Part shown: one piece after another, positions 1 through 64,000 of the stretch
Position numbering within the stretch: position 1 is the first letter of the stretch
Layout: each line of letters opens with the position of its first letter
Assembly (NCBI GenBank): GCA_031265875.1
Contig: JAISCA010000004.1
Location: 6,031 to 70,030 of the forward strand
Source: Propionibacteriaceae bacterium
Lineage (GTDB): Bacteria; Actinomycetota; Actinomycetes; Propionibacteriales; Propionibacteriaceae
DNA: 64,000 nucleotides
Direction of reading: 5' to 3'
Notes under the pieces: model-generated
The model's input: the letters and a program-made list of their open reading frames with translations, nothing else
Told to the model about the DNA's origin: nothing
Databases searched by the model: none
Made by a program: the position numbers and the translations under genes

Positions 1-225
1 CTCGACCTGGATGGAGGCCCGGGCGCCGTACCAGGCCACCGTCTCCATGGTCTGGCGGTAATCGTCGGACAAGCCCTCGCGGCCGGCGTTGAGGACGGCC
101 AGGCTCATGACGTGGAAGACCGTCTGGACCGGCCGGACCCGCTCCACCGCCAGCATCCAGCGTGAGGTCAGCCAGGCCCAGGGGCAGAGCGGATCGAACC
201 AGAAATCAACCGTCGTCTTCTCCAT
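1..225 (-). CDS. DsbA-family thioredoxin-fold protein (Rv2466c / mycothiol-dependent reductase-like), N-terminal part only; gene runs off the window
   Basis: Minus-strand translation from ATG 225-223 reads [30 protein letters not shown]...[14 protein letters not shown]. The pattern FDPLCPW..TSRW...HVMSLA.LN is recalled from Rv2466c-type DsbA-like proteins. The ORF is absent from the track because it is truncated by the window edge. Confidence 0.6.
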
Positions 226-437
226 GGCCTAACTCAACCACTCCGGTGGCCGATCGCCAATCCTGTTCGGAGAGTGACCGGCCCCGGCTCTGGCGCGCCA
301 GAACGCCCCCACCGCGTCCTCCCTGAGCTGCGCTGCGGTCCGGCGCTTTCCGGCGCCCCACCAGCTGAGCCAAGATCGGATCGGCCCGATCGGTCGAGTG
401 CTAGATTGGCGCTTCGAGCGACCTGCTCCCACCCACC

Positions 438-451
438 AGTCCGAGGAGGTC
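438..451 (+). promoter_or_regulatory. possible PyrR-binding-loop-like RNA element overlapping the pyrR Shine-Dalgarno
   Basis: AGUCCGAGGAGGUC ends 4 nt before ATG 455. It partly resembles the recalled PyrR RNA consensus RUCCAGAGAGGYU (about 9/13 in my alignment). Confidence 0.3.
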
Positions 452-454
452 AGG

Positions 455-1012
455 ATGGCGCGATACGGTCCTGAACGCGTGGTGCTGTCGGCCGACGACA
501 TCGACCGGGCCTTGGCCCGGATCGCCTACCAATTGATCGAAACCAACCGGGGGGCCGACGACCTGGTCTTGATCGGCGTCCCGACCCGGGGCGTGCCGCT
601 GGCCCGCCGCTTGGGCGGCCTGATCGAAGAGGCCTCCGGCCATCCCACCCCGGTCGGCCAGCTCGACATCACTCTTTACCGGGACGACCTGCGCCGCCAA
701 CCGACCCGGACGGTGATGCCGACCTCGATCCCCTGTGACATCGACGGCCGGGTCGTGGTCCTAGTCGACGACGTGCTCTACTCCGGCCGGACGGTGGCGG
801 CTGCCTTGGACGCCCTGAAGGACTACGGCCGGCCCCGCCGCATCCAGTTGGCCGTCCTGGTCGACCGGGGCCACCGGGAACTGCCGATCGCGGCCGACGT
901 GGTGGGCAAGGAGCTGCCCACCCGTTCGGAGGAACGGGTCCAAGTCCGGTTGAGCGAGTTGGACGGCACCAGCCAGGTCTCGATCATGGCCCCCGAGAGC
1001 GACTCCCAGTGA
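455..1012 (+). CDS. pyrR: PyrR, bifunctional pyrimidine operon regulator / uracil phosphoribosyltransferase
   Basis: [29 protein letters not shown]..., with the PRPP-binding motif [20 protein letters not shown] lies upstream of ATG 455, so the track ORF starting at 398 is trimmed. A GTGA overlap joins it to pyrB. Confidence 0.9.
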
Positions 1013-1947
1013 AGCATCTGCTGTCCACGGCCGACCTCGACTGGGACCAGGCCAACGCCCTGCTCGACACCGCCGAACAGATGGCCGCTGTCCTGACCCG
1101 CCCGATCAAGAAGATCCCCGCCCTGGTCGGGCGCACCATCGTCAACCTCTTCTTCGAGGATTCGACCCGCACCCGCAACTCCTTCGAGTTGGCCGAACGT
1201 CGCTTGTCGGCCGACTCCATCTCGGTCACCGCGCGCGGCTCCTCGGTCTCCAAGGGCGAGTCCATGCGCGACACCATGCAGACCTTGGAAGCCATGAAGG
1301 TCGACTGCTTCGTGATCCGGCACGCCTCCTCCGGAGCGCTGGAACAGGCCACCGGCTGGACTGACGCCCACCTGGTCAACGCCGGCGACGGCTGGCACGA
1401 GCACCCGACCCAGGCCTTGTTGGACGCCTTCACCCTGCGCCGTCACTTCGCCGCCGTCGGCCATCCCGGCCTGGAGGGCAAGCACGTCGCCATCGTGGGC
1501 GACCTGCTGCACTCGCGGGTGGTACGGTCCAACGTCTGGCTCTTGCACACCCTGGGGGCGACCGTCAGCCTGGTCGCCCCGGCCACCCTGAGACCGGCCG
1601 GGGTCGAGACCTGGCCGGTACAAGTGACGGAGGATTTAGACAGCGTCCTGCCCCAGGTCCACGCCCTCATGATGCTGCGGGTGCAACGCGAGCGGATGTC
1701 GGGAGGGTTCTTCCCCACCGCCCGGGAGTACACCGAATTCTTCGGTTTGACCCCGGCCCGGTTACGACTCCTGTCGCCTCGGGCCGCCATCTGCCATCCG
1801 GGGCCGATCAACCGGGGGGTCGAGATCTCGGCCGAAGCGGCCGACTCGGCTCAGTCGCTCATCCTCGACCAAGTCGCCGCCGGGGTGCCGGTGCGGATGA
1901 GCGTCCTCTTCCATCTCCTGTCCGGCGCCGACGAAGGGCTGAAATGA
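1009..1947 (+). CDS. pyrB: aspartate carbamoyltransferase catalytic subunit
   Basis: 312 aa. [19 protein letters not shown] (STRTR carbamoyl-phosphate motif), [10 protein letters not shown] and HPGPINRG are present. It sits between pyrR and pyrC. Confidence 0.92.
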
Positions 1948-3221
1948 CCGACTTGTTGCTGCGCGGAGTCCAACTGGCCGACGGCAGTCACCGTGACCTG
2001 GCCCTGCGGGGTGAGCTCTTGGTCGATCCGGCCGATCTCGGCCCGGGCCACCGCACGGTCGCCGCGGACGGCCTGATCGGATTGCCCGGCCTGGTCGACC
2101 TCCACACCCATCTGCGCCAGCCCGGCGGGGAGGACGCCGAGACGGTGGCCTCGGGCACCCGGGCGGCGGCCCGGGGCGGCTACACCGCTTGCTTCGCCAT
2201 GGCCAACACCGATCCGGTGGCCGACACGGCCGAAGCGGTCAGCCATCTGGCCGAGTTGGGCCGGCGCGAGGGCTGGGCCGAAGTGGTCCCGGTCGGCGCC
2301 ATCACCAAGGGCCTGGCCGGCCAGGAACTGGCCGAGTTGGGACTGATGCACCGGGCCGGGGTAAATCTCTTCTCCGACGACGGCCGCTGCGTCCAGAACG
2401 CCCAGGTCATGCGCCGGGCCTTGGAATACGTCAGCGACTTCGGCGGCGTCTTGGCCCAGCACAGCCAGGACGACGATCTGGCCGGTCCCACCGCTTGCTG
2501 CCATGAGTCGGCCATCGGGGGGCGGCTCGGCCTGCCGCCTTGGCCGGCGGCCGCCGAATCGGTCATCGTGGCCCGTGACATCGAATTGGCCCGGCTGACC
2601 GGCGGGCGCCTGCATGTCTGCCACGTCTCCTCGGCCGAGAGCGTCGAGCTGATCCGTTGGGCCAAGGCCCGCCAGCTGCCGGTGACGGCCGAGGTCACCC
2701 CGCACCACCTGCTGCTGGGCACAGCCGAGTTGGAGGGCTACGACACCACCTACAAGGTCAATCCGCCGTTGCGCACGGACGAGCATATCGAGGCTCTGCG
2801 TCAAGGGCTGGTGGACGGCGTGATCGACGCCGTGGCGACCGACCACGCCCCCCACACGCCGGAGGACAAGGACCACCCCTTCGACGTCGCCCGCCCCGGC
2901 ATGATCGGCCTGGAACAGGCCCTGGCCGTGGTGATCGAGACCATGGTCGCCTCCGGCCGGCTGGACTGGAGCGGACTGGTCGAGCGCATGTCCACAGCCC
3001 CGGCCCGGATCGGCCGTGTGGCCGACCGCCAAGGCCGCCCGCTCGAGCCGGGCCAACCGGCCAACCTGGTGCTGATCGACCCCAGCCGCCGCCAAGTGGT
3101 GGACCGGGCCGCCAGCTGGTCCCAAGCCCGCAACAACCCGTACCACGGCCGCGACCTGCCCGACCCCGTGCTGGCGACCTTCTGGCGCGGCCGGGCCACC
3201 TACGGCTGGGACAACCTCTGA
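1944..3221 (+). CDS. pyrC: dihydroorotase
   Basis: 425 aa. [10 protein letters not shown] metal-binding motif and ATDHAPH are present. An ATGA overlap joins it to pyrB. Confidence 0.9.
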
Positions 3222-3272
3222 GCCGCACTTGGCGGATCGACGCTCCGCGTCTCACCACATCTTGTCGTGGGC

Positions 3273-3455
3273 TCAGACCCGTGGGCGTCCGCTCAGCCGC
3301 GATGGCGGGTCATCGACCGTCAGGCCTGCGGTGAGTTCAGCGGCGTACTGACGCAGACGCCGCATCGAGTCCTCCCAAGGCGACCATTGACACTGCTGGG
3401 CCTCGATGGCGGCGCGACGCTCGTCCAACAGTCGCGCGGTCTCTTCATCCACCAC
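3273..3455 (-). CDS. possible small ORF (60 aa, helical, no family recognised)
   Basis: GTG 3455 gives VVDEETARLLDERRAAIEAQQCQWSPWEDSMRRLRQYAAELTAGLTVDDPPSRLSGRPRV. This is the non-biased C-terminal tail of the otherwise spurious 477-aa track ORF. No clear SD; it lies 11 nt after the rhodanese gene stop. Confidence 0.25.
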   Translation of the reverse strand: MVDEETARLLDERRAAIEAQQCQWSPWEDSMRRLRQYAAELTAGLTVDDPPSRLSGRPRV

Positions 3456-3466
3456 GGCGGACCGAC

Positions 3467-5095
3467 TCAGGCTCGACCGGACTGGGCCGGCTCTCGGCCC
3501 TGGGCGGCCGGGCGGTCGCTGGCCGCCCACTGGGACCAGGAGCCGGGGTAGAGGGCGGCTTGATGTCCGGCCAGGCGGAGGGCCAGGATCTCGTGCGCGG
3601 CCGTCACGCCGGAGCCGCAGTAGACCGCCACCTCGGCGTCTTGTTCGACCCCCAGGGCGGCGAAACGGGCCCGTAGCTGCACCGCCGGCCGGAAGCGACC
3701 GCTGGGGTCGAGGTTGTCGCCAGTGGGGGCGCTCCAGGCGCCGGGGATGTGGCCGGCCCGGGCGTCGACCGGCTCGGTCTCCCCCAGGTAGCGCCCCTCG
3801 GCTCGGGCGTCCAGCAACAAGCCGTGGGCCGGGAAACCAGCCGCCTGTTCGATGTCCAAACGGGGCAGGCGACCAGACCGATCGAGCCTGATCTGGCTCG
3901 GCGGCGGTGTGACCTGGCCGGTGTCGAGGGCGTAACCGCGCTCGCGCCAGGCCGCCAAGCCGCCGTCCAGCACGCGCACGTCCAGGCCGGCGTCCGTCAG
4001 CACCCACCAGGCCCGCGCCGCCGCCATGTTGCCGCCGTCGTCGTACACCACCACCCGGTCGCCTGGTTCCAGGCCCCAACGCCGGGCGGCGGCTTGCAGC
4101 CGCTCCGGGCCGGGCAAGGGATGACGGCCCACCTCGGGCCGGGCCGGATCGGCCAACTCGTCGTCCAGGTCGACCCAGACCGCCCCCGGCAGATGCCCGG
4201 ACAGGTAGTCGGACCAGTTGTCGGCCCAGCCCAAGCGCCAACGCACATCGAGCAGGCGGACCACCATCCCGGCCGCCAGGTCGCCGGCCAAGCGGTCGGC
4301 TTCGACCAGGGGCCAGTCGGGCCGGTCGGCGTAACGCTGGAAGGCCTCGCCGGCCCAGACCGGGCAGTCGAGCCGATTGGGCGGCGTCGGCCTCGGGCAG
4401 AGATAGTGGGGAGAGAAGCTGATGGGCGGCAGATAGGCCCGGTTGAAGTCGAGCTGGACCTGGCCCGACTCGGCCGGGTCGACCCGTAAGAAGCGATACT
4501 GCTTGGTCTGACGGCCGTTGCTGGCGTCGCCGAAGACCAGGAAATAGCCCCGCTCGGCCGGGGTCAATTCGAGACGGCGGGTCTGCCCGCCCAGCTCCAA
4601 TTCGGCCCAGCCGGCCAAGGCGGCCGGACCGGACCAGCCGTCGACGTGTTCGACCAGGATCGTGCGCCCCGGTTCGGCCGGCACGAAACGGGCCGTCTTG
4701 ATCCAAGCCGGATCAGGTGCGAAGGCGTCCACCCCGACCAAGTCGGTGGCGCTGGGGGCGGCCGGGTCGAACAGGCGCAGGGCCAGAGAGTCGCGCATGG
4801 CCAGAGCTTGGAAGCGCCGGCCGTCCACTTCGACCGACTGTCCGGCCGCCAACTCGACCAGGTCAGGGCCCGGCTCGGCGGCCAGGTCGATCTCGGCCTC
4901 GGGTCGGGTCACTTGATCGCCGCACAGCCGCTGGCCGTCCAGCCACCAGCGTCCCGGCCGACCGGGCTCGCGCGCCGGGGTCGGAGTCGGCCACCAGGTG
5001 CCGACGTTGGCCGCGATCCCAGGGGCTTCGGCCCAGCGACGCCGCCGCCAAGCCTGCCAGTCCTCCACATAGCCGTCGGGCCAGTCCGAAGTCAT
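3467..5095 (-). CDS. DUF1684 domain fused to a tandem-rhodanese (SseA-type thiosulfate/3-mercaptopyruvate) sulfurtransferase
   Basis: 542 aa. The N-terminal half has LDFNRAYLPPISFSPHYLCPRPTPPNRLDCPVWAGE, a DUF1684 signature. The C-terminal half has two rhodanese repeats with the active-site loop YCGSGVTAAH and PGSWSQW. Confidence 0.8.
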   Translation of the reverse strand: MTSDWPDGYVEDWQAWRRRRWAEAPGIAANVGTWWPTPTPAREPGRPGRWWLDGQRLCGDQVTRPEAEIDLAAEPGPDLVELAAGQSVEVDGRRFQALAMRDSLALRLFDPAAPSATDLVGVDAFAPDPAWIKTARFVPAEPGRTILVEHVDGWSGPAALAGWAELELGGQTRRLELTPAERGYFLVFGDASNGRQTKQYRFLRVDPAESGQVQLDFNRAYLPPISFSPHYLCPRPTPPNRLDCPVWAGEAFQRYADRPDWPLVEADRLAGDLAAGMVVRLLDVRWRLGWADNWSDYLSGHLPGAVWVDLDDELADPARPEVGRHPLPGPERLQAAARRWGLEPGDRVVVYDDGGNMAAARAWWVLTDAGLDVRVLDGGLAAWRERGYALDTGQVTPPPSQIRLDRSGRLPRLDIEQAAGFPAHGLLLDARAEGRYLGETEPVDARAGHIPGAWSAPTGDNLDPSGRFRPAVQLRARFAALGVEQDAEVAVYCGSGVTAAHEILALRLAGHQAALYPGSWSQWAASDRPAAQGREPAQSGRA

Positions 5096-5306
5096 CTCAC
5101 GCCGCCTCTCTGGTCACTCCAGATCACCTGATCAGCACCGTAGCGGATTCAGCCCCGGTCGTCGGTCGAGGGCGGATACGACCGCTCTGGGCGTCCATCT
5201 CCATGTCGTCGCTCGTACCCGTCCCCACCTCCACGGCCCGCCCCATCGACCGTCGCAGCCACCGGAGCGATGACCTCGACCGTATCGGCGAGACCGGCCA
5301 AGTTCA

Positions 5307-5342
5307 TGATGTAGCGCATTACCTAATGCGCTGCTATCATCG
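5307..5342 (+). promoter_or_regulatory. conserved promoter/operator block, copy 1 (palindrome GCGCATTA-CC-TAATGCGC at 5314-5331, -10-like TATCAT at 5335-5340)
   Basis: A perfect 8+8 inverted repeat lies 39 nt upstream of GTG 5382. The block is 32/36 identical to 13151-13186. Confidence 0.6.
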
Positions 5343-5381
5343 TGCCGAGGCCACGACGACGGGCCTGGGACGGAGCCCGAA

Positions 5382-7004
5382 GTGCAGGAGATCCGAGTCG
5401 ATCTAGCGGTGATCGGCGGCGGCGTGGGCGGCGTGGCGGCCGCCCTGGCGGGGTTGGACGAAGGACTGACCGTCCTGCTCAGCGAAGAGTCGCCCTGGTT
5501 GGGCGGACAGTTGACCAGCCAGATGGTGCCACCGGACGAGAACTACCTGGTCGAGTCGGTCGGACGGACCCGGTCCTACGCCGACTTCCGCCAACGCCTG
5601 CGCGACTATTACCGCCGCAACTACCCCCTGACCGAACAAGCCCGGCGCGAACCGGCCCTCAATCCCGGCGCCGGCGGCGTCAGCGCCATCTGCCATGAGC
5701 CTCAGGTGGCCAAGGCCGTCATCGACGAATTACTGGCCGCCGCCCTCAGCAGCGGTCGGCTACAGCTGCTACGCCAGTTCCAGCCGTTCCAAGCCGAGGT
5801 CGACGGCGACCTGATCCAGGCCGTCGCTTTGGAAGGTCCCGCCGGCCAGCGCCACTGGGTCCAAGCCGACTGCTACATCGACGCCACCGAGTTGGGCGAT
5901 CTGGTCGAATTGGCCGGGGCCGAACATGTCATCGGAGCCGAGTCCCAAGCCGACACCGGCGAGCCGCACGCCCCCTCCGGCCCGGCCGCCCCGGAGGATC
6001 AGCAAGCCATCACCTGGTGCTTCGTGATGGACTACCTGCCGGACCAAGACCACACCATCGACCGGCCAGCCGAGTACGACTTCTGGCGCTCCTATCGACC
6101 CGACTTCTGGCCCGGCCCGCTGTTCAGCTGGACCGATCCGCTGCCCACCACCCTCGAGGCCCGGACCGAACCGCTCTTCGCTGCCGCCGACTCGCCGCGC
6201 GGCGGCGTCCACCGCGACCGTTGGAACTTCCGCCGCATCCTGTCCACGGCCCATCTCGTCCCCGGCAGCTTCGCCTCCGACATCACGGTCGTCAACTGGC
6301 CCCAGATCGACTATTTCCTCGGCCCTCTGCTGGGCGTCGACCCGGCCACCCGCCAGCGGCATCTGGCGGCGGCCCGCCAACAAGCTCTCTGCTTCGCCCA
6401 TTGGCTGCAGACCGAGGCCCCCCGCCACGACGGCGGCCAGGGCTATCCCGGCCTGCGCCTGCGCGGCGATGTGGCCGGCAGCCCGGACGGCCTGGCCCTG
6501 CGCCCGTACATCCGCGAGGCCCGGCGCATCAAAGCCGAGACCACCATTTTGGAACAGCAGGTCGGAGTCGAAGCCCGACGCCAGGCCGGCCTGCCCGATC
6601 AGGCCGAGCACTTCCTCGACAGCGTCGGCATCGGTTCGTACCGTATCGACCTGCACCCCTCGACCGGCCGGGCCGGTCGGCCCAGGACCTACGTCGACAT
6701 CGCCAGCTACCCCTTCGAGATCCCGCTCGGGGCCCTCCTGCCCCAGCGCCTAGACAACCTGCTGGCTGGGGCCAAGAACATCGGCAGCACTCACATCACG
6801 AACGGTTGCTACCGCCTGCACCCGGTCGAATGGAACATCGGCCAAGCCGCCGGGGCGCTGGCCGCCTTCGCCGGTCGGCGCGGCCTGGTTCCCCGGGCCG
6901 TGCGCCAGCGGCCGAACCAGCTGACCGATTTCCAAGCCCGCCTGCAGGGCCACCACGGCGTGCCCCTGCGCTGGCCCGACTGGGCTAGGAGTTTCCGTAA
7001 CTGA
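5382..7004 (+). CDS. FAD-dependent oxidoreductase (FAD_oxidored-type, associated with a glycan-utilisation locus)
   Basis: 540 aa. N-terminal dinucleotide fold DLAVIGGGVGGVAAALAG...LLSEE. It precedes a sugar ABC/GH1/LacI cluster. Confidence 0.7.
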   Translation: MQEIRVDLAVIGGGVGGVAAALAGLDEGLTVLLSEESPWLGGQLTSQMVPPDENYLVESVGRTRSYADFRQRLRDYYRRNYPLTEQARREPALNPGAGGVSAICHEPQVAKAVIDELLAAALSSGRLQLLRQFQPFQAEVDGDLIQAVALEGPAGQRHWVQADCYIDATELGDLVELAGAEHVIGAESQADTGEPHAPSGPAAPEDQQAITWCFVMDYLPDQDHTIDRPAEYDFWRSYRPDFWPGPLFSWTDPLPTTLEARTEPLFAAADSPRGGVHRDRWNFRRILSTAHLVPGSFASDITVVNWPQIDYFLGPLLGVDPATRQRHLAAARQQALCFAHWLQTEAPRHDGGQGYPGLRLRGDVAGSPDGLALRPYIREARRIKAETTILEQQVGVEARRQAGLPDQAEHFLDSVGIGSYRIDLHPSTGRAGRPRTYVDIASYPFEIPLGALLPQRLDNLLAGAKNIGSTHITNGCYRLHPVEWNIGQAAGALAAFAGRRGLVPRAVRQRPNQLTDFQARLQGHHGVPLRWPDWARSFRN

Positions 7005-7038
7005 AGATCGCCCCGACCAGGCCGCCGCCCCTGGGACC

Positions 7039-7135
7039 GAACTAGACCGCCCGAACCGACTGACCGACCGCATAGACCGACCGCCGACCGATAGACCGAA
7101 CTAGACCGACTGATAGACCGACCGCCGACCGACCC
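7039..7135. repeat. intergenic array of TAGACCG(A/C) units, including a perfect 20-nt direct repeat
   Basis: ATAGACCGACCGCCGACCGA occurs at 7072-7091 and again at 7113-7132. Five TAGACCG cores are present. The plus strand is strongly C/A-rich and G-poor. Confidence 0.7.
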
Positions 7136-7194
7136 GCCCTAGGGCTCCGCACCCGGACTTCCCTAGAACTGAGAACCGAGAAAGGATACGAACA

Positions 7195-8529
7195 ATGAAG
7201 CTCCCACCTGTCCGATCAACCGCCGCCGTCCTCGCCCTCACCGCCAGCCTGGCGCTGACCGGCTGCGGCCAGTCCAACGACCAGCCCGACCCGGACGCCT
7301 CCGGTGGGGCCGGCGCCACTTTGACCGTCTGGTTCCCCGGCAATGACCCGGCCGAGGTGCGTCAAGTCGAAGACGTCATCATCCCGGCCTTCGAGTCCGC
7401 CACCGGGGCCCAGGTCGAGGCCACCTTCGTCGATTGGGGCGACCTCTCGACCAAACTGTCGGCCGCCTTCGCCTCCGGCGCCGCCCCCGACCTCTTCGGC
7501 CACGGCGCCGCGGCGGTGGCCGACTACGCCGTCAACGAGCGCATCCTGCCTCTGACCGACTACGTCGCCCGCTGGTCGGCCGAGGACCGCCAGGACCTCT
7601 CCGCCGCCCTGCCCGGCGGCACCGTCGACGGCGTCCAGTACATGATCCCCCTGCGCATGGACGGTCAGTTGCTGGCCTACGACAAGGCCGACTTCCGAGC
7701 CGCCGGGCTCGACCCCGAGCAGACCTTCGACAGTTGGGAGGCCATCCGGGCCGCCGCCGAGCAGTTGACCGTCCGAGCGGCGGACGGTTCCATCACCCGC
7801 TCCGGCCTGTTGATGGCGACCGACCCGATCGGACGCCAGCAGTCCTTCGCCACTTTGGTGCAGGCGGCCGGTGGACGACAGGTCGACCAATCCGGCAAGG
7901 TCGATTTTGACACCTCGGCCGGCTTGGCCGCCCTCGACTTCTACACCGGCTTGTACCTGGGCCAGTCCGGCCAGCCGGCGGTCGCCAGCGGCGTCGGCGT
8001 GCCCTACTCCTCCAACGCCCCCGAGCAGCAGCCCTTGGTGCTGGACACCGCCTCCATCACCATGCTGAACGGCAACGGCATCCAGAAGATCGCCGACGCT
8101 AAGCCCGATTTCGAGATCGGCGTCATCGCCCCGGCCGGCCTGACAGCGGGCGACGCCCCGGCCGCTTTCGGCGGCCCCGGCCCCGGCCTGATGATCAACG
8201 CCGAGACCAAGCATCCGGATCTGGCCTGGCAGTTCATCACCCACCTGGTGCAGCCTGAGGTCAATCTCGACTACATCAAGACCTTCGGCGGGGTGCCGGT
8301 CCGACTGTCCGCCGCCAGCGACCCCTACGTCACTGGCAACCCGATCATGACCGCCCTGGTGGAGGCTCTGCCCCATCTACGGCCCAATCCCAACGTGCCC
8401 GGTTGGGTGCAGGCCCGCGACACCATGGACCAGTACCTGGAGCAGGCCCTCAACGCCAAGGCCGCCAACGCTGAGTTGCTGAGCCAGATGGCCGCCGCCG
8501 TCGACACGGTCCTGACCCAGAGTCGATGA
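7195..8529 (+). CDS. ABC sugar transporter substrate-binding lipoprotein (CUT1 / SBP family 1)
   Basis: 444 aa. Lipobox LALTGCGQS, AAAGGA SD, followed by two permease genes. Confidence 0.85.
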   Translation: MKLPPVRSTAAVLALTASLALTGCGQSNDQPDPDASGGAGATLTVWFPGNDPAEVRQVEDVIIPAFESATGAQVEATFVDWGDLSTKLSAAFASGAAPDLFGHGAAAVADYAVNERILPLTDYVARWSAEDRQDLSAALPGGTVDGVQYMIPLRMDGQLLAYDKADFRAAGLDPEQTFDSWEAIRAAAEQLTVRAADGSITRSGLLMATDPIGRQQSFATLVQAAGGRQVDQSGKVDFDTSAGLAALDFYTGLYLGQSGQPAVASGVGVPYSSNAPEQQPLVLDTASITMLNGNGIQKIADAKPDFEIGVIAPAGLTAGDAPAAFGGPGPGLMINAETKHPDLAWQFITHLVQPEVNLDYIKTFGGVPVRLSAASDPYVTGNPIMTALVEALPHLRPNPNVPGWVQARDTMDQYLEQALNAKAANAELLSQMAAAVDTVLTQSR

Positions 8530-9446
8530 CCGCTCAGGCCGAGACCCGGACCGCCCCGGCGCCCGTCCCACGGCGCCGGGGCTGGTCCCGCCTGCATCTG
8601 GCCGGTCTGGCCATGGCGGCCCCGGCCACGATCTTCATCCTCGTCTTCAGCCTCATCCCGGTGGTCTACGGCCTCTATCTCAGCCTGACCAGGTACAACC
8701 CGCTGCGCCGGGGCGGACCGGAGTGGATCGGCCTGAGCAACTACGCCAGCCTGGCCGACTCGCCCCAGTTCTGGCGCGCTCTGGGCGTGACCGGCCTGTT
8801 CGTCTTGATGGTGCTGCCACCGACGGTGCTGATCGCGACCGGGTTGGCCGTCTTGGTCAACGTCCGTGTGCCCGGCATCGGGGCCATCCGGTCGGCTCTG
8901 TACATCCCCAACATCATCTCGCTGACGGCGGTTTCGATGATCTGGCTGTGGATGTACTCCCAGCACGGCTTGTTCAATCAGATCTTCGCCTGGTTCGGCC
9001 TGCCCGAGCAGGCCCTGTTGTACGACGAGCGCACCGCCTTGGCCGCCGCCGCCGTCATGCGGGTGTGGAAGGCGCTGGGCTCGAACATGGTCCTGCTCTT
9101 AGCCGGCCTGCAGTCGATCCCGAACGAGTTGTACGAGGCCGCCCGGGTGGACGGGGCGGGCAAGGCGGCCCAGTTCCGCCATGTCACCGTACCGGGGCTG
9201 CGCCCCATGTTGGTCTTCGTCATCGCCATGGACATCATCTATCTGTCTCAGAGCTTCGCCGAGATCTACGTCCTGACCCAAGGCGGGCCCCTGGCCTCGA
9301 CCACCACCGTCAACTATCTGATTTACACCACCGCCTTCCAGTACAACCAGTTCGGCCTGTCCTCGGCCATGGCCTTCGTCTTGTTCGCCTTCGTGGCCGG
9401 CCTGTCCGTCATCACCATGCGCAACCGGACCGGAGACCGCCCATGA
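8526..9446 (+). CDS. ABC sugar transporter permease (MalF/UgpA-like)
   Basis: 306 aa multi-TM protein with an EAA-type loop YEAARVDGAGKAAQFRHVTVPGLRP. ATGA overlaps on both sides. Confidence 0.88.
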   Translation: MTAQAETRTAPAPVPRRRGWSRLHLAGLAMAAPATIFILVFSLIPVVYGLYLSLTRYNPLRRGGPEWIGLSNYASLADSPQFWRALGVTGLFVLMVLPPTVLIATGLAVLVNVRVPGIGAIRSALYIPNIISLTAVSMIWLWMYSQHGLFNQIFAWFGLPEQALLYDERTALAAAAVMRVWKALGSNMVLLLAGLQSIPNELYEAARVDGAGKAAQFRHVTVPGLRPMLVFVIAMDIIYLSQSFAEIYVLTQGGPLASTTTVNYLIYTTAFQYNQFGLSSAMAFVLFAFVAGLSVITMRNRTGDRP

Positions 9447-10378
9447 ACACCGCCCCCGGCCGTTCCGAACTCCCCCTCGATTCGAGGCCGGGTCCGAGCC
9501 GTCGGGCCAGCTTGAAGTCCCGCCGCCAGCGCTCCTTGGCCTTTCGCCTGGCCTTCGCCGTCGTCGTCACGATCTTGGTCCTGGTGCCCTTCGCCTGGAT
9601 GATCTCCATCGCTTTCACCCCGGCCGAGCAGGCCTTCGGCTCGATCTCGCTGCTGCCCGAACAGCCGACTTGGCGTAACTTCTGGATCGCCCTGACCGAG
9701 GTCGACCTGTCCCGGGCCTTGCTCAACTCCGGCGTCGTGGCCGCCCTAGCCGTTATTGTCAATCTTGTCTTGACTCCAATGACCGGTTACGCCTTCTGCC
9801 GGCTACGCTTCCCCGGCAGCCAGTTCGTTTTCCTCGGCATCATTGCCACCACCGCCATCCCGATCGCCGTCACCTTGATCCCGCTCTTTCTGATGGTCAA
9901 GGGCATCCCCTGGGCCGGCGGCAACGACCTCTTCGGCCACGGTGGCACCGGCCTGCTCAACACCTTGTTGGGTGTCTCGATCCCGCATCTGGTCGGGGCC
10001 ATGAACATCTTCCTGTCCTACCAGTACTACTCGACCATGCCGGGCGAATTGGCCGAGGCGGCCCGGATGGACGGGGCCGGCGAGTGGGTCATCTTCTGGC
10101 GGGTCTACCTACCTCTGAGCAAACCCTTATTGGCAGTGGTGGCGATCTTCTCCTTCACCGGCACCTGGGACGATTTCCTCTGGCCCCTGGTCACCACCAC
10201 CTCGCGCGACGTGTACACCGTCCAGTTGGCCTTGGTCCAGTTCAACGCCGAGGGCAACGTCCAGTACGGGGCCCTGATGGCCGGGGCCATCTTGATCTCC
10301 TTGCCGGTGGTGGCGGTCTTCCTGTTCAATCAGCGCTCCTTCATCGCCGGCCTGGCCGACGGCGGCGTCAAGGGCTGA
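9443..10378 (+). CDS. ABC sugar transporter permease (MalG/UgpE-like)
   Basis: Starts MNTAPGRSELPL at ATG 9443, so the 551-aa track ORF is trimmed. EAA loop is AEAARMDGAGEWVIFWRVYLPLSKP. Confidence 0.88.
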   Translation: MNTAPGRSELPLDSRPGPSRRASLKSRRQRSLAFRLAFAVVVTILVLVPFAWMISIAFTPAEQAFGSISLLPEQPTWRNFWIALTEVDLSRALLNSGVVAALAVIVNLVLTPMTGYAFCRLRFPGSQFVFLGIIATTAIPIAVTLIPLFLMVKGIPWAGGNDLFGHGGTGLLNTLLGVSIPHLVGAMNIFLSYQYYSTMPGELAEAARMDGAGEWVIFWRVYLPLSKPLLAVVAIFSFTGTWDDFLWPLVTTTSRDVYTVQLALVQFNAEGNVQYGALMAGAILISLPVVAVFLFNQRSFIAGLADGGVKG

Positions 10379-10514
10379 GCCGGCCATCGCCTGAAGGCCG
10401 TTCGACGACCCGGCGGCGGGCCACCCGCCAACCGGGCGCGCCCACCGAAAGGACCCAGCCGACCGCTGGGCCGACAGATCATCCACACCAGAACTGAAGA
10501 TCACGGAGCCAACC

Positions 10515-11825
10515 ATGACCATCGACCGGCCGGACCCGGCCAGCGCTCTCTCGACCACCTCGACCACATCGTCTTCCTCGACCGCTTCGCCCACTTCGCC
10601 CGCTTCGGCCCCCTCGGCCCCGCTGACGGCCCAGTTCCCGGCCGACTTCCTCTGGGGCACGGCCACGGCCGCCCATCAGGTCGAGGGCGGCAATGTCGGC
10701 TCCGACTGGTGGCGGCGCGAACACCGGGCGGACACCGACCTGACCGAACCCAGCGGCGACGCCGCCGACTCGTACCACCGCTGGCCGGAAGACCTCGACC
10801 TGGTGCGCGCGGCCGGCCTCCAGGTCTACCGCTTCTCCGTCGAGTGGGCCCGCGTCCAACCGGAGCCGGACTTCGTCTCCCGGGCCCAGTTGGACCACTA
10901 CCGGCGTCTGATCGACGGCTGCCTAGAACGCGGTCTGACCCCCATGGTGACCCTGCACCACACCACTAACCCGCTCTGGTTCGCCCGCTCGGGCGGCTGG
11001 GCCCAGGACCAGGCCCCGGACCGCTTCGCCCGTTACGTGGAGGCGGTGCGGCCGATCCTGAGCGCCGGCGTGGAGTGGGTCTGCACCATCAACGAGCCCA
11101 ACATGGTGGCCACCCACTGCGACTGGGCGGCGGCCGAGATGCGACAGGTCAAACGCCCGGCCCCCGACCCGGTCGCCTCCCAACACCTGATCGAGGCCCA
11201 TCTCAGAGCGCGCCAGATCCTGTCCGGGATCGACGGCCTGCGTAGTGGTTGGACCATCGGAGCGCAGGACTTCGAGGCTCTGCCGGGAGCGGAGGCGGTG
11301 GCCCGTGCCTTCGGCCACCCCCGGGAGGACTGCTTCATCGAGGCGGCCCGCCAGGACGACTTCATCGGGGTGCAGAACTACTCCCGCAATCTGATCGGCC
11401 CGACCGGACCCGTGCCTCTGCCCCCAGAGGTCGAGACCAACCTGCTGGGCTGGGAGTACTACCCCGCCTCCTTGGGTCGGGCCGTCCAGCACGTCTGGCG
11501 GGTCGGCGGCGGCCGGCCCGTCTTCGTGACCGAGAACGGCTTCGCCACCCGCCAGGACGCCCGCCGGATCGACCACACGGCGGCGGCCTTGGTCTCCTTG
11601 GGCCAGGCCATGGCCAGCGGAGTGGAGGTGCTGGGTTATCTCTACTGGTCCTTGTTGGACAACTACGAGTGGGGCAGTTATGAGCCCACCTTCGGCCTGG
11701 TGGCCTGGGACCGGACGACTTTCGAGCGCCGGCCCAAACCGTCGCTGGCCTGGTTGGCCCAGGTGTCGCGGACCGGCCGGGTGGCCTTGGACGCCGCCGG
11801 ACACGCCCTCGACCGTCCGGCCTGA
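10515..11825 (+). CDS. GH1 beta-glucosidase with a Ser/Thr/Pro-rich N-terminal extension
   Basis: 436 aa. FLWGTATAAHQVEGG, the acid/base motif TINEPN and the nucleophile motif FVTENGFA are present. Confidence 0.9.
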   Translation: MTIDRPDPASALSTTSTTSSSSTASPTSPASAPSAPLTAQFPADFLWGTATAAHQVEGGNVGSDWWRREHRADTDLTEPSGDAADSYHRWPEDLDLVRAAGLQVYRFSVEWARVQPEPDFVSRAQLDHYRRLIDGCLERGLTPMVTLHHTTNPLWFARSGGWAQDQAPDRFARYVEAVRPILSAGVEWVCTINEPNMVATHCDWAAAEMRQVKRPAPDPVASQHLIEAHLRARQILSGIDGLRSGWTIGAQDFEALPGAEAVARAFGHPREDCFIEAARQDDFIGVQNYSRNLIGPTGPVPLPPEVETNLLGWEYYPASLGRAVQHVWRVGGGRPVFVTENGFATRQDARRIDHTAAALVSLGQAMASGVEVLGYLYWSLLDNYEWGSYEPTFGLVAWDRTTFERRPKPSLAWLAQVSRTGRVALDAAGHALDRPA

Positions 11826-11947
11826 GCCGTCGCTGGAGGAGCCGTCCGATGTCGCTCCGCAGGAATGTGTACTCTTCGATAGACGGGCGCCGCGCCCGAG
11901 CCAAGGGCGCGGGTCGGCCTGAGGCAGGCAGAGGAGGCCAGGCGCGG

Positions 11948-12967
11948 ATGGGCACAGGGGCTGGGCGAGGCCCGACGGCTAGGCGACGGCCGACCCAGGC
12001 CGACGTGGCCCGGCGGGCCGGCGTCTCCCCCAGTATCGTCTCTTCGGTCTTGAACGGGCGTCAGTACGGCAATATCCGCATCTCGCAGAGCACCCGGGAA
12101 CGGGTCCAGGCCGCCATCCGAGAGCTGGGCTACGCCCCCAATCTGGCCGCCCGGGGCCTGGCCGGCGGGGCCAACAAGCTGCTCGGCGTCTTCACCTTCC
12201 AGCGCCTCTTCCCGACCTCGCAGGACGATTTCTTCTACGAGTTCCTGGTCGGCATCGAGGAGGAGGCCGAGGAGACCGGCTTCAATCTGCTGCTGTTGAC
12301 GGCGGCTAAGGACGCCCAGGGCCGGCGCTCGTTGTATCCCCAGGGCACCAACGGTATGCAATTGGCCGACGGTGGCGTCCTGATCGGCTGGGACGAACGC
12401 CCCGATGAGATCCGACGGCTGTCCGAGGAGGGTTTTCCCTTCGTCTTCCTGGGCCGGCGTGACTACCCCGGCTTGGAACTGTCCTACGTGGCGGCCGATT
12501 ACGCCGGCGCCACGGCCGATCTGACCGGCCGGGTCTTGGCCGCCGGCCGCAGCCCGGCTCTGGTCGACACCGTCGGCCACGTCGAGCCGGCCCCCGGCCG
12601 CCTGGTCGGCTACCGCCAGGCCATGGCCCAGGCCGGCCGTCCGGAGCGCGTCCTGACGGTGGCCCAAACGGCTGAGGCGCCTGAGCTGTCTGAATTGTTG
12701 GAGCAGGTCCGGCAGGCCCAGATCGACACCCTGCTAGTGGAGAACGCCCGCTTGGCCGAGGTCCTGGAGGAGGCCGCCGGCCGGTCCGGCGTCGAAATCC
12801 TGTGCCTGGGCGGCGCCCCCGACCCAGAACAGGAGCGGGGCCGGCGCGGCCTGCGCATCCCCCGCCGCCAGATGGGCCGGGAGGCCGTCCGTCTGCTCAC
12901 CCGTCTGCTGACCGAGGCCGGGTCCGCCCCCCTCCGCACCACTCTGCCCTGCGAAATCACCTACTGA
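11948..12967 (+). CDS. LacI-family transcriptional regulator
   Basis: HTH TQADVARRAGVSPSIVSSVLNG...YAPNLAARGLAGG. GAGGAGG lies 10 nt before ATG 11948. The track ORF start at 11849 is possible but adds an Arg/Gly-rich leader. Confidence 0.85.
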   Translation: MGTGAGRGPTARRRPTQADVARRAGVSPSIVSSVLNGRQYGNIRISQSTRERVQAAIRELGYAPNLAARGLAGGANKLLGVFTFQRLFPTSQDDFFYEFLVGIEEEAEETGFNLLLLTAAKDAQGRRSLYPQGTNGMQLADGGVLIGWDERPDEIRRLSEEGFPFVFLGRRDYPGLELSYVAADYAGATADLTGRVLAAGRSPALVDTVGHVEPAPGRLVGYRQAMAQAGRPERVLTVAQTAEAPELSELLEQVRQAQIDTLLVENARLAEVLEEAAGRSGVEILCLGGAPDPEQERGRRGLRIPRRQMGREAVRLLTRLLTEAGSAPLRTTLPCEITY

Positions 12968-13067
12968 CCCCCTCCCCTCCCCCCGCTCCGCCGCCCCATC
13001 CCCCGCTCGCGGGTGGCCCAGTCACGCGACCGGGAGGTTACGACCCCCACTACGGCGTGTCGACGTA

Positions 13068-13122
13068 CCTAAGCCGTCGTTCGGCGGAAGTGGCTTAGGC
13101 GAGCGAGCGCTTCCAGCGCTCG
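13068..13122 (+). terminator. two consecutive hairpins downstream of the LacI gene (candidate terminator)
   Basis: CCTAAGCC-N16-GGCTTAGG at 13068-13099, then CGAGCGC-TTCCA-GCGCTCG at 13104-13122 followed by TT. Confidence 0.4.
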
Positions 13123-13150
13123 TTGGGGTCGGATTGAATTCGTCGGCTTT

Positions 13151-13186
13151 TGATATTGCGCATTACCTGATGCGCTACTATCATCG
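13151..13186 (+). promoter_or_regulatory. conserved promoter/operator block, copy 2 (GCGCATTA-CC-TGATGCGC at 13158-13175, TATCAT at 13179-13184)
   Basis: 32/36 identical to 5307-5342. It lies 20 nt upstream of ATG 13207, which has an AAGGAGG SD. Confidence 0.6.
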
Positions 13187-13206
13187 GTCGGCAAGGAGGC
13201 CAGACA

Positions 13207-14241
13207 ATGGCGCGACCAACCACTTCGGCACTTTCGACAGCGCGGCCCCAGCGCGGCCCGCTCTGGGGCTTACCCCTGGCCCTGGGGGCGATCATGGGCT
13301 TGGCCGGTTGCGCCGCCGCTCCGGCGACCGCTCCAGCCCCACCGGCCCCGCTGAACCAGACCACCGGGGTCGCGCCGGCCACCGACTGGCTGACGGATGG
13401 CACGGTCGTGGCCACGGTCTCAGGCCATCCCCTGACCGGCCCCGAATTGGCCCAGGTGGCCGATCTGATGAGCCTCGACCAAGCTCCCGGCCAAACCGAT
13501 CAGCTGATCCGAGCCGGGGTCCGGATCAAGGCCATCCAACTGGAGGCCTGGCGGCGGGGCCTGATCGCCAGCGTCGACTTCACCGATCTGGTGGCCGAGC
13601 TGGAACTGGTCAATCAGAGCCACCGGGACACCGCCCAAGCCGGCGGCGTGGTCTACGGCGTCTCCCGCTTCGACCTGGCCACCCACTTCGCCCGCAGCGT
13701 CAGCGCCGCTCGGACGGCGCTCTGGAACGACCTGGCCGCCAACGGCCAGCTGGAGCCCAGTCCGGCCCAGCTGACCGCTCTCTACCAGCGCCAATTCGAC
13801 CAGGTGGCGGCCCAGCCGGACTCGATCAGCCTCGATCTGATCCGACTGCCGGCCACGGCCGCCGGCCTGGCGGCGGCCCAAGCCCTGCTGGAGGATCTGG
13901 CCGCCGGAGTCACCGTCGAGCAGGCGCTGGCGGCCCAGCCTGGCCTGGTCTGGGAGGCGACCGTCTTAGAGGTGACGCCCGAGTCGGCCTACGAACTGGC
14001 CAAGTACCGGCCCGCCCTGCACAGCGCCGCCACGGCCCTGCGACCGGGCCAGGTGACCAGCCTGAGCGACGACCTGGCCGGCGGTCTGATCTTGCTGCGC
14101 TGCCGCCACCGCCAATCCAACCCGCCTCTGCCCCTGGCCCAGGTGATCGATCAAGTGCGCGGCCTGGCCCAAGACGAACTCTTCGAGCGCCTGATCGACG
14201 AGCTGGTGGCGGCCAGCCCGGTCGTCCGTTTCGACCGTTGA
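13207..14241 (+). CDS. secreted lipoprotein with weak PrsA/SurA-like (degenerate parvulin-type foldase) resemblance
   Basis: 344 aa. Lipobox GLAGCAAAP. The C-terminal segment LRPGQVTSLSDDLAGGLILLRCRHRQ resembles the end of PpiC-type domains. Functional assignment is tentative. Confidence 0.55.
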   Translation: MARPTTSALSTARPQRGPLWGLPLALGAIMGLAGCAAAPATAPAPPAPLNQTTGVAPATDWLTDGTVVATVSGHPLTGPELAQVADLMSLDQAPGQTDQLIRAGVRIKAIQLEAWRRGLIASVDFTDLVAELELVNQSHRDTAQAGGVVYGVSRFDLATHFARSVSAARTALWNDLAANGQLEPSPAQLTALYQRQFDQVAAQPDSISLDLIRLPATAAGLAAAQALLEDLAAGVTVEQALAAQPGLVWEATVLEVTPESAYELAKYRPALHSAATALRPGQVTSLSDDLAGGLILLRCRHRQSNPPLPLAQVIDQVRGLAQDELFERLIDELVAASPVVRFDR

Positions 14242-14410
14242 CCTAGACCGCACCATCCACCATCCACCGCCCATCGCCGATCTCCGGACCCGCTGGCTCC
14301 GGACCCAACGACCGCAGACCCGCCTAACTGACGACACCGAACCGACGACCGTACGACCCATGACCTGACCCACCGGCCGGATGGCCGGTCCGACCGAGAG
14401 GAATCCACCG

Positions 14411-17194
14411 ATGCCGCACCGACGCCGCAGCCGGCTGGGCTGGGGGCTGGCGCCCCTGGCCGCCGTCCTATTGACCGCTCTCCTGCCCACCGCCCCGGCC
14501 GCCGCCGACCCGGTGGCCCCGCCACCCGATCTGATGCTCAACGGCGGCTTCGAGACTGGCTCGGTCAGTCCCTGGACGCAGTGGCCGAACAATGTCACCG
14601 CCGTCCCGGCCAGCCCCGAGCGGGGCGATCCGGCAACTGGCGACCACTTCGCCGACTTCCCGCCGGCCTCGAACCTGAGCCAGACCGTCACAGGACTCAA
14701 ACCGGGCCAGCGCTACGTCGTCTTGGCCCAACTGCGCCAAGACCTAGATGTGACCGATTTCTTCCTCGTCCTGCGTTACTACGACGGCGCCCATGCCGGC
14801 GTGGTCGAGGCGGACAAGGTCTACGCCACCGGCTCGCAGTGGACCCAGGTCCAGATCCCCTTCCAGGTCGGGGTCGGTTACAGCCAGGTCGGCGTCTTGG
14901 CCCAGAACCTCGGCGGCGCCGGCCACGCCTACCTGGACGACGTCCGCCTGTATGAGTTGTCCGCCGCCCGTTCGGCCGTGGCCGACCGGCTGCCCCAAGC
15001 CCGGGCCGTGACCGAGGACCAGGGCACGCCCGAACAGTGGCAGGCCCTGCAGACCGCCATCGCCTGGGCCGAAGCCAGCTACCTCGACTTCGCCTTGGAC
15101 GAGGCCGCCGTCGCGACCGCCGACGCCGAGCTGGAACTGGCTTGGGGACCCTACGCCCCGCCGCCGCCCGAGCCCCCACCGGTGGTCGAAGGCGTGGTCT
15201 CACCGGGCCACACCACCTACTACGTCTCCAACCAAGGCGACGACGAGGCCGACGGTCTCAGCCCCCAGACCGCCTGGCGCAGCCTGGCCCAGCTCAACGC
15301 CTCCACCTTCGCCGCCGGCGACTCCATCCTGCTCCGGGCCGGCGACTCCTGGCAGGGCCTCACCCTGCGCCCCCAGGGCAGCGGTTCGGCCGAAGCCCCC
15401 ATCACCTTGGGCAAGTACGGCGACCCGGCCGCCCGGCCCTATCTCAACTCCGGCGACGACGCCATCACGATGGACATCTTCGACCTGGTCAAGGGGGACG
15501 ATCCGGGGCTGATCGAAGCGACCAAGACCTTCTACGCCAGCGTCCTGTTGCTCAACCAAGAGCACTGGGTCATCCGCGACCTGGAACTGGCCAACCACGC
15601 CCCGGGCTTCGCCGACGCCAACGGCGACGGCAAATTACGTAACGGCATCATGATCCTGAACGACAACGCCGGCACTCTGCGTGACATCGACGTGATCGAC
15701 AACTACATCCACGATGTGCTGGGCTCGCGTTCGGAGAAGACCTACTGGGGCGGGGCCGGCGTCATCTACACCGTCATGTTGCGCGATGAGGCGGCCCTGG
15801 CCGGCTCCAACTACGACGACATCTTGATCGAAGGCAACTACGTCCGGCGCACCAACCGGCAGGGCATCGTCGTCAACTCGCGCCAGAACCTGCGCCTGGA
15901 CATGGACCACACCGGCGAGTTGGAGGCCGCCGTGGCCGAGGGTCTGTCGCCTTGGTTCCCCAGCACCGGGGTCGTGATCCGGGACAACTACGTCAAGGAT
16001 TGCGCCGGCGACGGCATCTTGCCCCAGGTCACCGAGGCCGCCTTGGTCGAGCGCAACACGGTCGACGGCTTCAACCTGCGCAGCGGTGGGGCCAGCGCCG
16101 GCATCTGGGCTTGGAACGCCGACCACACCCTGTTCCAGTACAACGAGGCCTTCGGCGGCCACACCACCCAGGACGGCCAAGGCTACGACGTCGACTACGG
16201 CCAGACCGGCACGATCTACCAATACAACTACTCGCACGACAACGACGGCGGGTTCATGTTGATCTGCTCGCCCGGCCAGGGCAGCGACCCCGCGGCCGCC
16301 GGCCATGGCGTCAGGACCCAGGACGCCATCATCCGCTACAACGTCTCCCAGAACGACCGGGCCCGGGTCTTCATGTTCTCCGGCTACTCCGACGGGTCCT
16401 TGATCTACAACAACACGATCTACCAAGGCCCCGGAGTCAACGCCAGCCCGGTCAACTTCTGGGCTTGGAACAAAACCTACCCAACCTCGGCCGAGTTCTA
16501 CAACAACATTTTCTATCTTGAGTCGGCCGGGGCTTGGAATTACACCGATCAAGGCTTGACCATGCAGGGGCTCGTCTTCGACCACAACACCATCTACGGC
16601 CAACACACGGCCGGCGAACCGGCCGACCCGCACAAGTCGACGGCCGACCCCAAGCTGGTCGATCCGGGCAGTGGGGCCACCAACACGACGGTGGGCGGCC
16701 CTTACGTCGCCCCCGATCTGGACGGCTACCGCCTAGCCGACGACTCGCCCGCCATCGCCTCCGGTCGAGTGGTCGAGACCAGCGCCGGCCTGCCCGGCGG
16801 CCGCACCGGCGGCAACGCCGGACAGGATCTGTGGGGCGCCCCGGCGCCGGCCGACGCCGTGCCCAACCGGGGAGCGGACAACCACCAGCCGAGCGACCCA
16901 GCGCCATTGTCGTACACCGTCTCGGCCCAGGTCCGTTGCCTGGCTGGCAAGGCCTATCTGGCGGTGACGCTGTCCAACACCGACCAGACGGACTTGGCCC
17001 TGACCATGCAGACCGCCTACGGCGCCTGGATCTTCCCGACGGTGGCGGCCGGCAAATACGCCTACCACTCCTTCAGCAGCCAGGCCAGCGCCATCCCGGC
17101 CGGACAAGTCAACCTGGGCCTCGAAGCCACGATCTCAGGCCAGCCGGTCAGCCAGAACCAGGCCGTGCCCTACGCCGCCGCCGTCTGCGCCTGA
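14411..17194 (+). CDS. large secreted protein: CBM4/9-like module, linker, right-handed parallel beta-helix, Cys-bounded C-terminal domain
   Basis: Signal peptide MPHRRRSRLGWGLAPLAAVLLTALLPTAPAAA, with GAGAGGA before ATG 14411. LNGGFETGSVSPW...AYLDDVRLYE is CBM-like. HTTYYVSNQGDDEADGLSPQTAWRSL...GDSILLRAGDSW is the N-cap typical of beta-helix enzymes. Asn/Gly-rich repeats follow. Confidence 0.75.
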   Translation: MPHRRRSRLGWGLAPLAAVLLTALLPTAPAAADPVAPPPDLMLNGGFETGSVSPWTQWPNNVTAVPASPERGDPATGDHFADFPPASNLSQTVTGLKPGQRYVVLAQLRQDLDVTDFFLVLRYYDGAHAGVVEADKVYATGSQWTQVQIPFQVGVGYSQVGVLAQNLGGAGHAYLDDVRLYELSAARSAVADRLPQARAVTEDQGTPEQWQALQTAIAWAEASYLDFALDEAAVATADAELELAWGPYAPPPPEPPPVVEGVVSPGHTTYYVSNQGDDEADGLSPQTAWRSLAQLNASTFAAGDSILLRAGDSWQGLTLRPQGSGSAEAPITLGKYGDPAARPYLNSGDDAITMDIFDLVKGDDPGLIEATKTFYASVLLLNQEHWVIRDLELANHAPGFADANGDGKLRNGIMILNDNAGTLRDIDVIDNYIHDVLGSRSEKTYWGGAGVIYTVMLRDEAALAGSNYDDILIEGNYVRRTNRQGIVVNSRQNLRLDMDHTGELEAAVAEGLSPWFPSTGVVIRDNYVKDCAGDGILPQVTEAALVERNTVDGFNLRSGGASAGIWAWNADHTLFQYNEAFGGHTTQDGQGYDVDYGQTGTIYQYNYSHDNDGGFMLICSPGQGSDPAAAGHGVRTQDAIIRYNVSQNDRARVFMFSGYSDGSLIYNNTIYQGPGVNASPVNFWAWNKTYPTSAEFYNNIFYLESAGAWNYTDQGLTMQGLVFDHNTIYGQHTAGEPADPHKSTADPKLVDPGSGATNTTVGGPYVAPDLDGYRLADDSPAIASGRVVETSAGLPGGRTGGNAGQDLWGAPAPADAVPNRGADNHQPSDPAPLSYTVSAQVRCLAGKAYLAVTLSNTDQTDLALTMQTAYGAWIFPTVAAGKYAYHSFSSQASAIPAGQVNLGLEATISGQPVSQNQAVPYAAAVCA

Positions 17195-17250
17195 CCGATC
17201 TAGCGCCACCACGTCACATCAGACATAGCCACCACAGAAAGGAATCCGCT

Positions 17251-17880
17251 ATGAGAATCAAACCCAACCTGCTGCGGGGGGCCGCCGTCGGCTTCACCAC
17301 CGCCCTGCTGGCCAGCGCCGGCTTGGCCCTGGCCCAGGCCGACCCCGCCACCGACGGCAGCGTCGCCATCAGCGTCGAGATCGCAGAGACGACCGAGCCG
17401 GGTTATCTGGCCTTGAGCCTGGCCGGAAGCACGGTCGCCTTGACCGAGACGACCAGCGCCGATCCGACCCAACGCCAGTTCAGCGGTGTCCTGCCCGCCG
17501 TCACGGTGACCGACACCAGGTCCGAGGCCGACATCAGCGCCAGCGCCGCTTGGTACGTGGTGGGCCAGGTCGGCGCCTTCGCCGACGGCGCCAACACCAT
17601 CGCGGCCGACCAACTGGGCTGGACTCCGGCCTTGGCCGACGGCTACGACGACGCCGACGGCCTAGTCGCCCCCGGCGACCCGGTCGGCACCGCCCTTGAC
17701 GATCCGGCCGGGGCCGGCCTGGCCAGCTCCCAGTTGCTCTTCTCGACTGGCGACTCGGCCTTGGCCTTGGCCAGCGGGCAAACCCAGTGGTCCGCCAACG
17801 CCGGTTTGGTCTTACGTACCGCCGACACGGTGACGGCGGGCGACTACGCGGCCACCTTGACTCTGTCCCTCTTCGAGTAG
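17251..17880 (+). CDS. WxL-domain-like secreted surface protein
   Basis: 209 aa. Signal peptide ...AGLALAQA. TVTDTRSEADISASAAWYVVG and the C-terminal GDYAATLTLSLFE resemble WxL-domain architecture. A DUF916-like gene lies adjacent. Confidence 0.55.
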   Translation: MRIKPNLLRGAAVGFTTALLASAGLALAQADPATDGSVAISVEIAETTEPGYLALSLAGSTVALTETTSADPTQRQFSGVLPAVTVTDTRSEADISASAAWYVVGQVGAFADGANTIAADQLGWTPALADGYDDADGLVAPGDPVGTALDDPAGAGLASSQLLFSTGDSALALASGQTQWSANAGLVLRTADTVTAGDYAATLTLSLFE

Positions 17881-17907
17881 GCCGCAGTCGAGTGATCCGG
17901 CCTTGGG

Positions 17908-17933
17908 CCGGGACCGTCTGAGAGCGGTCCCGG
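17908..17933 (+). terminator. candidate hairpin terminator/attenuator
   Basis: CCGGGACCG-N8-CGGTCCCGG (9-bp perfect stem), 28 nt after stop 17880. No U-tract. Confidence 0.35.
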
Positions 17934-18026
17934 CTCAAGGCGCCTCTCAACCGACCGGCCCCGCGACCGGTCCCGGCCGGTGGCCGAGCCGCACCCGCCC
18001 CAGATTCGACGCTCTCAGGAGGCCTC

Positions 18027-19109
18027 ATGCGACCACCTGACCGGACGACCCGGTTCCGGCCCAGAGCCCGGCTCGGCGCCCTGATCGGCGCCGGGCTGGC
18101 CGCCCTGGCCCTCGTCTGGTCGGCCGGCCCAGGCTGGCCGGCCGCCGCCGACCCACCCAAGATCACTTGGTCGGTCCAACCCAGTGACGCCCAAGGGCCG
18201 AACGGCCGCTCCTGGGTCGAATTGACCCTCGATCCCGGCCAATCGGCGGTCGAACACATGGCCGTGCGCAACCTCAGCCCGGTCGACGTCAGCTTCCGTC
18301 TGGAGGCCGCCGACGGCTATCTGAACGACCAGGGCCGCTTCGACATGAACCCCTTCGGTCAGCCCTCGACCGGCGCCGGAACTTGGATCGACCTGGCCGC
18401 CGAGGTCCTGGTGCCCTCCGGTGGCGCCGTCGTCGTCCCCTTCACCGTCACGGCGCCGCTCGACGCCAGCCCGGGCGATCACGCCGCCGGCGTCGCCGCC
18501 AGCCTGACCCGGATCGATCCGAGTCAGCCCGACGCGGTCGCGTTGGAGGGCCGAGTCGGCTTCCGGGTCATGTTGCGGGTGACCGGGTCGGCCCGCCCCC
18601 GTTTGACGGTGACGGCCCAAGCCCATTATCGGCCGGCTTGGAACCCCTTCTCCCCCGGCGCCGTCGAGGTCGACTACGACATCGCCAATCAGGGCAACGT
18701 CCGCCTCGGGGCCGACGTCGGGGTCGAGCTGTCCAATCCGTTCCAAGACCCGGCCCTGAGCCGACCCGGCCCGGCCATCGCCGAGACTCTGCCGGGCGAC
18801 CATCGGACCGGGCAGGTCGAATTGAGCCCGGCCTGGCCCTGGTTCCGCCTCCGGGCCACCGTCGTGGTCAGCCCACGACCGGTGGCCGGTCAGCCGGCCA
18901 TCGGTCTCCTGGAGCCGGTCCTAGCCGAGATCGTGGTCTGGGCCGTCCCTTGGAGCCAATTGGTCGCCTTGGGCCTGGCCGGTTCGCTGATCTGGGCCTG
19001 GGTCCGACAGCGCCGTCGACGTCGCCTCCAGTTAGCTCAGCTCCTAGCCCAGGCCCGGGCGGACGGCCGGCGGGAGGCGGCCGAGGACGGAGCCGCCACC
19101 GTGGACTGA
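18027..19109 (+). CDS. DUF916-like cell-surface protein with C-terminal membrane anchor
   Basis: 360 aa. Signal/TM region, then ITWSVQPSDAQGPNGRSWVELTLDPGQSAVEHMAVRNLSPVDVSF, which fits the DUF916 pattern. C-terminal TM followed by RQRRRRR. AGGAGG SD. Confidence 0.6.
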   Translation: MRPPDRTTRFRPRARLGALIGAGLAALALVWSAGPGWPAAADPPKITWSVQPSDAQGPNGRSWVELTLDPGQSAVEHMAVRNLSPVDVSFRLEAADGYLNDQGRFDMNPFGQPSTGAGTWIDLAAEVLVPSGGAVVVPFTVTAPLDASPGDHAAGVAASLTRIDPSQPDAVALEGRVGFRVMLRVTGSARPRLTVTAQAHYRPAWNPFSPGAVEVDYDIANQGNVRLGADVGVELSNPFQDPALSRPGPAIAETLPGDHRTGQVELSPAWPWFRLRATVVVSPRPVAGQPAIGLLEPVLAEIVVWAVPWSQLVALGLAGSLIWAWVRQRRRRRLQLAQLLAQARADGRREAAEDGAATVD

Positions 19110-19119
19110 TCCGCCGCCG

Positions 19120-19158
19120 CCCCGCCCGACCACCACCGCTCGGTTCGGCCGGGCGGGG
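19120..19158. terminator. GC-rich hairpin between convergent genes
   Basis: CCCCGCCCG-N21-CGGGCGGGG (9-bp stem) lies between stop 19109 (+) and stop 19198 (-). Confidence 0.4.
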
Positions 19159-19197
19159 CTCAGCGGGCGCGGCCTAGTCGGGCGGGCGCGGCTGAGC

Positions 19198-20265
19198 TCA
19201 GCGGGTCTTGAAGTAACGGAAGAGGTGCTTCTCCCGGGTCAGCCCGGCCGCGACCAGACCGCCGGCCCAGGCTCCCAGGGCGGCCCAGAGAGGGACGCCG
19301 GCCACCGTCGCCCAGACCGCACTGGGGTCGGGCATGGCCCAGACCCGGATCAGGACCAGGCTGGCCGCTTCGACCACCAGCAGCGCCGGCAGGCCCCAGG
19401 CCCAGGTCTGCAGCGACAAGCTCAGGAGTTGATCGACCCGCCGTTGACCGCAGTGCAGGGCGCTGGCCTGCTCCAGCCGGCGGCGCCGGATCGAGGCGAA
19501 GCCGAGACCGAGACCGACCAGGCCGGCCACTAGAGCGGCCCAGCGGGTCGGACGGTCAGTGAAGAGAGCGTGGGCGTCCAGCTTGGAGCCCAAGCTCTTA
19601 TTGGCCTGGTCGATCATGGGTGGGCGATTCGAGCCCGCGTCCACCAGAGCGACCGCCCGTAGCAAGATGTCATTGTCATCGATCACCGGCCAGGCTCTGA
19701 TCCAGCACTCGTCGTAGAGCTCCAACGGCGTCTCCGGCAGCAGCAGGGCGAAGCTGAGCCGGGCGTCCCGGCCGTCGGAGGGCCAGGCGAAGACGCCGGC
19801 GATCTCGATCACGCCCTGGTCGCTGTCCAAGCGATCGCCGGCCGCTAGGCCCATCGACTCGGCCAGGCCGGAGTCGACCCAGACGCCGGTCTCAAGGGGC
19901 AGGCTCAGACCCAGCACGGGGCCGAAGCCGGCGGTGACCGCGAAGCTGCCCACCGGGGTGTCCGGAGCGGCCGACAGCCGGATGGCCGGCCCGGGCCGGA
20001 TCGCCCCGGCCGCCGCCACCGAGGCGGAGAGGGCCAAGCGGTCGCAGGCCGCGCCGTCGACCGCGCCTTGTGCCAGCGACAGTCTGAGGTTGGCCGCCCC
20101 GGCTTGATAAGCCGCCGCGTCCCGCTGCAGACCGTTGACGATGGACAGGTCGAGCGCCGTCAGCAGACCGGCTGAGCCGATCAGACAGAGGGCCCAGAGC
20201 AGGGCCCGGGCCGCCCCCGAAGTGAGGTCCCGCCAGGCCTCTGAGACGACCGAGCGCAGTCTCAT
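19198..20265 (-). CDS. MacB/FtsX-type ABC transporter permease
   Basis: 355 aa. N-terminal TM, a large extracytoplasmic segment and a C-terminal TM bundle. ATGA overlap with the ATPase gene. Confidence 0.75.
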   Translation of the reverse strand: MRLRSVVSEAWRDLTSGAARALLWALCLIGSAGLLTALDLSIVNGLQRDAAAYQAGAANLRLSLAQGAVDGAACDRLALSASVAAAGAIRPGPAIRLSAAPDTPVGSFAVTAGFGPVLGLSLPLETGVWVDSGLAESMGLAAGDRLDSDQGVIEIAGVFAWPSDGRDARLSFALLLPETPLELYDECWIRAWPVIDDNDILLRAVALVDAGSNRPPMIDQANKSLGSKLDAHALFTDRPTRWAALVAGLVGLGLGFASIRRRRLEQASALHCGQRRVDQLLSLSLQTWAWGLPALLVVEAASLVLIRVWAMPDPSAVWATVAGVPLWAALGAWAGGLVAAGLTREKHLFRYFKTR

Positions 20266-21020
20266 GGCACCGCGCCCAGGTCGATGACCCGGTGGCAGGC
20301 CGCCCGCACCGCTGGGTCGTGGGTCGCGATCACGACCACCGCACCGCTGGCCGCGATCTGTCCCAGGCTGGTCGACACCGTCAGGGCTGTGCGGGCGTCG
20401 AGTTGGGCCGTCGGCTCGTCCACCAGCAGCAGGTCTGGCGCGGCGGCCGTGGCCCGGGCCAGCATCAAGCGCTGGGCCTCGCCGCCGGACAGGGCCGCGA
20501 AGGGCCTCTCAGCCAACTCCGCCAGCCCGAAGCCGGCCATCAAGGCCTCGGCCTCAGCTTCCGCCCGACGGCGGGACAGGCCCCGGGCCAGCAGAGGGAA
20601 GGCGACATGGTCCAGGGCGGTGCGCCGGGCCACGCCGTGCGGGTTCTGGAAGACCCAACCGATCCGCTCCACGCCGACCCGTTCGACCCGGCCCTGACAA
20701 GGCTTCTCCCAGCCGGCCAACAACCACAGCAGGGTCGATTTGCCGCAGCCGGAGGGTCCGCAGACCCCGGTGATCAGGCCCGGCTCCAGTTCGAAATCCA
20801 AGCCCCGGAACAGCCAGTCGGTGCCGGTGAAGCGGTGCCCCAGGTCGACGCCCCGGACCGACTGCGATCCTGCGGTGAACGGCCCGCTTGGGCCGAGGGG
20901 CGCCCGTACGACCGGAGGCGACCCAGGCGGGAACTCTTTGACCCCGCCCGCAGACGATAAGGCCGTGGTCCAAGACGGCGCCGGGCTTGGCGGCGGCCCG
21001 GCCAGGGGCGACCCGGTCAT
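20262..21020 (-). CDS. ABC transporter ATP-binding protein (MacB-type)
   Basis: Walker A GPSGCGKST, signature LSGGEAQR, Walker B LLLVDEPT. Start set at ATG 21020, which forms an ATGA overlap with the adaptor gene stop; the track ORF extends to 21206. Confidence 0.85.
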   Translation of the reverse strand: MTGSPLAGPPPSPAPSWTTALSSAGGVKEFPPGSPPVVRAPLGPSGPFTAGSQSVRGVDLGHRFTGTDWLFRGLDFELEPGLITGVCGPSGCGKSTLLWLLAGWEKPCQGRVERVGVERIGWVFQNPHGVARRTALDHVAFPLLARGLSRRRAEAEAEALMAGFGLAELAERPFAALSGGEAQRLMLARATAAAPDLLLVDEPTAQLDARTALTVSTSLGQIAASGAVVVIATHDPAVRAACHRVIDLGAVP

Positions 21021-22078
21021 GGCCGAGGACATTCGGTCAGGCTGAGGCCGGCTCCCACCGCCACCTCGCTCAATGGTTCGCTCGCCTCCACCAGGCTGGC
21101 CCCCATGCCCGAACCCAAGATTCGGACCGGCACCGCCCGACCGGCCACCTCGACGCAGCCCAGCCGGCCTTCGATCCCGAACAGGGCCGTCGGCGGCACT
21201 CGCCAAGCCTCGATCCCGCTGACCAAGCGAATCGAGCCCGAGGCCTCCAGCGGGCCACCCTGCTGAAGCATCAGGTCACGGAATTGGACCTGGGCCGCCA
21301 GCGCGGCCAAGAACTGGGGGTCGGTCACCGGGTCCAGACCGATGACGCTGGTCTCCTGGCCGAACAAGGTCAAGATCCGTTCGCCCTCCACCAACTCGCC
21401 ACCGCCGGGCAAGCTCAGGTTCAGCTGAGTCGGAGCCCCGTTGACCTGCCCCACCACTCCGTCCATCGGCACTGGCCCGCCCAGGGTGACCGACCACTCA
21501 GCCACGGCGGTCTCCACCGCCGGCAGCCACATCACCCGCTCCAGGCTCAGCTCGGCCAGTCGCTCCGGCAGGCCAGCCCGCAGCTGCGCCTCCAGCCAAG
21601 CCGCCCGGGTGGCCTGAGTGAAACTGTCACTCGTCCCATCAGCCAGCAGCCCCAGCCGGTTCAACTCTTGGTTCAACGCCGCCACGTCGGCCCCGCGCAC
21701 GCCCAGGGCCAGATTGCGATAGAGCGGCACCCCGGTGTGCAAAGCCAAGACCGGCCGCCCCTCCACCCACAGGGCCACCGTGCCCGAGGTCAGTTGGCCC
21801 GGCCCAGTCAAGCTGGTCGCGGTCACCACCCCACGGGCCCCGGTGATCAGAGGAGTCCGCCCGGCCACCTCGAAGGCCACCCGCACCGTCCGCTCATCGT
21901 TGAAAGACTGGCTCGACACCGCCGCGCTGATCGGCCGCTCCCCGGCCGCCAGATCGGACGGGGCCGGCGGCGGCACCAGCCACAACCCCACCCCCAGACC
22001 GACGGCCAGGGCGCAGACCAGCCCCAAAACCACGAACGACCCCGCCCAGGGCCGTCGTGAACCTTTACCAGTCACCAT
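21017..22078 (-). CDS. membrane-anchored periplasmic-adaptor (HlyD/MacA-like) protein with a peptidoglycan-binding-like segment
   Basis: 353 aa. N-terminal TM, a lipoyl-like hairpin GVVTATSL...GTVALWVEGRPVLAL, and GVRGADVAALNQELNRLGL, which resembles a PG_binding_1 motif. It lies upstream of the ATPase and FtsX genes. Confidence 0.65.
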   Translation of the reverse strand: MVTGKGSRRPWAGSFVVLGLVCALAVGLGVGLWLVPPPAPSDLAAGERPISAAVSSQSFNDERTVRVAFEVAGRTPLITGARGVVTATSLTGPGQLTSGTVALWVEGRPVLALHTGVPLYRNLALGVRGADVAALNQELNRLGLLADGTSDSFTQATRAAWLEAQLRAGLPERLAELSLERVMWLPAVETAVAEWSVTLGGPVPMDGVVGQVNGAPTQLNLSLPGGGELVEGERILTLFGQETSVIGLDPVTDPQFLAALAAQVQFRDLMLQQGGPLEASGSIRLVSGIEAWRVPPTALFGIEGRLGCVEVAGRAVPVRILGSGMGASLVEASEPLSEVAVGAGLSLTECPRP

Positions 22079-22168
22079 GATCAGACCCTAACGCTTCGTA
22101 AAACTCACAACCAGTGATATCGAGACTCACCAGGCGGACCGCCGACCCCAACGCGGAGTCGACGCCGT

Positions 22169-22741
22169 CTACTCGACCTCCGGCTCAGTCATCTCCGACG
22201 GATCGACGTAATCCGGCACCCGCGCCCGACAGACCGCCCAAGCCAACACATCGACCGGCAACTCTGGAGTTTGATTGAAACCGGTGCAACCCTGCCCTGG
22301 CGCACAGGCCATGTCAACGAACTTGATATACCCCCAAGCGTCCATCACCACCCGCGAACCTTGACCGACCAGACACAATCCGAACTCGAAAGTCGCCGCT
22401 GGAACCGGATGCTCTGACGCGAACTCGGGGACCTCAACCCGACAGTCCCGATTCGCCTCCACCACCACCGGATTCAACAACCGATCATTACAAGCCTCAG
22501 AGGACACACCATCCTCACAGACCCCCCAGCCCACACTGAAAGCGTCCGGATTCCCCTCACTGACAGCCAGCGAATAACCAGTCCCAGCCGTCCGAGCGTT
22601 CACACACTCGACGAAAGCCTCAGCCACCGCCAACCGGCCAGACGGCGACTCCTCACCTACCGGCGCACCCGCGCAACCAACCAGAAAGCCCCCAGCCAGC
22701 AAAACCGCTGGCCACCAACGACCCGAACCCGACCCGCCCAT
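22169..22741 (-). CDS. Cys-rich lipoprotein, no family recognised
   Basis: Lipobox FLVGCAG. Many Cys residues in the mature part. GGGAGGG SD. ATG 22741 overlaps the upstream stop as TGATG. Low-G+C codon usage. Confidence 0.7.
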   Translation of the reverse strand: MGGSGSGRWWPAVLLAGGFLVGCAGAPVGEESPSGRLAVAEAFVECVNARTAGTGYSLAVSEGNPDAFSVGWGVCEDGVSSEACNDRLLNPVVVEANRDCRVEVPEFASEHPVPAATFEFGLCLVGQGSRVVMDAWGYIKFVDMACAPGQGCTGFNQTPELPVDVLAWAVCRARVPDYVDPSEMTEPEVE

Positions 22742-23385
22742 CAATCACCCTCCCACCAATAATTAAATCCCCCAGCTAGAAAACAATCATTCGCGATGAT
22801 ATCAGTCCCCGGATCGACCGGGAGATCCGAATCATCGGACGGTTCGAAGAAATCCCGCTCAAAATCCTCTACCCCATAAGACGACGGCACCAACCCCGCC
22901 TTGACCAGACACCGCACGATCACCTCACGATTATCCGCCAACAAATCAGGATTATTCTGCTGCACACCGAACAGAGATTCAATCCGAATGAGAACACCTT
23001 CCGAACAAATCAAGCTCTGCTCCCATGCCGCTCCTGGCGAAGGTTCCCCGATAATCGGATCAGTAAGATAGAGCCCGTTGCTCCGCTTGGTGTAGGTCAA
23101 CTCATAACCAGCGTCCCGCATACAACGGGCCTCCCTCAGATGGGCCTCCTCATAGTCCGCCGGATCGATCCGCCCCGTCGCTGCCGCCCGCGTGAGCACA
23201 TCCCGCTCAAAATCAGACAAATCAGGCCGCTCCAACGCACGCTGGAACAAGGTCACCAAACTATCCGCCAGCCTAGCCCCCGGCGTCACCGTCGGCACCG
23301 CCGGGCCATCTCCATCAGGCGTCCCAGAACACGCGCCCAAGACAAGGACCAACGCCACTAAGATAAACGACCTAATCCAGCCCAT
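22741..23385 (-). CDS. lipoprotein, paralogue of 24068-24709, no family recognised
   Basis: Start MGWIRSFILVALVLVLGACSG at ATG 23385, so the track ORF is trimmed. It shares the block GRIDPADYEEAHLR and three C-[LMF]-x-x-x-G motifs with its paralogue. Confidence 0.7.
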   Translation of the reverse strand: MGWIRSFILVALVLVLGACSGTPDGDGPAVPTVTPGARLADSLVTLFQRALERPDLSDFERDVLTRAAATGRIDPADYEEAHLREARCMRDAGYELTYTKRSNGLYLTDPIIGEPSPGAAWEQSLICSEGVLIRIESLFGVQQNNPDLLADNREVIVRCLVKAGLVPSSYGVEDFERDFFEPSDDSDLPVDPGTDIIANDCFLAGGFNYWWEGD

Positions 23386-23465
23386 TGCACCAACCCCATT
23401 TGACTCGAGACCCGGGCTGGGTTCAGGCGTGAACCACATCACGCCTGAACCCAGCTTGCGAACTT

Positions 23466-23783
23466 CTACCTGAAGCTACAGCTTCCCCCGACTGCGGCGT
23501 TGGTGGTACCATTCATCTGAGCGGAAGTTACCGTATTGCCGCCGTAGAGCCAACTGGACCAACTCTGCGAAGAACCCGCCACAGCGTAAGCCCTTGACTC
23601 GTAACCGTAATTCGGATAACACCGCGTCGTTTGCTTAGTGTAGTTACCAGCAGTCGAACGCTCGGTGATGAAGGTCGCATTGCCGCTCGGGTCGTACTCG
23701 CCAGCATAGGCGACCCCCACCGAACCACCGACCAAGGCCACAGCACACCCCGCTGCGATCACAAATTTCCTCATTAAGCTCAT
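23466..23783 (-). CDS. small secreted protein (78-aa mature, two Cys), no family recognised
   Basis: AAGGAGG SD. Signal peptide MSLMRKFVIAAGCAVALVGGSVGVAYA|GEYDP. The mature part is rich in G/S/T/Y/N. The third codon is TTA. 35/60 G+C in the line starting at 23641. Confidence 0.75.
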   Translation of the reverse strand: MSLMRKFVIAAGCAVALVGGSVGVAYAGEYDPSGNATFITERSTAGNYTKQTTRCYPNYGYESRAYAVAGSSQSWSSWLYGGNTVTSAQMNGTTNAAVGGSCSFR

Positions 23784-23896
23784 ATTTCCTCCTTTGGAAG
23801 TAGCGAGCCGACAAGGTCAAGCGGATACAGCACTCGAATGAACAATCCAGCTACTGCTGAAACTGTAGATCGGAGCCACTCGTCCCGCTTGACTTG

Positions 23897-23926
23897 ACGC
23901 TAACTCAGCTCCACCCCACCTGTCAA
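23897..23926 (-). promoter_or_regulatory. candidate sigma70-type promoter for the small secreted protein gene
   Basis: The minus strand reads TTGACA-N18-TAGCGT, with the -35 at 23926-23921 and the -10 at 23902-23897. Confidence 0.3.
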
Positions 23927-24067
23927 CGGTTTCGACCCATCCAAAGTGATAACGAATCGTGACCGCAGAACATGACTCTACGACTCAACGTAACCGGCGA
24001 CTCTGGGACGCTCTTGTTCTCGTTCGAGATGTAGCTGGCACCAGGCCCGACTGGCCCCATCGTCACT

Positions 24068-24709
24068 TCAGGGCGAGAAGACGTACCCGGCCCCGCGCAA
24101 GCATTGTCTGACCTCTGGATCTCTCACATCGAAGGGCGCGTTGGCGAAGGGCGACTGGCCCGGCTCGGCGGCGGCGTCACGCTTGAAATCATCCGCGCTG
24201 TACGAATCCGGCGCCAGACCAGTCTCGCGCAAACAGCGAGCCGTCTTCACCGGACTGTCCAATAGAAGATCGGGGTGGCTCAGCTGATATACGAACATAG
24301 TTTCAATACGGTATAAGAAACTCCTGTAACAGGCCCCTGAGACGGCTCTGAACTCATCCGTCAGTTCCGGCATGACCCACTCGGCCATCACATACAGGCC
24401 GTCGGAGCTTTGCGAATAGATCGCCTCGAAACCGGCCGCCCTTAGACAGCGGTCGAAGCGCAGGTGGGCCTCCTCGTAATCCGCTGGGTCGATCCGGCCC
24501 GCCGCCGCCGCACGGGTGAAGACCTCGATCGCAAAATCCGACAGGGCGCCGCTGTCCAATTCCCGTTGGAACAGCGCCACCAGACCATCCGTCGTTCTGA
24601 CCCCCGGCGTGGCCGTCAGCTCCGCCAGGTCGGCCGTGCTCGGCGTTCCGGAGCAGGCGCCCAAGGCCAGGGCCAAGGCGGCCAGCAGGCCGAACTTGAA
24701 CCACCTCAT
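24068..24709 (-). CDS. lipoprotein, paralogue of 22741-23385, no family recognised
   Basis: 213 aa. Lipobox ALALGACSG. Block GRIDPADYEEAHLR. Motifs CLRAAGF, CLRETGL and CLRGAGY. Confidence 0.7.
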   Translation of the reverse strand: MRWFKFGLLAALALALGACSGTPSTADLAELTATPGVRTTDGLVALFQRELDSGALSDFAIEVFTRAAAAGRIDPADYEEAHLRFDRCLRAAGFEAIYSQSSDGLYVMAEWVMPELTDEFRAVSGACYRSFLYRIETMFVYQLSHPDLLLDSPVKTARCLRETGLAPDSYSADDFKRDAAAEPGQSPFANAPFDVRDPEVRQCLRGAGYVFSP

Positions 24710-24855
24710 CTAGCGCCCCTTCACCAGGACTCGCACCGGGACCACGCTGGCCTGGCCGATTCCTCGACCCTAACTAGGCCTCGAATCCTCTGTCAACGAC
24801 CGGGCTGAGTCCCTTCATCACGCAACCGACGTGGACGCGGCTCTAAAACCCGGCC

Positions 24856-25779
24856 TCAGCCCTTGACCGAGCCGGACATCAGGCCGCCCACGAAATACTT
24901 GCCCAGCAGGATGTAGACCAGCAGGGTGGGCAGGGAGGCCATGATGGCGCCGGCCATCGAGGCGCCGTAATCCTGCAGCATCGAGCCGCCGGCCATCGAG
25001 TACAAAGCCAAGGTGACCGGGCCGTTGTTGCCGGAGGAGAAGAACAGGGCGAACAGGAAATCGTTCCAGGCCGAGGTGAACTGCCAGATCAGCACCACCA
25101 CGAAGCTCGGCACCGACAACGGCAGGACGACCCGGGCGTAGGTGCTGAGCATGCCGGCCCCGTCCACCCGGGCGGACTCGATCAACTCGTGCGGCACCGA
25201 CTCGTAATAGTTACGGAAGATCAAGGTCGTGATCGGGATGCCGTAGACGACGTGGAGGAAGATCAGCGAAGGCGTCCCGGCCGGCAGACCGAGGCCGTGG
25301 ACGATCTGATACAGCGGCACCATGACCGACTGATAGGGGATGAACATGCCGAACAGGATCAAGGTGAAGACGACGTTGGCGTAGGGGAAGCGCCAGCGCG
25401 ACAGCACGAAGCCGTTCATCGAGCCCAGAAAACTGGAGATGATGGCGGCCGGCACCACCATGCCGACCGTGCGGCCCAGGGCCGGGCCGATGGCGGGCAG
25501 GCCCTTGTAGCCCATCCAAGCCGCTTTCCAGTTCTCCAAGCTCCAGTTCTCGGGCAGGTACCAGGCCTGCGAGGCGGTGGCGCCCTCCTTGAAAGAGGTG
25601 ATGACCAGGACGTAGACCGGGATCAAGACCACGACAAGGAAGAAGAGGAGCAAGAGGTACCGCACCAGGCGGCCCCAGTTGAAGCCCTTACCCTTGTGGC
25701 GGACGGCGGGCGCGGGATCGTACAAAGTCTTGGACTCGGCGGGCAGGGCGGCCTTAGACAAAGTGGCGGACTGGGACAT
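24856..25779 (-). CDS. ABC sugar transporter permease (MalG-like)
   Basis: Starts MSQSATLSKAALPAE at ATG 25779, so the track ORF is trimmed. EAA loop is IESARVDGAGMLSTYARVVLPLSVP. Confidence 0.88.
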   Translation of the reverse strand: MSQSATLSKAALPAESKTLYDPAPAVRHKGKGFNWGRLVRYLLLLFFLVVVLIPVYVLVITSFKEGATASQAWYLPENWSLENWKAAWMGYKGLPAIGPALGRTVGMVVPAAIISSFLGSMNGFVLSRWRFPYANVVFTLILFGMFIPYQSVMVPLYQIVHGLGLPAGTPSLIFLHVVYGIPITTLIFRNYYESVPHELIESARVDGAGMLSTYARVVLPLSVPSFVVVLIWQFTSAWNDFLFALFFSSGNNGPVTLALYSMAGGSMLQDYGASMAGAIMASLPTLLVYILLGKYFVGGLMSGSVKG

Positions 25780-26678
25780 CACTTCTCCTTCTTCGCCATA
25801 CGCACCAGGTAGGGCACGATCAAGACCAGGACGAAGGCCAGCAGGATGACGCCGACGGCGGCGGCGCTGGCGTAGTAGTACTGCGACTTGAAGATGTACA
25901 TGTCGACGGCCGGCACCTTGGTCTGGTAATTGGCCGGCTTCGAGATCGACACGATCAGATCGAAGGCCTTGAGCGACATGTGCCCGATGATGATGAGAGC
26001 GGACAAGGCGACCGGTGAGAGCTGGGGGAAGAGGACGTGGCGGTAGAGCTTCCACTCACTGGCCCCGTCGACCCGGGCGGCCTCCCGCAACTCGTCTGGG
26101 ATGCCCCGGAAACCGGCCAAGAATAAGGCCATGACATAACCCGACAGCTGCCAGATGGCGGCCATGGCGATGGCCATGATGCCAATGGAGTTGTTGTTCC
26201 ACCAGTTGTTCTGGAGGAAGTCGAGGTGGAGCATCTGGAACAAGCGGTTGAGACCGGAGGCGCGGACGCCCTGGTTCGAGTTGAGCAGCCAACGCCAGAT
26301 CACGCCGGCCGCCACCGAGGAGACCGCCATGGGGAAGAGGAAGACAGTCCGGAAGATGCCCTCGAAGCGGTCCCGTTTCTCCAACAGCCAAGCCCACAGG
26401 AAGCCCAAGAACATCGTCCCGGCTAGGAAGGTGACGGTGTAGAGGACCAGGTTCTTGAGCGAGTGTTGGAAGGCGTCCGACTTGAACAGGTTGATGTAGT
26501 TCTCGAACCAGACGATCCGGTGCGGGGCCAAGCCGGTGGTCTGGGGGGCGGACGAGATGTCGGTCAGCGAGGTCTGGAAGTTAGCGATGATGAGGGCGTA
26601 GACGAAGACGCCCACCAGAACCAGCGACGGCGAGATCAGCAGCAACGGTGGCCCGTACCGTTTCAACTTCTTCGGCAC
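25779..26678 (-). CDS. ABC sugar transporter permease (MalF-like)
   Basis: 299 aa. EAA loop REAARVDGASEWKLYRHVLFPQLSP. Confidence 0.88.
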   Translation of the reverse strand: MPKKLKRYGPPLLLISPSLVLVGVFVYALIIANFQTSLTDISSAPQTTGLAPHRIVWFENYINLFKSDAFQHSLKNLVLYTVTFLAGTMFLGFLWAWLLEKRDRFEGIFRTVFLFPMAVSSVAAGVIWRWLLNSNQGVRASGLNRLFQMLHLDFLQNNWWNNNSIGIMAIAMAAIWQLSGYVMALFLAGFRGIPDELREAARVDGASEWKLYRHVLFPQLSPVALSALIIIGHMSLKAFDLIVSISKPANYQTKVPAVDMYIFKSQYYYASAAAVGVILLAFVLVLIVPYLVRMAKKEK

Positions 26679-26690
26679 TGTGGTCTATTC

Positions 26691-26722
26691 CTTCGGTGAA
26701 GGGGCGGTCCCGCCCTCCGAAG
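26691..26722 (-). other. intercistronic GC-rich stem-loop between the binding-protein and permease genes
   Basis: CTTCGG..GGGCGG-TC-CCGCCC.CCGAAG nested stems, lying between stop 26763 and start 26678. Confidence 0.5.
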
Positions 26723-26762
26723 AGGACGAGACCGCCCGCCTGATTTAGGTCGAGCCTACGGC

Positions 26763-28040
26763 TCAGGCCATGGCCTGGGCCAGCTCAGCCTGGAAGGTCT
26801 CGATGTCAGAGGCGCCGGAGGTGAACTTCGACACCGCCGCGGTGATGGTGTTCAACTGGACGATGGTGGCCGCCGCGCCGTGCTGGAGCGAGGGAACGAT
26901 GGTGTCGTTCTTGAAGGAGGCGATGGCGGTCTGCTGATAGGTCGAGAAGTCCGACGGGGTGATGTCGGTCCGCGCCGGGATCGAACCCTTGATGCGGTTG
27001 AAGGCGACCTGCCCGTCGAGCGAGGAGATCGTCTGCAGCCAAGCCTTGGCCCCCTCCGGATGCGGAGCGTTGGTGGTCAAGGTGAAGGAGTCGGCCAGGA
27101 AGTCGAAGACGCCGACCGTGCCGGGAGCCGGAGCGTAGACGTAATCCTTGCCGTCGACCTGGTTCTTGGAGTCGAAGTTGGCCGGAGCCCAGTCACCCAT
27201 GATGTTGAAGGCGGCCTCGCCGTTGATCAACATGGTCGAGGGCTCTTCCCAATCCAGGGAGTCGCGGTCCTCGTTGGTGTACGTGATCAACTTGTTGAAG
27301 ATCTCCAGGGCGGCCTTGACCTGACCGGACTTCCAGTCGGTCTTGCCGTCCCACAGCCCGTTGTAGGCGTCGGTGCCGAGTTCGGCGATGAGGACGACCT
27401 CGAGCAGGTGGACCTGGGTCCAGACGCCACCGATCGACAGCGGGACGATGTCCGGGGAGGCCGCCTTGATCTTGTCCAAGGCCTCGATGAAGGCCGACAT
27501 GCTGGCGAACTCGGCGGTGGCCTGCAGGCCGGCCGCCTCCAGCACAGGCACCGAAGCCCAGATCACGTTGGCCCGGTGGATGTTGGACGGGATCGAGTAG
27601 ATCTTGCCGCCCGAAGTCAGCAGGTCGATCAGATCGGACGGGAAAACGCTGCGCAGGTTGAACTCGTCGTAGAGCGAGGAGATGTCCTCGACCTGACCAG
27701 CCAGGATGTAGTCCTGGATCTCCAGGCCGGCGTGGGCCTGGAAGCTGTCCGGCGGGTCGCCGGCGTCCAGACGGTCCTGCAGCAGGTTCTTCGAAGAACC
27801 ACCGCCACCGGCCACGGCGCCGTTGACGAAGTTCACATCGGGGTGGTCGCGGTCGAAGACCTGGACCATGGCCTCGAGGCCGAGGGCCTCGGAGCCGGTC
27901 GACCACCAGGTGAAGACCTCGACCTGCTCAGTGGCAGCCGTGTTATCACCATCGGGTTTGTCATTGTTGCCGCTGCAACCGGTCAGGGCCAGGCAGCCGG
28001 CGGTGACCATGGCCGCAGCCACTTTCGCGAATCGCTTCAA
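26763..28040 (-). CDS. ABC sugar transporter substrate-binding lipoprotein (CUT1)
   Basis: GGAGGA then TTG at 28040 gives MKRFAKVAAAMVTAGCLALTGCSG, a canonical lipoprotein signal. The track start at 28052 would place the SD inside the ORF. Confidence 0.85.
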   Translation of the reverse strand: MKRFAKVAAAMVTAGCLALTGCSGNNDKPDGDNTAATEQVEVFTWWSTGSEALGLEAMVQVFDRDHPDVNFVNGAVAGGGGSSKNLLQDRLDAGDPPDSFQAHAGLEIQDYILAGQVEDISSLYDEFNLRSVFPSDLIDLLTSGGKIYSIPSNIHRANVIWASVPVLEAAGLQATAEFASMSAFIEALDKIKAASPDIVPLSIGGVWTQVHLLEVVLIAELGTDAYNGLWDGKTDWKSGQVKAALEIFNKLITYTNEDRDSLDWEEPSTMLINGEAAFNIMGDWAPANFDSKNQVDGKDYVYAPAPGTVGVFDFLADSFTLTTNAPHPEGAKAWLQTISSLDGQVAFNRIKGSIPARTDITPSDFSTYQQTAIASFKNDTIVPSLQHGAAATIVQLNTITAAVSKFTSGASDIETFQAELAQAMA

Positions 28041-28283
28041 CGTGTCCTCCAAGTGTCTTTGAATCGTCTATCGGGGCGCGAGAGAGAGACTCTTAGGCCA
28101 GGCTTGGTTCTGCGCCGCGCCACTGCCATGACGACTGTCTCCCGCCTCAGGCCTGGGCCAGCTGACTGCGACGTCACCGGCTCAAGCGCGTTCATAGGGT
28201 GAGGCCCAGACTGCTCCATTGGCCGTCTATCGTGCAAGTCGTGGCGGGTCGACGTAATAAAACTGTGATGTACCATTCAAGTT

Positions 28284-28293
28284 GTGAATTCAC
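28284..28293. promoter_or_regulatory. perfect palindrome GTGAATTCAC in an AT-rich promoter region (candidate operator)
   Basis: Lies in the 328-bp gap upstream of the binding-protein operon, flanked by CTGTGATGTACC and CTCTGATGGTCC. Confidence 0.3.
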
Positions 28294-28368
28294 TCTGATG
28301 GTCCGATACGACCCACCGCCGCCTGATCGAACCGCCCACCGGCGCTCCCCAGGAGACTGCGACGGCCC

Positions 28369-29571
28369 TCAGTCCAGTTCGGCGACGTCCTGGGCCAGGC
28401 CCGTGACCTGGCTCAGCGCCAGGTGGCAGGCGCCGTAGACCTCGGACAGCTCGCCGTGGCGGGAACGCTCGATCCGCAGGTCGCCGGAGGCGGCTGTCAT
28501 CGAACGGCGCCGCACCTCGGCCCGGATCGGCTCCAGCAGGATCTCGCCCACGGCCGAGATCGGACCGCCCATCAGGACCACGGAGGGATTGATCAGATTG
28601 CACAGATTCGACACCGCCACGCCCAGGTGGTGGCCCAGCTCTTCGACCAGACGGATGGCGGTGGTGTGGCCCCGCCCGACCAAGTCGACCCAGCCATCGA
28701 CGTCGACCGGACGGTCCACCGCCGAAGCCAGCACGCGCAGCAGACCGGGGATCGAGGCCACCGTCTCCAGACAGCCCCGATTGCCACAGCGGCAGAGCGG
28801 CCCATTCTCGTCGATGGTGGCGTGACCGATCTCGCCGGCCACGCCGTTGGCCCCCCGATAGAGCCGGCCGTCCAGGATCAGGCCGCCGCCGATGCCGGTG
28901 GCCAAGCGGACATAGACCATCGAACGGGCCGAATGCCCCGGTGGCCAGGCGTGTTCGCCCAGCGCGCCCAAGTTAGCGTCGTTGTCGACGCTGACCGGCA
29001 GACCGAGGACCTGGGCGAAACGCTCCCGCAAGTCCCGTCCCGCCCACTCCGGCAGCATGGTGCCGGCGCCGATCTGTTGCGAGGCCTGATCGAGCGGCCC
29101 GGCCACTCCGACGCCGGCCCGCAACACCTCGTCACGGGCGACCCCGCCTAGCTCCAGCACTTCCTGGTAGAGCTGATGGACCAGTTCCAAGCCCTGTTCG
29201 GCCGGCAGGCCCGGAGCCATGCGGCGGTGGCCCTGGGCCACCACGTTCTGACCCAGGTCGGCCAGACAAGCCCGGATGTGGCTACGGCCGATGTCGACGC
29301 CGAGGACGTGACCGGGCGGCAAGACGGGCGAGACCAGGCGCGAGCGACGGCCGTTGAGGACGGCGTCGACCACCTCGACCTGACCGGTGGCAGCCAATTC
29401 GCGCACCAGGTTGGTGACGGCGGCCGGCGACAGCCCCGACCGCCGGGCGATCTCGGCCTGAGTCAGGCCGCCGGTCTGGCGCACCGCCTGCAGGACGCGG
29501 GCGAAGTTCCGCCGGCGCAAGGAACGGGTCGAACCCGGACGCTCTTCGGTCACACGGCTAAGCTTGCGCAA
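28369..29571 (-). CDS. ROK-family transcriptional regulator
   Basis: 400 aa. N-terminal wHTH NFARVLQAVRQTGGLTQAEIARRSGLSPAAVTNLVREL. ROK zinc motif GHATIDENGPLCRCGNRGCLE. TTG start is uncertain. Confidence 0.88.
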   Translation of the reverse strand: MRKLSRVTEERPGSTRSLRRRNFARVLQAVRQTGGLTQAEIARRSGLSPAAVTNLVRELAATGQVEVVDAVLNGRRSRLVSPVLPPGHVLGVDIGRSHIRACLADLGQNVVAQGHRRMAPGLPAEQGLELVHQLYQEVLELGGVARDEVLRAGVGVAGPLDQASQQIGAGTMLPEWAGRDLRERFAQVLGLPVSVDNDANLGALGEHAWPPGHSARSMVYVRLATGIGGGLILDGRLYRGANGVAGEIGHATIDENGPLCRCGNRGCLETVASIPGLLRVLASAVDRPVDVDGWVDLVGRGHTTAIRLVEELGHHLGVAVSNLCNLINPSVVLMGGPISAVGEILLEPIRAEVRRRSMTAASGDLRIERSRHGELSEVYGACHLALSQVTGLAQDVAELD

Positions 29572-29617
29572 ATCTAAGGCTTGATGTCAAGACTTGAACG
29601 CGAACAGTCGGGCCAGT

Positions 29618-29641
29618 GGCTAGACTGCTCACAATCTAGCC
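29618..29641. promoter_or_regulatory. inverted repeat GGCTAGA-N10-TCTAGCC in the ROK/epimerase divergent region (candidate operator)
   Basis: Perfect 7-bp arms. CTTGA-TG-TCAAG is also nearby at 29579-29590. Confidence 0.3.
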
Positions 29642-29661
29642 CCACTGAGCAAGGACGACAG

Positions 29662-30981
29662 ATGGATCAGGCACAGACCGGGCCGGGCGCCTGCCGGCCG
29701 CCTTTGAACGGTCCGACCCAGCCACTCGACCCCGCCCGGCCCCAGTCCGTCCTGGAGACTCCGCCGGCCGCCTTGGTCACACCGGAGCACCGGGCCTGGC
29801 TGAACCGACAGGCCGCCGGCCTGCTCGACTTCGCCGGCGCCGCCCAGGCCGCTCCAGGCGGTTTCTGGTGGCTGGACCGAGCCGGCCGGCCCGACCTGGG
29901 CCACCAGCGTGAGCTGTGGATCAACTGCCGCATGACCCACGTCTTCGCCCTGGGCCACCTGCTGGGCCACCCCGGCGCCCGGGACCAGGCCGAGCACGGC
30001 CTGGCCGCCTTGCGCGACCTCTTCGCCGATCCAATCCACGGCGGCTGGTTCGCCGCCGTGGACTCCGACGGCCGGCCCAGCTCCGGGGCCAAGCAGGCCT
30101 ACCCTCTGGCCTTCGTCATCTTGGCCTCGGCCTCAGCCCTGCAGGCCGGCTGCGACGGGGCCGGTGAGTTGTTCGAGGAGGCGACGCGGATCAGCCAGAC
30201 CCACTTCTGGGACGACCAGGCCGGGTTGGTGGTGGAAGAGTGGGACGCCAGCTTCAGCCGGCTCGATCCCTACCGGGGGGCCAACGCCAATATGCACACG
30301 GTCGAGGCCTACCTGGCGGCGGCCGACGTCAGCGGCCAGCCGACCTGGCGGGGGCGCGCCTTGCGCATCGCTGACTATCTCATCAACGGTCAGGCCCGCG
30401 CCGCCGACTGGCGCCTGCCGGAGCATTACGACAGCGCTTGGCGGCCCTTGCCGGACTACAACGCCGACCGGCCGGCCGATCCCTTCCGCCCTTGGGGAGC
30501 GACCGTCGGACATGGTTTAGAGTGGTCCCGCCTGCTCTTGCAATTGCGGGCCAGCCTCGGCCCCGAGGCGCCGGACTGGCTGGAGCCGGCCGCCTTGGCC
30601 CTGTTCGACCGGGCCGTGGCCGACGGCTGGTCGGCCGACGGTGAGCCCGGTTTCGTCTACACGGTCGACTGGTCGGGCCGCCCGGTGGTGCGTCAACGTA
30701 TGCACTGGGTCGTGGCCGAAGCCATCGCGGCCGCCGCCACCGCCTACCAGGTGACTGGCCGGACCGCCTACGCCGAGTCCTACCGCACTTGGTGGGACTA
30801 CGCCCAGCGTTATCTGATCGACGCCGAGCTCGGCTCCTGGCGCCACGAGTTGGACGATCAGAACCGGCCCGCCGCCACGGTCTGGCCGGGCAAGCCGGAT
30901 GTCTACCACGCCTTCCAGACCTGCCTCATCCCCCAGTCGGCGGTCGGCCCCGGCCTGGCCGCGGCCTTGGCTCAGTCCTGA
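29662..30981 (+). CDS. N-acylglucosamine 2-epimerase (AGE) superfamily epimerase/isomerase
   Basis: ELWINCRMTHVFALGHLLG, ANMHTVEAYLAA and GHGLEWSRLL are present. Start chosen at MDQAQ (ATG 29662) to leave a divergent promoter; the track start is 29581. Confidence 0.8.
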   Translation: MDQAQTGPGACRPPLNGPTQPLDPARPQSVLETPPAALVTPEHRAWLNRQAAGLLDFAGAAQAAPGGFWWLDRAGRPDLGHQRELWINCRMTHVFALGHLLGHPGARDQAEHGLAALRDLFADPIHGGWFAAVDSDGRPSSGAKQAYPLAFVILASASALQAGCDGAGELFEEATRISQTHFWDDQAGLVVEEWDASFSRLDPYRGANANMHTVEAYLAAADVSGQPTWRGRALRIADYLINGQARAADWRLPEHYDSAWRPLPDYNADRPADPFRPWGATVGHGLEWSRLLLQLRASLGPEAPDWLEPAALALFDRAVADGWSADGEPGFVYTVDWSGRPVVRQRMHWVVAEAIAAAATAYQVTGRTAYAESYRTWWDYAQRYLIDAELGSWRHELDDQNRPAATVWPGKPDVYHAFQTCLIPQSAVGPGLAAALAQS

Positions 30982-31027
30982 ACCAGCCCGAGTCGTCCTA
31001 GCGCCGGGTCCGGCGCAGCCGGTTGGC

Positions 31028-31873
31028 TCAGTCCAGCCGGAAGCGTTCCAGGGCCTGCTTCCACTCCGGCAGGACCGGCGTGGGCCGGCCCCGCTGGTCA
31101 GCGAAGACCGCCACCGTGGTGGCGGCGGCGAAACGCTGCCCGCTGTCGGGGTCGGCCACTTCGGAGCAGAAGGTCAGCGAGGTCCGGCCCAGGTGAGCCA
31201 CGCCGGTGCGGACGACGTAGGGCAGGCGCCGGAACAGGACCGGGGCCAAGTAGTCGAGGTCCTGGCGGGCTACGAACCAGAGATGGCCCTGGTCGATGGA
31301 GTCGTTCATGCTGCGGACGGCGGCGGCGGTGAAGGCGATGCGACCCTCTTGGATGTAATCGAAGAAGACCGCGTTGTTGACGTGCCCGTAGGCGTCGAGG
31401 TCGGACCAACGCACCCGCATGGGAGCGGAGCGGGCCCGATCCGTCATGGGCCGGAAAGCCAACGGACGCAGCGGCTCGACCGGCTCCAGCCGCCGCTCCA
31501 GCCAATCCATCTGGGTCGGCCCGAGCTCGACCTGGACCTGGCGGGCCAGATCGTAGGGACTCAACTCGGTCCGGGCCACGGCCACCAATTGGTCACGCTG
31601 CCAGAGCTGATAAGCCAATCCGAAACCGGTCTCGTCGACCCGTGAGACCTGGAGGTCGACCGCCAACGACGTCTCGGAGTAGACCACCGGAGCCCGGTAC
31701 TCGATCTGATGGCCCACCACCACCAAGCCTGACTCGATCAAGTCGGCCACCGGGCCGGACAGCAGGAAATCAACCCTGGCCTCTTGTAGGTAATCGATAA
31801 AGCGGGCGTTGTTGACATGGCCCTGGGCGTCCAAGTCGCCCCAGCGCAGGGGCACGGTCAGGCGCGTGCTCAC
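31028..31873 (-). CDS. tandem hotdog-fold (4HBT/YbgC-type) acyl-CoA thioesterase
   Basis: Two repeats: PLRWGDLDAQGHVNNARFIDYLQEAR and RVRWSDLDAYGHVNNAVFFDYIQEGR. A 4-nt overlap joins it to the acyl-CoA ligase gene. Confidence 0.8.
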   Translation of the reverse strand: MSTRLTVPLRWGDLDAQGHVNNARFIDYLQEARVDFLLSGPVADLIESGLVVVGHQIEYRAPVVYSETSLAVDLQVSRVDETGFGLAYQLWQRDQLVAVARTELSPYDLARQVQVELGPTQMDWLERRLEPVEPLRPLAFRPMTDRARSAPMRVRWSDLDAYGHVNNAVFFDYIQEGRIAFTAAAVRSMNDSIDQGHLWFVARQDLDYLAPVLFRRLPYVVRTGVAHLGRTSLTFCSEVADPDSGQRFAAATTVAVFADQRGRPTPVLPEWKQALERFRLD

Positions 31874-33702
31874 GACTCGCCCTCGAACAGGGACTCCACC
31901 AGGTCGGCGTAGACCTTGATGACGTGGGAACGACGGATCTTCAGGTTGGCCGTCACGTCGCCGGCGTCGACCGTTAGCTCATGGTCCAAGATGACGTACT
32001 TCTTGACCGTCTCCCAATGTTCCAAGCGACGGTTGGCCCGCACCATGAAACGGTCGATCGAACGGCGGATCTCAGGCATCTGACTGAGTTCGGCGTAGCT
32101 GGCCCCGGCGTGGCCGCGACGGGCCCCCCAGCGCAGCAAGGCCTCCCGGTCCAACGCCACCAGGGCGGCGATGTACTTACGGCCGTCGCCCACCGCCACC
32201 GCCTGGGAGACATAGGGCACGTTGGCCGTGATGGCGTTCTCGACCTTTTGCGGGGCGACGTACTTGCCGCCCGAGGTCTTCATCAGGTCCTTCTTGCGGT
32301 CCGTGATCCACAACAGGTCACGCTGGTCGAGGTAGCCCACGTCGCCGGTGTGGAACCAGCCGTCTAGGTCCAGCGCCTCGGCCGTGGCCTCGGGATTGTT
32401 GTGGTACCCCTGCATCACGGTCGGGCCGCGCAGCAAGATCTCGCCGTCGTCGGCGATGCGGCACTCCAGCCCCGGAATGGGCGGCCCCAGGCTGCCCAGG
32501 ACGGGGGTGTTGTAGTGGTTGAAGAAGGACACGGCCGAAGTCTCGGTGCAACCGTAACCTTCCACCACAGTGATACCGGCGGCGTAGAACCAGTGCTGGA
32601 CCTGAGCCGACAACTTAGCCGAGCCAGAGATCATGAACTCGATCCGCCCGCCCATCTTGGCCCGCAGCTTCGAGAAGACCAGCTTGTCGGCCAAGGCGTA
32701 TTTGAGGGACAGTCCGGGCGGCAGGGGCCGGCCCTCCAAACGGTAGGGCACCGACTGGTAGCCGGTGGCGAAGGCCCAGCGCGAGATGCGGCCCTTCAAC
32801 CCCTTCGAGGACTCACCGGTCAAAACGGCGGCACGGACCTTCTCGAAGATCCTAGGGGCGCCGCACATGAAGTTCGGTTTGACAATTGCTAAATTGTCGA
32901 TGATGCGGTCGATCCGCCCGTCCACGGCGCTACGGAAGCCGAACTTGAGTTGGAAAGCGATCAAAGACTTGCCGAAGACGTGCGACAGGGGCAACCAAAG
33001 GAATTGGAGTTGATCCGGTGTGACCAATTTGAGCAATTCGACCGCTTCGGTCAGATAGACCCAGGCCCCGTGGTTGAGGCGAACCCCCTTGGGCCGGCCG
33101 GTGGTGCCGGAGGTGTAGATCAAAGACGACAGGGTGTCTTTGTCGGTGCGAGCGATCGCTTCGGACACGCAGTCCGGGTGTTGGGCCAGATGGGCCCGCC
33201 CCTGCTCGATGAAGCTCTGCCAGGTCACGACCCGTTGGCCGTCGCCGGAGCCGGCGAAGACCACGATGGCCGGAATCTGCTCGTCTAGGTCGCGGTGGAG
33301 CAGGATCTTGGCCACTTGCTCGGCGTCCTCCGCGAAAACCAACTTAGCGTTCGAATCGGACAGGATGTAGCCCACCTCGTCGGCGGTGGTGTTGGGATAG
33401 ACGGTGGTCGAGGCGCAGGCCGCGGCGGCGATGGCGTAATCGGCCAGGATCCACTCGACCCGGGTGGTCGAGGCGATGGCCACCCGGTCCTGGTCGGTCA
33501 GGCCCCGGCTGATGAGGGCGGCGGCCACGGCGAAGGTCAGTTCGCCGACCTCGGCCCAGCTCAGCTCCTGCCACTGGTCCTCGCGGTCGGGATAGAGGAA
33601 GGCCTGACGGTCGGGTGATTCGGCGACCCTCTCGACCAACATGGCCCCCAAGGACTGGGGCGCCTGAGCGTATAGTTGACGTTGCAACTCGACCACATCC
33701 AT
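31870..33702 (-). CDS. long-chain acyl-CoA synthetase (AMP-forming, FadD15-like)
   Basis: 610 aa. AMP-binding motif LIYTSGTTGRPKGV. GYGCTE and TGDVGYLD are present. Confidence 0.88.
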   Translation of the reverse strand: MDVVELQRQLYAQAPQSLGAMLVERVAESPDRQAFLYPDREDQWQELSWAEVGELTFAVAAALISRGLTDQDRVAIASTTRVEWILADYAIAAAACASTTVYPNTTADEVGYILSDSNAKLVFAEDAEQVAKILLHRDLDEQIPAIVVFAGSGDGQRVVTWQSFIEQGRAHLAQHPDCVSEAIARTDKDTLSSLIYTSGTTGRPKGVRLNHGAWVYLTEAVELLKLVTPDQLQFLWLPLSHVFGKSLIAFQLKFGFRSAVDGRIDRIIDNLAIVKPNFMCGAPRIFEKVRAAVLTGESSKGLKGRISRWAFATGYQSVPYRLEGRPLPPGLSLKYALADKLVFSKLRAKMGGRIEFMISGSAKLSAQVQHWFYAAGITVVEGYGCTETSAVSFFNHYNTPVLGSLGPPIPGLECRIADDGEILLRGPTVMQGYHNNPEATAEALDLDGWFHTGDVGYLDQRDLLWITDRKKDLMKTSGGKYVAPQKVENAITANVPYVSQAVAVGDGRKYIAALVALDREALLRWGARRGHAGASYAELSQMPEIRRSIDRFMVRANRRLEHWETVKKYVILDHELTVDAGDVTANLKIRRSHVIKVYADLVESLFEGES

Positions 33703-33922
33703 TGTGTCCCCCTCAGATCGCGCTTCACATCGGATCGCGCCACAGATCGCCGCCAGACCGGATCAGGCTCAGCCTAGCCCTGCGCTCCGCCTAGCACGAG
33801 CCTCGACCATCGTCTGACCAGGCCCGATCGAGGCGAACGTCGAGCGCTTGTGAGTGAGCCGATCTGGACCTCGGCCGACCGGGTCGCGGAACTTGAGCCG
33901 GCCCAGGCCAGGGGATGGTTCC

Positions 33923-34408
33923 TCAGGCCGGCTCCGGGGCCGCCGGCACGGTCGTGACCTCGACCCAATCCACGCTGCCAGAGGCTGATTCCAGTTCGGG
34001 GATGGTCAGCTCGACCATCGAACTGCTCGATCCGCAGGCCGGGTAGACCCGCTCAAAACGGGCCAGCGACGAGTCGAGATGGACCGTGACGCCAGGGTTG
34101 ACGTCGAAGGGACAGACGCCGCCGACGCCGTACCCGATCAATTCCTCGACCTGGTCCGCTCCGATCATGCGCGCCTTGCAGCCAAAACGTTCTTTGTAGC
34201 GTCGATTGTCGACCCGGGCGTCGCCGGCCGCCACCACCAGGATCGGCCCGGACGGGGTCAGGAAGCTGAGCGACTTGGCGATCACCGCCGGGGCGCAGTC
34301 CAAGGCCTCGGCCGCCAATTCGACGGTGGCGCTGGAGACGCCCAACTGGCGGATGTGGTCGTCCAGGCCGAGGCCGGCCAGATGGGCGCGCGCCCGTTCG
34401 AACGACAT
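33923..34408 (-). CDS. YbaK/EbsC-type aminoacyl-tRNA deacylase domain protein
   Basis: 161 aa. IAKSLSF....ILVVAAGDARVDNRRYKERFG...GYGVGGVCPF pattern. Confidence 0.7.
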   Translation of the reverse strand: MSFERARAHLAGLGLDDHIRQLGVSSATVELAAEALDCAPAVIAKSLSFLTPSGPILVVAAGDARVDNRRYKERFGCKARMIGADQVEELIGYGVGGVCPFDVNPGVTVHLDSSLARFERVYPACGSSSSMVELTIPELESASGSVDWVEVTTVPAAPEPA

Positions 34409-34538
34409 GGGTTCCTCCCTGGGGGTCAGCTCAGTCGACCAGGCTACCCGACTGACATGCCCCCGCCAGCCCTCCGCCGCCTGGACGACTGGCCGGCTCG
34501 GCCCGACGGCGCCGGCCCAGCGCTGGGGAGGGAGGAAC

Positions 34539-35615
34539 CTAGCCCGACCGGCGCCAGGCGCCGCGATGGTACGACGGGGCCAACGGCGTGTCGACGCCCA
34601 AGAAGTCGGCCGCTCGCTCCGGCCAGGCCGGCTCGCGCAGACCGGCCCGGCCGATCAAGACCGCGTCGGCTTGGCCGGACTGAACAATCTGTTCGGCTTG
34701 GGCCGGCTCGGTGATGAGCCCGACCGCCGCCGTCGGCAGGCCGGTGACGCGCTTGACCTCGGCCGCCAAAGCGACCTGATAGCCGGGCGCGCTCGGTATG
34801 CGGGTGATGATGTTGCCGCCGGAGGAGACGTCGATCAAATCGACCCCCAGCCCGCCCAACTGATCGACCAAGGCGCAGGTGTCGTCCAGAGACCAACCGT
34901 CCTCGGTCCACTCGGTGGCGGACAGGCGGACGAAGAGGGGCTTGTCCTCAGGCCAAACCCGGCGGACGGCCTCCACCACCTGGCGGGTCAGCCGGGTCCG
35001 TCCCTCGAAGCCACCACCCCACTGGTCCGTCCGCTGATTGCTCAGCGGAGACAGGAACTGATGCAACAGATAGCCGTGGGCGGCGTGCAACTCGATGACG
35101 TCGAAACCGGCCCGATCGGCCCGCCGGGCGGCCTCGGCGAACTGATCTGGGATGGCGGCCACTTGCTCTGGGCCCATGGCCGCCGGAGCGGCCAAGCCGG
35201 GGAAAGCCTCGGCCGTCGGCCCCCAGGTGGCGTAACCGCCCTGATCGAGCGGTTGGGAGCCCTTGGGGAAATGCGGCAGATCGCGCCAAGTCGAGCCCTT
35301 GCGCCCGGCGTGGGCCAATTGGACCGCCATGGCGGCGCCTTGGCGATGGCTGAAATCGACCAGTCGGGCCAGCCCGGCCACCTGGTCGTCCTGCCACAGC
35401 CCCAGGTCCCCGACCGTGATACGCCCGGCCGGGGCCACAGCGGTGGCCTCGACCACGATCAGGCCGAAACCACCGGCGGCGCGGGCGCCGTAATGGACCA
35501 GGTGCCAATCGGTCGCCCGGCCATCGGCGCCCTCGACTTGGTATTGGCACATCGGCGGCAGCCAGACCCGGTTACGGATCTCTAGACCACGGATCTTGAG
35601 CGGATCGAACAGCAT
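34539..35615 (-). CDS. NADH:flavin oxidoreductase, Old Yellow Enzyme family (NamA-like)
   Basis: MLFDPLKIRGLEIRNRVWLPPMCQY..., ELHAAHGYLLHQFLSPLSN and GLITEPAQAE are present. Confidence 0.88.
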   Translation of the reverse strand: MLFDPLKIRGLEIRNRVWLPPMCQYQVEGADGRATDWHLVHYGARAAGGFGLIVVEATAVAPAGRITVGDLGLWQDDQVAGLARLVDFSHRQGAAMAVQLAHAGRKGSTWRDLPHFPKGSQPLDQGGYATWGPTAEAFPGLAAPAAMGPEQVAAIPDQFAEAARRADRAGFDVIELHAAHGYLLHQFLSPLSNQRTDQWGGGFEGRTRLTRQVVEAVRRVWPEDKPLFVRLSATEWTEDGWSLDDTCALVDQLGGLGVDLIDVSSGGNIITRIPSAPGYQVALAAEVKRVTGLPTAAVGLITEPAQAEQIVQSGQADAVLIGRAGLREPAWPERAADFLGVDTPLAPSYHRGAWRRSG

Positions 35616-35708
35616 GGCGTGACCTCATTCCCTATCGGACCGGCGGGGCCGACACGGCCCAGCGCTTCCATCCACCATTGTCCCCACCTGGACCGGCCCG
35701 GGTCTAGC

Positions 35709-37391
35709 TCAGTCGCGGGTCAGGCGGCGGTGGGTGGTGCGGTGGGGCCGGGCCGCCTCGACGCCCAGGCGTTCGACCTTGTTGGCCTCGTAGTCGGCGA
35801 AATTGCCCTCGAACCAGAACCAGGCGGCCGGATCACCCTGGTCGCCCTCCCAAGCCAGGATGTGGGTGGCCACCCGGTCCAAGAACCAGCGGTCGTGCGA
35901 GATCACGACGGCGCAGCCGGGGAACTCCAGCAGGGCGTCCTCCAGCGATTGCAAGGTCTCCACGTCGAGGTCGTTGGTCGGCTCGTCCAAGAGCAGGACG
36001 TTGCCACCCTGCTTCAGGGTCAGTGCCAGGTTGAGACGGTTACGCTCACCGCCGGACAGCACCCCGGCCAGCTTCTGCTGGTCCGGGCCCTTGAAGCCGA
36101 AGGAGGCCACGTAGGCCCGAGACGGCATCTCGAAGGAGGCCACCTTGATGTGGTCGAGGCCGTCCGAGACGACCTCCCAGACGTTCTTGTCCGCCTCGAG
36201 GCCGGTCCGGCCCTGGTCGACGTAGGAGAAGCGAACGGTCTGGCCGACCTTGAGCTGGCCGGAGTCGGGCGTCTCCTGCCCGATGATCATCTTGAACAAG
36301 GTGGTCTTGCCCACCCCGTTGGGGCCGATGACGCCGACGATGCCGGCCCGGGGCAGGGAGAAGCTGAGGTCGTCGATCAGGCGGCGGTCGCCGAAGCCCT
36401 TGACCAGCTTGGTCGCCTCGATCACGTCGGAGCCCAAGCGGGGACCGGCCGGGATGTTGATCTCAGCCGGGTCGATCGGACGGTTGCGCTCAGCCTCGGC
36501 CGCCAACTCCTCGTAACGGGTCAGGCGGGCCCGGCTCTTGGCCTGGCGGGCCTTCGGATTCGAGCGCACCCACTCCAACTCGCGTTCGAGAATTTTGGCC
36601 CGCTTGGCGTCCTTCTTGCCCTCGATCTGCAGCCGCGACCGCTTGGTCTCCAGATAGGTCGAGTAGTTGCCTTCGTAGGGGTGCAACTGACCCCGGTCGA
36701 CCTCGCAGATCCAGCCGGCCACATTGTCCAGGAAATAACGGTCGTGGGTGACGGCCAAGACCGCGCCCGGGTAATTCTTGAGGTGCCCCTCCAGCCAAGC
36801 CACCGATTCGGCGTCGAGGTGGTTGGTGGGCTCGTCCAGCAGCAGCAGATCGGGTTGACGCAACAACAGCTGACAGAGCGCGACGCGGCGGCGCTCGCCG
36901 CCGGACAGGATGTCGACCAGGGTGTCGGGGTCGGGGCAGCGCAGGGCGTCCATGGCCTGATCCAGCCGGGAGTCGAGGTCCCAGGCCTCCAACTGATCGA
37001 GGTCGGTCTGCAGCTCCCCCATCTCGGTCAACAAGGCGTCGTAGTCGGCCTCGGGATCGGCCAAGGCGGCCGATATTTGGTTGAAACGTTCGAGCTTGGC
37101 CCGGGTCTCGGCCACCGCCTCCTGGACGTTCTCCAGCACCGTCTTGCCCTCGGTCAAGTTCGGCTCCTGCAGCAGGATGCCGACGCTGGCGTCTTTGGCC
37201 AAGTAGACGTCGCCGTTGTTCGGCTTCTCCAGCCCGGCCATCAGCTTGAGCAGGGTCGACTTGCCGGCCCCGTTGGGCCCCACCACGCCGATCTTGGCGT
37301 CCGGGAAGAAGGACATCGTGACTTGCTCGAAGATGACCTTCTCGCCCAAGGTCTTGCGCACGTTATGCAGCGTCATGATGAACTCAGCCAC
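35709..37391 (-). CDS. ettA: energy-dependent translational throttle protein EttA (ABC-F)
   Basis: GGAGG then GTG 37391 gives VAEFIMTLHNVRK..., colinear with recalled E. coli EttA. Two ABC cassettes (GPNGAGKST, GPNGVGKTT) and LSGGERRRVAL are present. Confidence 0.92.
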   Translation of the reverse strand: MAEFIMTLHNVRKTLGEKVIFEQVTMSFFPDAKIGVVGPNGAGKSTLLKLMAGLEKPNNGDVYLAKDASVGILLQEPNLTEGKTVLENVQEAVAETRAKLERFNQISAALADPEADYDALLTEMGELQTDLDQLEAWDLDSRLDQAMDALRCPDPDTLVDILSGGERRRVALCQLLLRQPDLLLLDEPTNHLDAESVAWLEGHLKNYPGAVLAVTHDRYFLDNVAGWICEVDRGQLHPYEGNYSTYLETKRSRLQIEGKKDAKRAKILERELEWVRSNPKARQAKSRARLTRYEELAAEAERNRPIDPAEINIPAGPRLGSDVIEATKLVKGFGDRRLIDDLSFSLPRAGIVGVIGPNGVGKTTLFKMIIGQETPDSGQLKVGQTVRFSYVDQGRTGLEADKNVWEVVSDGLDHIKVASFEMPSRAYVASFGFKGPDQQKLAGVLSGGERNRLNLALTLKQGGNVLLLDEPTNDLDVETLQSLEDALLEFPGCAVVISHDRWFLDRVATHILAWEGDQGDPAAWFWFEGNFADYEANKVERLGVEAARPHRTTHRRLTRD

Positions 37392-37624
37392 AGACTGCCT
37401 CCGATCAGGGATACGGGCGGGGCTGGCCCGGCCCTCAGCCCCGCTGCGGCCCGGCGTCAACCCCGATGACAGATGAATTATGCCAGCGGACAGCGAAACC
37501 CACCCCGTCGCCGTAACCGCCCGTCCGGCCGGGAGCCATCACCCGAACGGAGAGTCGCAACCCTTGCCACAGCCTGTCGGCGGTCGCAAGCCTCCGTTCG
37601 GCGATGGGGTGGGAGGGAGCGAGG

Positions 37625-38503
37625 TCAGCGGCGGGAGTCGGGGCAGGGCGGCAGGCGCCAGGTCCGCTCCTGGGAGCCGATGGCCGACTGCCGCCGCCAG
37701 CGGATGCGCTCGCGTTCGGCCGGTGGGTCGGGCGATGGCACCGCCGCCAGCAGCTCTCGGGTGTAGGGGTGCTGGGGCTCTGTCACGACCTGGCCGGTCG
37801 GGCCGGCCTCGACGATCTGGCCGCCGAACATGACCAACACCCGGTCGCAGGTCTCGGACACCACCGCCAGGTCGTGCGAGACGAAGATGTAGGCCGTTCG
37901 AGTCTGGCGTTGAATGCTGTTCAGCAGTTCCAGGATCTCAGCCTGGATGGTGACGTCCAAAGACGACACCGGCTCGTCCAAGACGATCAGCTCCGGCTTC
38001 AGCATCAAGGCGCGGGCGATGGCGATGCGTTGGCGCTGTCCGCCCGAGAACTCGTGCGGGAAGCGTCGCAGAGCGGTCATGGGCAATTGGACCTCGTCCA
38101 AGGCCTCGCGCAGGGCCGCCTCGGCCGGCCCCGACAGCCCGGCCACGCTGAGCGGTTCCCGCAGGATGTCGCTCACCGTCAGACGCGGGTCGAGCGACGA
38201 GAAGGGGTCTTGGAAGACGACCCCGACCCGGCACCAGAAGGCCCGCTTGGAAGCGCGCCGGGCGTAGTCGACCTGATCGCCGTCGAAGACGACCGTGCCG
38301 GCGGTGGGCTGATGCAGGCCCAGGACGGTGCGCAAGAGAGTGGTCTTGCCCGAGCCCGATTCGCCCACCACGCCGAGGGTCTGCCCCGCCGTCATCTCGA
38401 AGCTGGCCCCGCAGAGGGCATGGATGACGGATCGGCGCTGGAAGGGACGGTGGGTCCAGAAGTGCTTGGTCAGGCCTGCCACCGCCAGCAGCGGCTCAGT
38501 CAT
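37625..38503 (-). CDS. peptide/nickel ABC transporter ATP-binding protein (OppF/DppF-like)
   Basis: 292 aa. GESGSGKTT, FSGGQRQRIAIARAL, and the C-terminal oligopeptide-type motif PQHPYTRELLAA. Confidence 0.88.
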   Translation of the reverse strand: MTEPLLAVAGLTKHFWTHRPFQRRSVIHALCGASFEMTAGQTLGVVGESGSGKTTLLRTVLGLHQPTAGTVVFDGDQVDYARRASKRAFWCRVGVVFQDPFSSLDPRLTVSDILREPLSVAGLSGPAEAALREALDEVQLPMTALRRFPHEFSGGQRQRIAIARALMLKPELIVLDEPVSSLDVTIQAEILELLNSIQRQTRTAYIFVSHDLAVVSETCDRVLVMFGGQIVEAGPTGQVVTEPQHPYTRELLAAVPSPDPPAERERIRWRRQSAIGSQERTWRLPPCPDSRR

Positions 38504-40478
38504 GGCCGGCCTCCTGATCGAGTCGCGCCGAGGCGGTTGGGGGCGGAGAGGCCGCTACGCCGGGGCCGCCGGACGGCGCCTCAGCCTCCGAGCCGGCCTG
38601 GGCCCAAACCGGGGGCGAGCCCGAGTCCGGTCCGCGCCTGAGCCGGGGCACCCGGGCCAGCAAGGTCTGGGTGTAGGGATGGCGGGGCCTAGCGAAGAGA
38701 TCGTCCACCGGCGCCGCCTCGACCAGTCGGCCGTCTTTCATGACCAGGACGCGGTCGACCAGCCCGGCCACCAGGGCCAGATCGTGGGTGATGAAGATCA
38801 TGGCCGCTCCGACCGAGGCGCGAGCGGCCTCCAGGGAGTCGAGCACCCGGGCCTGCACCGTCACGTCGAGGGCGGTAGTGGGCTCGTCGGCGATGATCAA
38901 CTGGGGCCGGGGGACGATGGCCAAAGCGATCACGATGCGCTGACGCATGCCGCCGGACAACTCGTGCGGGTACTGGTAGAGACGGTCCGGAGCCCGCGTG
39001 ATGCCGACCGCCTCCATCAGCTCGACCGCCCGTCGGCGCACTTCGGCGTCGGCCACCCGATGGCCGGACAAGGCCCGCAGCGTCTCTTCGAAGTGCCGGA
39101 AGACGGTCAGGACCGGGTTCAGGCTGGTCATCGGGTCTTGCAGGATGATGCTGATCTGGGAGCCCCGGATGGCCCGCCACTGGTCGTAGTCGAGATCGGT
39201 CAGGCTGCGGCCCCGGAAACGCACTTGACCGCTCAACTGGGCCCCGACCGGCAATAGGCCGACGGCGGCTAAGACCGTCATGGTCTTGCCCGAACCCGAC
39301 TCCCCGACCAGGGCGACGACCTCGCCGGGAGCCAGGCGCAAGGACAGATCGTCCACCGCCTGGACCCGCTCGGCCGGGAACTCGACCCCCAGCCGCTCGA
39401 TCTCCAGTAAGGGCTCATCCGCTGGAACCAGATCGTCCGTCGGAACCGGCTCGCCCGGCGGCGCTGGGACGGCGCGACCGCTCTGCCCGCCGGCGCGGCT
39501 GGTCCTAGCCGACCCGGTCGAACGCCGCCGGGAGCGACGGCGGCGCTTGTCCAGGTAGTCGTTGGTGACACGATGCGGGTTGAGGGCCCGCCGCAGCGAC
39601 TCGCCCAAGAAATTGATGGCCAGGACGAACACGATGATGGCCAGGCCGGGGAAGTAGAAGGTCCAAGGCCTGGTCATGGCCGAGTCCTTGGCGTTCGACA
39701 CCAAGAGGCCCAAGGAGGTGTCGGGCGGACGGATGCCGAAGCCGAGGAAGGACAGACCGGACTCGCTCAAGACGGCGGTTCCGACCAGCAAGGTGACCGA
39801 GACGATGACTTGGTCGAGCACATTGGGCAAGACGTGCCGAACCATGATGCGAGGCTGCGAGGCGCCCATCAGAATGGCGGCGTCGACGTATAACTCCTGC
39901 CGGATGGACAGACTGACGCCCCGCACCAAGCGGGCCATCGAGGTCCAGAGCAAGGCGGCTAGGACCATCGACAGGGTGAAGGTGGAGATGCCGACGCCGC
40001 GTAGCCGCGAGCCCAGGAAGGAGGCCAGCGCCATCGAGGGAATGGTCAGGATGAGATCGACCAACCGCATGATCAGGTTGTCCACCAGACCGCCTCGGAA
40101 GCCGGCCACGATCCCGCCCACGACTCCCAGCAGGGTGGCCGGCAGAGCCACCATGAAGGCGATCGAGAGCGACTGGCGCAGACCGCGCAAGACCAAGGCC
40201 AACATGTCGTGGCCCAAGGTGTCGGTGCCGAAGGGATGGACGGCCGAAGGCGGCTGCGACAGGTCGGGTGTGATGGTGGTGTGGCTGTAAATCCACAGCG
40301 GACCGCCGCAGACGGCCGCCAGCACCATGGCCGAGACCACGGTCAAGGAGATCAGCGCCACCGGATCGCGCAAGAAGCGGTGTCTGGCCACCGCCCAGGC
40401 CGAAGCCGAGGCCGGGCCCGCCGCCGGACCCGGGCCTAAGCCCGGCTTCAGCCCGGCCGGCGCGATCGGCTCAGACAT
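38496..40478 (-). CDS. fused peptide ABC permease (DppC/OppC-like) and ATP-binding (DppD/OppD-like) protein
   Basis: 660 aa. The N-terminal ~300 aa is multi-TM with an EAA-like loop YVDAAILMGASQPRIMVRHVLPN. An Arg-rich linker KRRRRSRRRS follows, then GESGSGKT, LSGGMRQRIVIA and PRHPYTQTLL. Confidence 0.85.
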   Translation of the reverse strand: MSEPIAPAGLKPGLGPGPAAGPASASAWAVARHRFLRDPVALISLTVVSAMVLAAVCGGPLWIYSHTTITPDLSQPPSAVHPFGTDTLGHDMLALVLRGLRQSLSIAFMVALPATLLGVVGGIVAGFRGGLVDNLIMRLVDLILTIPSMALASFLGSRLRGVGISTFTLSMVLAALLWTSMARLVRGVSLSIRQELYVDAAILMGASQPRIMVRHVLPNVLDQVIVSVTLLVGTAVLSESGLSFLGFGIRPPDTSLGLLVSNAKDSAMTRPWTFYFPGLAIIVFVLAINFLGESLRRALNPHRVTNDYLDKRRRRSRRRSTGSARTSRAGGQSGRAVPAPPGEPVPTDDLVPADEPLLEIERLGVEFPAERVQAVDDLSLRLAPGEVVALVGESGSGKTMTVLAAVGLLPVGAQLSGQVRFRGRSLTDLDYDQWRAIRGSQISIILQDPMTSLNPVLTVFRHFEETLRALSGHRVADAEVRRRAVELMEAVGITRAPDRLYQYPHELSGGMRQRIVIALAIVPRPQLIIADEPTTALDVTVQARVLDSLEAARASVGAAMIFITHDLALVAGLVDRVLVMKDGRLVEAAPVDDLFARPRHPYTQTLLARVPRLRRGPDSGSPPVWAQAGSEAEAPSGGPGVAASPPPTASARLDQEAGHD

Positions 40479-41460
40479 GGTCGGCCCTTCTCATCCTGGG
40501 GTCGATGACGCGATACAAGATGTCGGTCAGCAGATTGAAACCGACCACGGCCGAGGCCGAGACCATCAGCCAGCCCAGGACCACATTGACGTCGGACCGG
40601 CGCAGGGCGTCCAGCAGCAGGGCGCCCATGCCGTTCCATTGGAAGACGGTCTCGGTGATGATGGCGCCGGAGAACAGGCCGGGCATCTCCAATCCGACGA
40701 TGGTGATGAGCGGGATCAAACTAGGCCGGATGACATGGGAACGCATGACCTGGCCCCGGGGCAGGCCGCGCAGGATGGCGTACTTGACGTGGTCGGCCTG
40801 CAAGGCCCGGATGGTGGCCGCGCGTTGGTACCTGGTCCAAGCCGCCAGATGGACTAAGACCAAGACGATGGTGGGCAAGATCAGATGACCGGCCAAGTCG
40901 AGGCTGTGGCTCCAGAAGCCGGTCACGGGCGGCACCGACTCGAAGCCGACGGTGTAGAAGACGCGGTACCCAGTGGTCTGGTTGATCCAGATGCCGCCTT
41001 GCTTGAGCAGGACCGCCATCCAGAAGGAGGGCAGGGACAGCAACACGAAGGAGCCGAAGGTCAGACTAAGATCGGGCCATCGGTTCTGGCGCAGCCCCGA
41101 CACCAGACCGGCCCCGACGGCCAAGACGATGGCCACGAACATGGCCAAGACCACCAGCCGGAGGGTCACCTGGACCCGGCCGCCCAGCTCGGCGGCGATG
41201 TCCAGGCTAGGCGAGACGGATTGACCGAAGTCCCCCCGCAGGACGCCCGCGATCCAACGCAGGTAACGCTCGGGCAGGGGCAGATCGAGGCCGAGGCGGT
41301 GCTCCTCGGCCGCGATCACGGACGGCGAGACGGGCGGATCCTGTTGCCGCAGCTCGGCCAACGGGTCGCCGGCCAAGGACACCAGTGCGAAGATCAGGAT
41401 CGAGGACGCCAACAGCACCAAAAGGCTGTTGACGACCCTGAGGGCGATGCTCCGAACCAT
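40471..41460 (-). CDS. peptide ABC transporter permease (DppB/OppB-like)
   Basis: 329 aa. Multi-TM protein with YAILRGLPRGQVMRSHVIRPSLIP. Confidence 0.85.
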   Translation of the reverse strand: MVRSIALRVVNSLLVLLASSILIFALVSLAGDPLAELRQQDPPVSPSVIAAEEHRLGLDLPLPERYLRWIAGVLRGDFGQSVSPSLDIAAELGGRVQVTLRLVVLAMFVAIVLAVGAGLVSGLRQNRWPDLSLTFGSFVLLSLPSFWMAVLLKQGGIWINQTTGYRVFYTVGFESVPPVTGFWSHSLDLAGHLILPTIVLVLVHLAAWTRYQRAATIRALQADHVKYAILRGLPRGQVMRSHVIRPSLIPLITIVGLEMPGLFSGAIITETVFQWNGMGALLLDALRRSDVNVVLGWLMVSASAVVGFNLLTDILYRVIDPRMRRADHV

Positions 41461-41482
41461 CGTGGGACTGGGCTCGACCGCC

Positions 41483-43018
41483 TCAAGCGGACGGTCGGTC
41501 GGTCAGACCGGCCTCACCGCCTCGCGGGCTGACCGGGCGGATCCGGCCCCAGTGCCAGAACGGGATGGAGTACTGCAACTGGTCGGCCCAACCGAAGAAG
41601 TGCGGGCTACGGGCGAAATAGTGGCCGTACCAATACAACGGCACGAACTCGACCGACTCGGCCCATAACCGCTGGACCTGGCGGAACAGGCGGCCCCGTT
41701 CGGCTTGGTCCACCGTCACCTGGGCGGCCGCGAAGGCGGCGTCGACGGCTGGGTCGTTGGCCCCGATCCAATTGCCGGGGCTGGTCGAGGTGTAACGGCT
41801 GGCCAGCATCCCCGGATCGGGGGCCATGCCGCCGCCGGAGACCACGAAATCGAAGTCCCCGCCCTGGTCGACCACCTCCCGCCACTGGGGCGAGGGCAAC
41901 CCGATCGCCTCGGCCGCGATGCCGACCTGACCCAGTTGCTGAGCCAGAGCCCGCGCCAGGTCGCCGTGCCAGGAGAAGGTGCGCATGTAGTAGAGCCGCA
42001 GGCTCCGTCGCTGACCGTCCGCCGCCCGGACCAGACCGACCTCGTCCAGCAGACGGTTGGCCTGAGCCAGGTCCTGCTCCGGAGCGCTGACCGAGGGGTC
42101 GAAGGCCCAGTCCACGTTCGGGATCAGGTAATGGGTCCAGGCTTGCGAGACTCCCTGATCGAACAGAGTGCGGTCGAAAGCCGAGCGGTCGACCGTCAAG
42201 GCGATGGCCCGGCGGGCCCGAGGGTCGTTCCAGGGCGCTCGCCGGTGGTTGAACTCCAACCGGGCCATGCCGGCGCCATGTTGGGCGGTCAAGCGGAAGT
42301 TGGCTGGATCACAGTCGTCCAGCAGGCCGAGCCGGTCGAAGGTCAAGACATCTTGCACCATGTAGTCGGCTTGACCCCGGCCGACCATCCGCACGCCCTC
42401 GTCGATGTCGTCCACCACGATGATCTCGATCCGGTCGACGCCTGGCCGCGGCCCCCAGTGGTCTTTCACCGCCTCCAAGACGACGTTGCCTGAGACTTCC
42501 CACTCGGCCACCCGGAAGGGTCCCGACCCGACCGGATCGAGGTTGTGCGGATTGGTCGCCCAGTCGGTCCCTTCGTAGAGGTGGGCGGGCAGGACCAAGG
42601 TGGTGATGAAATTGCCCAATTTGGTCAGGAAGGCGGCGTCCGGGCGCTCCAGGACGTAGTCCACGGTGTGCCGGTCGACCTCCACGATGGCCTTGACGCC
42701 GGCCAGGTTGGCCGCCGCCTGGTAACCCTTCTGGAATTGCTCGGTGTGGGTGTAGGCGACGTCGTGGGCGGTCAGCGGCTGGCCGTCTTGCCAACGGGCC
42801 GAGTGGTCGAGGTGGAAGCGATAGACCCGGGCCTGGTCCAGCACCTCCCAGTGCTTGGCCAAGTCGGGATAGACCATCGGCGAATCCCACTCGTGCAAGA
42901 CGACCCGGTTGTAGATGTTGGCGCAGACGATGTAGCCGGCCGAGCCGGTGACATTGCGATAAGCGTCGTTGAACTCGGTCGTGCCCTGGTCGGTCACGAC
43001 CCGGAAGGTGATGGTCAC
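41483..43018 (-). CDS. SBP family 5 (peptide/nickel binding protein) homologue lacking any signal peptide
   Basis: 511 aa from GTG 43018. An in-frame TAG at 43030-43028 blocks any N-terminal extension. The N-terminus MTITFRVVTDQGTTEFNDAYRN has no hydrophobic region or lipobox. Confidence 0.75.
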   Translation of the reverse strand: MTITFRVVTDQGTTEFNDAYRNVTGSAGYIVCANIYNRVVLHEWDSPMVYPDLAKHWEVLDQARVYRFHLDHSARWQDGQPLTAHDVAYTHTEQFQKGYQAAANLAGVKAIVEVDRHTVDYVLERPDAAFLTKLGNFITTLVLPAHLYEGTDWATNPHNLDPVGSGPFRVAEWEVSGNVVLEAVKDHWGPRPGVDRIEIIVVDDIDEGVRMVGRGQADYMVQDVLTFDRLGLLDDCDPANFRLTAQHGAGMARLEFNHRRAPWNDPRARRAIALTVDRSAFDRTLFDQGVSQAWTHYLIPNVDWAFDPSVSAPEQDLAQANRLLDEVGLVRAADGQRRSLRLYYMRTFSWHGDLARALAQQLGQVGIAAEAIGLPSPQWREVVDQGGDFDFVVSGGGMAPDPGMLASRYTSTSPGNWIGANDPAVDAAFAAAQVTVDQAERGRLFRQVQRLWAESVEFVPLYWYGHYFARSPHFFGWADQLQYSIPFWHWGRIRPVSPRGGEAGLTDRPSA

Positions 43019-43091
43019 GTTGACTCCCTAAGAGAGAAGGCCAGCTAAGAGAAGGCCGGCCCGCAGAGACCGGGCGGCCGGAAGCGACGGC

Positions 43092-43139
43092 CCCAGGCGG
43101 GCGGCCCCGAAAACCAAACGCCGGGGCCGCCCGCCTGGG
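43092..43139 (-). other. 18-bp perfect GC-rich stem-loop between the two binding-protein genes (attenuator / mRNA stabiliser)
   Basis: CCCAGGCGGGCGGCCCCG, a 12-nt loop, then CGGGGCCGCCCGCCTGGG. On the minus strand it starts 7 nt after stop 43146. Confidence 0.65.
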
Positions 43140-43145
43140 CTGGTC

Positions 43146-44846
43146 TCAGGCCAGGAAACCCCAGCCGTTGATGCTCCAGGTGATGCCGTACTTGCTCATG
43201 GACGGCGCGATGCCGCCGAACTGCTGCGAGTGGATGAGAACGTTGCCGATCGAGTAGAGCGGCAGGGCCACCGCCTCCTCCAACAGCAGAGCGTCCATGG
43301 CGTTGAGGATGCGAACCGACTCCGCCGGGTCGAGGGCGAGGTTGCCTTCGGCCACCAAGGCGTCGAAAGCGGTCGAGGAGTAGCCCGAACCGTTGCGGGC
43401 CTTGCCCGTGCCGTACCACTGGTCGAGGGCTTGGACGCCCAGGTCGCCAGCCGTGGCGGTGACCAAGATGTCGAACTCGCCGGCGAATCCGGCCGTGCCG
43501 TAGCGGGTCGAGTCGGCCGAGTCGATGACGGTCTGGATGCCCAGGGCCTTGAGCTGATTGTTCAAGATCTCAGCCATCTGAACACGCTCATTGTCACTGG
43601 CGTAGGTCAGGATGGTGAGCGGACGCAAAGCCGTGCCGTCGGGCAGGTGGAGTTGGCCGTCCTGGATGGTGTAACCGGCGCCGGTCAGCAGTTCGATGGC
43701 GCCGGCCACGTCGCCTTGCCCGACGTTGGCGGACTTGGCGTTGTCTCGGTAGGGGTCGCCCGTGAAATCGGACACCCGTTGACCGGGGGCGTAGGCCAGA
43801 CTGCCCAACAACGGCGTCTCCGGCGCGTACTGACGCGGGATCCGAGTCACGATGTCAGCGCCGTCGATGGCCCGCGCCACCGCCAAGCGCAGGACCGGAT
43901 CGCCCAAAGCGTCCCCGGTGGTCTTGAAGATCAGGTTGAAGTAGGTCAGCCCGCCGATGATCTCGACCACCGAGCCTTCGATGGAATTGGCTTTCTCGAC
44001 CGTCTCCAGCGACGGGTTCTGATAGACAATGGTCACTTCGCCATTTTGATAAGCCGTGATGACCTCGCTGGGCGATGTGATATAGCGATAATGAATTGTG
44101 TCAAGATGAGCCGGAGCGCCATACCACTTGTCGTTTTTAACCATCGTCAAGGAGACATTGGCTTGGAAATCGCTGATCACATAAGGGCCGCCTGAAATAG
44201 ATGGCACATTGTTGACGAAACCATCATTGAAGGCGGTCACCGTATCGCCATACGTGGCGGCGACGTGCTCCGGCAGAATCACGATAAAGAGCGTCTTCCA
44301 CATCGTGAATGGACTCTCGAAGACGGCCGTGACCGTTTTCTTGTCAGCCGACATGGTCAGCCTCATCTGGTCGTACCCGGCGGTCCAGGCGGCCTGGCAA
44401 TCGGCGCACTGACGCGGGTCTTGGACCATCTGGGTGAAGGCGAAGTCGTCGCCGTCGATGGGCTCGCCGTCCGACCAGACGGCTTCGGGACGGATCTTGT
44501 ATTCCACCGTCATGGGGTCGGTGCTGACGATGTCGGCCGACTCCATGAGGTCGGTGTTGAGCTGGAGCGAACCGTCGGAGGCTCCATAGAAGACGTGGGG
44601 ATAGAAGGGCCATTGGGCCTGCCGGTTGCCAGTCGTGTCGCCTTGGGCGGTGAGTGGGTTCCATGACCTCGGGGTGGCGATGAAGCCGGCGAAGACGGCC
44701 TCGCCGCCGTCTTTGACCTCGGCTTGAATGGGGCCAGAAGTCGGACCCGAGGGATCGTCGATCTTGGAACAGCCCGCTAGAGCGGTCGATCCCAAAGCTA
44801 GGACTAAGCCGATCGTCAGAGCCAGTTTGCGTGTTTTTCGCATCAT
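43146..44846 (-). CDS. peptide/nickel ABC transporter substrate-binding lipoprotein (SBP family 5)
   Basis: Start MMRKTRKLALTIGLVLALGSTALAGCSK (ATG 44846 or 44843), after AGGAAAGG. The track ORF start at 44972 is trimmed. Confidence 0.85.
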   Translation of the reverse strand: MMRKTRKLALTIGLVLALGSTALAGCSKIDDPSGPTSGPIQAEVKDGGEAVFAGFIATPRSWNPLTAQGDTTGNRQAQWPFYPHVFYGASDGSLQLNTDLMESADIVSTDPMTVEYKIRPEAVWSDGEPIDGDDFAFTQMVQDPRQCADCQAAWTAGYDQMRLTMSADKKTVTAVFESPFTMWKTLFIVILPEHVAATYGDTVTAFNDGFVNNVPSISGGPYVISDFQANVSLTMVKNDKWYGAPAHLDTIHYRYITSPSEVITAYQNGEVTIVYQNPSLETVEKANSIEGSVVEIIGGLTYFNLIFKTTGDALGDPVLRLAVARAIDGADIVTRIPRQYAPETPLLGSLAYAPGQRVSDFTGDPYRDNAKSANVGQGDVAGAIELLTGAGYTIQDGQLHLPDGTALRPLTILTYASDNERVQMAEILNNQLKALGIQTVIDSADSTRYGTAGFAGEFDILVTATAGDLGVQALDQWYGTGKARNGSGYSSTAFDALVAEGNLALDPAESVRILNAMDALLLEEAVALPLYSIGNVLIHSQQFGGIAPSMSKYGITWSINGWGFLA

Positions 44847-44991
44847 GCCTTTCCTAATGTGAAAAGTTACAAGACTAGTGGAGCGGTCCTTATGGGACGG
44901 ATATAACAAATCGTGACAATGATTAGAAAGCAGGCCGGACGACACCTGCGACGCCGACTTTGAGCTATCCAATCCGGGACATTTTCGGAGA

Positions 44992-45001
44992 GTGTATACA
45001 C
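44992..45001. promoter_or_regulatory. perfect palindrome GTGTATACAC upstream of the peptide ABC operon (candidate operator)
   Basis: Lies in an AT-richer 280-bp gap, about 146 nt upstream of start 44846. Confidence 0.3.
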
Positions 45002-45126
45002 ACCCACTGCCCCGGTGTCAATCAATAATCCGGAAATCGGCACAGACCGCCCGTGCGGCTCGAACCGACCCGGTCGCGGACCTTAGACCCCCGGCGGCGA
45101 GCTGACCGGGCGGGACCGGATCCAGC

Positions 45127-45633
45127 TCAGGCGGCCAGCGCGCCAGCCGCTGGGTCCAGGTCGGACTGGGCCGGATCGGGACTGGCGGCGGACTGGGCCA
45201 GAGAGGCCGGGCCGGCTGGATCGACCGCCTCGGCCGGATCGGTCGGCTCGGCCGGATCGGACCCGGCTCCGGCCAAGTGACGCTGGGCCCGACGATAGAG
45301 GCTGGTGCCCCAGCTCAGGTCGTGGCCGATGGCGCTGGCCTCGACCACCAGACGTTCGTGGCGGTCGCCTTGAGGGTCGGTCCAAGCCGAGGTGCGCAGC
45401 CGGCCCTCGACCATGACGGGATCGCCCTTGCTCAGGCTCTGGGCCGCGTTCTCGGCCAAGGCGCGGTAGCAGACGACCGAGATCCAAGTGGTCAGGCCGT
45501 CCGTCCAAGCGTCGTCGCGCCTGATCCTGGGAGTCGAGCCGAGCCGGAAGGAAGCCATCGGGACGCCTGAGCGGGTGGTCTTGAGATCGACTTCGCCGCC
45601 CAGTCGCCCGGTCAACGTGATGGAGATATCCAT
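45127..45633 (-). CDS. single-stranded DNA-binding protein paralogue (OB fold, non-canonical C-terminus)
   Basis: AGGAGG then ATG 45633 gives MDISITLTGRLGGEVDLKTTRSGVPMASFRLGSTPR...WISVVCYRALAENAAQSLSKGDPVMVEGRL. The tail is Pro/Ala/Asp-rich and ends ...AAGALAA, with no acidic D-D-(I/L)-P-F tip. Confidence 0.8.
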   Translation of the reverse strand: MDISITLTGRLGGEVDLKTTRSGVPMASFRLGSTPRIRRDDAWTDGLTTWISVVCYRALAENAAQSLSKGDPVMVEGRLRTSAWTDPQGDRHERLVVEASAIGHDLSWGTSLYRRAQRHLAGAGSDPAEPTDPAEAVDPAGPASLAQSAASPDPAQSDLDPAAGALAA

Positions 45634-45795
45634 GTCTCCTCCTAGAGTGTTAGATGACCTAGACCATGACGGCGGAGAGGCCCCGACGGCGGGGCCGGCG
45701 GAAGACTGTGGACACCGAGCGGTCGCCCCGGCCGGGCTGTGCATAACCTGGCCCGCCGGACCGACCTGGACTGGAACGCGGCCAGGCCACCAGAT

Positions 45796-45828
45796 CTGAG
45801 AGTGGCGCCGGAGCAGCGGCGCTCTCAG
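45796..45828 (-). terminator. candidate hairpin terminator after the GTPase pair
   Basis: CTGAGAG(T)GGCGC-loop-GCGC(T)CTCAG imperfect stem, 36 nt after stop 45864. Confidence 0.35.
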
Positions 45829-45863
45829 CCTGGGCGGGGCCGGCCGCGGGGACAGTCTGTCGG

Positions 45864-47480
45864 TCAGGCGGCCGAGCGACGCGGAGCCAGCAGCAGGTTG
45901 AGAGCGGTCTGAGCCTGGTTGTGCCGGCGCAGTTCCTCGTTGACCGGGCCCAAGACGGACCGCTGCGTGACTTGGCTGATGGCCCGGCGCAGGCGTCGAC
46001 TGGCGGTGGCGGCCTTGGCTCGGGCCTGGGCCCCGACCGCCAAGCGACTCAGGCCGGACAACAGCAGACCGGCCAACAGGCCGCCCAGAGCCAACACCAC
46101 CGGATAAGCCAGTGGGCCGGCCATCGGCCGCGGTAGAGCGGACCAGATCAGACTCCCGCCCCACCAGGCCAAGCCGGCCAACAGGGCGATGAAGAACAAC
46201 CACTGGAACAGCCGTGCCAACGACCACCAAGTCGGCCGACGGTCCAAATCGAGTTCAGTGGCGGCGATGGCCTGGTCTAGGCGATCGGGCAATTCGGCCT
46301 GGTTGAGACGGGCGGCCCGCTGGATGGCGTCCTGCCAGCCCCGGGGCAGACGTTGGATCGACTGGTCCGTCATGGCCCGCAGGGCCGAGTCGAGGCGAGC
46401 CTGCGGCACCGGTCGCCAAGAGCGCAGGACATTCCTGAGACCGGCTCCGCCCACTCCGGTCGGAGGGCCAGTCTCAGATTTGAGCTGGAGCCGACGGAGC
46501 GGGTCGGGCTTGAGATGACGCCACCAAGACAAGATCGGCCAACCGGTGGCGACGGCCCCCCGGTGCCGCCAAGAGGCTTCGACGGCTTGCGTCACCTCTT
46601 CCACCCCAGCCGAGGCGGCGATGGCTTGGTCGAGTTGGTCGACGGCGGTCTCAGGCAGCTCGTGCACCTGGTCCGGGCCGACGGCCTGGCGCAGGCGACA
46701 GGCCATGGCCGTGACATCGGCCAGCAAGCGGGCGGCCACGGCCTGCTTACGGGTCGCCACCTCGCGCAGGACCTGGCGCATTTGGTCGACGCCTTGACCG
46801 GTGGCGGCCGAGAGGGCGTGGATCTCGACCCCGCTGATGCCTTCGTCGACCAGCAGATGGGCCATGTCGGAACGGATCTTGTCGACCTGCTCGGGCCGGA
46901 CCCGGTCGATCTGGTTGAGCACGAACAGCATGACGTCGGAGTGGGAGGACAAAGGGATGAGGTAGCGCTCGTGCAGTGCGGCGTCGGCGTACTTCTGGGG
47001 ATCGACCACCCAGAGGATGACGTCGACCAGGCTGACCAAACGGTCGACCTCGTCGCGGTGGCGCTCGACCGTGGAGTCATAGTCCGGCAGGTCGATCAGG
47101 ACCAAATCAGTCAGGTCGCGGCCCGGCGCCGAGTGCCGCCTGGGGATGCCCAGCCAACTCAGCAACTCGCTGGTGTCTGAGGCGCCGAAGGTGACCGACA
47201 TGGATTGCGAGGTGGTCGGTCGGCGCACCCCGGTCTCGGCCAGAGCGGTGCGAGACAAAGCGTTGAAAAGGGTCGACTTACCAGCCCCGGTGGCTCCGGC
47301 GATGGCCACCACCGTGGTGTCGCCGGACAGGGCCAGACGCCGGTCGGCCCGATTGCCCAAGGCCTGAGCCTGATCGATCAAGGCCTCGTCGGCCCGGCCC
47401 CGGCAGGCTTCGATCAGATCCTGCAAGGTGCGCAAAGTTTGGGGAACAGTCAGCCCAGGATTGACTGAAGTGTCAGTCAT
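45864..47480 (-). CDS. dynamin-like / HSR1-type GTPase with C-terminal membrane segments
   Basis: 538 aa. P-loop GATGAGKSTLFNAL, DLPDYDS and LNQIDR (NKxD-like). C-terminal hydrophobic stretches are WLFFIALLAGLAWWGG and AYPVVLALGGLLAGLLLSGL. Confidence 0.75.
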   Translation of the reverse strand: MTDTSVNPGLTVPQTLRTLQDLIEACRGRADEALIDQAQALGNRADRRLALSGDTTVVAIAGATGAGKSTLFNALSRTALAETGVRRPTTSQSMSVTFGASDTSELLSWLGIPRRHSAPGRDLTDLVLIDLPDYDSTVERHRDEVDRLVSLVDVILWVVDPQKYADAALHERYLIPLSSHSDVMLFVLNQIDRVRPEQVDKIRSDMAHLLVDEGISGVEIHALSAATGQGVDQMRQVLREVATRKQAVAARLLADVTAMACRLRQAVGPDQVHELPETAVDQLDQAIAASAGVEEVTQAVEASWRHRGAVATGWPILSWWRHLKPDPLRRLQLKSETGPPTGVGGAGLRNVLRSWRPVPQARLDSALRAMTDQSIQRLPRGWQDAIQRAARLNQAELPDRLDQAIAATELDLDRRPTWWSLARLFQWLFFIALLAGLAWWGGSLIWSALPRPMAGPLAYPVVLALGGLLAGLLLSGLSRLAVGAQARAKAATASRRLRRAISQVTQRSVLGPVNEELRRHNQAQTALNLLLAPRRSAA

Positions 47481-47481
47481 G

Positions 47482-49314
47482 TCAACTCCCTCCGGCCGGC
47501 GCCGCTATGGTTTGGCGAGAGTTGATGACCTGCTCCAAGCTGGTCGTGCGAACTCCCTCCACCGCTTGGATAGCAGCCTGTTCGGTCGTGGTCAAGACGG
47601 CCTGTAAGCTGAGATTGACGAGTTCTTCGCTGCGCAACCGCTCGACCCATTCGGCCGCCTCCAAGATCTCGCCCGGCAAACGTGGATCTATCCGCAGCGC
47701 CTCCAAGGCTCTGGTGAAACGCTGCAGCTGGGTCGACATCAAGGTCTTGACCCTGGCGTCCAGCAATTCATTGGCTTTGACCGCCAAGCGACGGATGGCC
47801 TCGCTCCCGAAGACCATCTCCAAAACCTTCTGCGCCACCAAAGCGGTGCCTCCGGCCAGGCCCAGCTCCGCTCCGACCAAGCCACCGGTGTGGGAGAAAG
47901 CCACCAGCATCAAGGAGACGCCGACGGCGTTCACCCCGAGAGCCCCCACCCGGGCCTGGACCCGCCGGCTGGAGCCCTCCTGACTGACCAGTTCAAGCAC
48001 GTCGGACTGCCAGTCGCGGATCGTCTGCGCCACCGTGGCGGGAAAATCAGGCCCGACTTGGGCCAAAGCCGCTCCGCTGCGCTGGATCACCAGGCGTCCA
48101 GCCGGATGGGCCATCCACGACGCCTCGGCCCGCTCGCAAGCCCGTTCGCCGGCCTGCCTCAAAAGCGCCTCCAGACCCGATTCGACGGCTTGCTTGGCGT
48201 CGTCGGCCTCAATCGGCTGGCCTTTGATGGTGTGACTGAGACGGTCGCGCCAACGGGCCAGACGAGACTCCAAATGACGGGTCAACTCACCGGCGCCGAC
48301 GTAGTCCTGCCATCGGGTCAAGACCTCGTCGCGCAATAGGACGCCATCTTGGATCTGCCGCGTCACCCCTTCGATGGCGTCGACGAAGGCCAGAGCGGCG
48401 TTCTGGCGCAGCCCATCGACCACCTCGATCTGGTCTTTCAGACCACGGACGATCAGCGGCGCTTGCGCGGACAGGGCGGAGATGGCGCCGTCGAGGGTTT
48501 TCATCACCACCAGTCCGCGCGTGCGCTGATCGGAGGCCAGGGCGGCCAGCCAAGCCCGGATCGGTTCGACGGCGACGCCGGGCAGCAGACCCTGCTCGTC
48601 CACGATGGTCTCCGGCACGGCGAAGAAAGGGGAATTGCCCAGCCCCCGGCCCGTCATCATGGCGGCTAGGTGGGCCGGCACCTCGGTCATGGCGGCGGGC
48701 GGGATACGGTCCAGCACCACCGCCACGGCGGCGCTGCGCTCGACCGCCTGCCCCAAGAACTCCCAGGGCACGGCGTCGGCGTAACGAGCGGCCGAGGTGA
48801 TGAAGAGCCAAAGATCGCCGGCGGCCAGCAGCTGAGTGGCCAGAGTCCGATTGTCTTTGTCGACCGAGTCGATGTCCGGGGCGTCCAACATGGCGATGCC
48901 ACGCGGCATGACCGGATCGGCCACGATCCTAAGGACATGGGCGTCGTTGCCGGCTCTGGTCGAGCGGACCAGCCCAGGCATGATCCGGTCGTCCACGAAC
49001 CACTCCGTGTCCTCCGGGTGGTGGATCAAGACCGGCGACCTGGTGGTGGGACGGATCACCCCGGTGGGCGAGACGGCGTGGCCGATGATGGAGTTGACCA
49101 AGGTCGACTTGCCGGCCCCGGTGGAACCGCCCACGATGACCAGCAGAGGGGCCTGGATCTGACGCAGTCGCGGCAGGATGTAGTCGTCCAACTGGCCCAG
49201 AGCGTAACTGACCTTGCTCGCAGTGCTGGCTTGGCTGGGCAAGGGCAGATCGAGCCGGACGGCCTGGAGAGCGGCGCGCAGCAACGCCAGAGCCGATTCC
49301 AGGGCACTGGCCAC
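47482..49314 (-). CDS. dynamin-like / HSR1-type GTPase
   Basis: GGGAGGAGG then GTG 49314 (VASALESALALL...). P-loop GGSTGAGKSTLVNSI and LDAPDIDS are present. Its stop is 1 nt from the next gene's ATG. The track start at 49428 would overlap the PrsW gene by 97 nt. Confidence 0.75.
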   Translation of the reverse strand: MASALESALALLRAALQAVRLDLPLPSQASTASKVSYALGQLDDYILPRLRQIQAPLLVIVGGSTGAGKSTLVNSIIGHAVSPTGVIRPTTRSPVLIHHPEDTEWFVDDRIMPGLVRSTRAGNDAHVLRIVADPVMPRGIAMLDAPDIDSVDKDNRTLATQLLAAGDLWLFITSAARYADAVPWEFLGQAVERSAAVAVVLDRIPPAAMTEVPAHLAAMMTGRGLGNSPFFAVPETIVDEQGLLPGVAVEPIRAWLAALASDQRTRGLVVMKTLDGAISALSAQAPLIVRGLKDQIEVVDGLRQNAALAFVDAIEGVTRQIQDGVLLRDEVLTRWQDYVGAGELTRHLESRLARWRDRLSHTIKGQPIEADDAKQAVESGLEALLRQAGERACERAEASWMAHPAGRLVIQRSGAALAQVGPDFPATVAQTIRDWQSDVLELVSQEGSSRRVQARVGALGVNAVGVSLMLVAFSHTGGLVGAELGLAGGTALVAQKVLEMVFGSEAIRRLAVKANELLDARVKTLMSTQLQRFTRALEALRIDPRLPGEILEAAEWVERLRSEELVNLSLQAVLTTTEQAAIQAVEGVRTTSLEQVINSRQTIAAPAGGS

Positions 49315-49331
49315 GTTTCGCCTCCTCCCAA

Positions 49332-50756
49332 TCAGGCTGGTGGTCCCCAGCGTGGATCGACCGCCGTGAACCGTGTCACCCCGACTGGCGGACCGGTCGT
49401 CCCGGCTTCGAAGCCAGGGCTCGCCCAAGGCGCCGCCGGGTCAACCGGCCCTGGATAGCCTATCTTTTTCGCCCGCCGCCGCCACAAGTATGGCCTCAGT
49501 CCCTGAGGATTCTCAATCGCACGTTGAGACCTCCAGCGACGGATGCGTACGATCAACTCATGTTCGCGTCCTAATCCGCCTTGGTCGACCAGGCCACGGG
49601 TGATGGCGTCGCGCAAGTAAGCCAGCTCGGTGACGGCCCGCTGGAGGCGCCAGGTGGACCAGAAGCTGCCGTGCCACAGGCTCATGGCCAAGGCCCAGCC
49701 GCGGGTCCTGAGACGGGCGAACAGGTACGGATAGGAAGCCGGCAACCAACCCACCATGACGTAATCGTTCAAGCGGTCCCGGATCAGACGGCCCTGACTC
49801 AAACAGGTCATCACCACCAGCAGAATGGCTCCGCCCACCAAGGGCAGCGCGAGCAGGAAATACATCTGCAGCCGGATCTCCTGATCCGACAGGCTGGCCA
49901 CGAAATTGAACATCATGTGCGCCAGAGCGGCCAGCATGAAACCGGCCAGCGGGGCGACGACGCGGACCAGTTTGGACCGCTGGCGCACGGCCACCGCCAC
50001 TCCGAGGCCGGTCATCATGGTGAACAGAGGATGCCCGAAGCAGGTGTACAGCCCGCGCATCTTGACCAGCTCCATCAGAGCGGCGTGGACGTTTCCGGCC
50101 GATTCGGTGTACGAGCCGTAGACGATCACTCGGGCGTAATAGATGATGTTCTCGCTGAAGGCGAAAGCGACCGCCGAGAGGCCGGCCAAGACGACGCCGG
50201 ACAGCCGACTGGTGATACGGCCCCGGTCGAGGAAGGCGATCAGGAAGATGACGGTGGCCTTGGACGCCTCCTCCACGAAAGGGGCCACGTAGATGGCCGT
50301 GCGCTCCTGCATGGTGCCGCTGACTTGGCCCACCACGGCCATCCGCTCAGACACCCAGGTGTTGATGGTCAAGGACAGTTCGACGGCCACCAGACCGCCC
50401 CAGAGCAGGGCGATCGACCAGATCAAGAGACGCTGGGGCCGAAAGCGGTCGGCCAGGAGGAAGAGGGCGGTCAGGGGGAGCAAGGTCCGAAGGGCGTATC
50501 CGGCCGACTGCCGGATGGCGTCGTCGTTGAGCCCGGGGACGGTCAAACCACCGGTCTGGGCGACTGGCGCGGTCACGGTTCGATAAATCTGCCAGCCGCA
50601 CCACAGGCAAGCCAAGCCGACGGCCAGCAGCGTCCAAGTCCAGCGGCTGCGCAGGACCCGCCAAGCTAGACCGGGCCGGCTGCCAGGAGCGGGGACACCC
50701 GCCCGGCACCGCTGATAGGCCACCGTCCGAGGGCTGACGGCGTTGACGACTGACAC
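49332..50756 (-). CDS. PrsW-family intramembrane glutamic protease
   Basis: 474 aa multi-TM protein. Motifs FVEEASKAT (EExxK) and ALAHMMFNF (HxxxN) are present. Confidence 0.75.
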   Translation of the reverse strand: MSVVNAVSPRTVAYQRCRAGVPAPGSRPGLAWRVLRSRWTWTLLAVGLACLWCGWQIYRTVTAPVAQTGGLTVPGLNDDAIRQSAGYALRTLLPLTALFLLADRFRPQRLLIWSIALLWGGLVAVELSLTINTWVSERMAVVGQVSGTMQERTAIYVAPFVEEASKATVIFLIAFLDRGRITSRLSGVVLAGLSAVAFAFSENIIYYARVIVYGSYTESAGNVHAALMELVKMRGLYTCFGHPLFTMMTGLGVAVAVRQRSKLVRVVAPLAGFMLAALAHMMFNFVASLSDQEIRLQMYFLLALPLVGGAILLVVMTCLSQGRLIRDRLNDYVMVGWLPASYPYLFARLRTRGWALAMSLWHGSFWSTWRLQRAVTELAYLRDAITRGLVDQGGLGREHELIVRIRRWRSQRAIENPQGLRPYLWRRRAKKIGYPGPVDPAAPWASPGFEAGTTGPPVGVTRFTAVDPRWGPPA

Positions 50757-50792
50757 CTAGACAGGATAACGGTTGAACGCTCCGGCGGCGTC

Positions 50793-51779
50793 TCAACCGG
50801 CTCGACGGCGATCGATCGCGGTCTTGATCCGCGAGGCGATCACGACTAGGACCAAGGTGCCGACCACGACGCCCAGCGAGACTTCGAGAGAGGGCTCCCA
50901 GAGGTGGATCGGCCGGCCGCCGTTGAGGAAGGGCAACTCGTTGACGGCCAAGGCCTCCAGGACCAGTTTGACGCCGATGAAGCCGAGGATGACGGATAAG
51001 CCCTGCGGTAGGTAGACCAGACGGTCCAGCAAGCCGCCGATCAGGAAATAGATCTGGCGCAGGCCGAGCAGGGCGCAAGCGTTGGCCATGAAGACCAGGT
51101 AGGGCTCGTGGGTGAGGCCGAAGATGGCCGGGATGGAGTCCATGGCGAAGAGGAGGTCGGTCGAACCGATCGCCACCATGACCATGAACAAAGGGGTGAA
51201 GTGGCGCTTGCCCTCGTGCCGCACCACGACCCGGTCGCTGACGTAGTCGGGCGTGGTGGGCAGCCAGCGGCGCAGCCAGGTCACCAGGCGCGGCTCCTTG
51301 TAGGCGGCCGTCTCATCCTTGCGGTAATGGTCGACCACCAATTTGACGGCGGTGTAGACCAGGAAGGCGCCGAAGAGGTAGAAGATGGCCGATAGGCGCT
51401 CGATGACGGCCGCCCCGATCAAGATGAAGATGGCCCGCAACACCAAAGCCAAGGAGATCCCGACCAGCAGCACCTTCTGCTCGGCTTCGCGCGGCACCTT
51501 GAGCTTGGTCATGATCAGCATGAAGACGAAGAGGTTGTCCAGGGAGAGGGACTCCTCGGTGAAATAGCCGGCGAAGAACTCGCCGGCCGACGACCAGCCC
51601 GACGCCAGGCCGAGACCGACGCCGAACAAGATGGCGGCCGAGACGTAGATGCCGATCCAAGTCACCGACTCCCGGAAGCTGGGCACATGGGGCTGACGGA
51701 CGTGGAAAAAGAAATCGAGTGCGATGACACCGATGACGACGGCGAACGAGACGACCCACGTCACGATGTGAACTTGCAT
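50793..51779 (-). CDS. TerC-family integral membrane protein (Alx/YkoY-like, putative Mn/metal exporter)
   Basis: Start MQVHIVTWVV at ATG 51779, so the track ORF is trimmed. LSLDNLFVFMLI and FAMDSIPAIFG are present. Confidence 0.85.
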   Translation of the reverse strand: MQVHIVTWVVSFAVVIGVIALDFFFHVRQPHVPSFRESVTWIGIYVSAAILFGVGLGLASGWSSAGEFFAGYFTEESLSLDNLFVFMLIMTKLKVPREAEQKVLLVGISLALVLRAIFILIGAAVIERLSAIFYLFGAFLVYTAVKLVVDHYRKDETAAYKEPRLVTWLRRWLPTTPDYVSDRVVVRHEGKRHFTPLFMVMVAIGSTDLLFAMDSIPAIFGLTHEPYLVFMANACALLGLRQIYFLIGGLLDRLVYLPQGLSVILGFIGVKLVLEALAVNELPFLNGGRPIHLWEPSLEVSLGVVVGTLVLVVIASRIKTAIDRRRAG

Positions 51780-51785
51780 AGAGCG

Positions 51786-51920
51786 TCCTCTCCAGAGCGC
51801 GACCAAACACGTCTGGAGGTCTCTCTCGCTCAGCCAAGACGCGAACCGGAGGACCCGGACCGGTTGGACCGGACGTGGTGACGAATCCCCCACGGGGAGA
51901 TACTCCCCTCCACTGGGGCA
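51786..51920 (-). ncRNA. yybP-ykoY-type (Mn2+) riboswitch with an SD-sequestering expression platform
   Basis: The minus strand reads UGGAGGGGAGUAUCUCCCC...CUUGGCUGAGCGAGAGAGACCUCCA. The conserved GGGGAGUA and GAGAGACC boxes are closed by a UGGAGG/CCUCCA P1 helix. CUCCAGA...UCUGGAG then pairs over the SD GGAGAGGA, 8 nt before the AUG. It lies directly upstream of a TerC gene, the classic context. Confidence 0.75.
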
Positions 51921-52101
51921 ACTCTACCACGATGGGGCCGATCATTGAAACCGATAGTTGTCTTAGTGGCTGACGTCGCCCCTTGTCCGGTGGCGATCTG
52001 AGCCAACCGGACGGCTCAGCCCGGCGGATGGGGCGAGAGCCGGGCGTACGGACACTAGTCCGTACGCCATGTTCGTATGAGATCACTTCTGGGCCAACCT
52101 A

Positions 52102-52119
52102 GATCATCTCTGCATGATC
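52102..52119. promoter_or_regulatory. palindromic candidate operator GATCATCTCTGCATGATC upstream of kduI
   Basis: GATCAT-N6-ATGATC. It is 16/18 identical to 61352-61369. Extra GATCA(C/T) half-sites lie at 52081 and 52131. Confidence 0.55.
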
Positions 52120-52210
52120 GAGTGCGCTTGTGATCATTCGGTCTTAGGATGGGTCCGAGGTCTTCCGCCGCTCGGGCGGCAGACCTGGCACCTGACCGAA
52201 GGAGGGTCCG

Positions 52211-53041
52211 ATGGAACAGCGATACGCCACCGCGCCGGAGCAGATGGCCGGCCTGGACAGCGCCGGACTACGTCAGAAGTACTTGCTCGAACAGGTCTTC
52301 GCGCCCGACCAGACCCGCCTGGTCTACACCCACCACGACCGCATCGTCTTGGGCGGAATCCAACCCGTCAGCGGCCCGATCCAGTTGGCGGCGCCGCCCG
52401 AACTGCGCGCCGCGACCTTCTTCGAGCAGCGTGAGGCCGGCCTGGTCAACGTCGGCGGACCCGGCACGGTCCTAGTCGACGGGGTCGACCACCAGCTCGA
52501 CCACGGAGCCTGCCTCTACATCGGCCGGGGCGCCGGCGAGGTCGAGTTCAGCAGCGCCGATCCCGGCCAGCCGGCCGCCTTCTATCTCTTCTCGGCCCCG
52601 GCCCACACCAGCTACCCGACCGTCCTGGTCGAGCCCGGCCAAGGCACGGTCCGGGAACTGGGCGACCAGTTGACCTCGAACCGGCGCACCCTCAACCAGT
52701 ACATCCACGCCAACGGAGTGGCCTCCTGCCAGGTCGTGATGGGAGTCACCAGCCTCCACCCCGGCAACATGTGGAACACCATGCCGGCCCACACCCACGA
52801 CCGCCGGACTGAGTGCTACCTCTACTTCGACCTGCCTCCCCAGGCTCGCGTCATCCATCTCTGCGGCCAACCCGATCAGACCCGCCACTTGGTGGTGGCC
52901 GACCGCCAGGCCGTCATCTCCCCCAGCTGGTCGATCCACTCCGGGGTCGGCACCGCCGCCTACTCCTTCGTCTGGGCCATGGCGGGCGAGAACAAGACCT
53001 TCGACGACATGGACCCCGCCCCGGTCACCGAACTGCGCTGA
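52211..53041 (+). CDS. kduI: 5-dehydro-4-deoxy-D-glucuronate isomerase
   Basis: 276 aa. MEQRYATAPEQMAGLDSAGLRQKYLLEQVF..., cupin core with HTHDRRTECYLYF. GGAGGG SD. Confidence 0.88.
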   Translation: MEQRYATAPEQMAGLDSAGLRQKYLLEQVFAPDQTRLVYTHHDRIVLGGIQPVSGPIQLAAPPELRAATFFEQREAGLVNVGGPGTVLVDGVDHQLDHGACLYIGRGAGEVEFSSADPGQPAAFYLFSAPAHTSYPTVLVEPGQGTVRELGDQLTSNRRTLNQYIHANGVASCQVVMGVTSLHPGNMWNTMPAHTHDRRTECYLYFDLPPQARVIHLCGQPDQTRHLVVADRQAVISPSWSIHSGVGTAAYSFVWAMAGENKTFDDMDPAPVTELR

Positions 53042-53061
53042 CCGGGGTCGAGCGGGCTGGC

Positions 53062-53826
53062 TCAGCGGTTGAGCCAGCCCCCGTCCACCGTCAAGATGGC
53101 GCCGTGGACGTAGTCGGCCGCCGCCGAGCAGAGGAAGACCATCGGCCCGGCCACGTCCGCCGGTGTGCCCCACCGGCCGGCCGGGATGCGCTCCGAGATC
53201 GACTCCGACCGGCCGGAGTCGGCCCGCAGCGGGGCGGTGTTGTCGGTCGCCATGTAACCGGGCGCGATGGCGTTGACGTTGACGCCCCGCCCGGCCCACT
53301 CATTGGCCAGGGCCTTGGTCACACCGGCCACGGCGTGCTTGGTGGCGGCGTAGCTGGGCACGATGACGCCGCCTTGGAAAGACAGCATGGAGCAGATGTT
53401 GACGATCTTGCCCGAGCCCTGGGCCAGCATGATCCGACCAGCCGCCTGGCTGAGCCAGAAGACGGCGTCCAAGTTGATGGCCAGGACATCGTCCCAGTTG
53501 GCCTGACTGAACTCGACGGCCGCCTGCCGACGGATGATGCCGGCGTTGTTGATCAGGATGTCGATCCGGCCCAAGCCGGTCACCACCTGGTCGACCACCC
53601 CGGACAGATCGGCCGGGCTGGCCTGACCCAGATCGCAGGCGATGGTCAGGCAGCGTCGGCCCAGAGCCTCGATCTGGGCCGCCGTCTCGCTCGGCGCGCT
53701 CAGATCGAGCAGAGCGACATCGGCCCCGGCCTCAGCCAAGGCGACAGCGGTGGCTTGACCCAAGCCGCGCCCGGAGCCGGTCACCAGGGCCACCCGGCCC
53801 TCCAGCTTGAATTGATTGAGAATCAT
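53062..53826 (-). CDS. kduD: 2-dehydro-3-deoxy-D-gluconate 5-dehydrogenase (SDR)
   Basis: GAAAGGA then ATG 53826 gives MILNQFKLEGRVALVTGSGRGLGQ. The YAATKHAV catalytic YxxxK motif is present. The track ORF start at 54015 is trimmed. Confidence 0.85.
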   Translation of the reverse strand: MILNQFKLEGRVALVTGSGRGLGQATAVALAEAGADVALLDLSAPSETAAQIEALGRRCLTIACDLGQASPADLSGVVDQVVTGLGRIDILINNAGIIRRQAAVEFSQANWDDVLAINLDAVFWLSQAAGRIMLAQGSGKIVNICSMLSFQGGVIVPSYAATKHAVAGVTKALANEWAGRGVNVNAIAPGYMATDNTAPLRADSGRSESISERIPAGRWGTPADVAGPMVFLCSAAADYVHGAILTVDGGWLNR

Positions 53827-53926
53827 CTCGCGTGTCCTTTCCATTACGGTCGGTCGCATAGTCGAAGTCGTGCGGGCTAGGAGTGGCCGCCGCCGCTGGG
53901 CGGTCCCCACCGCCCGCTCGCCCCGC

Positions 53927-55111
53927 TCACCAGTAGCCCAGCCAGCCGGGGCGAGCCGCCCGCAGCAAGGCCTCCAAATAGAAGTAATCGCCCCACAGGC
54001 TGGCCTCGTCCACACCGACCGACTTAGGTAGGTCGTAGACGCCGTGCAAGAGCAGAGCGTTCGATCGCGGCGCCGTCCGGTGGGAGTAGCCGGTCACCAG
54101 CGAACTGGTGATGGCGTCGGCCCGGCCGATCAGACCGGCGGCCTGGTCCAGCTGATGCGAGGACAGCTCACGCAACCCGCAGGCGGCGATGGCGGCGGCT
54201 GAGCTGTCCCTAGGCTGGCTCGAACCGTCGCCGAAGACGAGGTCCCAGTACGGCACCTGATCGCCCGGCAGATGGGCCAGGAAATAATCCAGGCAACGCC
54301 CGGCCGCCACCAAGAAGGAGTCGTCCCGGCTGTAGCGGAAATTGAGGGCGAAGCCCAAGACGCCCCAAGCTTGCCCCCGGGCCCAGCAGGAGTCGTCGGC
54401 GTGGCCTTGGGCGGTGGCGCCGCCCAAGGGCCGGCCGTCGGTCGGGTCCCAATAGAAGGTGTGGAAGGTGGAGCCGTCCGGTCGCACGATGTGATCGCGC
54501 AACTGGCTGGCGTGCCGGTGGGCGGCGGCGGCGTAGTCCGGCCGGCCGCTGGCCTGGGAGGCCCAGTAGAGCAGCGGCATGTTCATGAGCGAGTCGATGA
54601 TGGTCCGGCCCCGCTGGGCCGGGTCGGTCAGGTCGCCCCAGGCCTGGACCACACCGGCCGGCTGGCAGATCCGACCCATCAAACGGTCGGCGGCGGCTAG
54701 ACCCGCCGCGATGGCGGCTGGGTCGCCGGTCAGACGGGCGGCCGCCACACAGGACAGGGTGTAGAGGAAACCGAGGTCGTGGGTGTCGGTGTCCAGCCCG
54801 GCCTCGACCCGGCGGGTGAAATCGACCACGTCGGCCTCGGCCCCCTGGCGGAAGAAGTCGTCGCCGCTCCAGTCGTAAGCCAGCCAGCGCAAGCCGGTCC
54901 GGAAACCGGTCGTCCAGCCCCGGTTGGCCCCGGCGGCGAAACCAGCGCAAGCCGGGCGGGGCCGGTATAGGCCCTCGACCGTGGTGTCGTCCGGGAAGGC
55001 CGCCCCGAAGGCCTCGTCTTGGCGGCGCAGTTGGCTGACGGCCTGGTCGATGCTGACCGGCCAATCGGGGACGGACTGGCGCAGGTCGGGCGAGGTCACG
55101 GTCAATGCCAT
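53927..55111 (-). CDS. GH88 unsaturated glucuronyl hydrolase
   Basis: GAAGGA then ATG 55111 gives MALTVTSPDL.... TDTHDLGFLY, WARGQAWGVLGF and AAIAACGL are present. No signal peptide. The track ORF start at 55819 is trimmed. Confidence 0.82.
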   Translation of the reverse strand: MALTVTSPDLRQSVPDWPVSIDQAVSQLRRQDEAFGAAFPDDTTVEGLYRPRPACAGFAAGANRGWTTGFRTGLRWLAYDWSGDDFFRQGAEADVVDFTRRVEAGLDTDTHDLGFLYTLSCVAAARLTGDPAAIAAGLAAADRLMGRICQPAGVVQAWGDLTDPAQRGRTIIDSLMNMPLLYWASQASGRPDYAAAAHRHASQLRDHIVRPDGSTFHTFYWDPTDGRPLGGATAQGHADDSCWARGQAWGVLGFALNFRYSRDDSFLVAAGRCLDYFLAHLPGDQVPYWDLVFGDGSSQPRDSSAAAIAACGLRELSSHQLDQAAGLIGRADAITSSLVTGYSHRTAPRSNALLLHGVYDLPKSVGVDEASLWGDYFYLEALLRAARPGWLGYW

Positions 55112-55125
55112 AGGTCTTGGTTCCT

Positions 55126-55908
55126 TCAACGGGTCTGAGCTGATCCAGGGGACAGGGCCAGGCTGGCCCCACCGGGTCGGGGGACGACGGTACGAGTCCC
55201 AGCCGGGGATACGACTGGGACCGGCCCGGCCTGGTGGGTCTGTGGCAACCATGGTAGATCGGGTCTCAGACTGGTCAAACCCCGTCGGGCGCCAGCCCAG
55301 ACGATATACAAGACTGGAGCCGGCAAGGCCAAGGCGACCAGGACCGGGCGGACGGCGAAGAGACCGACCAGGAGGGTCAGAGCGGCCAGCGAGACCAGGC
55401 TGGAGGGCCAGCGCCGGACCGCCACCAGGAGAGCGGCTCGCAGGGCGTGACGGGCCTTCAAGCCGGGGTACTCGCTCCAGGCCACCAAGGCGTAGGGGAA
55501 GACCAGTCCGGCCAGGACCGTGACCACCGCCAGCGGGGGCAAGGTCAAAGCCCCCCACGGGCTGGTGGCGACGAACTGGGCGTCGACCACTAGGACGCCG
55601 CCCAGGCCCGCCCCGGCCAGACCGATCAGCAGAGTCGGGCGAGCCCGCCACCAAGCCTTGGCGAAGCCGCTCAAGACATTGGCCGAGCCGTCTAGCCAAA
55701 AGCCCCGGAAGACCGTGCAAGCGGCCGCCCCGGCCGGGGCCAAGAGCGGGCTGACTAGGACCAAGGCCAACCAGGACTGCCTCAGGTCGGTCGCCACCAG
55801 CAACGCCGTCACCGGCCAAGTCGTCAACAACAACATGAAGTCGACGCCCAGGATGACGTAACAGGTGCCGCTGATGGCCAGGAAGGCGGCGCCGAAACTG
55901 GAGCGCAT
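55126..55908 (-). CDS. DUF624 (YesL-like) membrane protein of sugar-ABC operons
   Basis: 260 aa polytopic hydrophobic protein with a typical position after the CUT1 permease genes. Confidence 0.6.
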   Translation of the reverse strand: MRSSFGAAFLAISGTCYVILGVDFMLLLTTWPVTALLVATDLRQSWLALVLVSPLLAPAGAAACTVFRGFWLDGSANVLSGFAKAWWRARPTLLIGLAGAGLGGVLVVDAQFVATSPWGALTLPPLAVVTVLAGLVFPYALVAWSEYPGLKARHALRAALLVAVRRWPSSLVSLAALTLLVGLFAVRPVLVALALPAPVLYIVWAGARRGLTSLRPDLPWLPQTHQAGPVPVVSPAGTRTVVPRPGGASLALSPGSAQTR

Positions 55909-55912
55909 CGGC

Positions 55913-56806
55913 TCAGCCCTTCATTCCAGAGGTCGCGATGCCTTCCACGAAGTAGCGTTGGCCGGCCATGAAGATGATCGCGATCGGCACCACCGATAGG
56001 ACCGATCCGGTCATGACGAGAGCGTATTGAGAGGCGTGCTGCGGGTCGGCGGTGAAGGTCTTGAGACCGAGCTGGATGGTGAAGAGGTCACGGTCGCGCA
56101 GGTAGATGCGCGGCCCCAGGTAGTCGTTCCAAGTCTTGACGAAGGTCAGCAGGGCGAGTGAGGCGATGGCTGGCACCGACAAGGGCAGCATGATGCGCCG
56201 GTAGATGCCGAATTCGCTCAGACCGTCGACCCGGGCGGCCTCGCTCAGTTCCTCCGGCACCGTCTCGTAGAACTGCTTCATCAAGAAGACGCCGAAGGCG
56301 CCGAAGGCTTGCAAGGCGATCATGGACCACAAGGTGTTGGTCAGACCGACCTTCGACAGCATGATGAACTGCGGCACCATGTAGGCCTGCCAGGGCACGG
56401 CGATGGTGGCGACGTAGCCGAGGAAGAGGGCGTTCCGGCCGGGGAAGCGGATGCGGGAGAAGCCGTAAGCGGCGAAGGAGCCGGTGAAGACCTGCAGGAA
56501 GGTCACCACGATCGACAGGATCATGGTGTTCTTGAGCCAGATCCCCATGTCGGCGTTGACCCAGATGTCGACGTAGTTGTGCCACTCGAAGATCTCTGGG
56601 ATCCAACGGATCGGCACTGTGAAGACGTCGTTGTCCTTCTTCAGCGAACTCATCAGCATCCAGAAGAAGGGCATCAAGAGGAAGGCGGCCGAGGCGATCA
56701 AGGTGGTGTAGAGAGCGCCCTTGCTGAGACGGTTCAGGCCTCTCGAGCGAGGCCGGCTGGTGACGCCGGAGGTGGGGATCCGCTCGGGGGTCAGGCGCGG
56801 GCTCAT
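55913..56806 (-). CDS. ABC sugar transporter permease (MalG-like)
   Basis: 297 aa. EAA loop SEAARVDGLSEFGIYRRIMLPLSVP. Confidence 0.88.
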   Translation of the reverse strand: MSPRLTPERIPTSGVTSRPRSRGLNRLSKGALYTTLIASAAFLLMPFFWMLMSSLKKDNDVFTVPIRWIPEIFEWHNYVDIWVNADMGIWLKNTMILSIVVTFLQVFTGSFAAYGFSRIRFPGRNALFLGYVATIAVPWQAYMVPQFIMLSKVGLTNTLWSMIALQAFGAFGVFLMKQFYETVPEELSEAARVDGLSEFGIYRRIMLPLSVPAIASLALLTFVKTWNDYLGPRIYLRDRDLFTIQLGLKTFTADPQHASQYALVMTGSVLSVVPIAIIFMAGQRYFVEGIATSGMKG

Positions 56807-57735
56807 CGTTCGCTCCTCCGGTTGATCAAGAACTGGAAGATGGTGATGGCCAGACAGATGACGAACAAGGAGACGGACACCGCCGAGGCGTAGCCGAACT
56901 GATTCTCGACGAAGGCCTTGTTGAAGATCATCTGCGACAGGACGTAAGTCGACTGGCCCGGGCCGCCGTCGGTCATGACCAAGATGAGGTCGAAGACCTT
57001 GAAGCTCTCGATCGACAGCATGACGGTGACGAAGAAGGTGGTCGGCCTCAGACAGGGCAGGGTGACGTTGCGGAAACGGCCCCAGGCCGAGGCTCCGTCG
57101 ACCCGGGCGGCCTCGTACAGCTCACGGGGGATGGCTTGGAGGCCGGCTAAGAACAGGATCATGTAATAGCCCATCTCGCGCCAGGTGGCCACGATGATGA
57201 TGGCCGGCATCGACCAGTTGGCCGAGACCGTCCAGCGCGGTGGGTTGTCGACTCCGACGAAGCTCAGGATCTGATTGATCGGCCCGTACTCCGGGCTGAA
57301 GAGCAGGTTCCAGACGATGGCGATGGCCACCACCGAGGTGATGTAGGGGAAGAAGGCGGCGGTGCGGAAGAAGGCCACGCCCTTGATCTTGCGGTTCAAC
57401 AAGAGGGACAGGCCCAAGGACACCGCCAGGGTCAGGGGCAGGTGGAAGACGGTGTAGTAAACCGTGTTCCACAGGGCCACCCGGTAGCTGCGGTCCTTGA
57501 ACAGGCGGGAGTAATTCTTCAGCCCCACCCAGTCGGCCGCGCCGAAGGCGTTCCAATTGGTGAAGGAGATGTAGAACAGGACCACGATCGGCACCAAGGT
57601 GAGCAGGGCGAAGCCTACGAAGTTGGGCAAGATGAAGGTCCAACCGCTGACCGTGTTACGCCGGCGTAAGCGGTTGCGACGACGCTTGGGGTCGGGTTCG
57701 ACGACTGGGGCGACGGGTTCGACGACTGTGGTCAA
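56803..57735 (-). CDS. ABC sugar transporter permease (MalF-like)
   Basis: 310 aa. AAGGAGG then a TTG start. EAA loop YEAARVDGASAWGRFRNVTLPCLRP. Confidence 0.88.
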   Translation of the reverse strand: MTTVVEPVAPVVEPDPKRRRNRLRRRNTVSGWTFILPNFVGFALLTLVPIVVLFYISFTNWNAFGAADWVGLKNYSRLFKDRSYRVALWNTVYYTVFHLPLTLAVSLGLSLLLNRKIKGVAFFRTAAFFPYITSVVAIAIVWNLLFSPEYGPINQILSFVGVDNPPRWTVSANWSMPAIIIVATWREMGYYMILFLAGLQAIPRELYEAARVDGASAWGRFRNVTLPCLRPTTFFVTVMLSIESFKVFDLILVMTDGGPGQSTYVLSQMIFNKAFVENQFGYASAVSVSLFVICLAITIFQFLINRRSER

Positions 57736-57781
57736 AGGTCACCTCCTTCGGAATGAATCGATGGGACGAGGGTTGGGCGGC

Positions 57782-57811
57782 GGTTGGGGGCGGCGGGCGC
57801 CGCCCCCAACC
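57782..57811 (-). other. 13-bp perfect GC-rich stem-loop between the binding-protein and permease genes
   Basis: GGTTGGGGGCGGC-GGGC-GCCGCCCCCAACC, lying between stop 57843 and start 57735. Confidence 0.6.
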
Positions 57812-57842
57812 GACTCAGATGGATGGACGGATCAGCCCGGGG

Positions 57843-59144
57843 CTAGATTCCGACCTCGTTGGCGACCCGGTCCTGAGCCTCCGCGATGGCGTCGTCGACG
57901 GATTGCGACTCCGACATGACGGCGGTGTGGGTGGCGCCCAGGATGGTTTGGATGGCGGCGATGTTCTCGCCCTGCGGGTTCTCCGGCTTGGTCTCATGAT
58001 TGCTCATGGCGTCGCGCGACAATTCGTCGGTCGGCAGGCCGGCCTGAGCGAAATAGGCGTCGGTGACGGCGTCGCCCGTGACCGAGGAGACGATGCCGAT
58101 CTCGGCCAGCGCGACGGCGGCTTGCTCGGAGGCGACGAAGGTCAGGAACTTCTTGGCCGCGTCCAGCTTGGCCGAATCGATCTTGGCGTTGATGCCCATG
58201 CCAGTCGGATCACCGAAGGTGACCGGCTTGGCGAAGGTCGAGCTGTTGTACTGCGGCACTGGCGCGATGCCCCACTTGAAGTCGTCGGCCTCGCCGCCCT
58301 TCTGCTGGGTGACCAGGGTGGCGACATACCAGGAGCCCATCGCCATCATGGCGGACTGCTGCTTGCCGAACTGGCCCTGATAGGTCAGCTTGTTGGTGGT
58401 GACGGTGCCGAAGGTGGGCTGAGCGCCATCGTTCTGCAGCGCCAGGACGCGCTCGTAGTAGGGCTTGAGGTAGTCGTACTTGCCGCTGAAGAGGTCAGCC
58501 CCCGGGGACTGAGCGTTGGCGAAGCCTTGCAGGGTGGACTGCCAAGAGTGCTCGTAGGCGCCGACGGCCTGAGAGCCGGCGGCCTTGAGCGCGGCGGTCA
58601 CGTCGCGGGCGGCCTTGGCGTAGTCGTCCCAGGTCCACTGGCCGTCCGGATAGGCCACGCCGGCGGCGTCGAACAGATCCTTGTTATAGAACAGAACCCA
58701 GGAGTCCTGCCGGTAAGGAGCGCCGTAGTTGACACCGTTGACGGCGTAAGAGCCGGCGCCGGAGACGTTGGCGGGCAGAGCCCTGACGACATCGGAGATG
58801 TCCAGCAGCTGGCCGCCGGTGGCCCAGGAATAGGTCACCTTGGCCTCTTTGATGGTGATGATGTCAGGAGCCTTGCCGGCCGACATGTCGACCTGGATCA
58901 GGGTCTGGTAATCGGCCGCGTCGTACTCGACGACTTCGACCTTGATATCGGAGTTGGCGGCGGTGAAAGCGTCGGCCAGGACCTGGAATTCCGGCGTGGT
59001 CTGCAGTGACCAGCCCGAGACAGTCAAGGTGATGGGGCCATCGCTAGGAGTGTCGCCTCCGTTGTTGTTGTTGCTGCAGCCGGACAGGGCCAGGGCGCCG
59101 CTGGCGACCACGGCTCCCGCTATGGTCAACAGACGTTTCTTCAT
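57843..59144 (-). CDS. ABC sugar transporter substrate-binding lipoprotein (CUT1)
   Basis: 433 aa. MKKRLLTIAGAVVASGALALSGCSNNNNG lipobox. GAGGAG SD. Confidence 0.88.
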   Translation of the reverse strand: MKKRLLTIAGAVVASGALALSGCSNNNNGGDTPSDGPITLTVSGWSLQTTPEFQVLADAFTAANSDIKVEVVEYDAADYQTLIQVDMSAGKAPDIITIKEAKVTYSWATGGQLLDISDVVRALPANVSGAGSYAVNGVNYGAPYRQDSWVLFYNKDLFDAAGVAYPDGQWTWDDYAKAARDVTAALKAAGSQAVGAYEHSWQSTLQGFANAQSPGADLFSGKYDYLKPYYERVLALQNDGAQPTFGTVTTNKLTYQGQFGKQQSAMMAMGSWYVATLVTQQKGGEADDFKWGIAPVPQYNSSTFAKPVTFGDPTGMGINAKIDSAKLDAAKKFLTFVASEQAAVALAEIGIVSSVTGDAVTDAYFAQAGLPTDELSRDAMSNHETKPENPQGENIAAIQTILGATHTAVMSESQSVDDAIAEAQDRVANEVGI

Positions 59145-59237
59145 TGATTTCTCCTCTGGGTGACGTCGGAACTTGAGGCTGGCTTCGTCTCAAGGGGCTG
59201 ATCTAGGGAGAGGACCCAGGTCAGTCGGATCGGTCAT

Positions 59238-61310
59238 CTAATCGATGAGGTCGGGCAGTTGCGAACGAGTGACACGGCCGTCGGGCCAGGTGACGACGAC
59301 GGTCGAGCCGAGTCCGTCGATCGAGACCGCAGCCAGTTTGGTCTCAGTCGACGGACACCCGGTCAGGCCGACCAGGGCGAAAACCCATTGGCCGGCTTGG
59401 ACCGGGAGATCAAGGGTGGGCGCCCAGGCCGGGTCGCCCAAGGGGCTGGCCTGCGGGCGGCGAGCGGCCTGGCCCACGGCCGGGGCGGTCAGAGCGACTA
59501 GGTCTGAGCGCAGGTCGGATCGGCGCAGAACGACGGCGCCGAGCGGATCGCTGGCCGAGCGGGCGACGGGGGCCGAGTCAGAGGCGCTAGTCGCTGCGTC
59601 AGAGGCGCTGGTCGCGGTGGCGAGCGTGACCGGATCTATCCGACCGACTTCGACTGCGGGACCGGTCAGAGGCCAGCCGCCCAGTCGCAGGCTGGAGGCG
59701 GGGTGATCGACCCGGTCGACCCGGACGCCCCGGATCTCCCAGGGACCGCGCAGGAGCGACAGGACGGTCAGTTGACCGGCCGGTTGGACCGCTCCGGTCC
59801 AACCCGAGCCGTGCCGGACCTGCTCGGGGGCGGGGTCGATCCAGTGGGCTTGGGCCTGGCTGGCCGACCAGACCAGGCCGTCGGCCTCGTCCAAGCCAGA
59901 CGCCAACCGTCGCCAACCGGCCCGGTGGCTGGCCCGGCCGGCTTGGTCGATCAGGCCGACCGACTGTTCCCGCGGCTCGATCCAAGCGGTCTCGTCGAGC
60001 AAGGGGGCGGTGGCGGTGGAGTAGCCCAGACGGGCGTACAAGGGCGAGTCGCCGACCTGATCGCCGGGGCGAGCGTGGTCCGAGCCATGGTTGGCGATCC
60101 GGACCAGGCCGTCGGCCACGGTGCCGGAGACGGCCCAACCGGGGGCCTCGATCAGGCGGACGAAGTCGCCCCGCTCGACCGGCAGCGGCTGTTCCAGACT
60201 GGTCCAGGCCGGATGGTCACCCGGCAAGGCCAGACCGAGCAAGCCTTTAGCCGCCCAGTAGGGCGAACCGGGACCGGAGTAGGACTGGGCTAAAGCGCGC
60301 CAGGGAGCGTGCCAGCCCATGGTCAACAGGCCGTCGGCGTCCGGCGCCCCATGGGCCACGAAGTGCGACACCACCCCGGAGGCGGCCCGCCGCAGCAGAC
60401 CGGGATCGCTCGAGGGGACCTCGGCTAGAGCCCCGACCCAGAAGGGGGCGGCGGCGGCGAAGCGATAGATCAAGGAGCGGCCTTGGAACAGCGGGCCGCC
60501 GTCGGCGCCGACCAGGTGGACGGCGTCCATCAGGTAGCGGTCGAGGCTGTCGCGGTAGCTCAAGCGGCGCTCGGGCGAGACCAGGTCGCCGGCTCCCCGC
60601 ATCCGCAGCCAGAGGGTCGGGTAGAGGTGGAGGGCCCAGCCCACGTAATGGTCGAAAGAGCGTTCCGGACCGTCCGCCAGCCAGCCGTCGGCGCGGGCGA
60701 AGGAGTCGTGCAGATCGAGGTCTGAGGCGATGTCGTCCGGGGACCAAGGGCCCTCGACGGAGCGCAGGAAGGTCTCGACCACGACCCGGAACCACAGCCA
60801 GTTGGTCTTGGGATAGGTCTCGTCGCCCACCGCCGGGGCCAACCAATCCACCACCCGCTGCTGGACCGCATCGTCCAAACGGTCCCAGATCCAAGGTCTG
60901 GTCCAGTCCAGGATGAGGGCGATGGAAGCGGCCTCGACCTTGGCCTGGGGATGCTCGGTCAGTCGCACCCAGCGGTCCGGGGCGCCCGGGTCCGAGCCGG
61001 CCCTGATGCCCTCGGCGTACCACTCGGCCAGGTTGTCGGGGTCGACGCCGGCTTGGCCGGCCAAGCGGAAGCCGGCCATCAAGAAGCTACGGGCGAAGCC
61101 CTCCAAACCATCGATGGCATGGCCGTAGCCGCCGGGACGGCCGGGTGGGGTGATACGGCCATGCCCGGGCGAGGCCCAGGGCCGCAGCGACAACAACAGA
61201 CGATCGGCCAAGTCGGCCCATTGGGACCTCCCCCAGCCGGTCCAGGGCGCGGTCGGATGGTCTGGCCAAGTCGGTCTGCCAGCGTCAGTTCCAACCACGG
61301 GGTGCTCCAC
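59238..61310 (-). CDS. DUF2264 family protein with a long C-terminal region
   Basis: 690 aa from GTG 61310, after GAAAGG. WASPGHGRITPPGRPGGYGHAIDGLEGFARSFLMAGFR is recalled as the DUF2264 N-terminal signature. No signal peptide. Confidence 0.7.
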   Translation of the reverse strand: MEHPVVGTDAGRPTWPDHPTAPWTGWGRSQWADLADRLLLSLRPWASPGHGRITPPGRPGGYGHAIDGLEGFARSFLMAGFRLAGQAGVDPDNLAEWYAEGIRAGSDPGAPDRWVRLTEHPQAKVEAASIALILDWTRPWIWDRLDDAVQQRVVDWLAPAVGDETYPKTNWLWFRVVVETFLRSVEGPWSPDDIASDLDLHDSFARADGWLADGPERSFDHYVGWALHLYPTLWLRMRGAGDLVSPERRLSYRDSLDRYLMDAVHLVGADGGPLFQGRSLIYRFAAAAPFWVGALAEVPSSDPGLLRRAASGVVSHFVAHGAPDADGLLTMGWHAPWRALAQSYSGPGSPYWAAKGLLGLALPGDHPAWTSLEQPLPVERGDFVRLIEAPGWAVSGTVADGLVRIANHGSDHARPGDQVGDSPLYARLGYSTATAPLLDETAWIEPREQSVGLIDQAGRASHRAGWRRLASGLDEADGLVWSASQAQAHWIDPAPEQVRHGSGWTGAVQPAGQLTVLSLLRGPWEIRGVRVDRVDHPASSLRLGGWPLTGPAVEVGRIDPVTLATATSASDAATSASDSAPVARSASDPLGAVVLRRSDLRSDLVALTAPAVGQAARRPQASPLGDPAWAPTLDLPVQAGQWVFALVGLTGCPSTETKLAAVSIDGLGSTVVVTWPDGRVTRSQLPDLID

Positions 61311-61351
61311 TATGAGCCTTTCGTCGGGTGTTCCGGCCGGGAAAGCTGCGC

Positions 61352-61369
61352 GATCATCTATGAATGATC
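61352..61369. promoter_or_regulatory. palindromic candidate operator GATCATCTATGAATGATC in the divergent DUF2264 / heparinase promoter region
   Basis: GATCAT-N6-ATGATC. Additional ATGATC/GATCAC half-sites lie at 61415-61420, 61425-61430 and 61438-61443. Confidence 0.55.
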
Positions 61370-61616
61370 ATAAACACACTCAATCACACAGAGTTGGTCT
61401 AGTCAACCACTCAAATGATCCGATATGATCACGATACGATCACGCTGGCTGTTACCGACCGGCCCGTACGGCGGCTAGGCGCCGCTAGGCCTGGGTCGTC
61501 CAGGTCGCGGCGCCGGCTCGTCGGCGTGCCGTCGCTGACCGGCCGGCGGCCAGTCGACCCGGCCGGCGCGGCGCCGGCCTCGACCGGACTGACCTCGACG
61601 TGGAGGAGGGAGCGAG

Positions 61617-63704
61617 ATGGCGGACGGTGGGACCGGCCCCTTGAGCCGGTTATGGCCGGGCCTGAGCGCAGCGGACTGGAGCCAGCTCCTGAAGAATGCC
61701 TCCCTGCCCTTGTCGCCGGGCCAAGACCGGGCCTATTGGCGGGCCATCGCCGCCCGCGGCGACCAGGTCACCTGGGCCGAGTTGTCGGCCCGGGCCGAGG
61801 CCGACCTCGGCCAGCCCTGGCCCGGAGCCTTGGCCCACGCCTGGGCCCGGTACCACCGCGACGGCGACCGGGAGGAGTACCAGACCGCTCTCTTCGCCCG
61901 CGTCGAGCGGCTCAGCCGGGCCGTCGTGATGGCGCTGACGACCGACCGGGCGGACTGGATCGACCAGGTGGCCGACGGGCTGATCCTGCTCTGCGAGCAG
62001 AGCAGTTGGTGCTGGCCGGCCCACGACGACGCCTACGCCCGCTCAGGCTCCGTCCTGCCTCAGGTCGACCGGCCTTTCCTCGACCTGGGGGCGGGCGAAG
62101 TGGTCAGCCAATTGGCCTGGATCGACCATCTGCTGGGAGCCCGGTTGGAGAAGGCCTATCCCGGTCTGCGCCGGCGCCTGCGCCAAGAGGCCGACCGGCG
62201 CGTCTTCCAACCCTTCTTGAACCGGTCGGACTGGCACTGGCTGGGCCAAGACCAGCCGGTCCACAATTGGAGCCCCTGGATCCAAGGCAACATCCTGACC
62301 GGGGCCCTGGTCCTGTGCCAATCGGACGAGCAGCTAGGCCAGGTCGCCGCCCGGGCCGTCCAAGGGCTCGACCGCTACCTGGCCGCCCTGCCCGACGACG
62401 GGGCCGTGGACGAGGGCTACGGCTACTGGTGGCAGGGGGCCTGCCGCCTGCTGGAGGCGCTCGACCTGATCGCTTGGGCTAGTCAAGGCCGCCTTAACGC
62501 TTTCGGTTTGGAGTCGGTGCGCCAGACCGTCGCCTTCCCCTATCGGATGCACCTGGGCGGACCTTGGCACGTCAACTACGCCGACGCCTCGGCCAAGCCC
62601 GTCGGACAACAGCCCTGGGCGGTGTTGGAACGTCTGGCCCAGCGGGTGGGCGACCAGGCGGCGATCGACCACGCCCGCGCCCAACTCACCCCGGGCCAGC
62701 CGGTGGCCGATCTGGCCGACGGCCTGGGCCGCTTCCTGCTGGCTTGGACCGACCCGGACTGGGGACTGGCCGGCGGCGTCTCGCCCCTGCCCCGGCAGTT
62801 CTTCCTGGCTTCGACCGAGGTCTTCCTGGCCCGCCAGGAGGCCGGCCTGACGGATGGCCTGACCGTCAGCGCCAAGGCTGGGCACAACGGTGAGAACCAC
62901 AACCACAACGACGTCGGTGGCGTCATCGTCGCCCTCGACGGCGTCCCTGTGCTGGTCGACGCCGGGCGCCCGACGTACACCGCCCAAACCTTCGGACCGG
63001 ACCGTTACGCCATCTGGACCATGGTCAGCGACTGGCACAACGTGCCACTGGTGGCCGGCCGTTCCCAACCGGTCGGCCGCCAGTGGGCCGCCAGCGACGT
63101 CCAGGCCGAACTGGGGGACGAAGTGGCCGAGTTCAGCTGCGACTTGGCCGGGGCCTACGACTGCCCCGACCTGGCCAGTTGGCGCCGCCTGGTCCGGCTG
63201 GAACGGGCCGGACCGGATTCCCGGGTCGTCATCGACGACCGCTGGCGCTGGACGACGCGGCCGGGTCCCGAGACGGTGGGTCTGGACGGCGCTGAGACGG
63301 GACCGGACAGCGGAGCCGCTGGTCCGGACGGCGCTGAGACGGGGTCAAACGGCGGCCCGATGGGACCGGACGGCGGCCCGACCGAGGCCCGCTTCCTGCT
63401 GGCCGGGTCGGTCCAGCCGGTCGCCCCCGGCCGGCTGCTGGTGACCGCCCTCAACGGTTCGCGCCTCAGCCTGGAGTGGAGCCCGGCCCAGGCCGTCGCC
63501 AGCCTGGAGCGGCGTCAGTTGGACGATCCCATGCTGACTGGGGTCTGGGGCGAGGCCCTGACCCGGCTGCGGCTCGATCTGACCGGATTGGCCGAGCCCC
63601 ACCTGACCGTGGTCTGCCGCCGAGCCTCAAACGATCAGGATCCGTGCAGAAACGTGCAAGAATCGACTTCGAGTGCGGCCCTACACCCAAGACAGTCGAA
63701 CTGA
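61617..63704 (+). CDS. heparinase II/III-like polysaccharide/oligosaccharide lyase family protein
   Basis: 695 aa. GGAGGGAG SD. KAGHNGENHNHNDVGGVIVALDGVPVLVDAG is a Hepar_II_III-type motif. No signal peptide. Confidence 0.78.
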   Translation: MADGGTGPLSRLWPGLSAADWSQLLKNASLPLSPGQDRAYWRAIAARGDQVTWAELSARAEADLGQPWPGALAHAWARYHRDGDREEYQTALFARVERLSRAVVMALTTDRADWIDQVADGLILLCEQSSWCWPAHDDAYARSGSVLPQVDRPFLDLGAGEVVSQLAWIDHLLGARLEKAYPGLRRRLRQEADRRVFQPFLNRSDWHWLGQDQPVHNWSPWIQGNILTGALVLCQSDEQLGQVAARAVQGLDRYLAALPDDGAVDEGYGYWWQGACRLLEALDLIAWASQGRLNAFGLESVRQTVAFPYRMHLGGPWHVNYADASAKPVGQQPWAVLERLAQRVGDQAAIDHARAQLTPGQPVADLADGLGRFLLAWTDPDWGLAGGVSPLPRQFFLASTEVFLARQEAGLTDGLTVSAKAGHNGENHNHNDVGGVIVALDGVPVLVDAGRPTYTAQTFGPDRYAIWTMVSDWHNVPLVAGRSQPVGRQWAASDVQAELGDEVAEFSCDLAGAYDCPDLASWRRLVRLERAGPDSRVVIDDRWRWTTRPGPETVGLDGAETGPDSGAAGPDGAETGSNGGPMGPDGGPTEARFLLAGSVQPVAPGRLLVTALNGSRLSLEWSPAQAVASLERRQLDDPMLTGVWGEALTRLRLDLTGLAEPHLTVVCRRASNDQDPCRNVQESTSSAALHPRQSN

Positions 63705-63716
63705 GAGGCACTGGCC

Positions 63717-64000
63717 ATGATGACGGACCAGCGAGACCTGCCGGCCCCCCGGCGCGAACGCTTGCTCGAACTGCTACGCCAGCGCGGCTCGGCTCGCGTC
63801 ACCGACCTGGCCAGTTGGCTCGACGTCAACGCCGTCACCGTGCGCCGTGACCTGGCCCGGCTGGAGAGCGACGGTCTGATCGAGCGCACCCACGGCGGCG
63901 CCTCCATCCCGTCCGCCCTCAGCCTGTCCCAGCCCAACCTGGCCGGCGCCGGCCTGATGAACGAGGGCCAGGTGGCCATGCTGGCGCCAGGCCTGGACTT
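63717..64000 (+). CDS. DeoR/GlpR-family transcriptional regulator, N-terminal part (runs off the window)
   Basis: MMTDQRDLPAPRRERLLELLRQRGSARVTDLASWLDVNAVTVRRDLARLESDGLIERTHGGA. This is a typical DeoR wHTH. It starts 13 nt after the heparinase gene stop. Confidence 0.8.
   Translation, partial: MMTDQRDLPAPRRERLLELLRQRGSARVTDLASWLDVNAVTVRRDLARLESDGLIERTHGGASIPSALSLSQPNLAGAGLMNEGQVAMLAPGLD

Follow-up and report, generated by a model that had tools for sequence, protein, structure and literature searches.

What four small exported proteins are doing at the head of an ABC transporter operon is the question raised by a locus in a 64,000-nt stretch of DNA from a Propionibacteriaceae bacterium, referred to here as the window. 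The locus reads from 24709 down to 19198 on the minus strand, and comprises an islet of genes D, C, B, and A ahead of the ABC genes, which encode a peptidoglycan (PG)-binding protein (PGB), an ATPase, and a permease (PERM) (Table 1). The initial annotation regarded the islet as a horizontally acquired module serviced by a MacB-type exporter, either a toxin or bacteriocin with immunity lipoproteins or an envelope-remodelling set. Of these, the bacteriocin reading is the best supported: the islet probably makes up the exchangeable front half of an actinobacterial bacteriocin locus, with a small secreted toxin-like protein and lipoproteins, and the MacB-like pump most likely protects the producer instead of exporting the islet proteins.

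Table 1. Features of the locus in minus-strand order (positions in the window).
Feature	Position	Strand	Description
D	24068..24709	-	213-aa lipoprotein (LGAC), stand-alone extra paralogue of B
Intergenic region upstream of C	23784..24067	-	284 nt; candidate own promoter of C, read from sequence
C	23466..23783	-	ORF for a 105-aa precursor with Sec signal peptide, cleavage AYA|G; occupies the bacteriocin slot
Hairpin	23416..23455	-	Perfect 17-bp stem, 6-nt loop, after the C stop and before the B start
B	22741..23385	-	214-aa lipoprotein (LGAC); ORF runs 22741-23442, probable true ATG at 23385
A	22169..22741	-	190-aa Cys-rich lipoprotein (LVGC), TGATG-coupled to B
PGB	21017..22078	-	353 aa; one N-terminal TM (15-31), PG_binding_1 between two lipoyl-like halves
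ABC ATPase	20262..21020	-	ATGA overlaps with both neighbours; Pfam ABC_tran 6e-26
PERM	19198..20265	-	355-aa membrane protein; TM1, ~200-aa extracytoplasmic loop, TM2-4

The islet differs from its flanks in composition, as had been proposed from counts on single 60-nt lines (30/60 G+C at 23821 and 35/60 at 23641, against 47/60 at 20401), which were reproduced exactly. Sliding G+C drops to 0.54-0.60 between 22000 and 24400, compared to 0.69-0.76 between 19000 and 22000, and the minimum of the entire 64 kb is the 2.6-kb segment starting at 22001 (0.588, versus a mean of 0.674 with a standard deviation of 0.029). The same is observed for codon usage: GC3 is 0.77, 0.65, 0.61, and 0.66 for D, C, B, and A, respectively, and 0.85-0.93 for all neighbours; A/T-ending codons account for 23-38% in the islet genes versus 7-15% in the flanks; and one TTA codon apiece, the Leu codon already pointed out, is present in D, C, and B. 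The sugar-ABC genes at 24856-28052 also have a lower total G+C; their GC3 of 0.90-0.93 falls within the range of the flanks, so that this difference is only compositional and these genes are ruled out as members of the islet. The GC3 drop is limited to D, C, B, and A, is common to the Propionibacteriaceae relatives, and is missing from the Micrococcales operons.

Comparison of close strains indicates how this composition may have arisen. The dS values are 0.59-0.75 for C, 0.32-0.69 for B, and 0.27-0.37 for A and D, versus 0.11-0.21 for the flanks; the synonymous divergence of C, B, and A is 2-5 times that of the flanks, which points to a swapped cassette. C is the most divergent gene, with 64-67% amino acid identity between these strains. 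The dN/dS ratios (0.24-0.49) are below 1 and give no direct sign of an arms race. C-B-A(-D) behaves like a variable cassette that strains exchange among themselves, and this would account for its deviant codon usage. The proposal of a horizontally acquired module needs to be changed, since foreign-like codon usage and elevated dS are confined to this front cassette and the locus as a whole has a stable position: in the relatives L001 and L002 it lies beside the same sugar-ABC operon. The lack of mobility marks reported earlier was confirmed, with no tRNA in the window, no integrase, and no flanking repeat pair within 18500-26000. The deviant composition and dS, the absence of such marks, and the syntenic position together fit allelic exchange better than the insertion of an island. 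The sole notable direct repeat within 18500-26000 corresponds to the paralogy between B and D.

An indication of function comes from the recurrence of the arrangement in 43 species-level actinobacterial loci carrying the PERM family. The gene order small gene, B, (A), PGB, ATPase, and PERM is found in unrelated neighbourhoods in Propionibacteriaceae, Microbacteriaceae, Micromonosporaceae, Bifidobacterium, and Streptomyces, and the islet genes are hence functionally tied to the ABC genes, as the head-to-tail array had suggested. The gene directly upstream of B encodes a Pfam Lactococcin_972 protein, as detected with a local HMM, in 13 of the 43 loci; four of these slot proteins (L025, L026, L048, and L050) were scanned with Pfam and score 37-49 bits versus a GA of 22. 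It is this presence of true lactococcin 972 (Lcn972) proteins in the slot that favours the bacteriocin reading. The slot is filled by a C-family gene in nine loci and by another small secreted Cys-containing protein in at least four further loci. In 21 of the 43 loci, about half, the HMMs used detected no small gene, so that the B-PGB-ABC module can exist alone. The distribution of the module is patchy, with multiple copies in some genomes (such as L011 and L012 within one MAG).

The four islet proteins had been presented as an equivalent set, a view that this comparison does not sustain. B is the conserved core: it lies directly upstream of the PG-binding/ATPase/4-TM module, adjoining the PG-binding gene, in 38 of the 43 species loci, which argues for a core component rather than cargo. 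Its similarity relative to that of PERM is 0.91 in C-type loci and 0.38 in Lcn972-type loci, so that B appears, from these sequence comparisons, to co-diversify with the type of small protein, of which it is likely a recognition or immunity partner. D is an additional copy of B (49% identity, E 1e-48; B-family HMM 1.1e-60 for B and 1.9e-53 for D). Extra copies of B, with or without a small gene, are also found in L013, L015, L024, L040, and L045, a pattern as for orphan immunity genes, and D is a candidate orphan or additional immunity lipoprotein. Neither B-family copies nor a two-component system were found elsewhere in the window. A is a lineage-restricted accessory component, present only in the clade of the window, Oerskovia/Cellulosimicrobium, and one Microbacterium; it was rejected as a diverged paralogue of B, with which it shares just an 18-column motif (probability 2.8%). 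C is the variable element. The earlier statement that none of the four could be assigned to a family is correct in that no Pfam or NCBIfam family matches D, C, B, or A, but it has to be qualified, as D and B are paralogues and the B family extends to 773 representative clusters at E<=1e-3, a large, unannotated family without a Pfam match. B and D have no sequence match among solved structures and no fold neighbour in the PDB; the AlphaFold model of D is alpha+beta (pLDDT 74), and the B/D model was built on only five sequences.

Each of the four minus-strand ORFs holds the export signal originally reported, namely lipoboxes LGAC in D, LGAC in B, and LVGC in A, and the site AYA|G in C, and consequently the ABC exporter is not needed for their secretion. 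The idea that the exporter services them is further weakened by the Lcn972-type and propionicin T1 loci, where immunity is the role ascribed to the ABC genes (PMC4055356, PMC5756557). The coupling overlaps are also present, with TGATG at B/A and ATGA at both PGB/ATPase and ATPase/PERM.

Regarding the transporter itself, the labels of adaptor and FtsX permease find weak but consistent profile support, although neither role has a Pfam match. The PG_binding_1 domain of PGB (approximately residues 117-168) is recognized by Pfam with E 9e-4, and by profile comparison with endolysin PG-binding domains with E 6e-7 to 2e-6. Weak lipoyl/biotinyl matches at 61-107 and 156-227 (E 0.004-0.05) and to MacA (E 0.14-0.3), with no HlyD match in Pfam, suggest an adaptor-like (membrane-fusion-protein-like) component. 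The best NCBIfam scores of the ATPase, all under the cutoffs, correspond to AztA (128 bits), FtsE (118), LolD (113), L_ocin_972_ABC (111), and MacB (90), with CydD also among the best matches. PERM has the MacB/FtsX topology, with TMs at 22-38, 243-259, 291-307, and 324-340 by alignment-averaged hydropathy, and no match in Pfam (FtsX PF02687, MacB_PCD), NCBIfam, or the PDB with a shallow profile. A 35-sequence profile retrieves only four PDB matches, all of them MacB-type permeases aligned in register and including MacB, an HrtB-like protein, and Spr0695, at sub-significant E values of 0.14-6.6. Comparison with one FtsX protein by hhalign gives a probability of 5.5%. The labels of both B and PERM go with weak or absent similarity to characterised proteins.

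C, the occupant of the small-gene slot in the window, is exported with the signal MSLMRKFVIAAGCAVALVGGSVGVAYA|GE..., leaving a 78-aa mature protein with two Cys, and belongs to a family of 12 clusters. Its predicted model is a six-stranded beta-sandwich with pLDDT 80-93 across residues 31-105. In size it is similar to Lcn972 (66 aa) and propionicin T1 (65 aa), and it shares with the Lcn972 family a Sec-type signal with a small (~60-80 aa) mature protein, as well as a structural gene followed by ABC-type immunity/transport genes, a layout found in the window and in 40+ loci. Membership of this family, to which the UniRef name of P0012 had pointed, was nevertheless rejected by Pfam, NCBIfam, and hhalign, and Foldseek gave it no support. 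C and 11 relatives have no match to PF09683/TIGR01653 at E<=10 in Pfam or NCBIfam; hhalign gives a probability of 0.13% against Lcn972, and of 2.8% for a mature-only C alignment against 12 Lcn972-type proteins; and Foldseek retrieves generic sandwiches only (best E 0.037), with 2LGN and 9HKJ outside the top 50. A convergence of C and Lcn972 in iterated HMM searches was a signal-peptide artefact, gone once the signal peptides were removed. The marginal matches of C to RSL-type fucose lectins (E 0.07) obtained with five sequences in the profile were lost with a 12-sequence profile, and no relationship to propionicin T1 (Q9F6C4), whose sequence was confirmed by exact look-up, was found by hhalign (probability 0.11%) or phmmer. 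The negative Lcn972 sequence comparisons and the lack of a Foldseek match to Lcn972 structures, along with the lack of relationship to propionicin T1, count against the bacteriocin reading, as do the loci without a detected small gene, the dN/dS below 1, the poor verification of ABC gene roles in Lcn972 loci, and the weak or absent similarity of B and PERM to characterised proteins.

Candidate expression signals lie around C. A strong ribosome-binding site, AAGGAGGA, precedes its ATG, and further upstream lie TTGACA (23926-23921) and, after an 18-nt spacer, TAGCGT (23902-23897), which makes the intergenic region a possible promoter of its own; a scan for sigma-70 consensus promoters and U-tract terminators made no call above chance, and an Rfam scan of the long intergenic regions, including this one, matched no family. 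C is followed by a hairpin (dG -41.7 kcal/mol, z -4.6), and a small gene followed by a long hairpin was found in all eight loci folded, one of them a true Lcn972 locus, with hairpins at the same position in L001, L004, L002, L003, L008, L020, and L025. The stem sequences are unrelated except between the close relatives L001 and L004. This element is a probable attenuator, terminator, or 3' stabiliser.

Taken together, it is rather probable that the locus encodes a Sec-dependent bacteriocin-like protein with self-immunity provided by a lipoprotein and a MacB-like ABC system, and comparably so that it is the actinobacterial counterpart of a lactococcin-972-type bacteriocin locus, of putative activity. 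In the proposed mechanism, C would be exported by Sec, cleaved after AYA, and released as a disulfide-capable beta-sandwich of ~78 residues, the probable target of which is the cell envelope of competing relatives. Most transcripts would probably be ended or stabilised by the hairpin, which is proposed to result in abundant C mRNA and in expression of the downstream genes by partial read-through. B would be the membrane-anchored recognition or immunity factor of the producer for the small protein, working with a MacB-like pump in which PGB is the PG-anchored, adaptor-like part next to the ATPase and PERM, predicted to keep the small protein off its target at the membrane surface. A may be a lineage-specific accessory lipoprotein, while D, as an extra B copy, could give cross-immunity to a different allele. 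The gene order with its conservation, the equivalence of the slot to that of true Lcn972 genes, the hairpin, the cassette-like divergence, and the signal peptides are seen directly in the sequences; that C is antimicrobial, that B and the pump confer immunity, and which way the pump transports are inferred.

The same module could instead be a Bce/MacB-like resistance system against foreign envelope-active peptides, with C as a signal or inducer of a kinase. In favour are the OmpR-type two-component systems, also counted for the bacteriocin reading, that adjoin the module in 8 of the 43 loci and in further contexts that were retrieved directly; the similarity of the ATPase to the FtsE/LolD/MacB-type group; and the loci lacking a detected small gene. 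However, islands carrying immunity genes alone are nothing unusual for bacteriocin systems either, so these loci favour neither reading, and no two-component system lies near the locus in the window. Given also the true Lcn972 bacteriocins in the slot and the hairpin-terminated, structural-gene layout of the small gene, detoxification or sensing is considered unlikely.

An FtsEX-like complex steering wall hydrolysis or synthesis with a PG-binding partner, in which B, A, and C would be regulators or substrates acting on the cell's own wall, would be in line with FtsE as second-best NCBIfam match of the ATPase, the FtsX topology of PERM, and a PG_binding_1 domain in PGB like that of wall hydrolases. 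This is improbable, as no locus protein has a hydrolase domain in Pfam or NCBIfam, housekeeping wall machinery does not typically show the cassette-like hypervariability and low GC3 seen here, and both the patchy distribution, with several copies in some genomes, and the linkage to Lcn972 argue otherwise. Least probable is that the four islet proteins are cargo secreted or released by a tripartite exporter: the genes are indeed head-to-tail, with overlaps joining B to A and PGB through the ATPase to PERM, but the four proteins have standard Sec or lipoprotein signals, B is kept as a stoichiometric neighbour, unlike variable cargo, and Lcn972-type bacteriocins are reported to be Sec-secreted without dedicated transporters (PMC11796350).

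The bacteriocin and self-immunity reading has implications beyond the window, as little is understood, even for the prototype, of how producers of Lcn972-type, lipid-II-targeting bacteriocins protect themselves. This locus family offers a conserved four-part module of lipoprotein, PG-binding adaptor-like protein, ATPase, and MacB-like permease; the small secreted proteins linked to it across Actinomycetota fall into at least three unrelated kinds. If the reading is right, a function could be named for a large unannotated lipoprotein family, gut Propionibacteriaceae would provide a new candidate bacteriocin family, and Sec-dependent bacteriocins missed by HMM-based tools could be mined by a simple genomic rule, directly upstream of B-PGB-ABC modules and before a strong hairpin. 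More tentatively, B may represent a new, widespread class of bacteriocin-immunity lipoproteins in Actinomycetota that passes beta-sandwich bacteriocins to a PG-anchored MacB-like pump, with C founding a new bacteriocin family. B would then recognise Lcn972-type, C-family, and other Sec-dependent beta-sandwich bacteriocins at the membrane surface, in a modular plug-in where toxin and recognition lipoprotein are swapped together and the pump stays constant.

The closest known systems include the Lcn972 loci, such as lcn972-orf2-orf3 on pBL1 of L. lactis and the pneumococcal scbABC. These, too, start with a small gene for a Sec-signal protein and continue with ABC-type genes of putative immunity, and the mature product is an all-beta protein of ~65-80 aa, as predicted for C; furthermore, homologues of B-PGB-ATPase-PERM lie directly behind true Lactococcin_972 genes in 13 actinobacterial species. 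Unlike them, C is not detectably a family member, and PERM matches no NCBIfam model, the Lcn972-associated ones included. The membrane partner in Firmicute Lcn972 loci is a multi-TM protein of ~650 aa. These loci are described as a structural gene plus two genes (PMC11796350, PMC4055356), whereas the module in the window has four, two of them for a lipoprotein and a PG-binding adaptor-like protein. As a precedent for the bacteriocin reading, the lcn972-orf2-orf3 cluster lifts the MIC of Lcn972 from 12.5 to 800-1600 AU/ml (PMC4055356). What the ABC genes do in Lcn972 loci is itself poorly verified (PMC11796350). As another precedent, genes for two TM proteins and an ABC ATPase share an operon with a Lcn972-related gene in Brevibacterium, where they lie on a genomic island (PMC5719810).

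Propionicin T1 (pctA and orf2 of Acidipropionibacterium thoenii) comes from the same bacterial family as the window. Both precursors have a Sec leader and ~96-105 aa, giving Cys-containing mature proteins of 65-78 aa, and both genes are followed by an ABC-type gene, of presumed immunity for propionicin T1 (PMC5756557). The partner of T1 is, however, a single ABC-like protein of 424 aa instead of a four-gene module, and its sequence is unrelated to C.

The analogy with lantibiotic immunity (LanI and LanFEG, e.g., NisI/NisFEG, with LanRK) lies only in the logic, where a surface lipoprotein intercepts the peptide and an ABC pump expels it from the membrane, often together with a two-component system. 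The locus differs in that C is Sec-dependent and carries no modification, the pump resembles MacB instead of LanFEG, and neither the sequence nor the fold of B could be matched to a solved structure. MacB-type (type VII) systems of Gram-positive bacteria, such as Spr0693-0695, YknXYZ, and HrtBA, combine an ATPase on its own chain with a permease of four TMs and a large extracytoplasmic domain and with an adaptor built on lipoyl-like halves, to which the ATPase, PERM, and PGB would correspond. The matches from the window to these systems are all sub-significant, with no Pfam FtsX or MacB_PCD, and the locus differs from them by a PG_binding_1 domain in PGB in place of the alpha-hairpin, and by the addition of the dedicated lipoprotein B as a conserved component.

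The four genes at the front of the locus (D, C, B, and A; see the table) belong to a Propionibacteriaceae MAG, and D is identical to the NCBI entry 'hypothetical protein LBK54_01070'. The four minus-strand ORFs of the initial annotation match exactly in their coordinates, their Sec or lipoprotein signals are present, and its hand-counted G+C values were exact on recount. B and A are joined by a TGATG overlap, while the three genes downstream, encoding a PG-binding adaptor-like protein (PGB), an ATPase, and a 355-aa membrane protein (PERM), are linked by ATGA coupling. The lowest G+C in all 64 kb is found in the 2.6-kb window from 22001 (0.588, versus a mean of 0.674 and an sd of 0.029), in line with the low-G+C profile first described. 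Because GC3 is low only in these four genes (0.61–0.66 in C, B, and A and 0.77 in D, versus 0.85–0.93 in all neighbours), the anomaly lies in codon usage and does not extend beyond them; by the same comparison, the low total G+C of the upstream sugar-ABC genes is due solely to amino-acid composition. The reported lack of tRNA genes and flanking repeats also stands: the window is free of tRNA genes, and 18500-26000 was searched for a flanking repeat with a negative result, as was 19000-25500 for Rfam families. The kilobase ranking second-lowest in G+C across the window (0.564) coincides with a gene for a substrate-binding lipoprotein, adjoined by a similar gene.

Features of the window and of homologous loci (positions refer to the window unless a locus, L, is named)
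Feature	Position	Strand	Description
D	24068-24709	-	213 aa, lipobox LGAC
C	23466-23783	-	105 aa (mature residues 28-105), signal peptide ending AYA|G
Hairpin	23416-23455	-	perfect 17-bp stem, 6-nt loop
B	22741-23442	-	ATG at 23385 more plausible, giving 214 aa; lipobox LGAC
A	22169-22741	-	190 aa, lipobox LVGC; eight further cysteines in mature part
ATPase ORF	20262-21206		runs ~60 codons upstream of ATGA-coupled start
Surface-protein cluster	14381-19109	+	three secreted/surface proteins, convergent with permease gene
Cluster protein 1			937 aa; CBM_4_9 and right-handed beta-helix domains
Cluster protein 2			~190-226 aa; secreted, no family
Cluster protein 3			360 aa; weak WxL-interacting PG-binding-domain match (E 0.018), C-terminal TM
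SBP_bac_5 gene	43146-44852	-	family-5 peptide/nickel-type substrate-binding lipoprotein (E 1e-49); G+C dip at 44001-45000
Second SBP_5-like gene	41483-43018		adjoins the preceding gene
P0012	L007/L008 8001-8288		C-family protein, Oerskovia jenensis
Extra lipoprotein genes	L002 6157-9100 (= L011 392-2900)		LBJ44 / Gsp477_bin63 MAG; between sugar-ABC operon and C gene
Locus near relaxase gene	L005 3136-6654 and 14342-15214		Microbacterium sp. NPDC077663
Two-copy MAGs			L011+L012 Gsp477_bin63; L013+L045 Hs463_bin120; L015+L017 Ast373_bin3

None of the four proteins matches a Pfam or NCBIfam model, so far in keeping with the initial view that they are unassignable, but that view overlooked that D and B are paralogues (49% identity across 178 residues, E 1e-48) and that the B family is large. 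D and C seemed to be orphans because a word-indexed protein search returned just five and three clusters, respectively. An exhaustive profile search with the B/D family, however, retrieved 773 representative clusters with E<=0.001, a number that falls to 283 for E<=1e-10 and to 64 for E<=1e-30. The members sampled, around ten per look-up, are named 'hypothetical protein' if named at all and hold no significant Pfam domain. The C family comprises 12 clusters after profile search, from Cellulosimicrobium, Oerskovia, Microbacterium, and others. Mature C yields a confident AlphaFold model of six beta strands (pLDDT 80–93), for which Foldseek recovers generic small beta-sandwiches only (best E 0.037), and D an alpha+beta model of moderate confidence (pLDDT 74) that has no neighbour among PDB structures (best E 0.7, TM about 0.2). 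A represents a family apart from B, the only common element being a short 'EA...C(L/M)...G' motif.

The linkage of these genes to the ABC genes recurs in other genomes, where the order small gene, B, A, PGB, ATPase, and PERM is kept in very different neighbourhoods. These include close Propionibacteriaceae (L001, L002, and L004), loci with MarR and GFO_IDH genes at their flanks, either from Oerskovia or encoding a small protein like that of Cellulosimicrobium (L003, L007, and L008), and Microbacterium loci with a TrwC relaxase nearby (L005 and L006); in L005, L006, L009, and L010, the small gene is separated from B by an OmpR-type two-component system. Scanning one genome per species with a PERM profile yielded 43 loci, a lower bound since the scan relies on two peptide patterns, all from Actinomycetota (Propionibacteriaceae MAGs, many Microbacteriaceae, Micromonosporaceae, two Bifidobacterium, and one Streptomyces). 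In a census of these loci with component-specific HMMs, B was found directly upstream of the PGB gene in 38 and in multiple copies in 5, and A was present in 2. Accordingly, B belongs to the core of the transporter module, as its fourth component, and is not variable cargo.

Three Propionibacteriaceae MAGs each hold two diverged copies of the B-PGB-ATPase-PERM set, and their names suggest an origin in termite-gut projects. In some of these copies no small gene is detectable, or the B genes number as many as three (in L013 they lie on the opposite strand). The Microbacterium sp. NPDC077663 locus adjoins a weak AfsA-like (gamma-butyrolactone synthase) gene and lies ~1.3 kb from its TrwC-type relaxase gene, a proximity hinting that a conjugative element can carry the module.

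The designation of the ABC genes as a MacB-type tripartite exporter fits the architecture reasonably well, while membership in that family is unproven. The ATPase is an ordinary ABC_tran protein, whose best NCBIfam matches include FtsE, LolD, L_ocin_972_ABC, and MacB, every one below its cutoff. A shallow PERM profile had no Pfam, NCBIfam, or PDB match, whereas a 35-sequence profile searched against 177,635 PDB sequences gave only four matches, all MacB-type permeases (MacB twice, the HrtB-like 7W78_B, and Spr0695), in register but at E 0.14-6.6. Alignment-averaged hydropathy reveals TM1, a 200-residue loop, and TM2-4, which is the FtsX/MacB topology. The 353-aa PGB has a single TM, at the N-terminus. 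Weak matches to lipoyl/biotinyl domains and to MacA lie on either side of its significant PG_binding_1 domain (E 2e-6), the pattern expected for a membrane-fusion adaptor whose hairpin would be replaced by a PG-binding domain. Due to this topology, the in-register weak matches, and the PGB domain pattern, 'MacB-type tripartite system' seems a reasonable architectural description. From its ATGA-coupled start, the ATPase bears a ~70-residue Pro/Ser-rich N-terminal extension ahead of the Walker A motif, which may not be conserved, judging from gene calls of 216-255 aa in relatives versus 252 aa here, differing at both ends. Downstream of the permease, where the window has the surface-protein cluster, a different gene is present in L002 and L004 (a two-component system or DUF1684/rhodanese), so this flank varies between strains.

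Where no C-HMM match was obtained, the ORF just upstream of B was inspected. In Leifsonia, Compostimonas, Rathayibacter, and a Microbacteriaceae isolate, this slot is occupied by bona fide Pfam Lactococcin_972 proteins (E 1e-12 to 4e-9; 37-49 bits versus a gathering score of 22). A local HMM located genes of the lactococcin 972 (Lcn972) type in 13 of the 43 loci, in the slot every time, while C-family genes occur in 9 and other small secreted Cys-containing proteins in at least four more. C thus sits where homologous loci hold a known bacteriocin family. C itself is not demonstrably an Lcn972 protein: family HMMs give no match, hhalign probability against Lcn972 (sequence confirmed against PDB 2LGN) is 0.13%, or 2.8% with mature-only alignments of both families, and the apparent convergence of iterated HMMs is an artefact of common signal peptides. 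The UniRef cluster name of P0012, 'Lactococcin 972 family bacteriocin', is unsupported by any Pfam or NCBIfam model and may have been propagated.

A strong hairpin (dG -41.7 kcal/mol, z -4.6) begins 10 nt past the C stop and ends 30 nt ahead of the B start. Hairpins just as strong, of 15-22 bp, lie 3' of the small gene in all eight loci folded (the window, L001, L002, L003, L004, L008, L020, and L025), one of which has a true Lcn972 gene. The L001 and L004 stems are homologous to that of the window and the remaining ones are unrelated to it and to one another; the structure is kept but the sequence is not. None of them has a U-tract. These hairpins would probably act as attenuators or 3' stabilisers, parting an abundant structural-gene transcript from the downstream genes. 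Such features fit a bacteriocin structural gene.

Relative to L001 and L004, close relatives with a dS of 0.11-0.21 in the flanking genes, dS reaches 0.59-0.75 in C (amino-acid identity of just 64-67%), 0.32-0.69 in B, and 0.27-0.37 in A and D, with dN/dS of 0.24-0.49. As dN and dS are both raised, this indicates recombinational exchange of older alleles between conserved flanks rather than fast in-place evolution alone. The GC3 step is common to the Propionibacteriaceae relatives, whereas in Micrococcales operons all six genes are host-like in GC3. The locus lies beside the same sugar-ABC operon in L001 and L002, and with its position thus conserved, the horizontal acquisition initially proposed fits the front cassette best, and not the seven-gene array as a whole. 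B similarity to the window's B, normalised to PERM, has a median of 0.91 in C-type versus 0.38 in Lcn972-type loci, a correlation, with phylogeny only partly controlled, suggesting that B co-diversifies with the kind of small protein. In L002 and L011, the D position is filled instead by several paralogues and gene fragments of the A family (151 aa, 148 aa, and two partial matches that overlap), and resembles a site where extra lipoprotein genes accumulate.

Taken as a functional model, C would be secreted by Sec and attack competitors' envelopes, B (plus A in this lineage) would capture C at the producer surface, and the PG-anchored MacB-like pump would expel it; D, an additional B, would possibly widen immunity, and the C-B-A cassette would be swapped between strains. 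This model, with its putative antimicrobial activity, is considered rather probable. The Lcn972 proteins in the slot support the bacteriocin with immunity lipoproteins first envisaged, while literal export of the four proteins as cargo finds no support, B being a conserved component. Of the 43 loci, 8 have a two-component system no more than 4.5 kb away, and a detoxification or sensing module is a further alternative to the bacteriocin model, as is a wall-remodelling FtsEX-like machine.

Precedents exist for such a bacteriocin system. The same bacterial family produces propionicin T1, a bacteriocin of 65 aa that depends on Sec and whose gene is followed, 68 nt on, by an ABC-like gene presumed to confer immunity (PMC5756557). 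T1 serves as a precedent in function but is unrelated to C in sequence, as comparisons were negative (T1 sequence confirmed by exact look-up). With the lcn972-orf2-orf3 cluster, the MIC of Lcn972 increases from 12.5 AU/ml to 800-1600 AU/ml (PMC4055356), and a genomic island of Brevibacterium has an operon in which an Lcn972-related gene stands with genes for two TM proteins and an ABC ATPase (PMC5719810), although the roles of genes downstream of Lcn972-type structural genes are poorly verified (PMC11796350). The locus shares its organisation with Lcn972-type loci, and its new elements are a candidate bacteriocin family that had gone unrecognised (C), a conserved partner from a large lipoprotein family lacking annotation (B), and a PG-binding adaptor-like protein.
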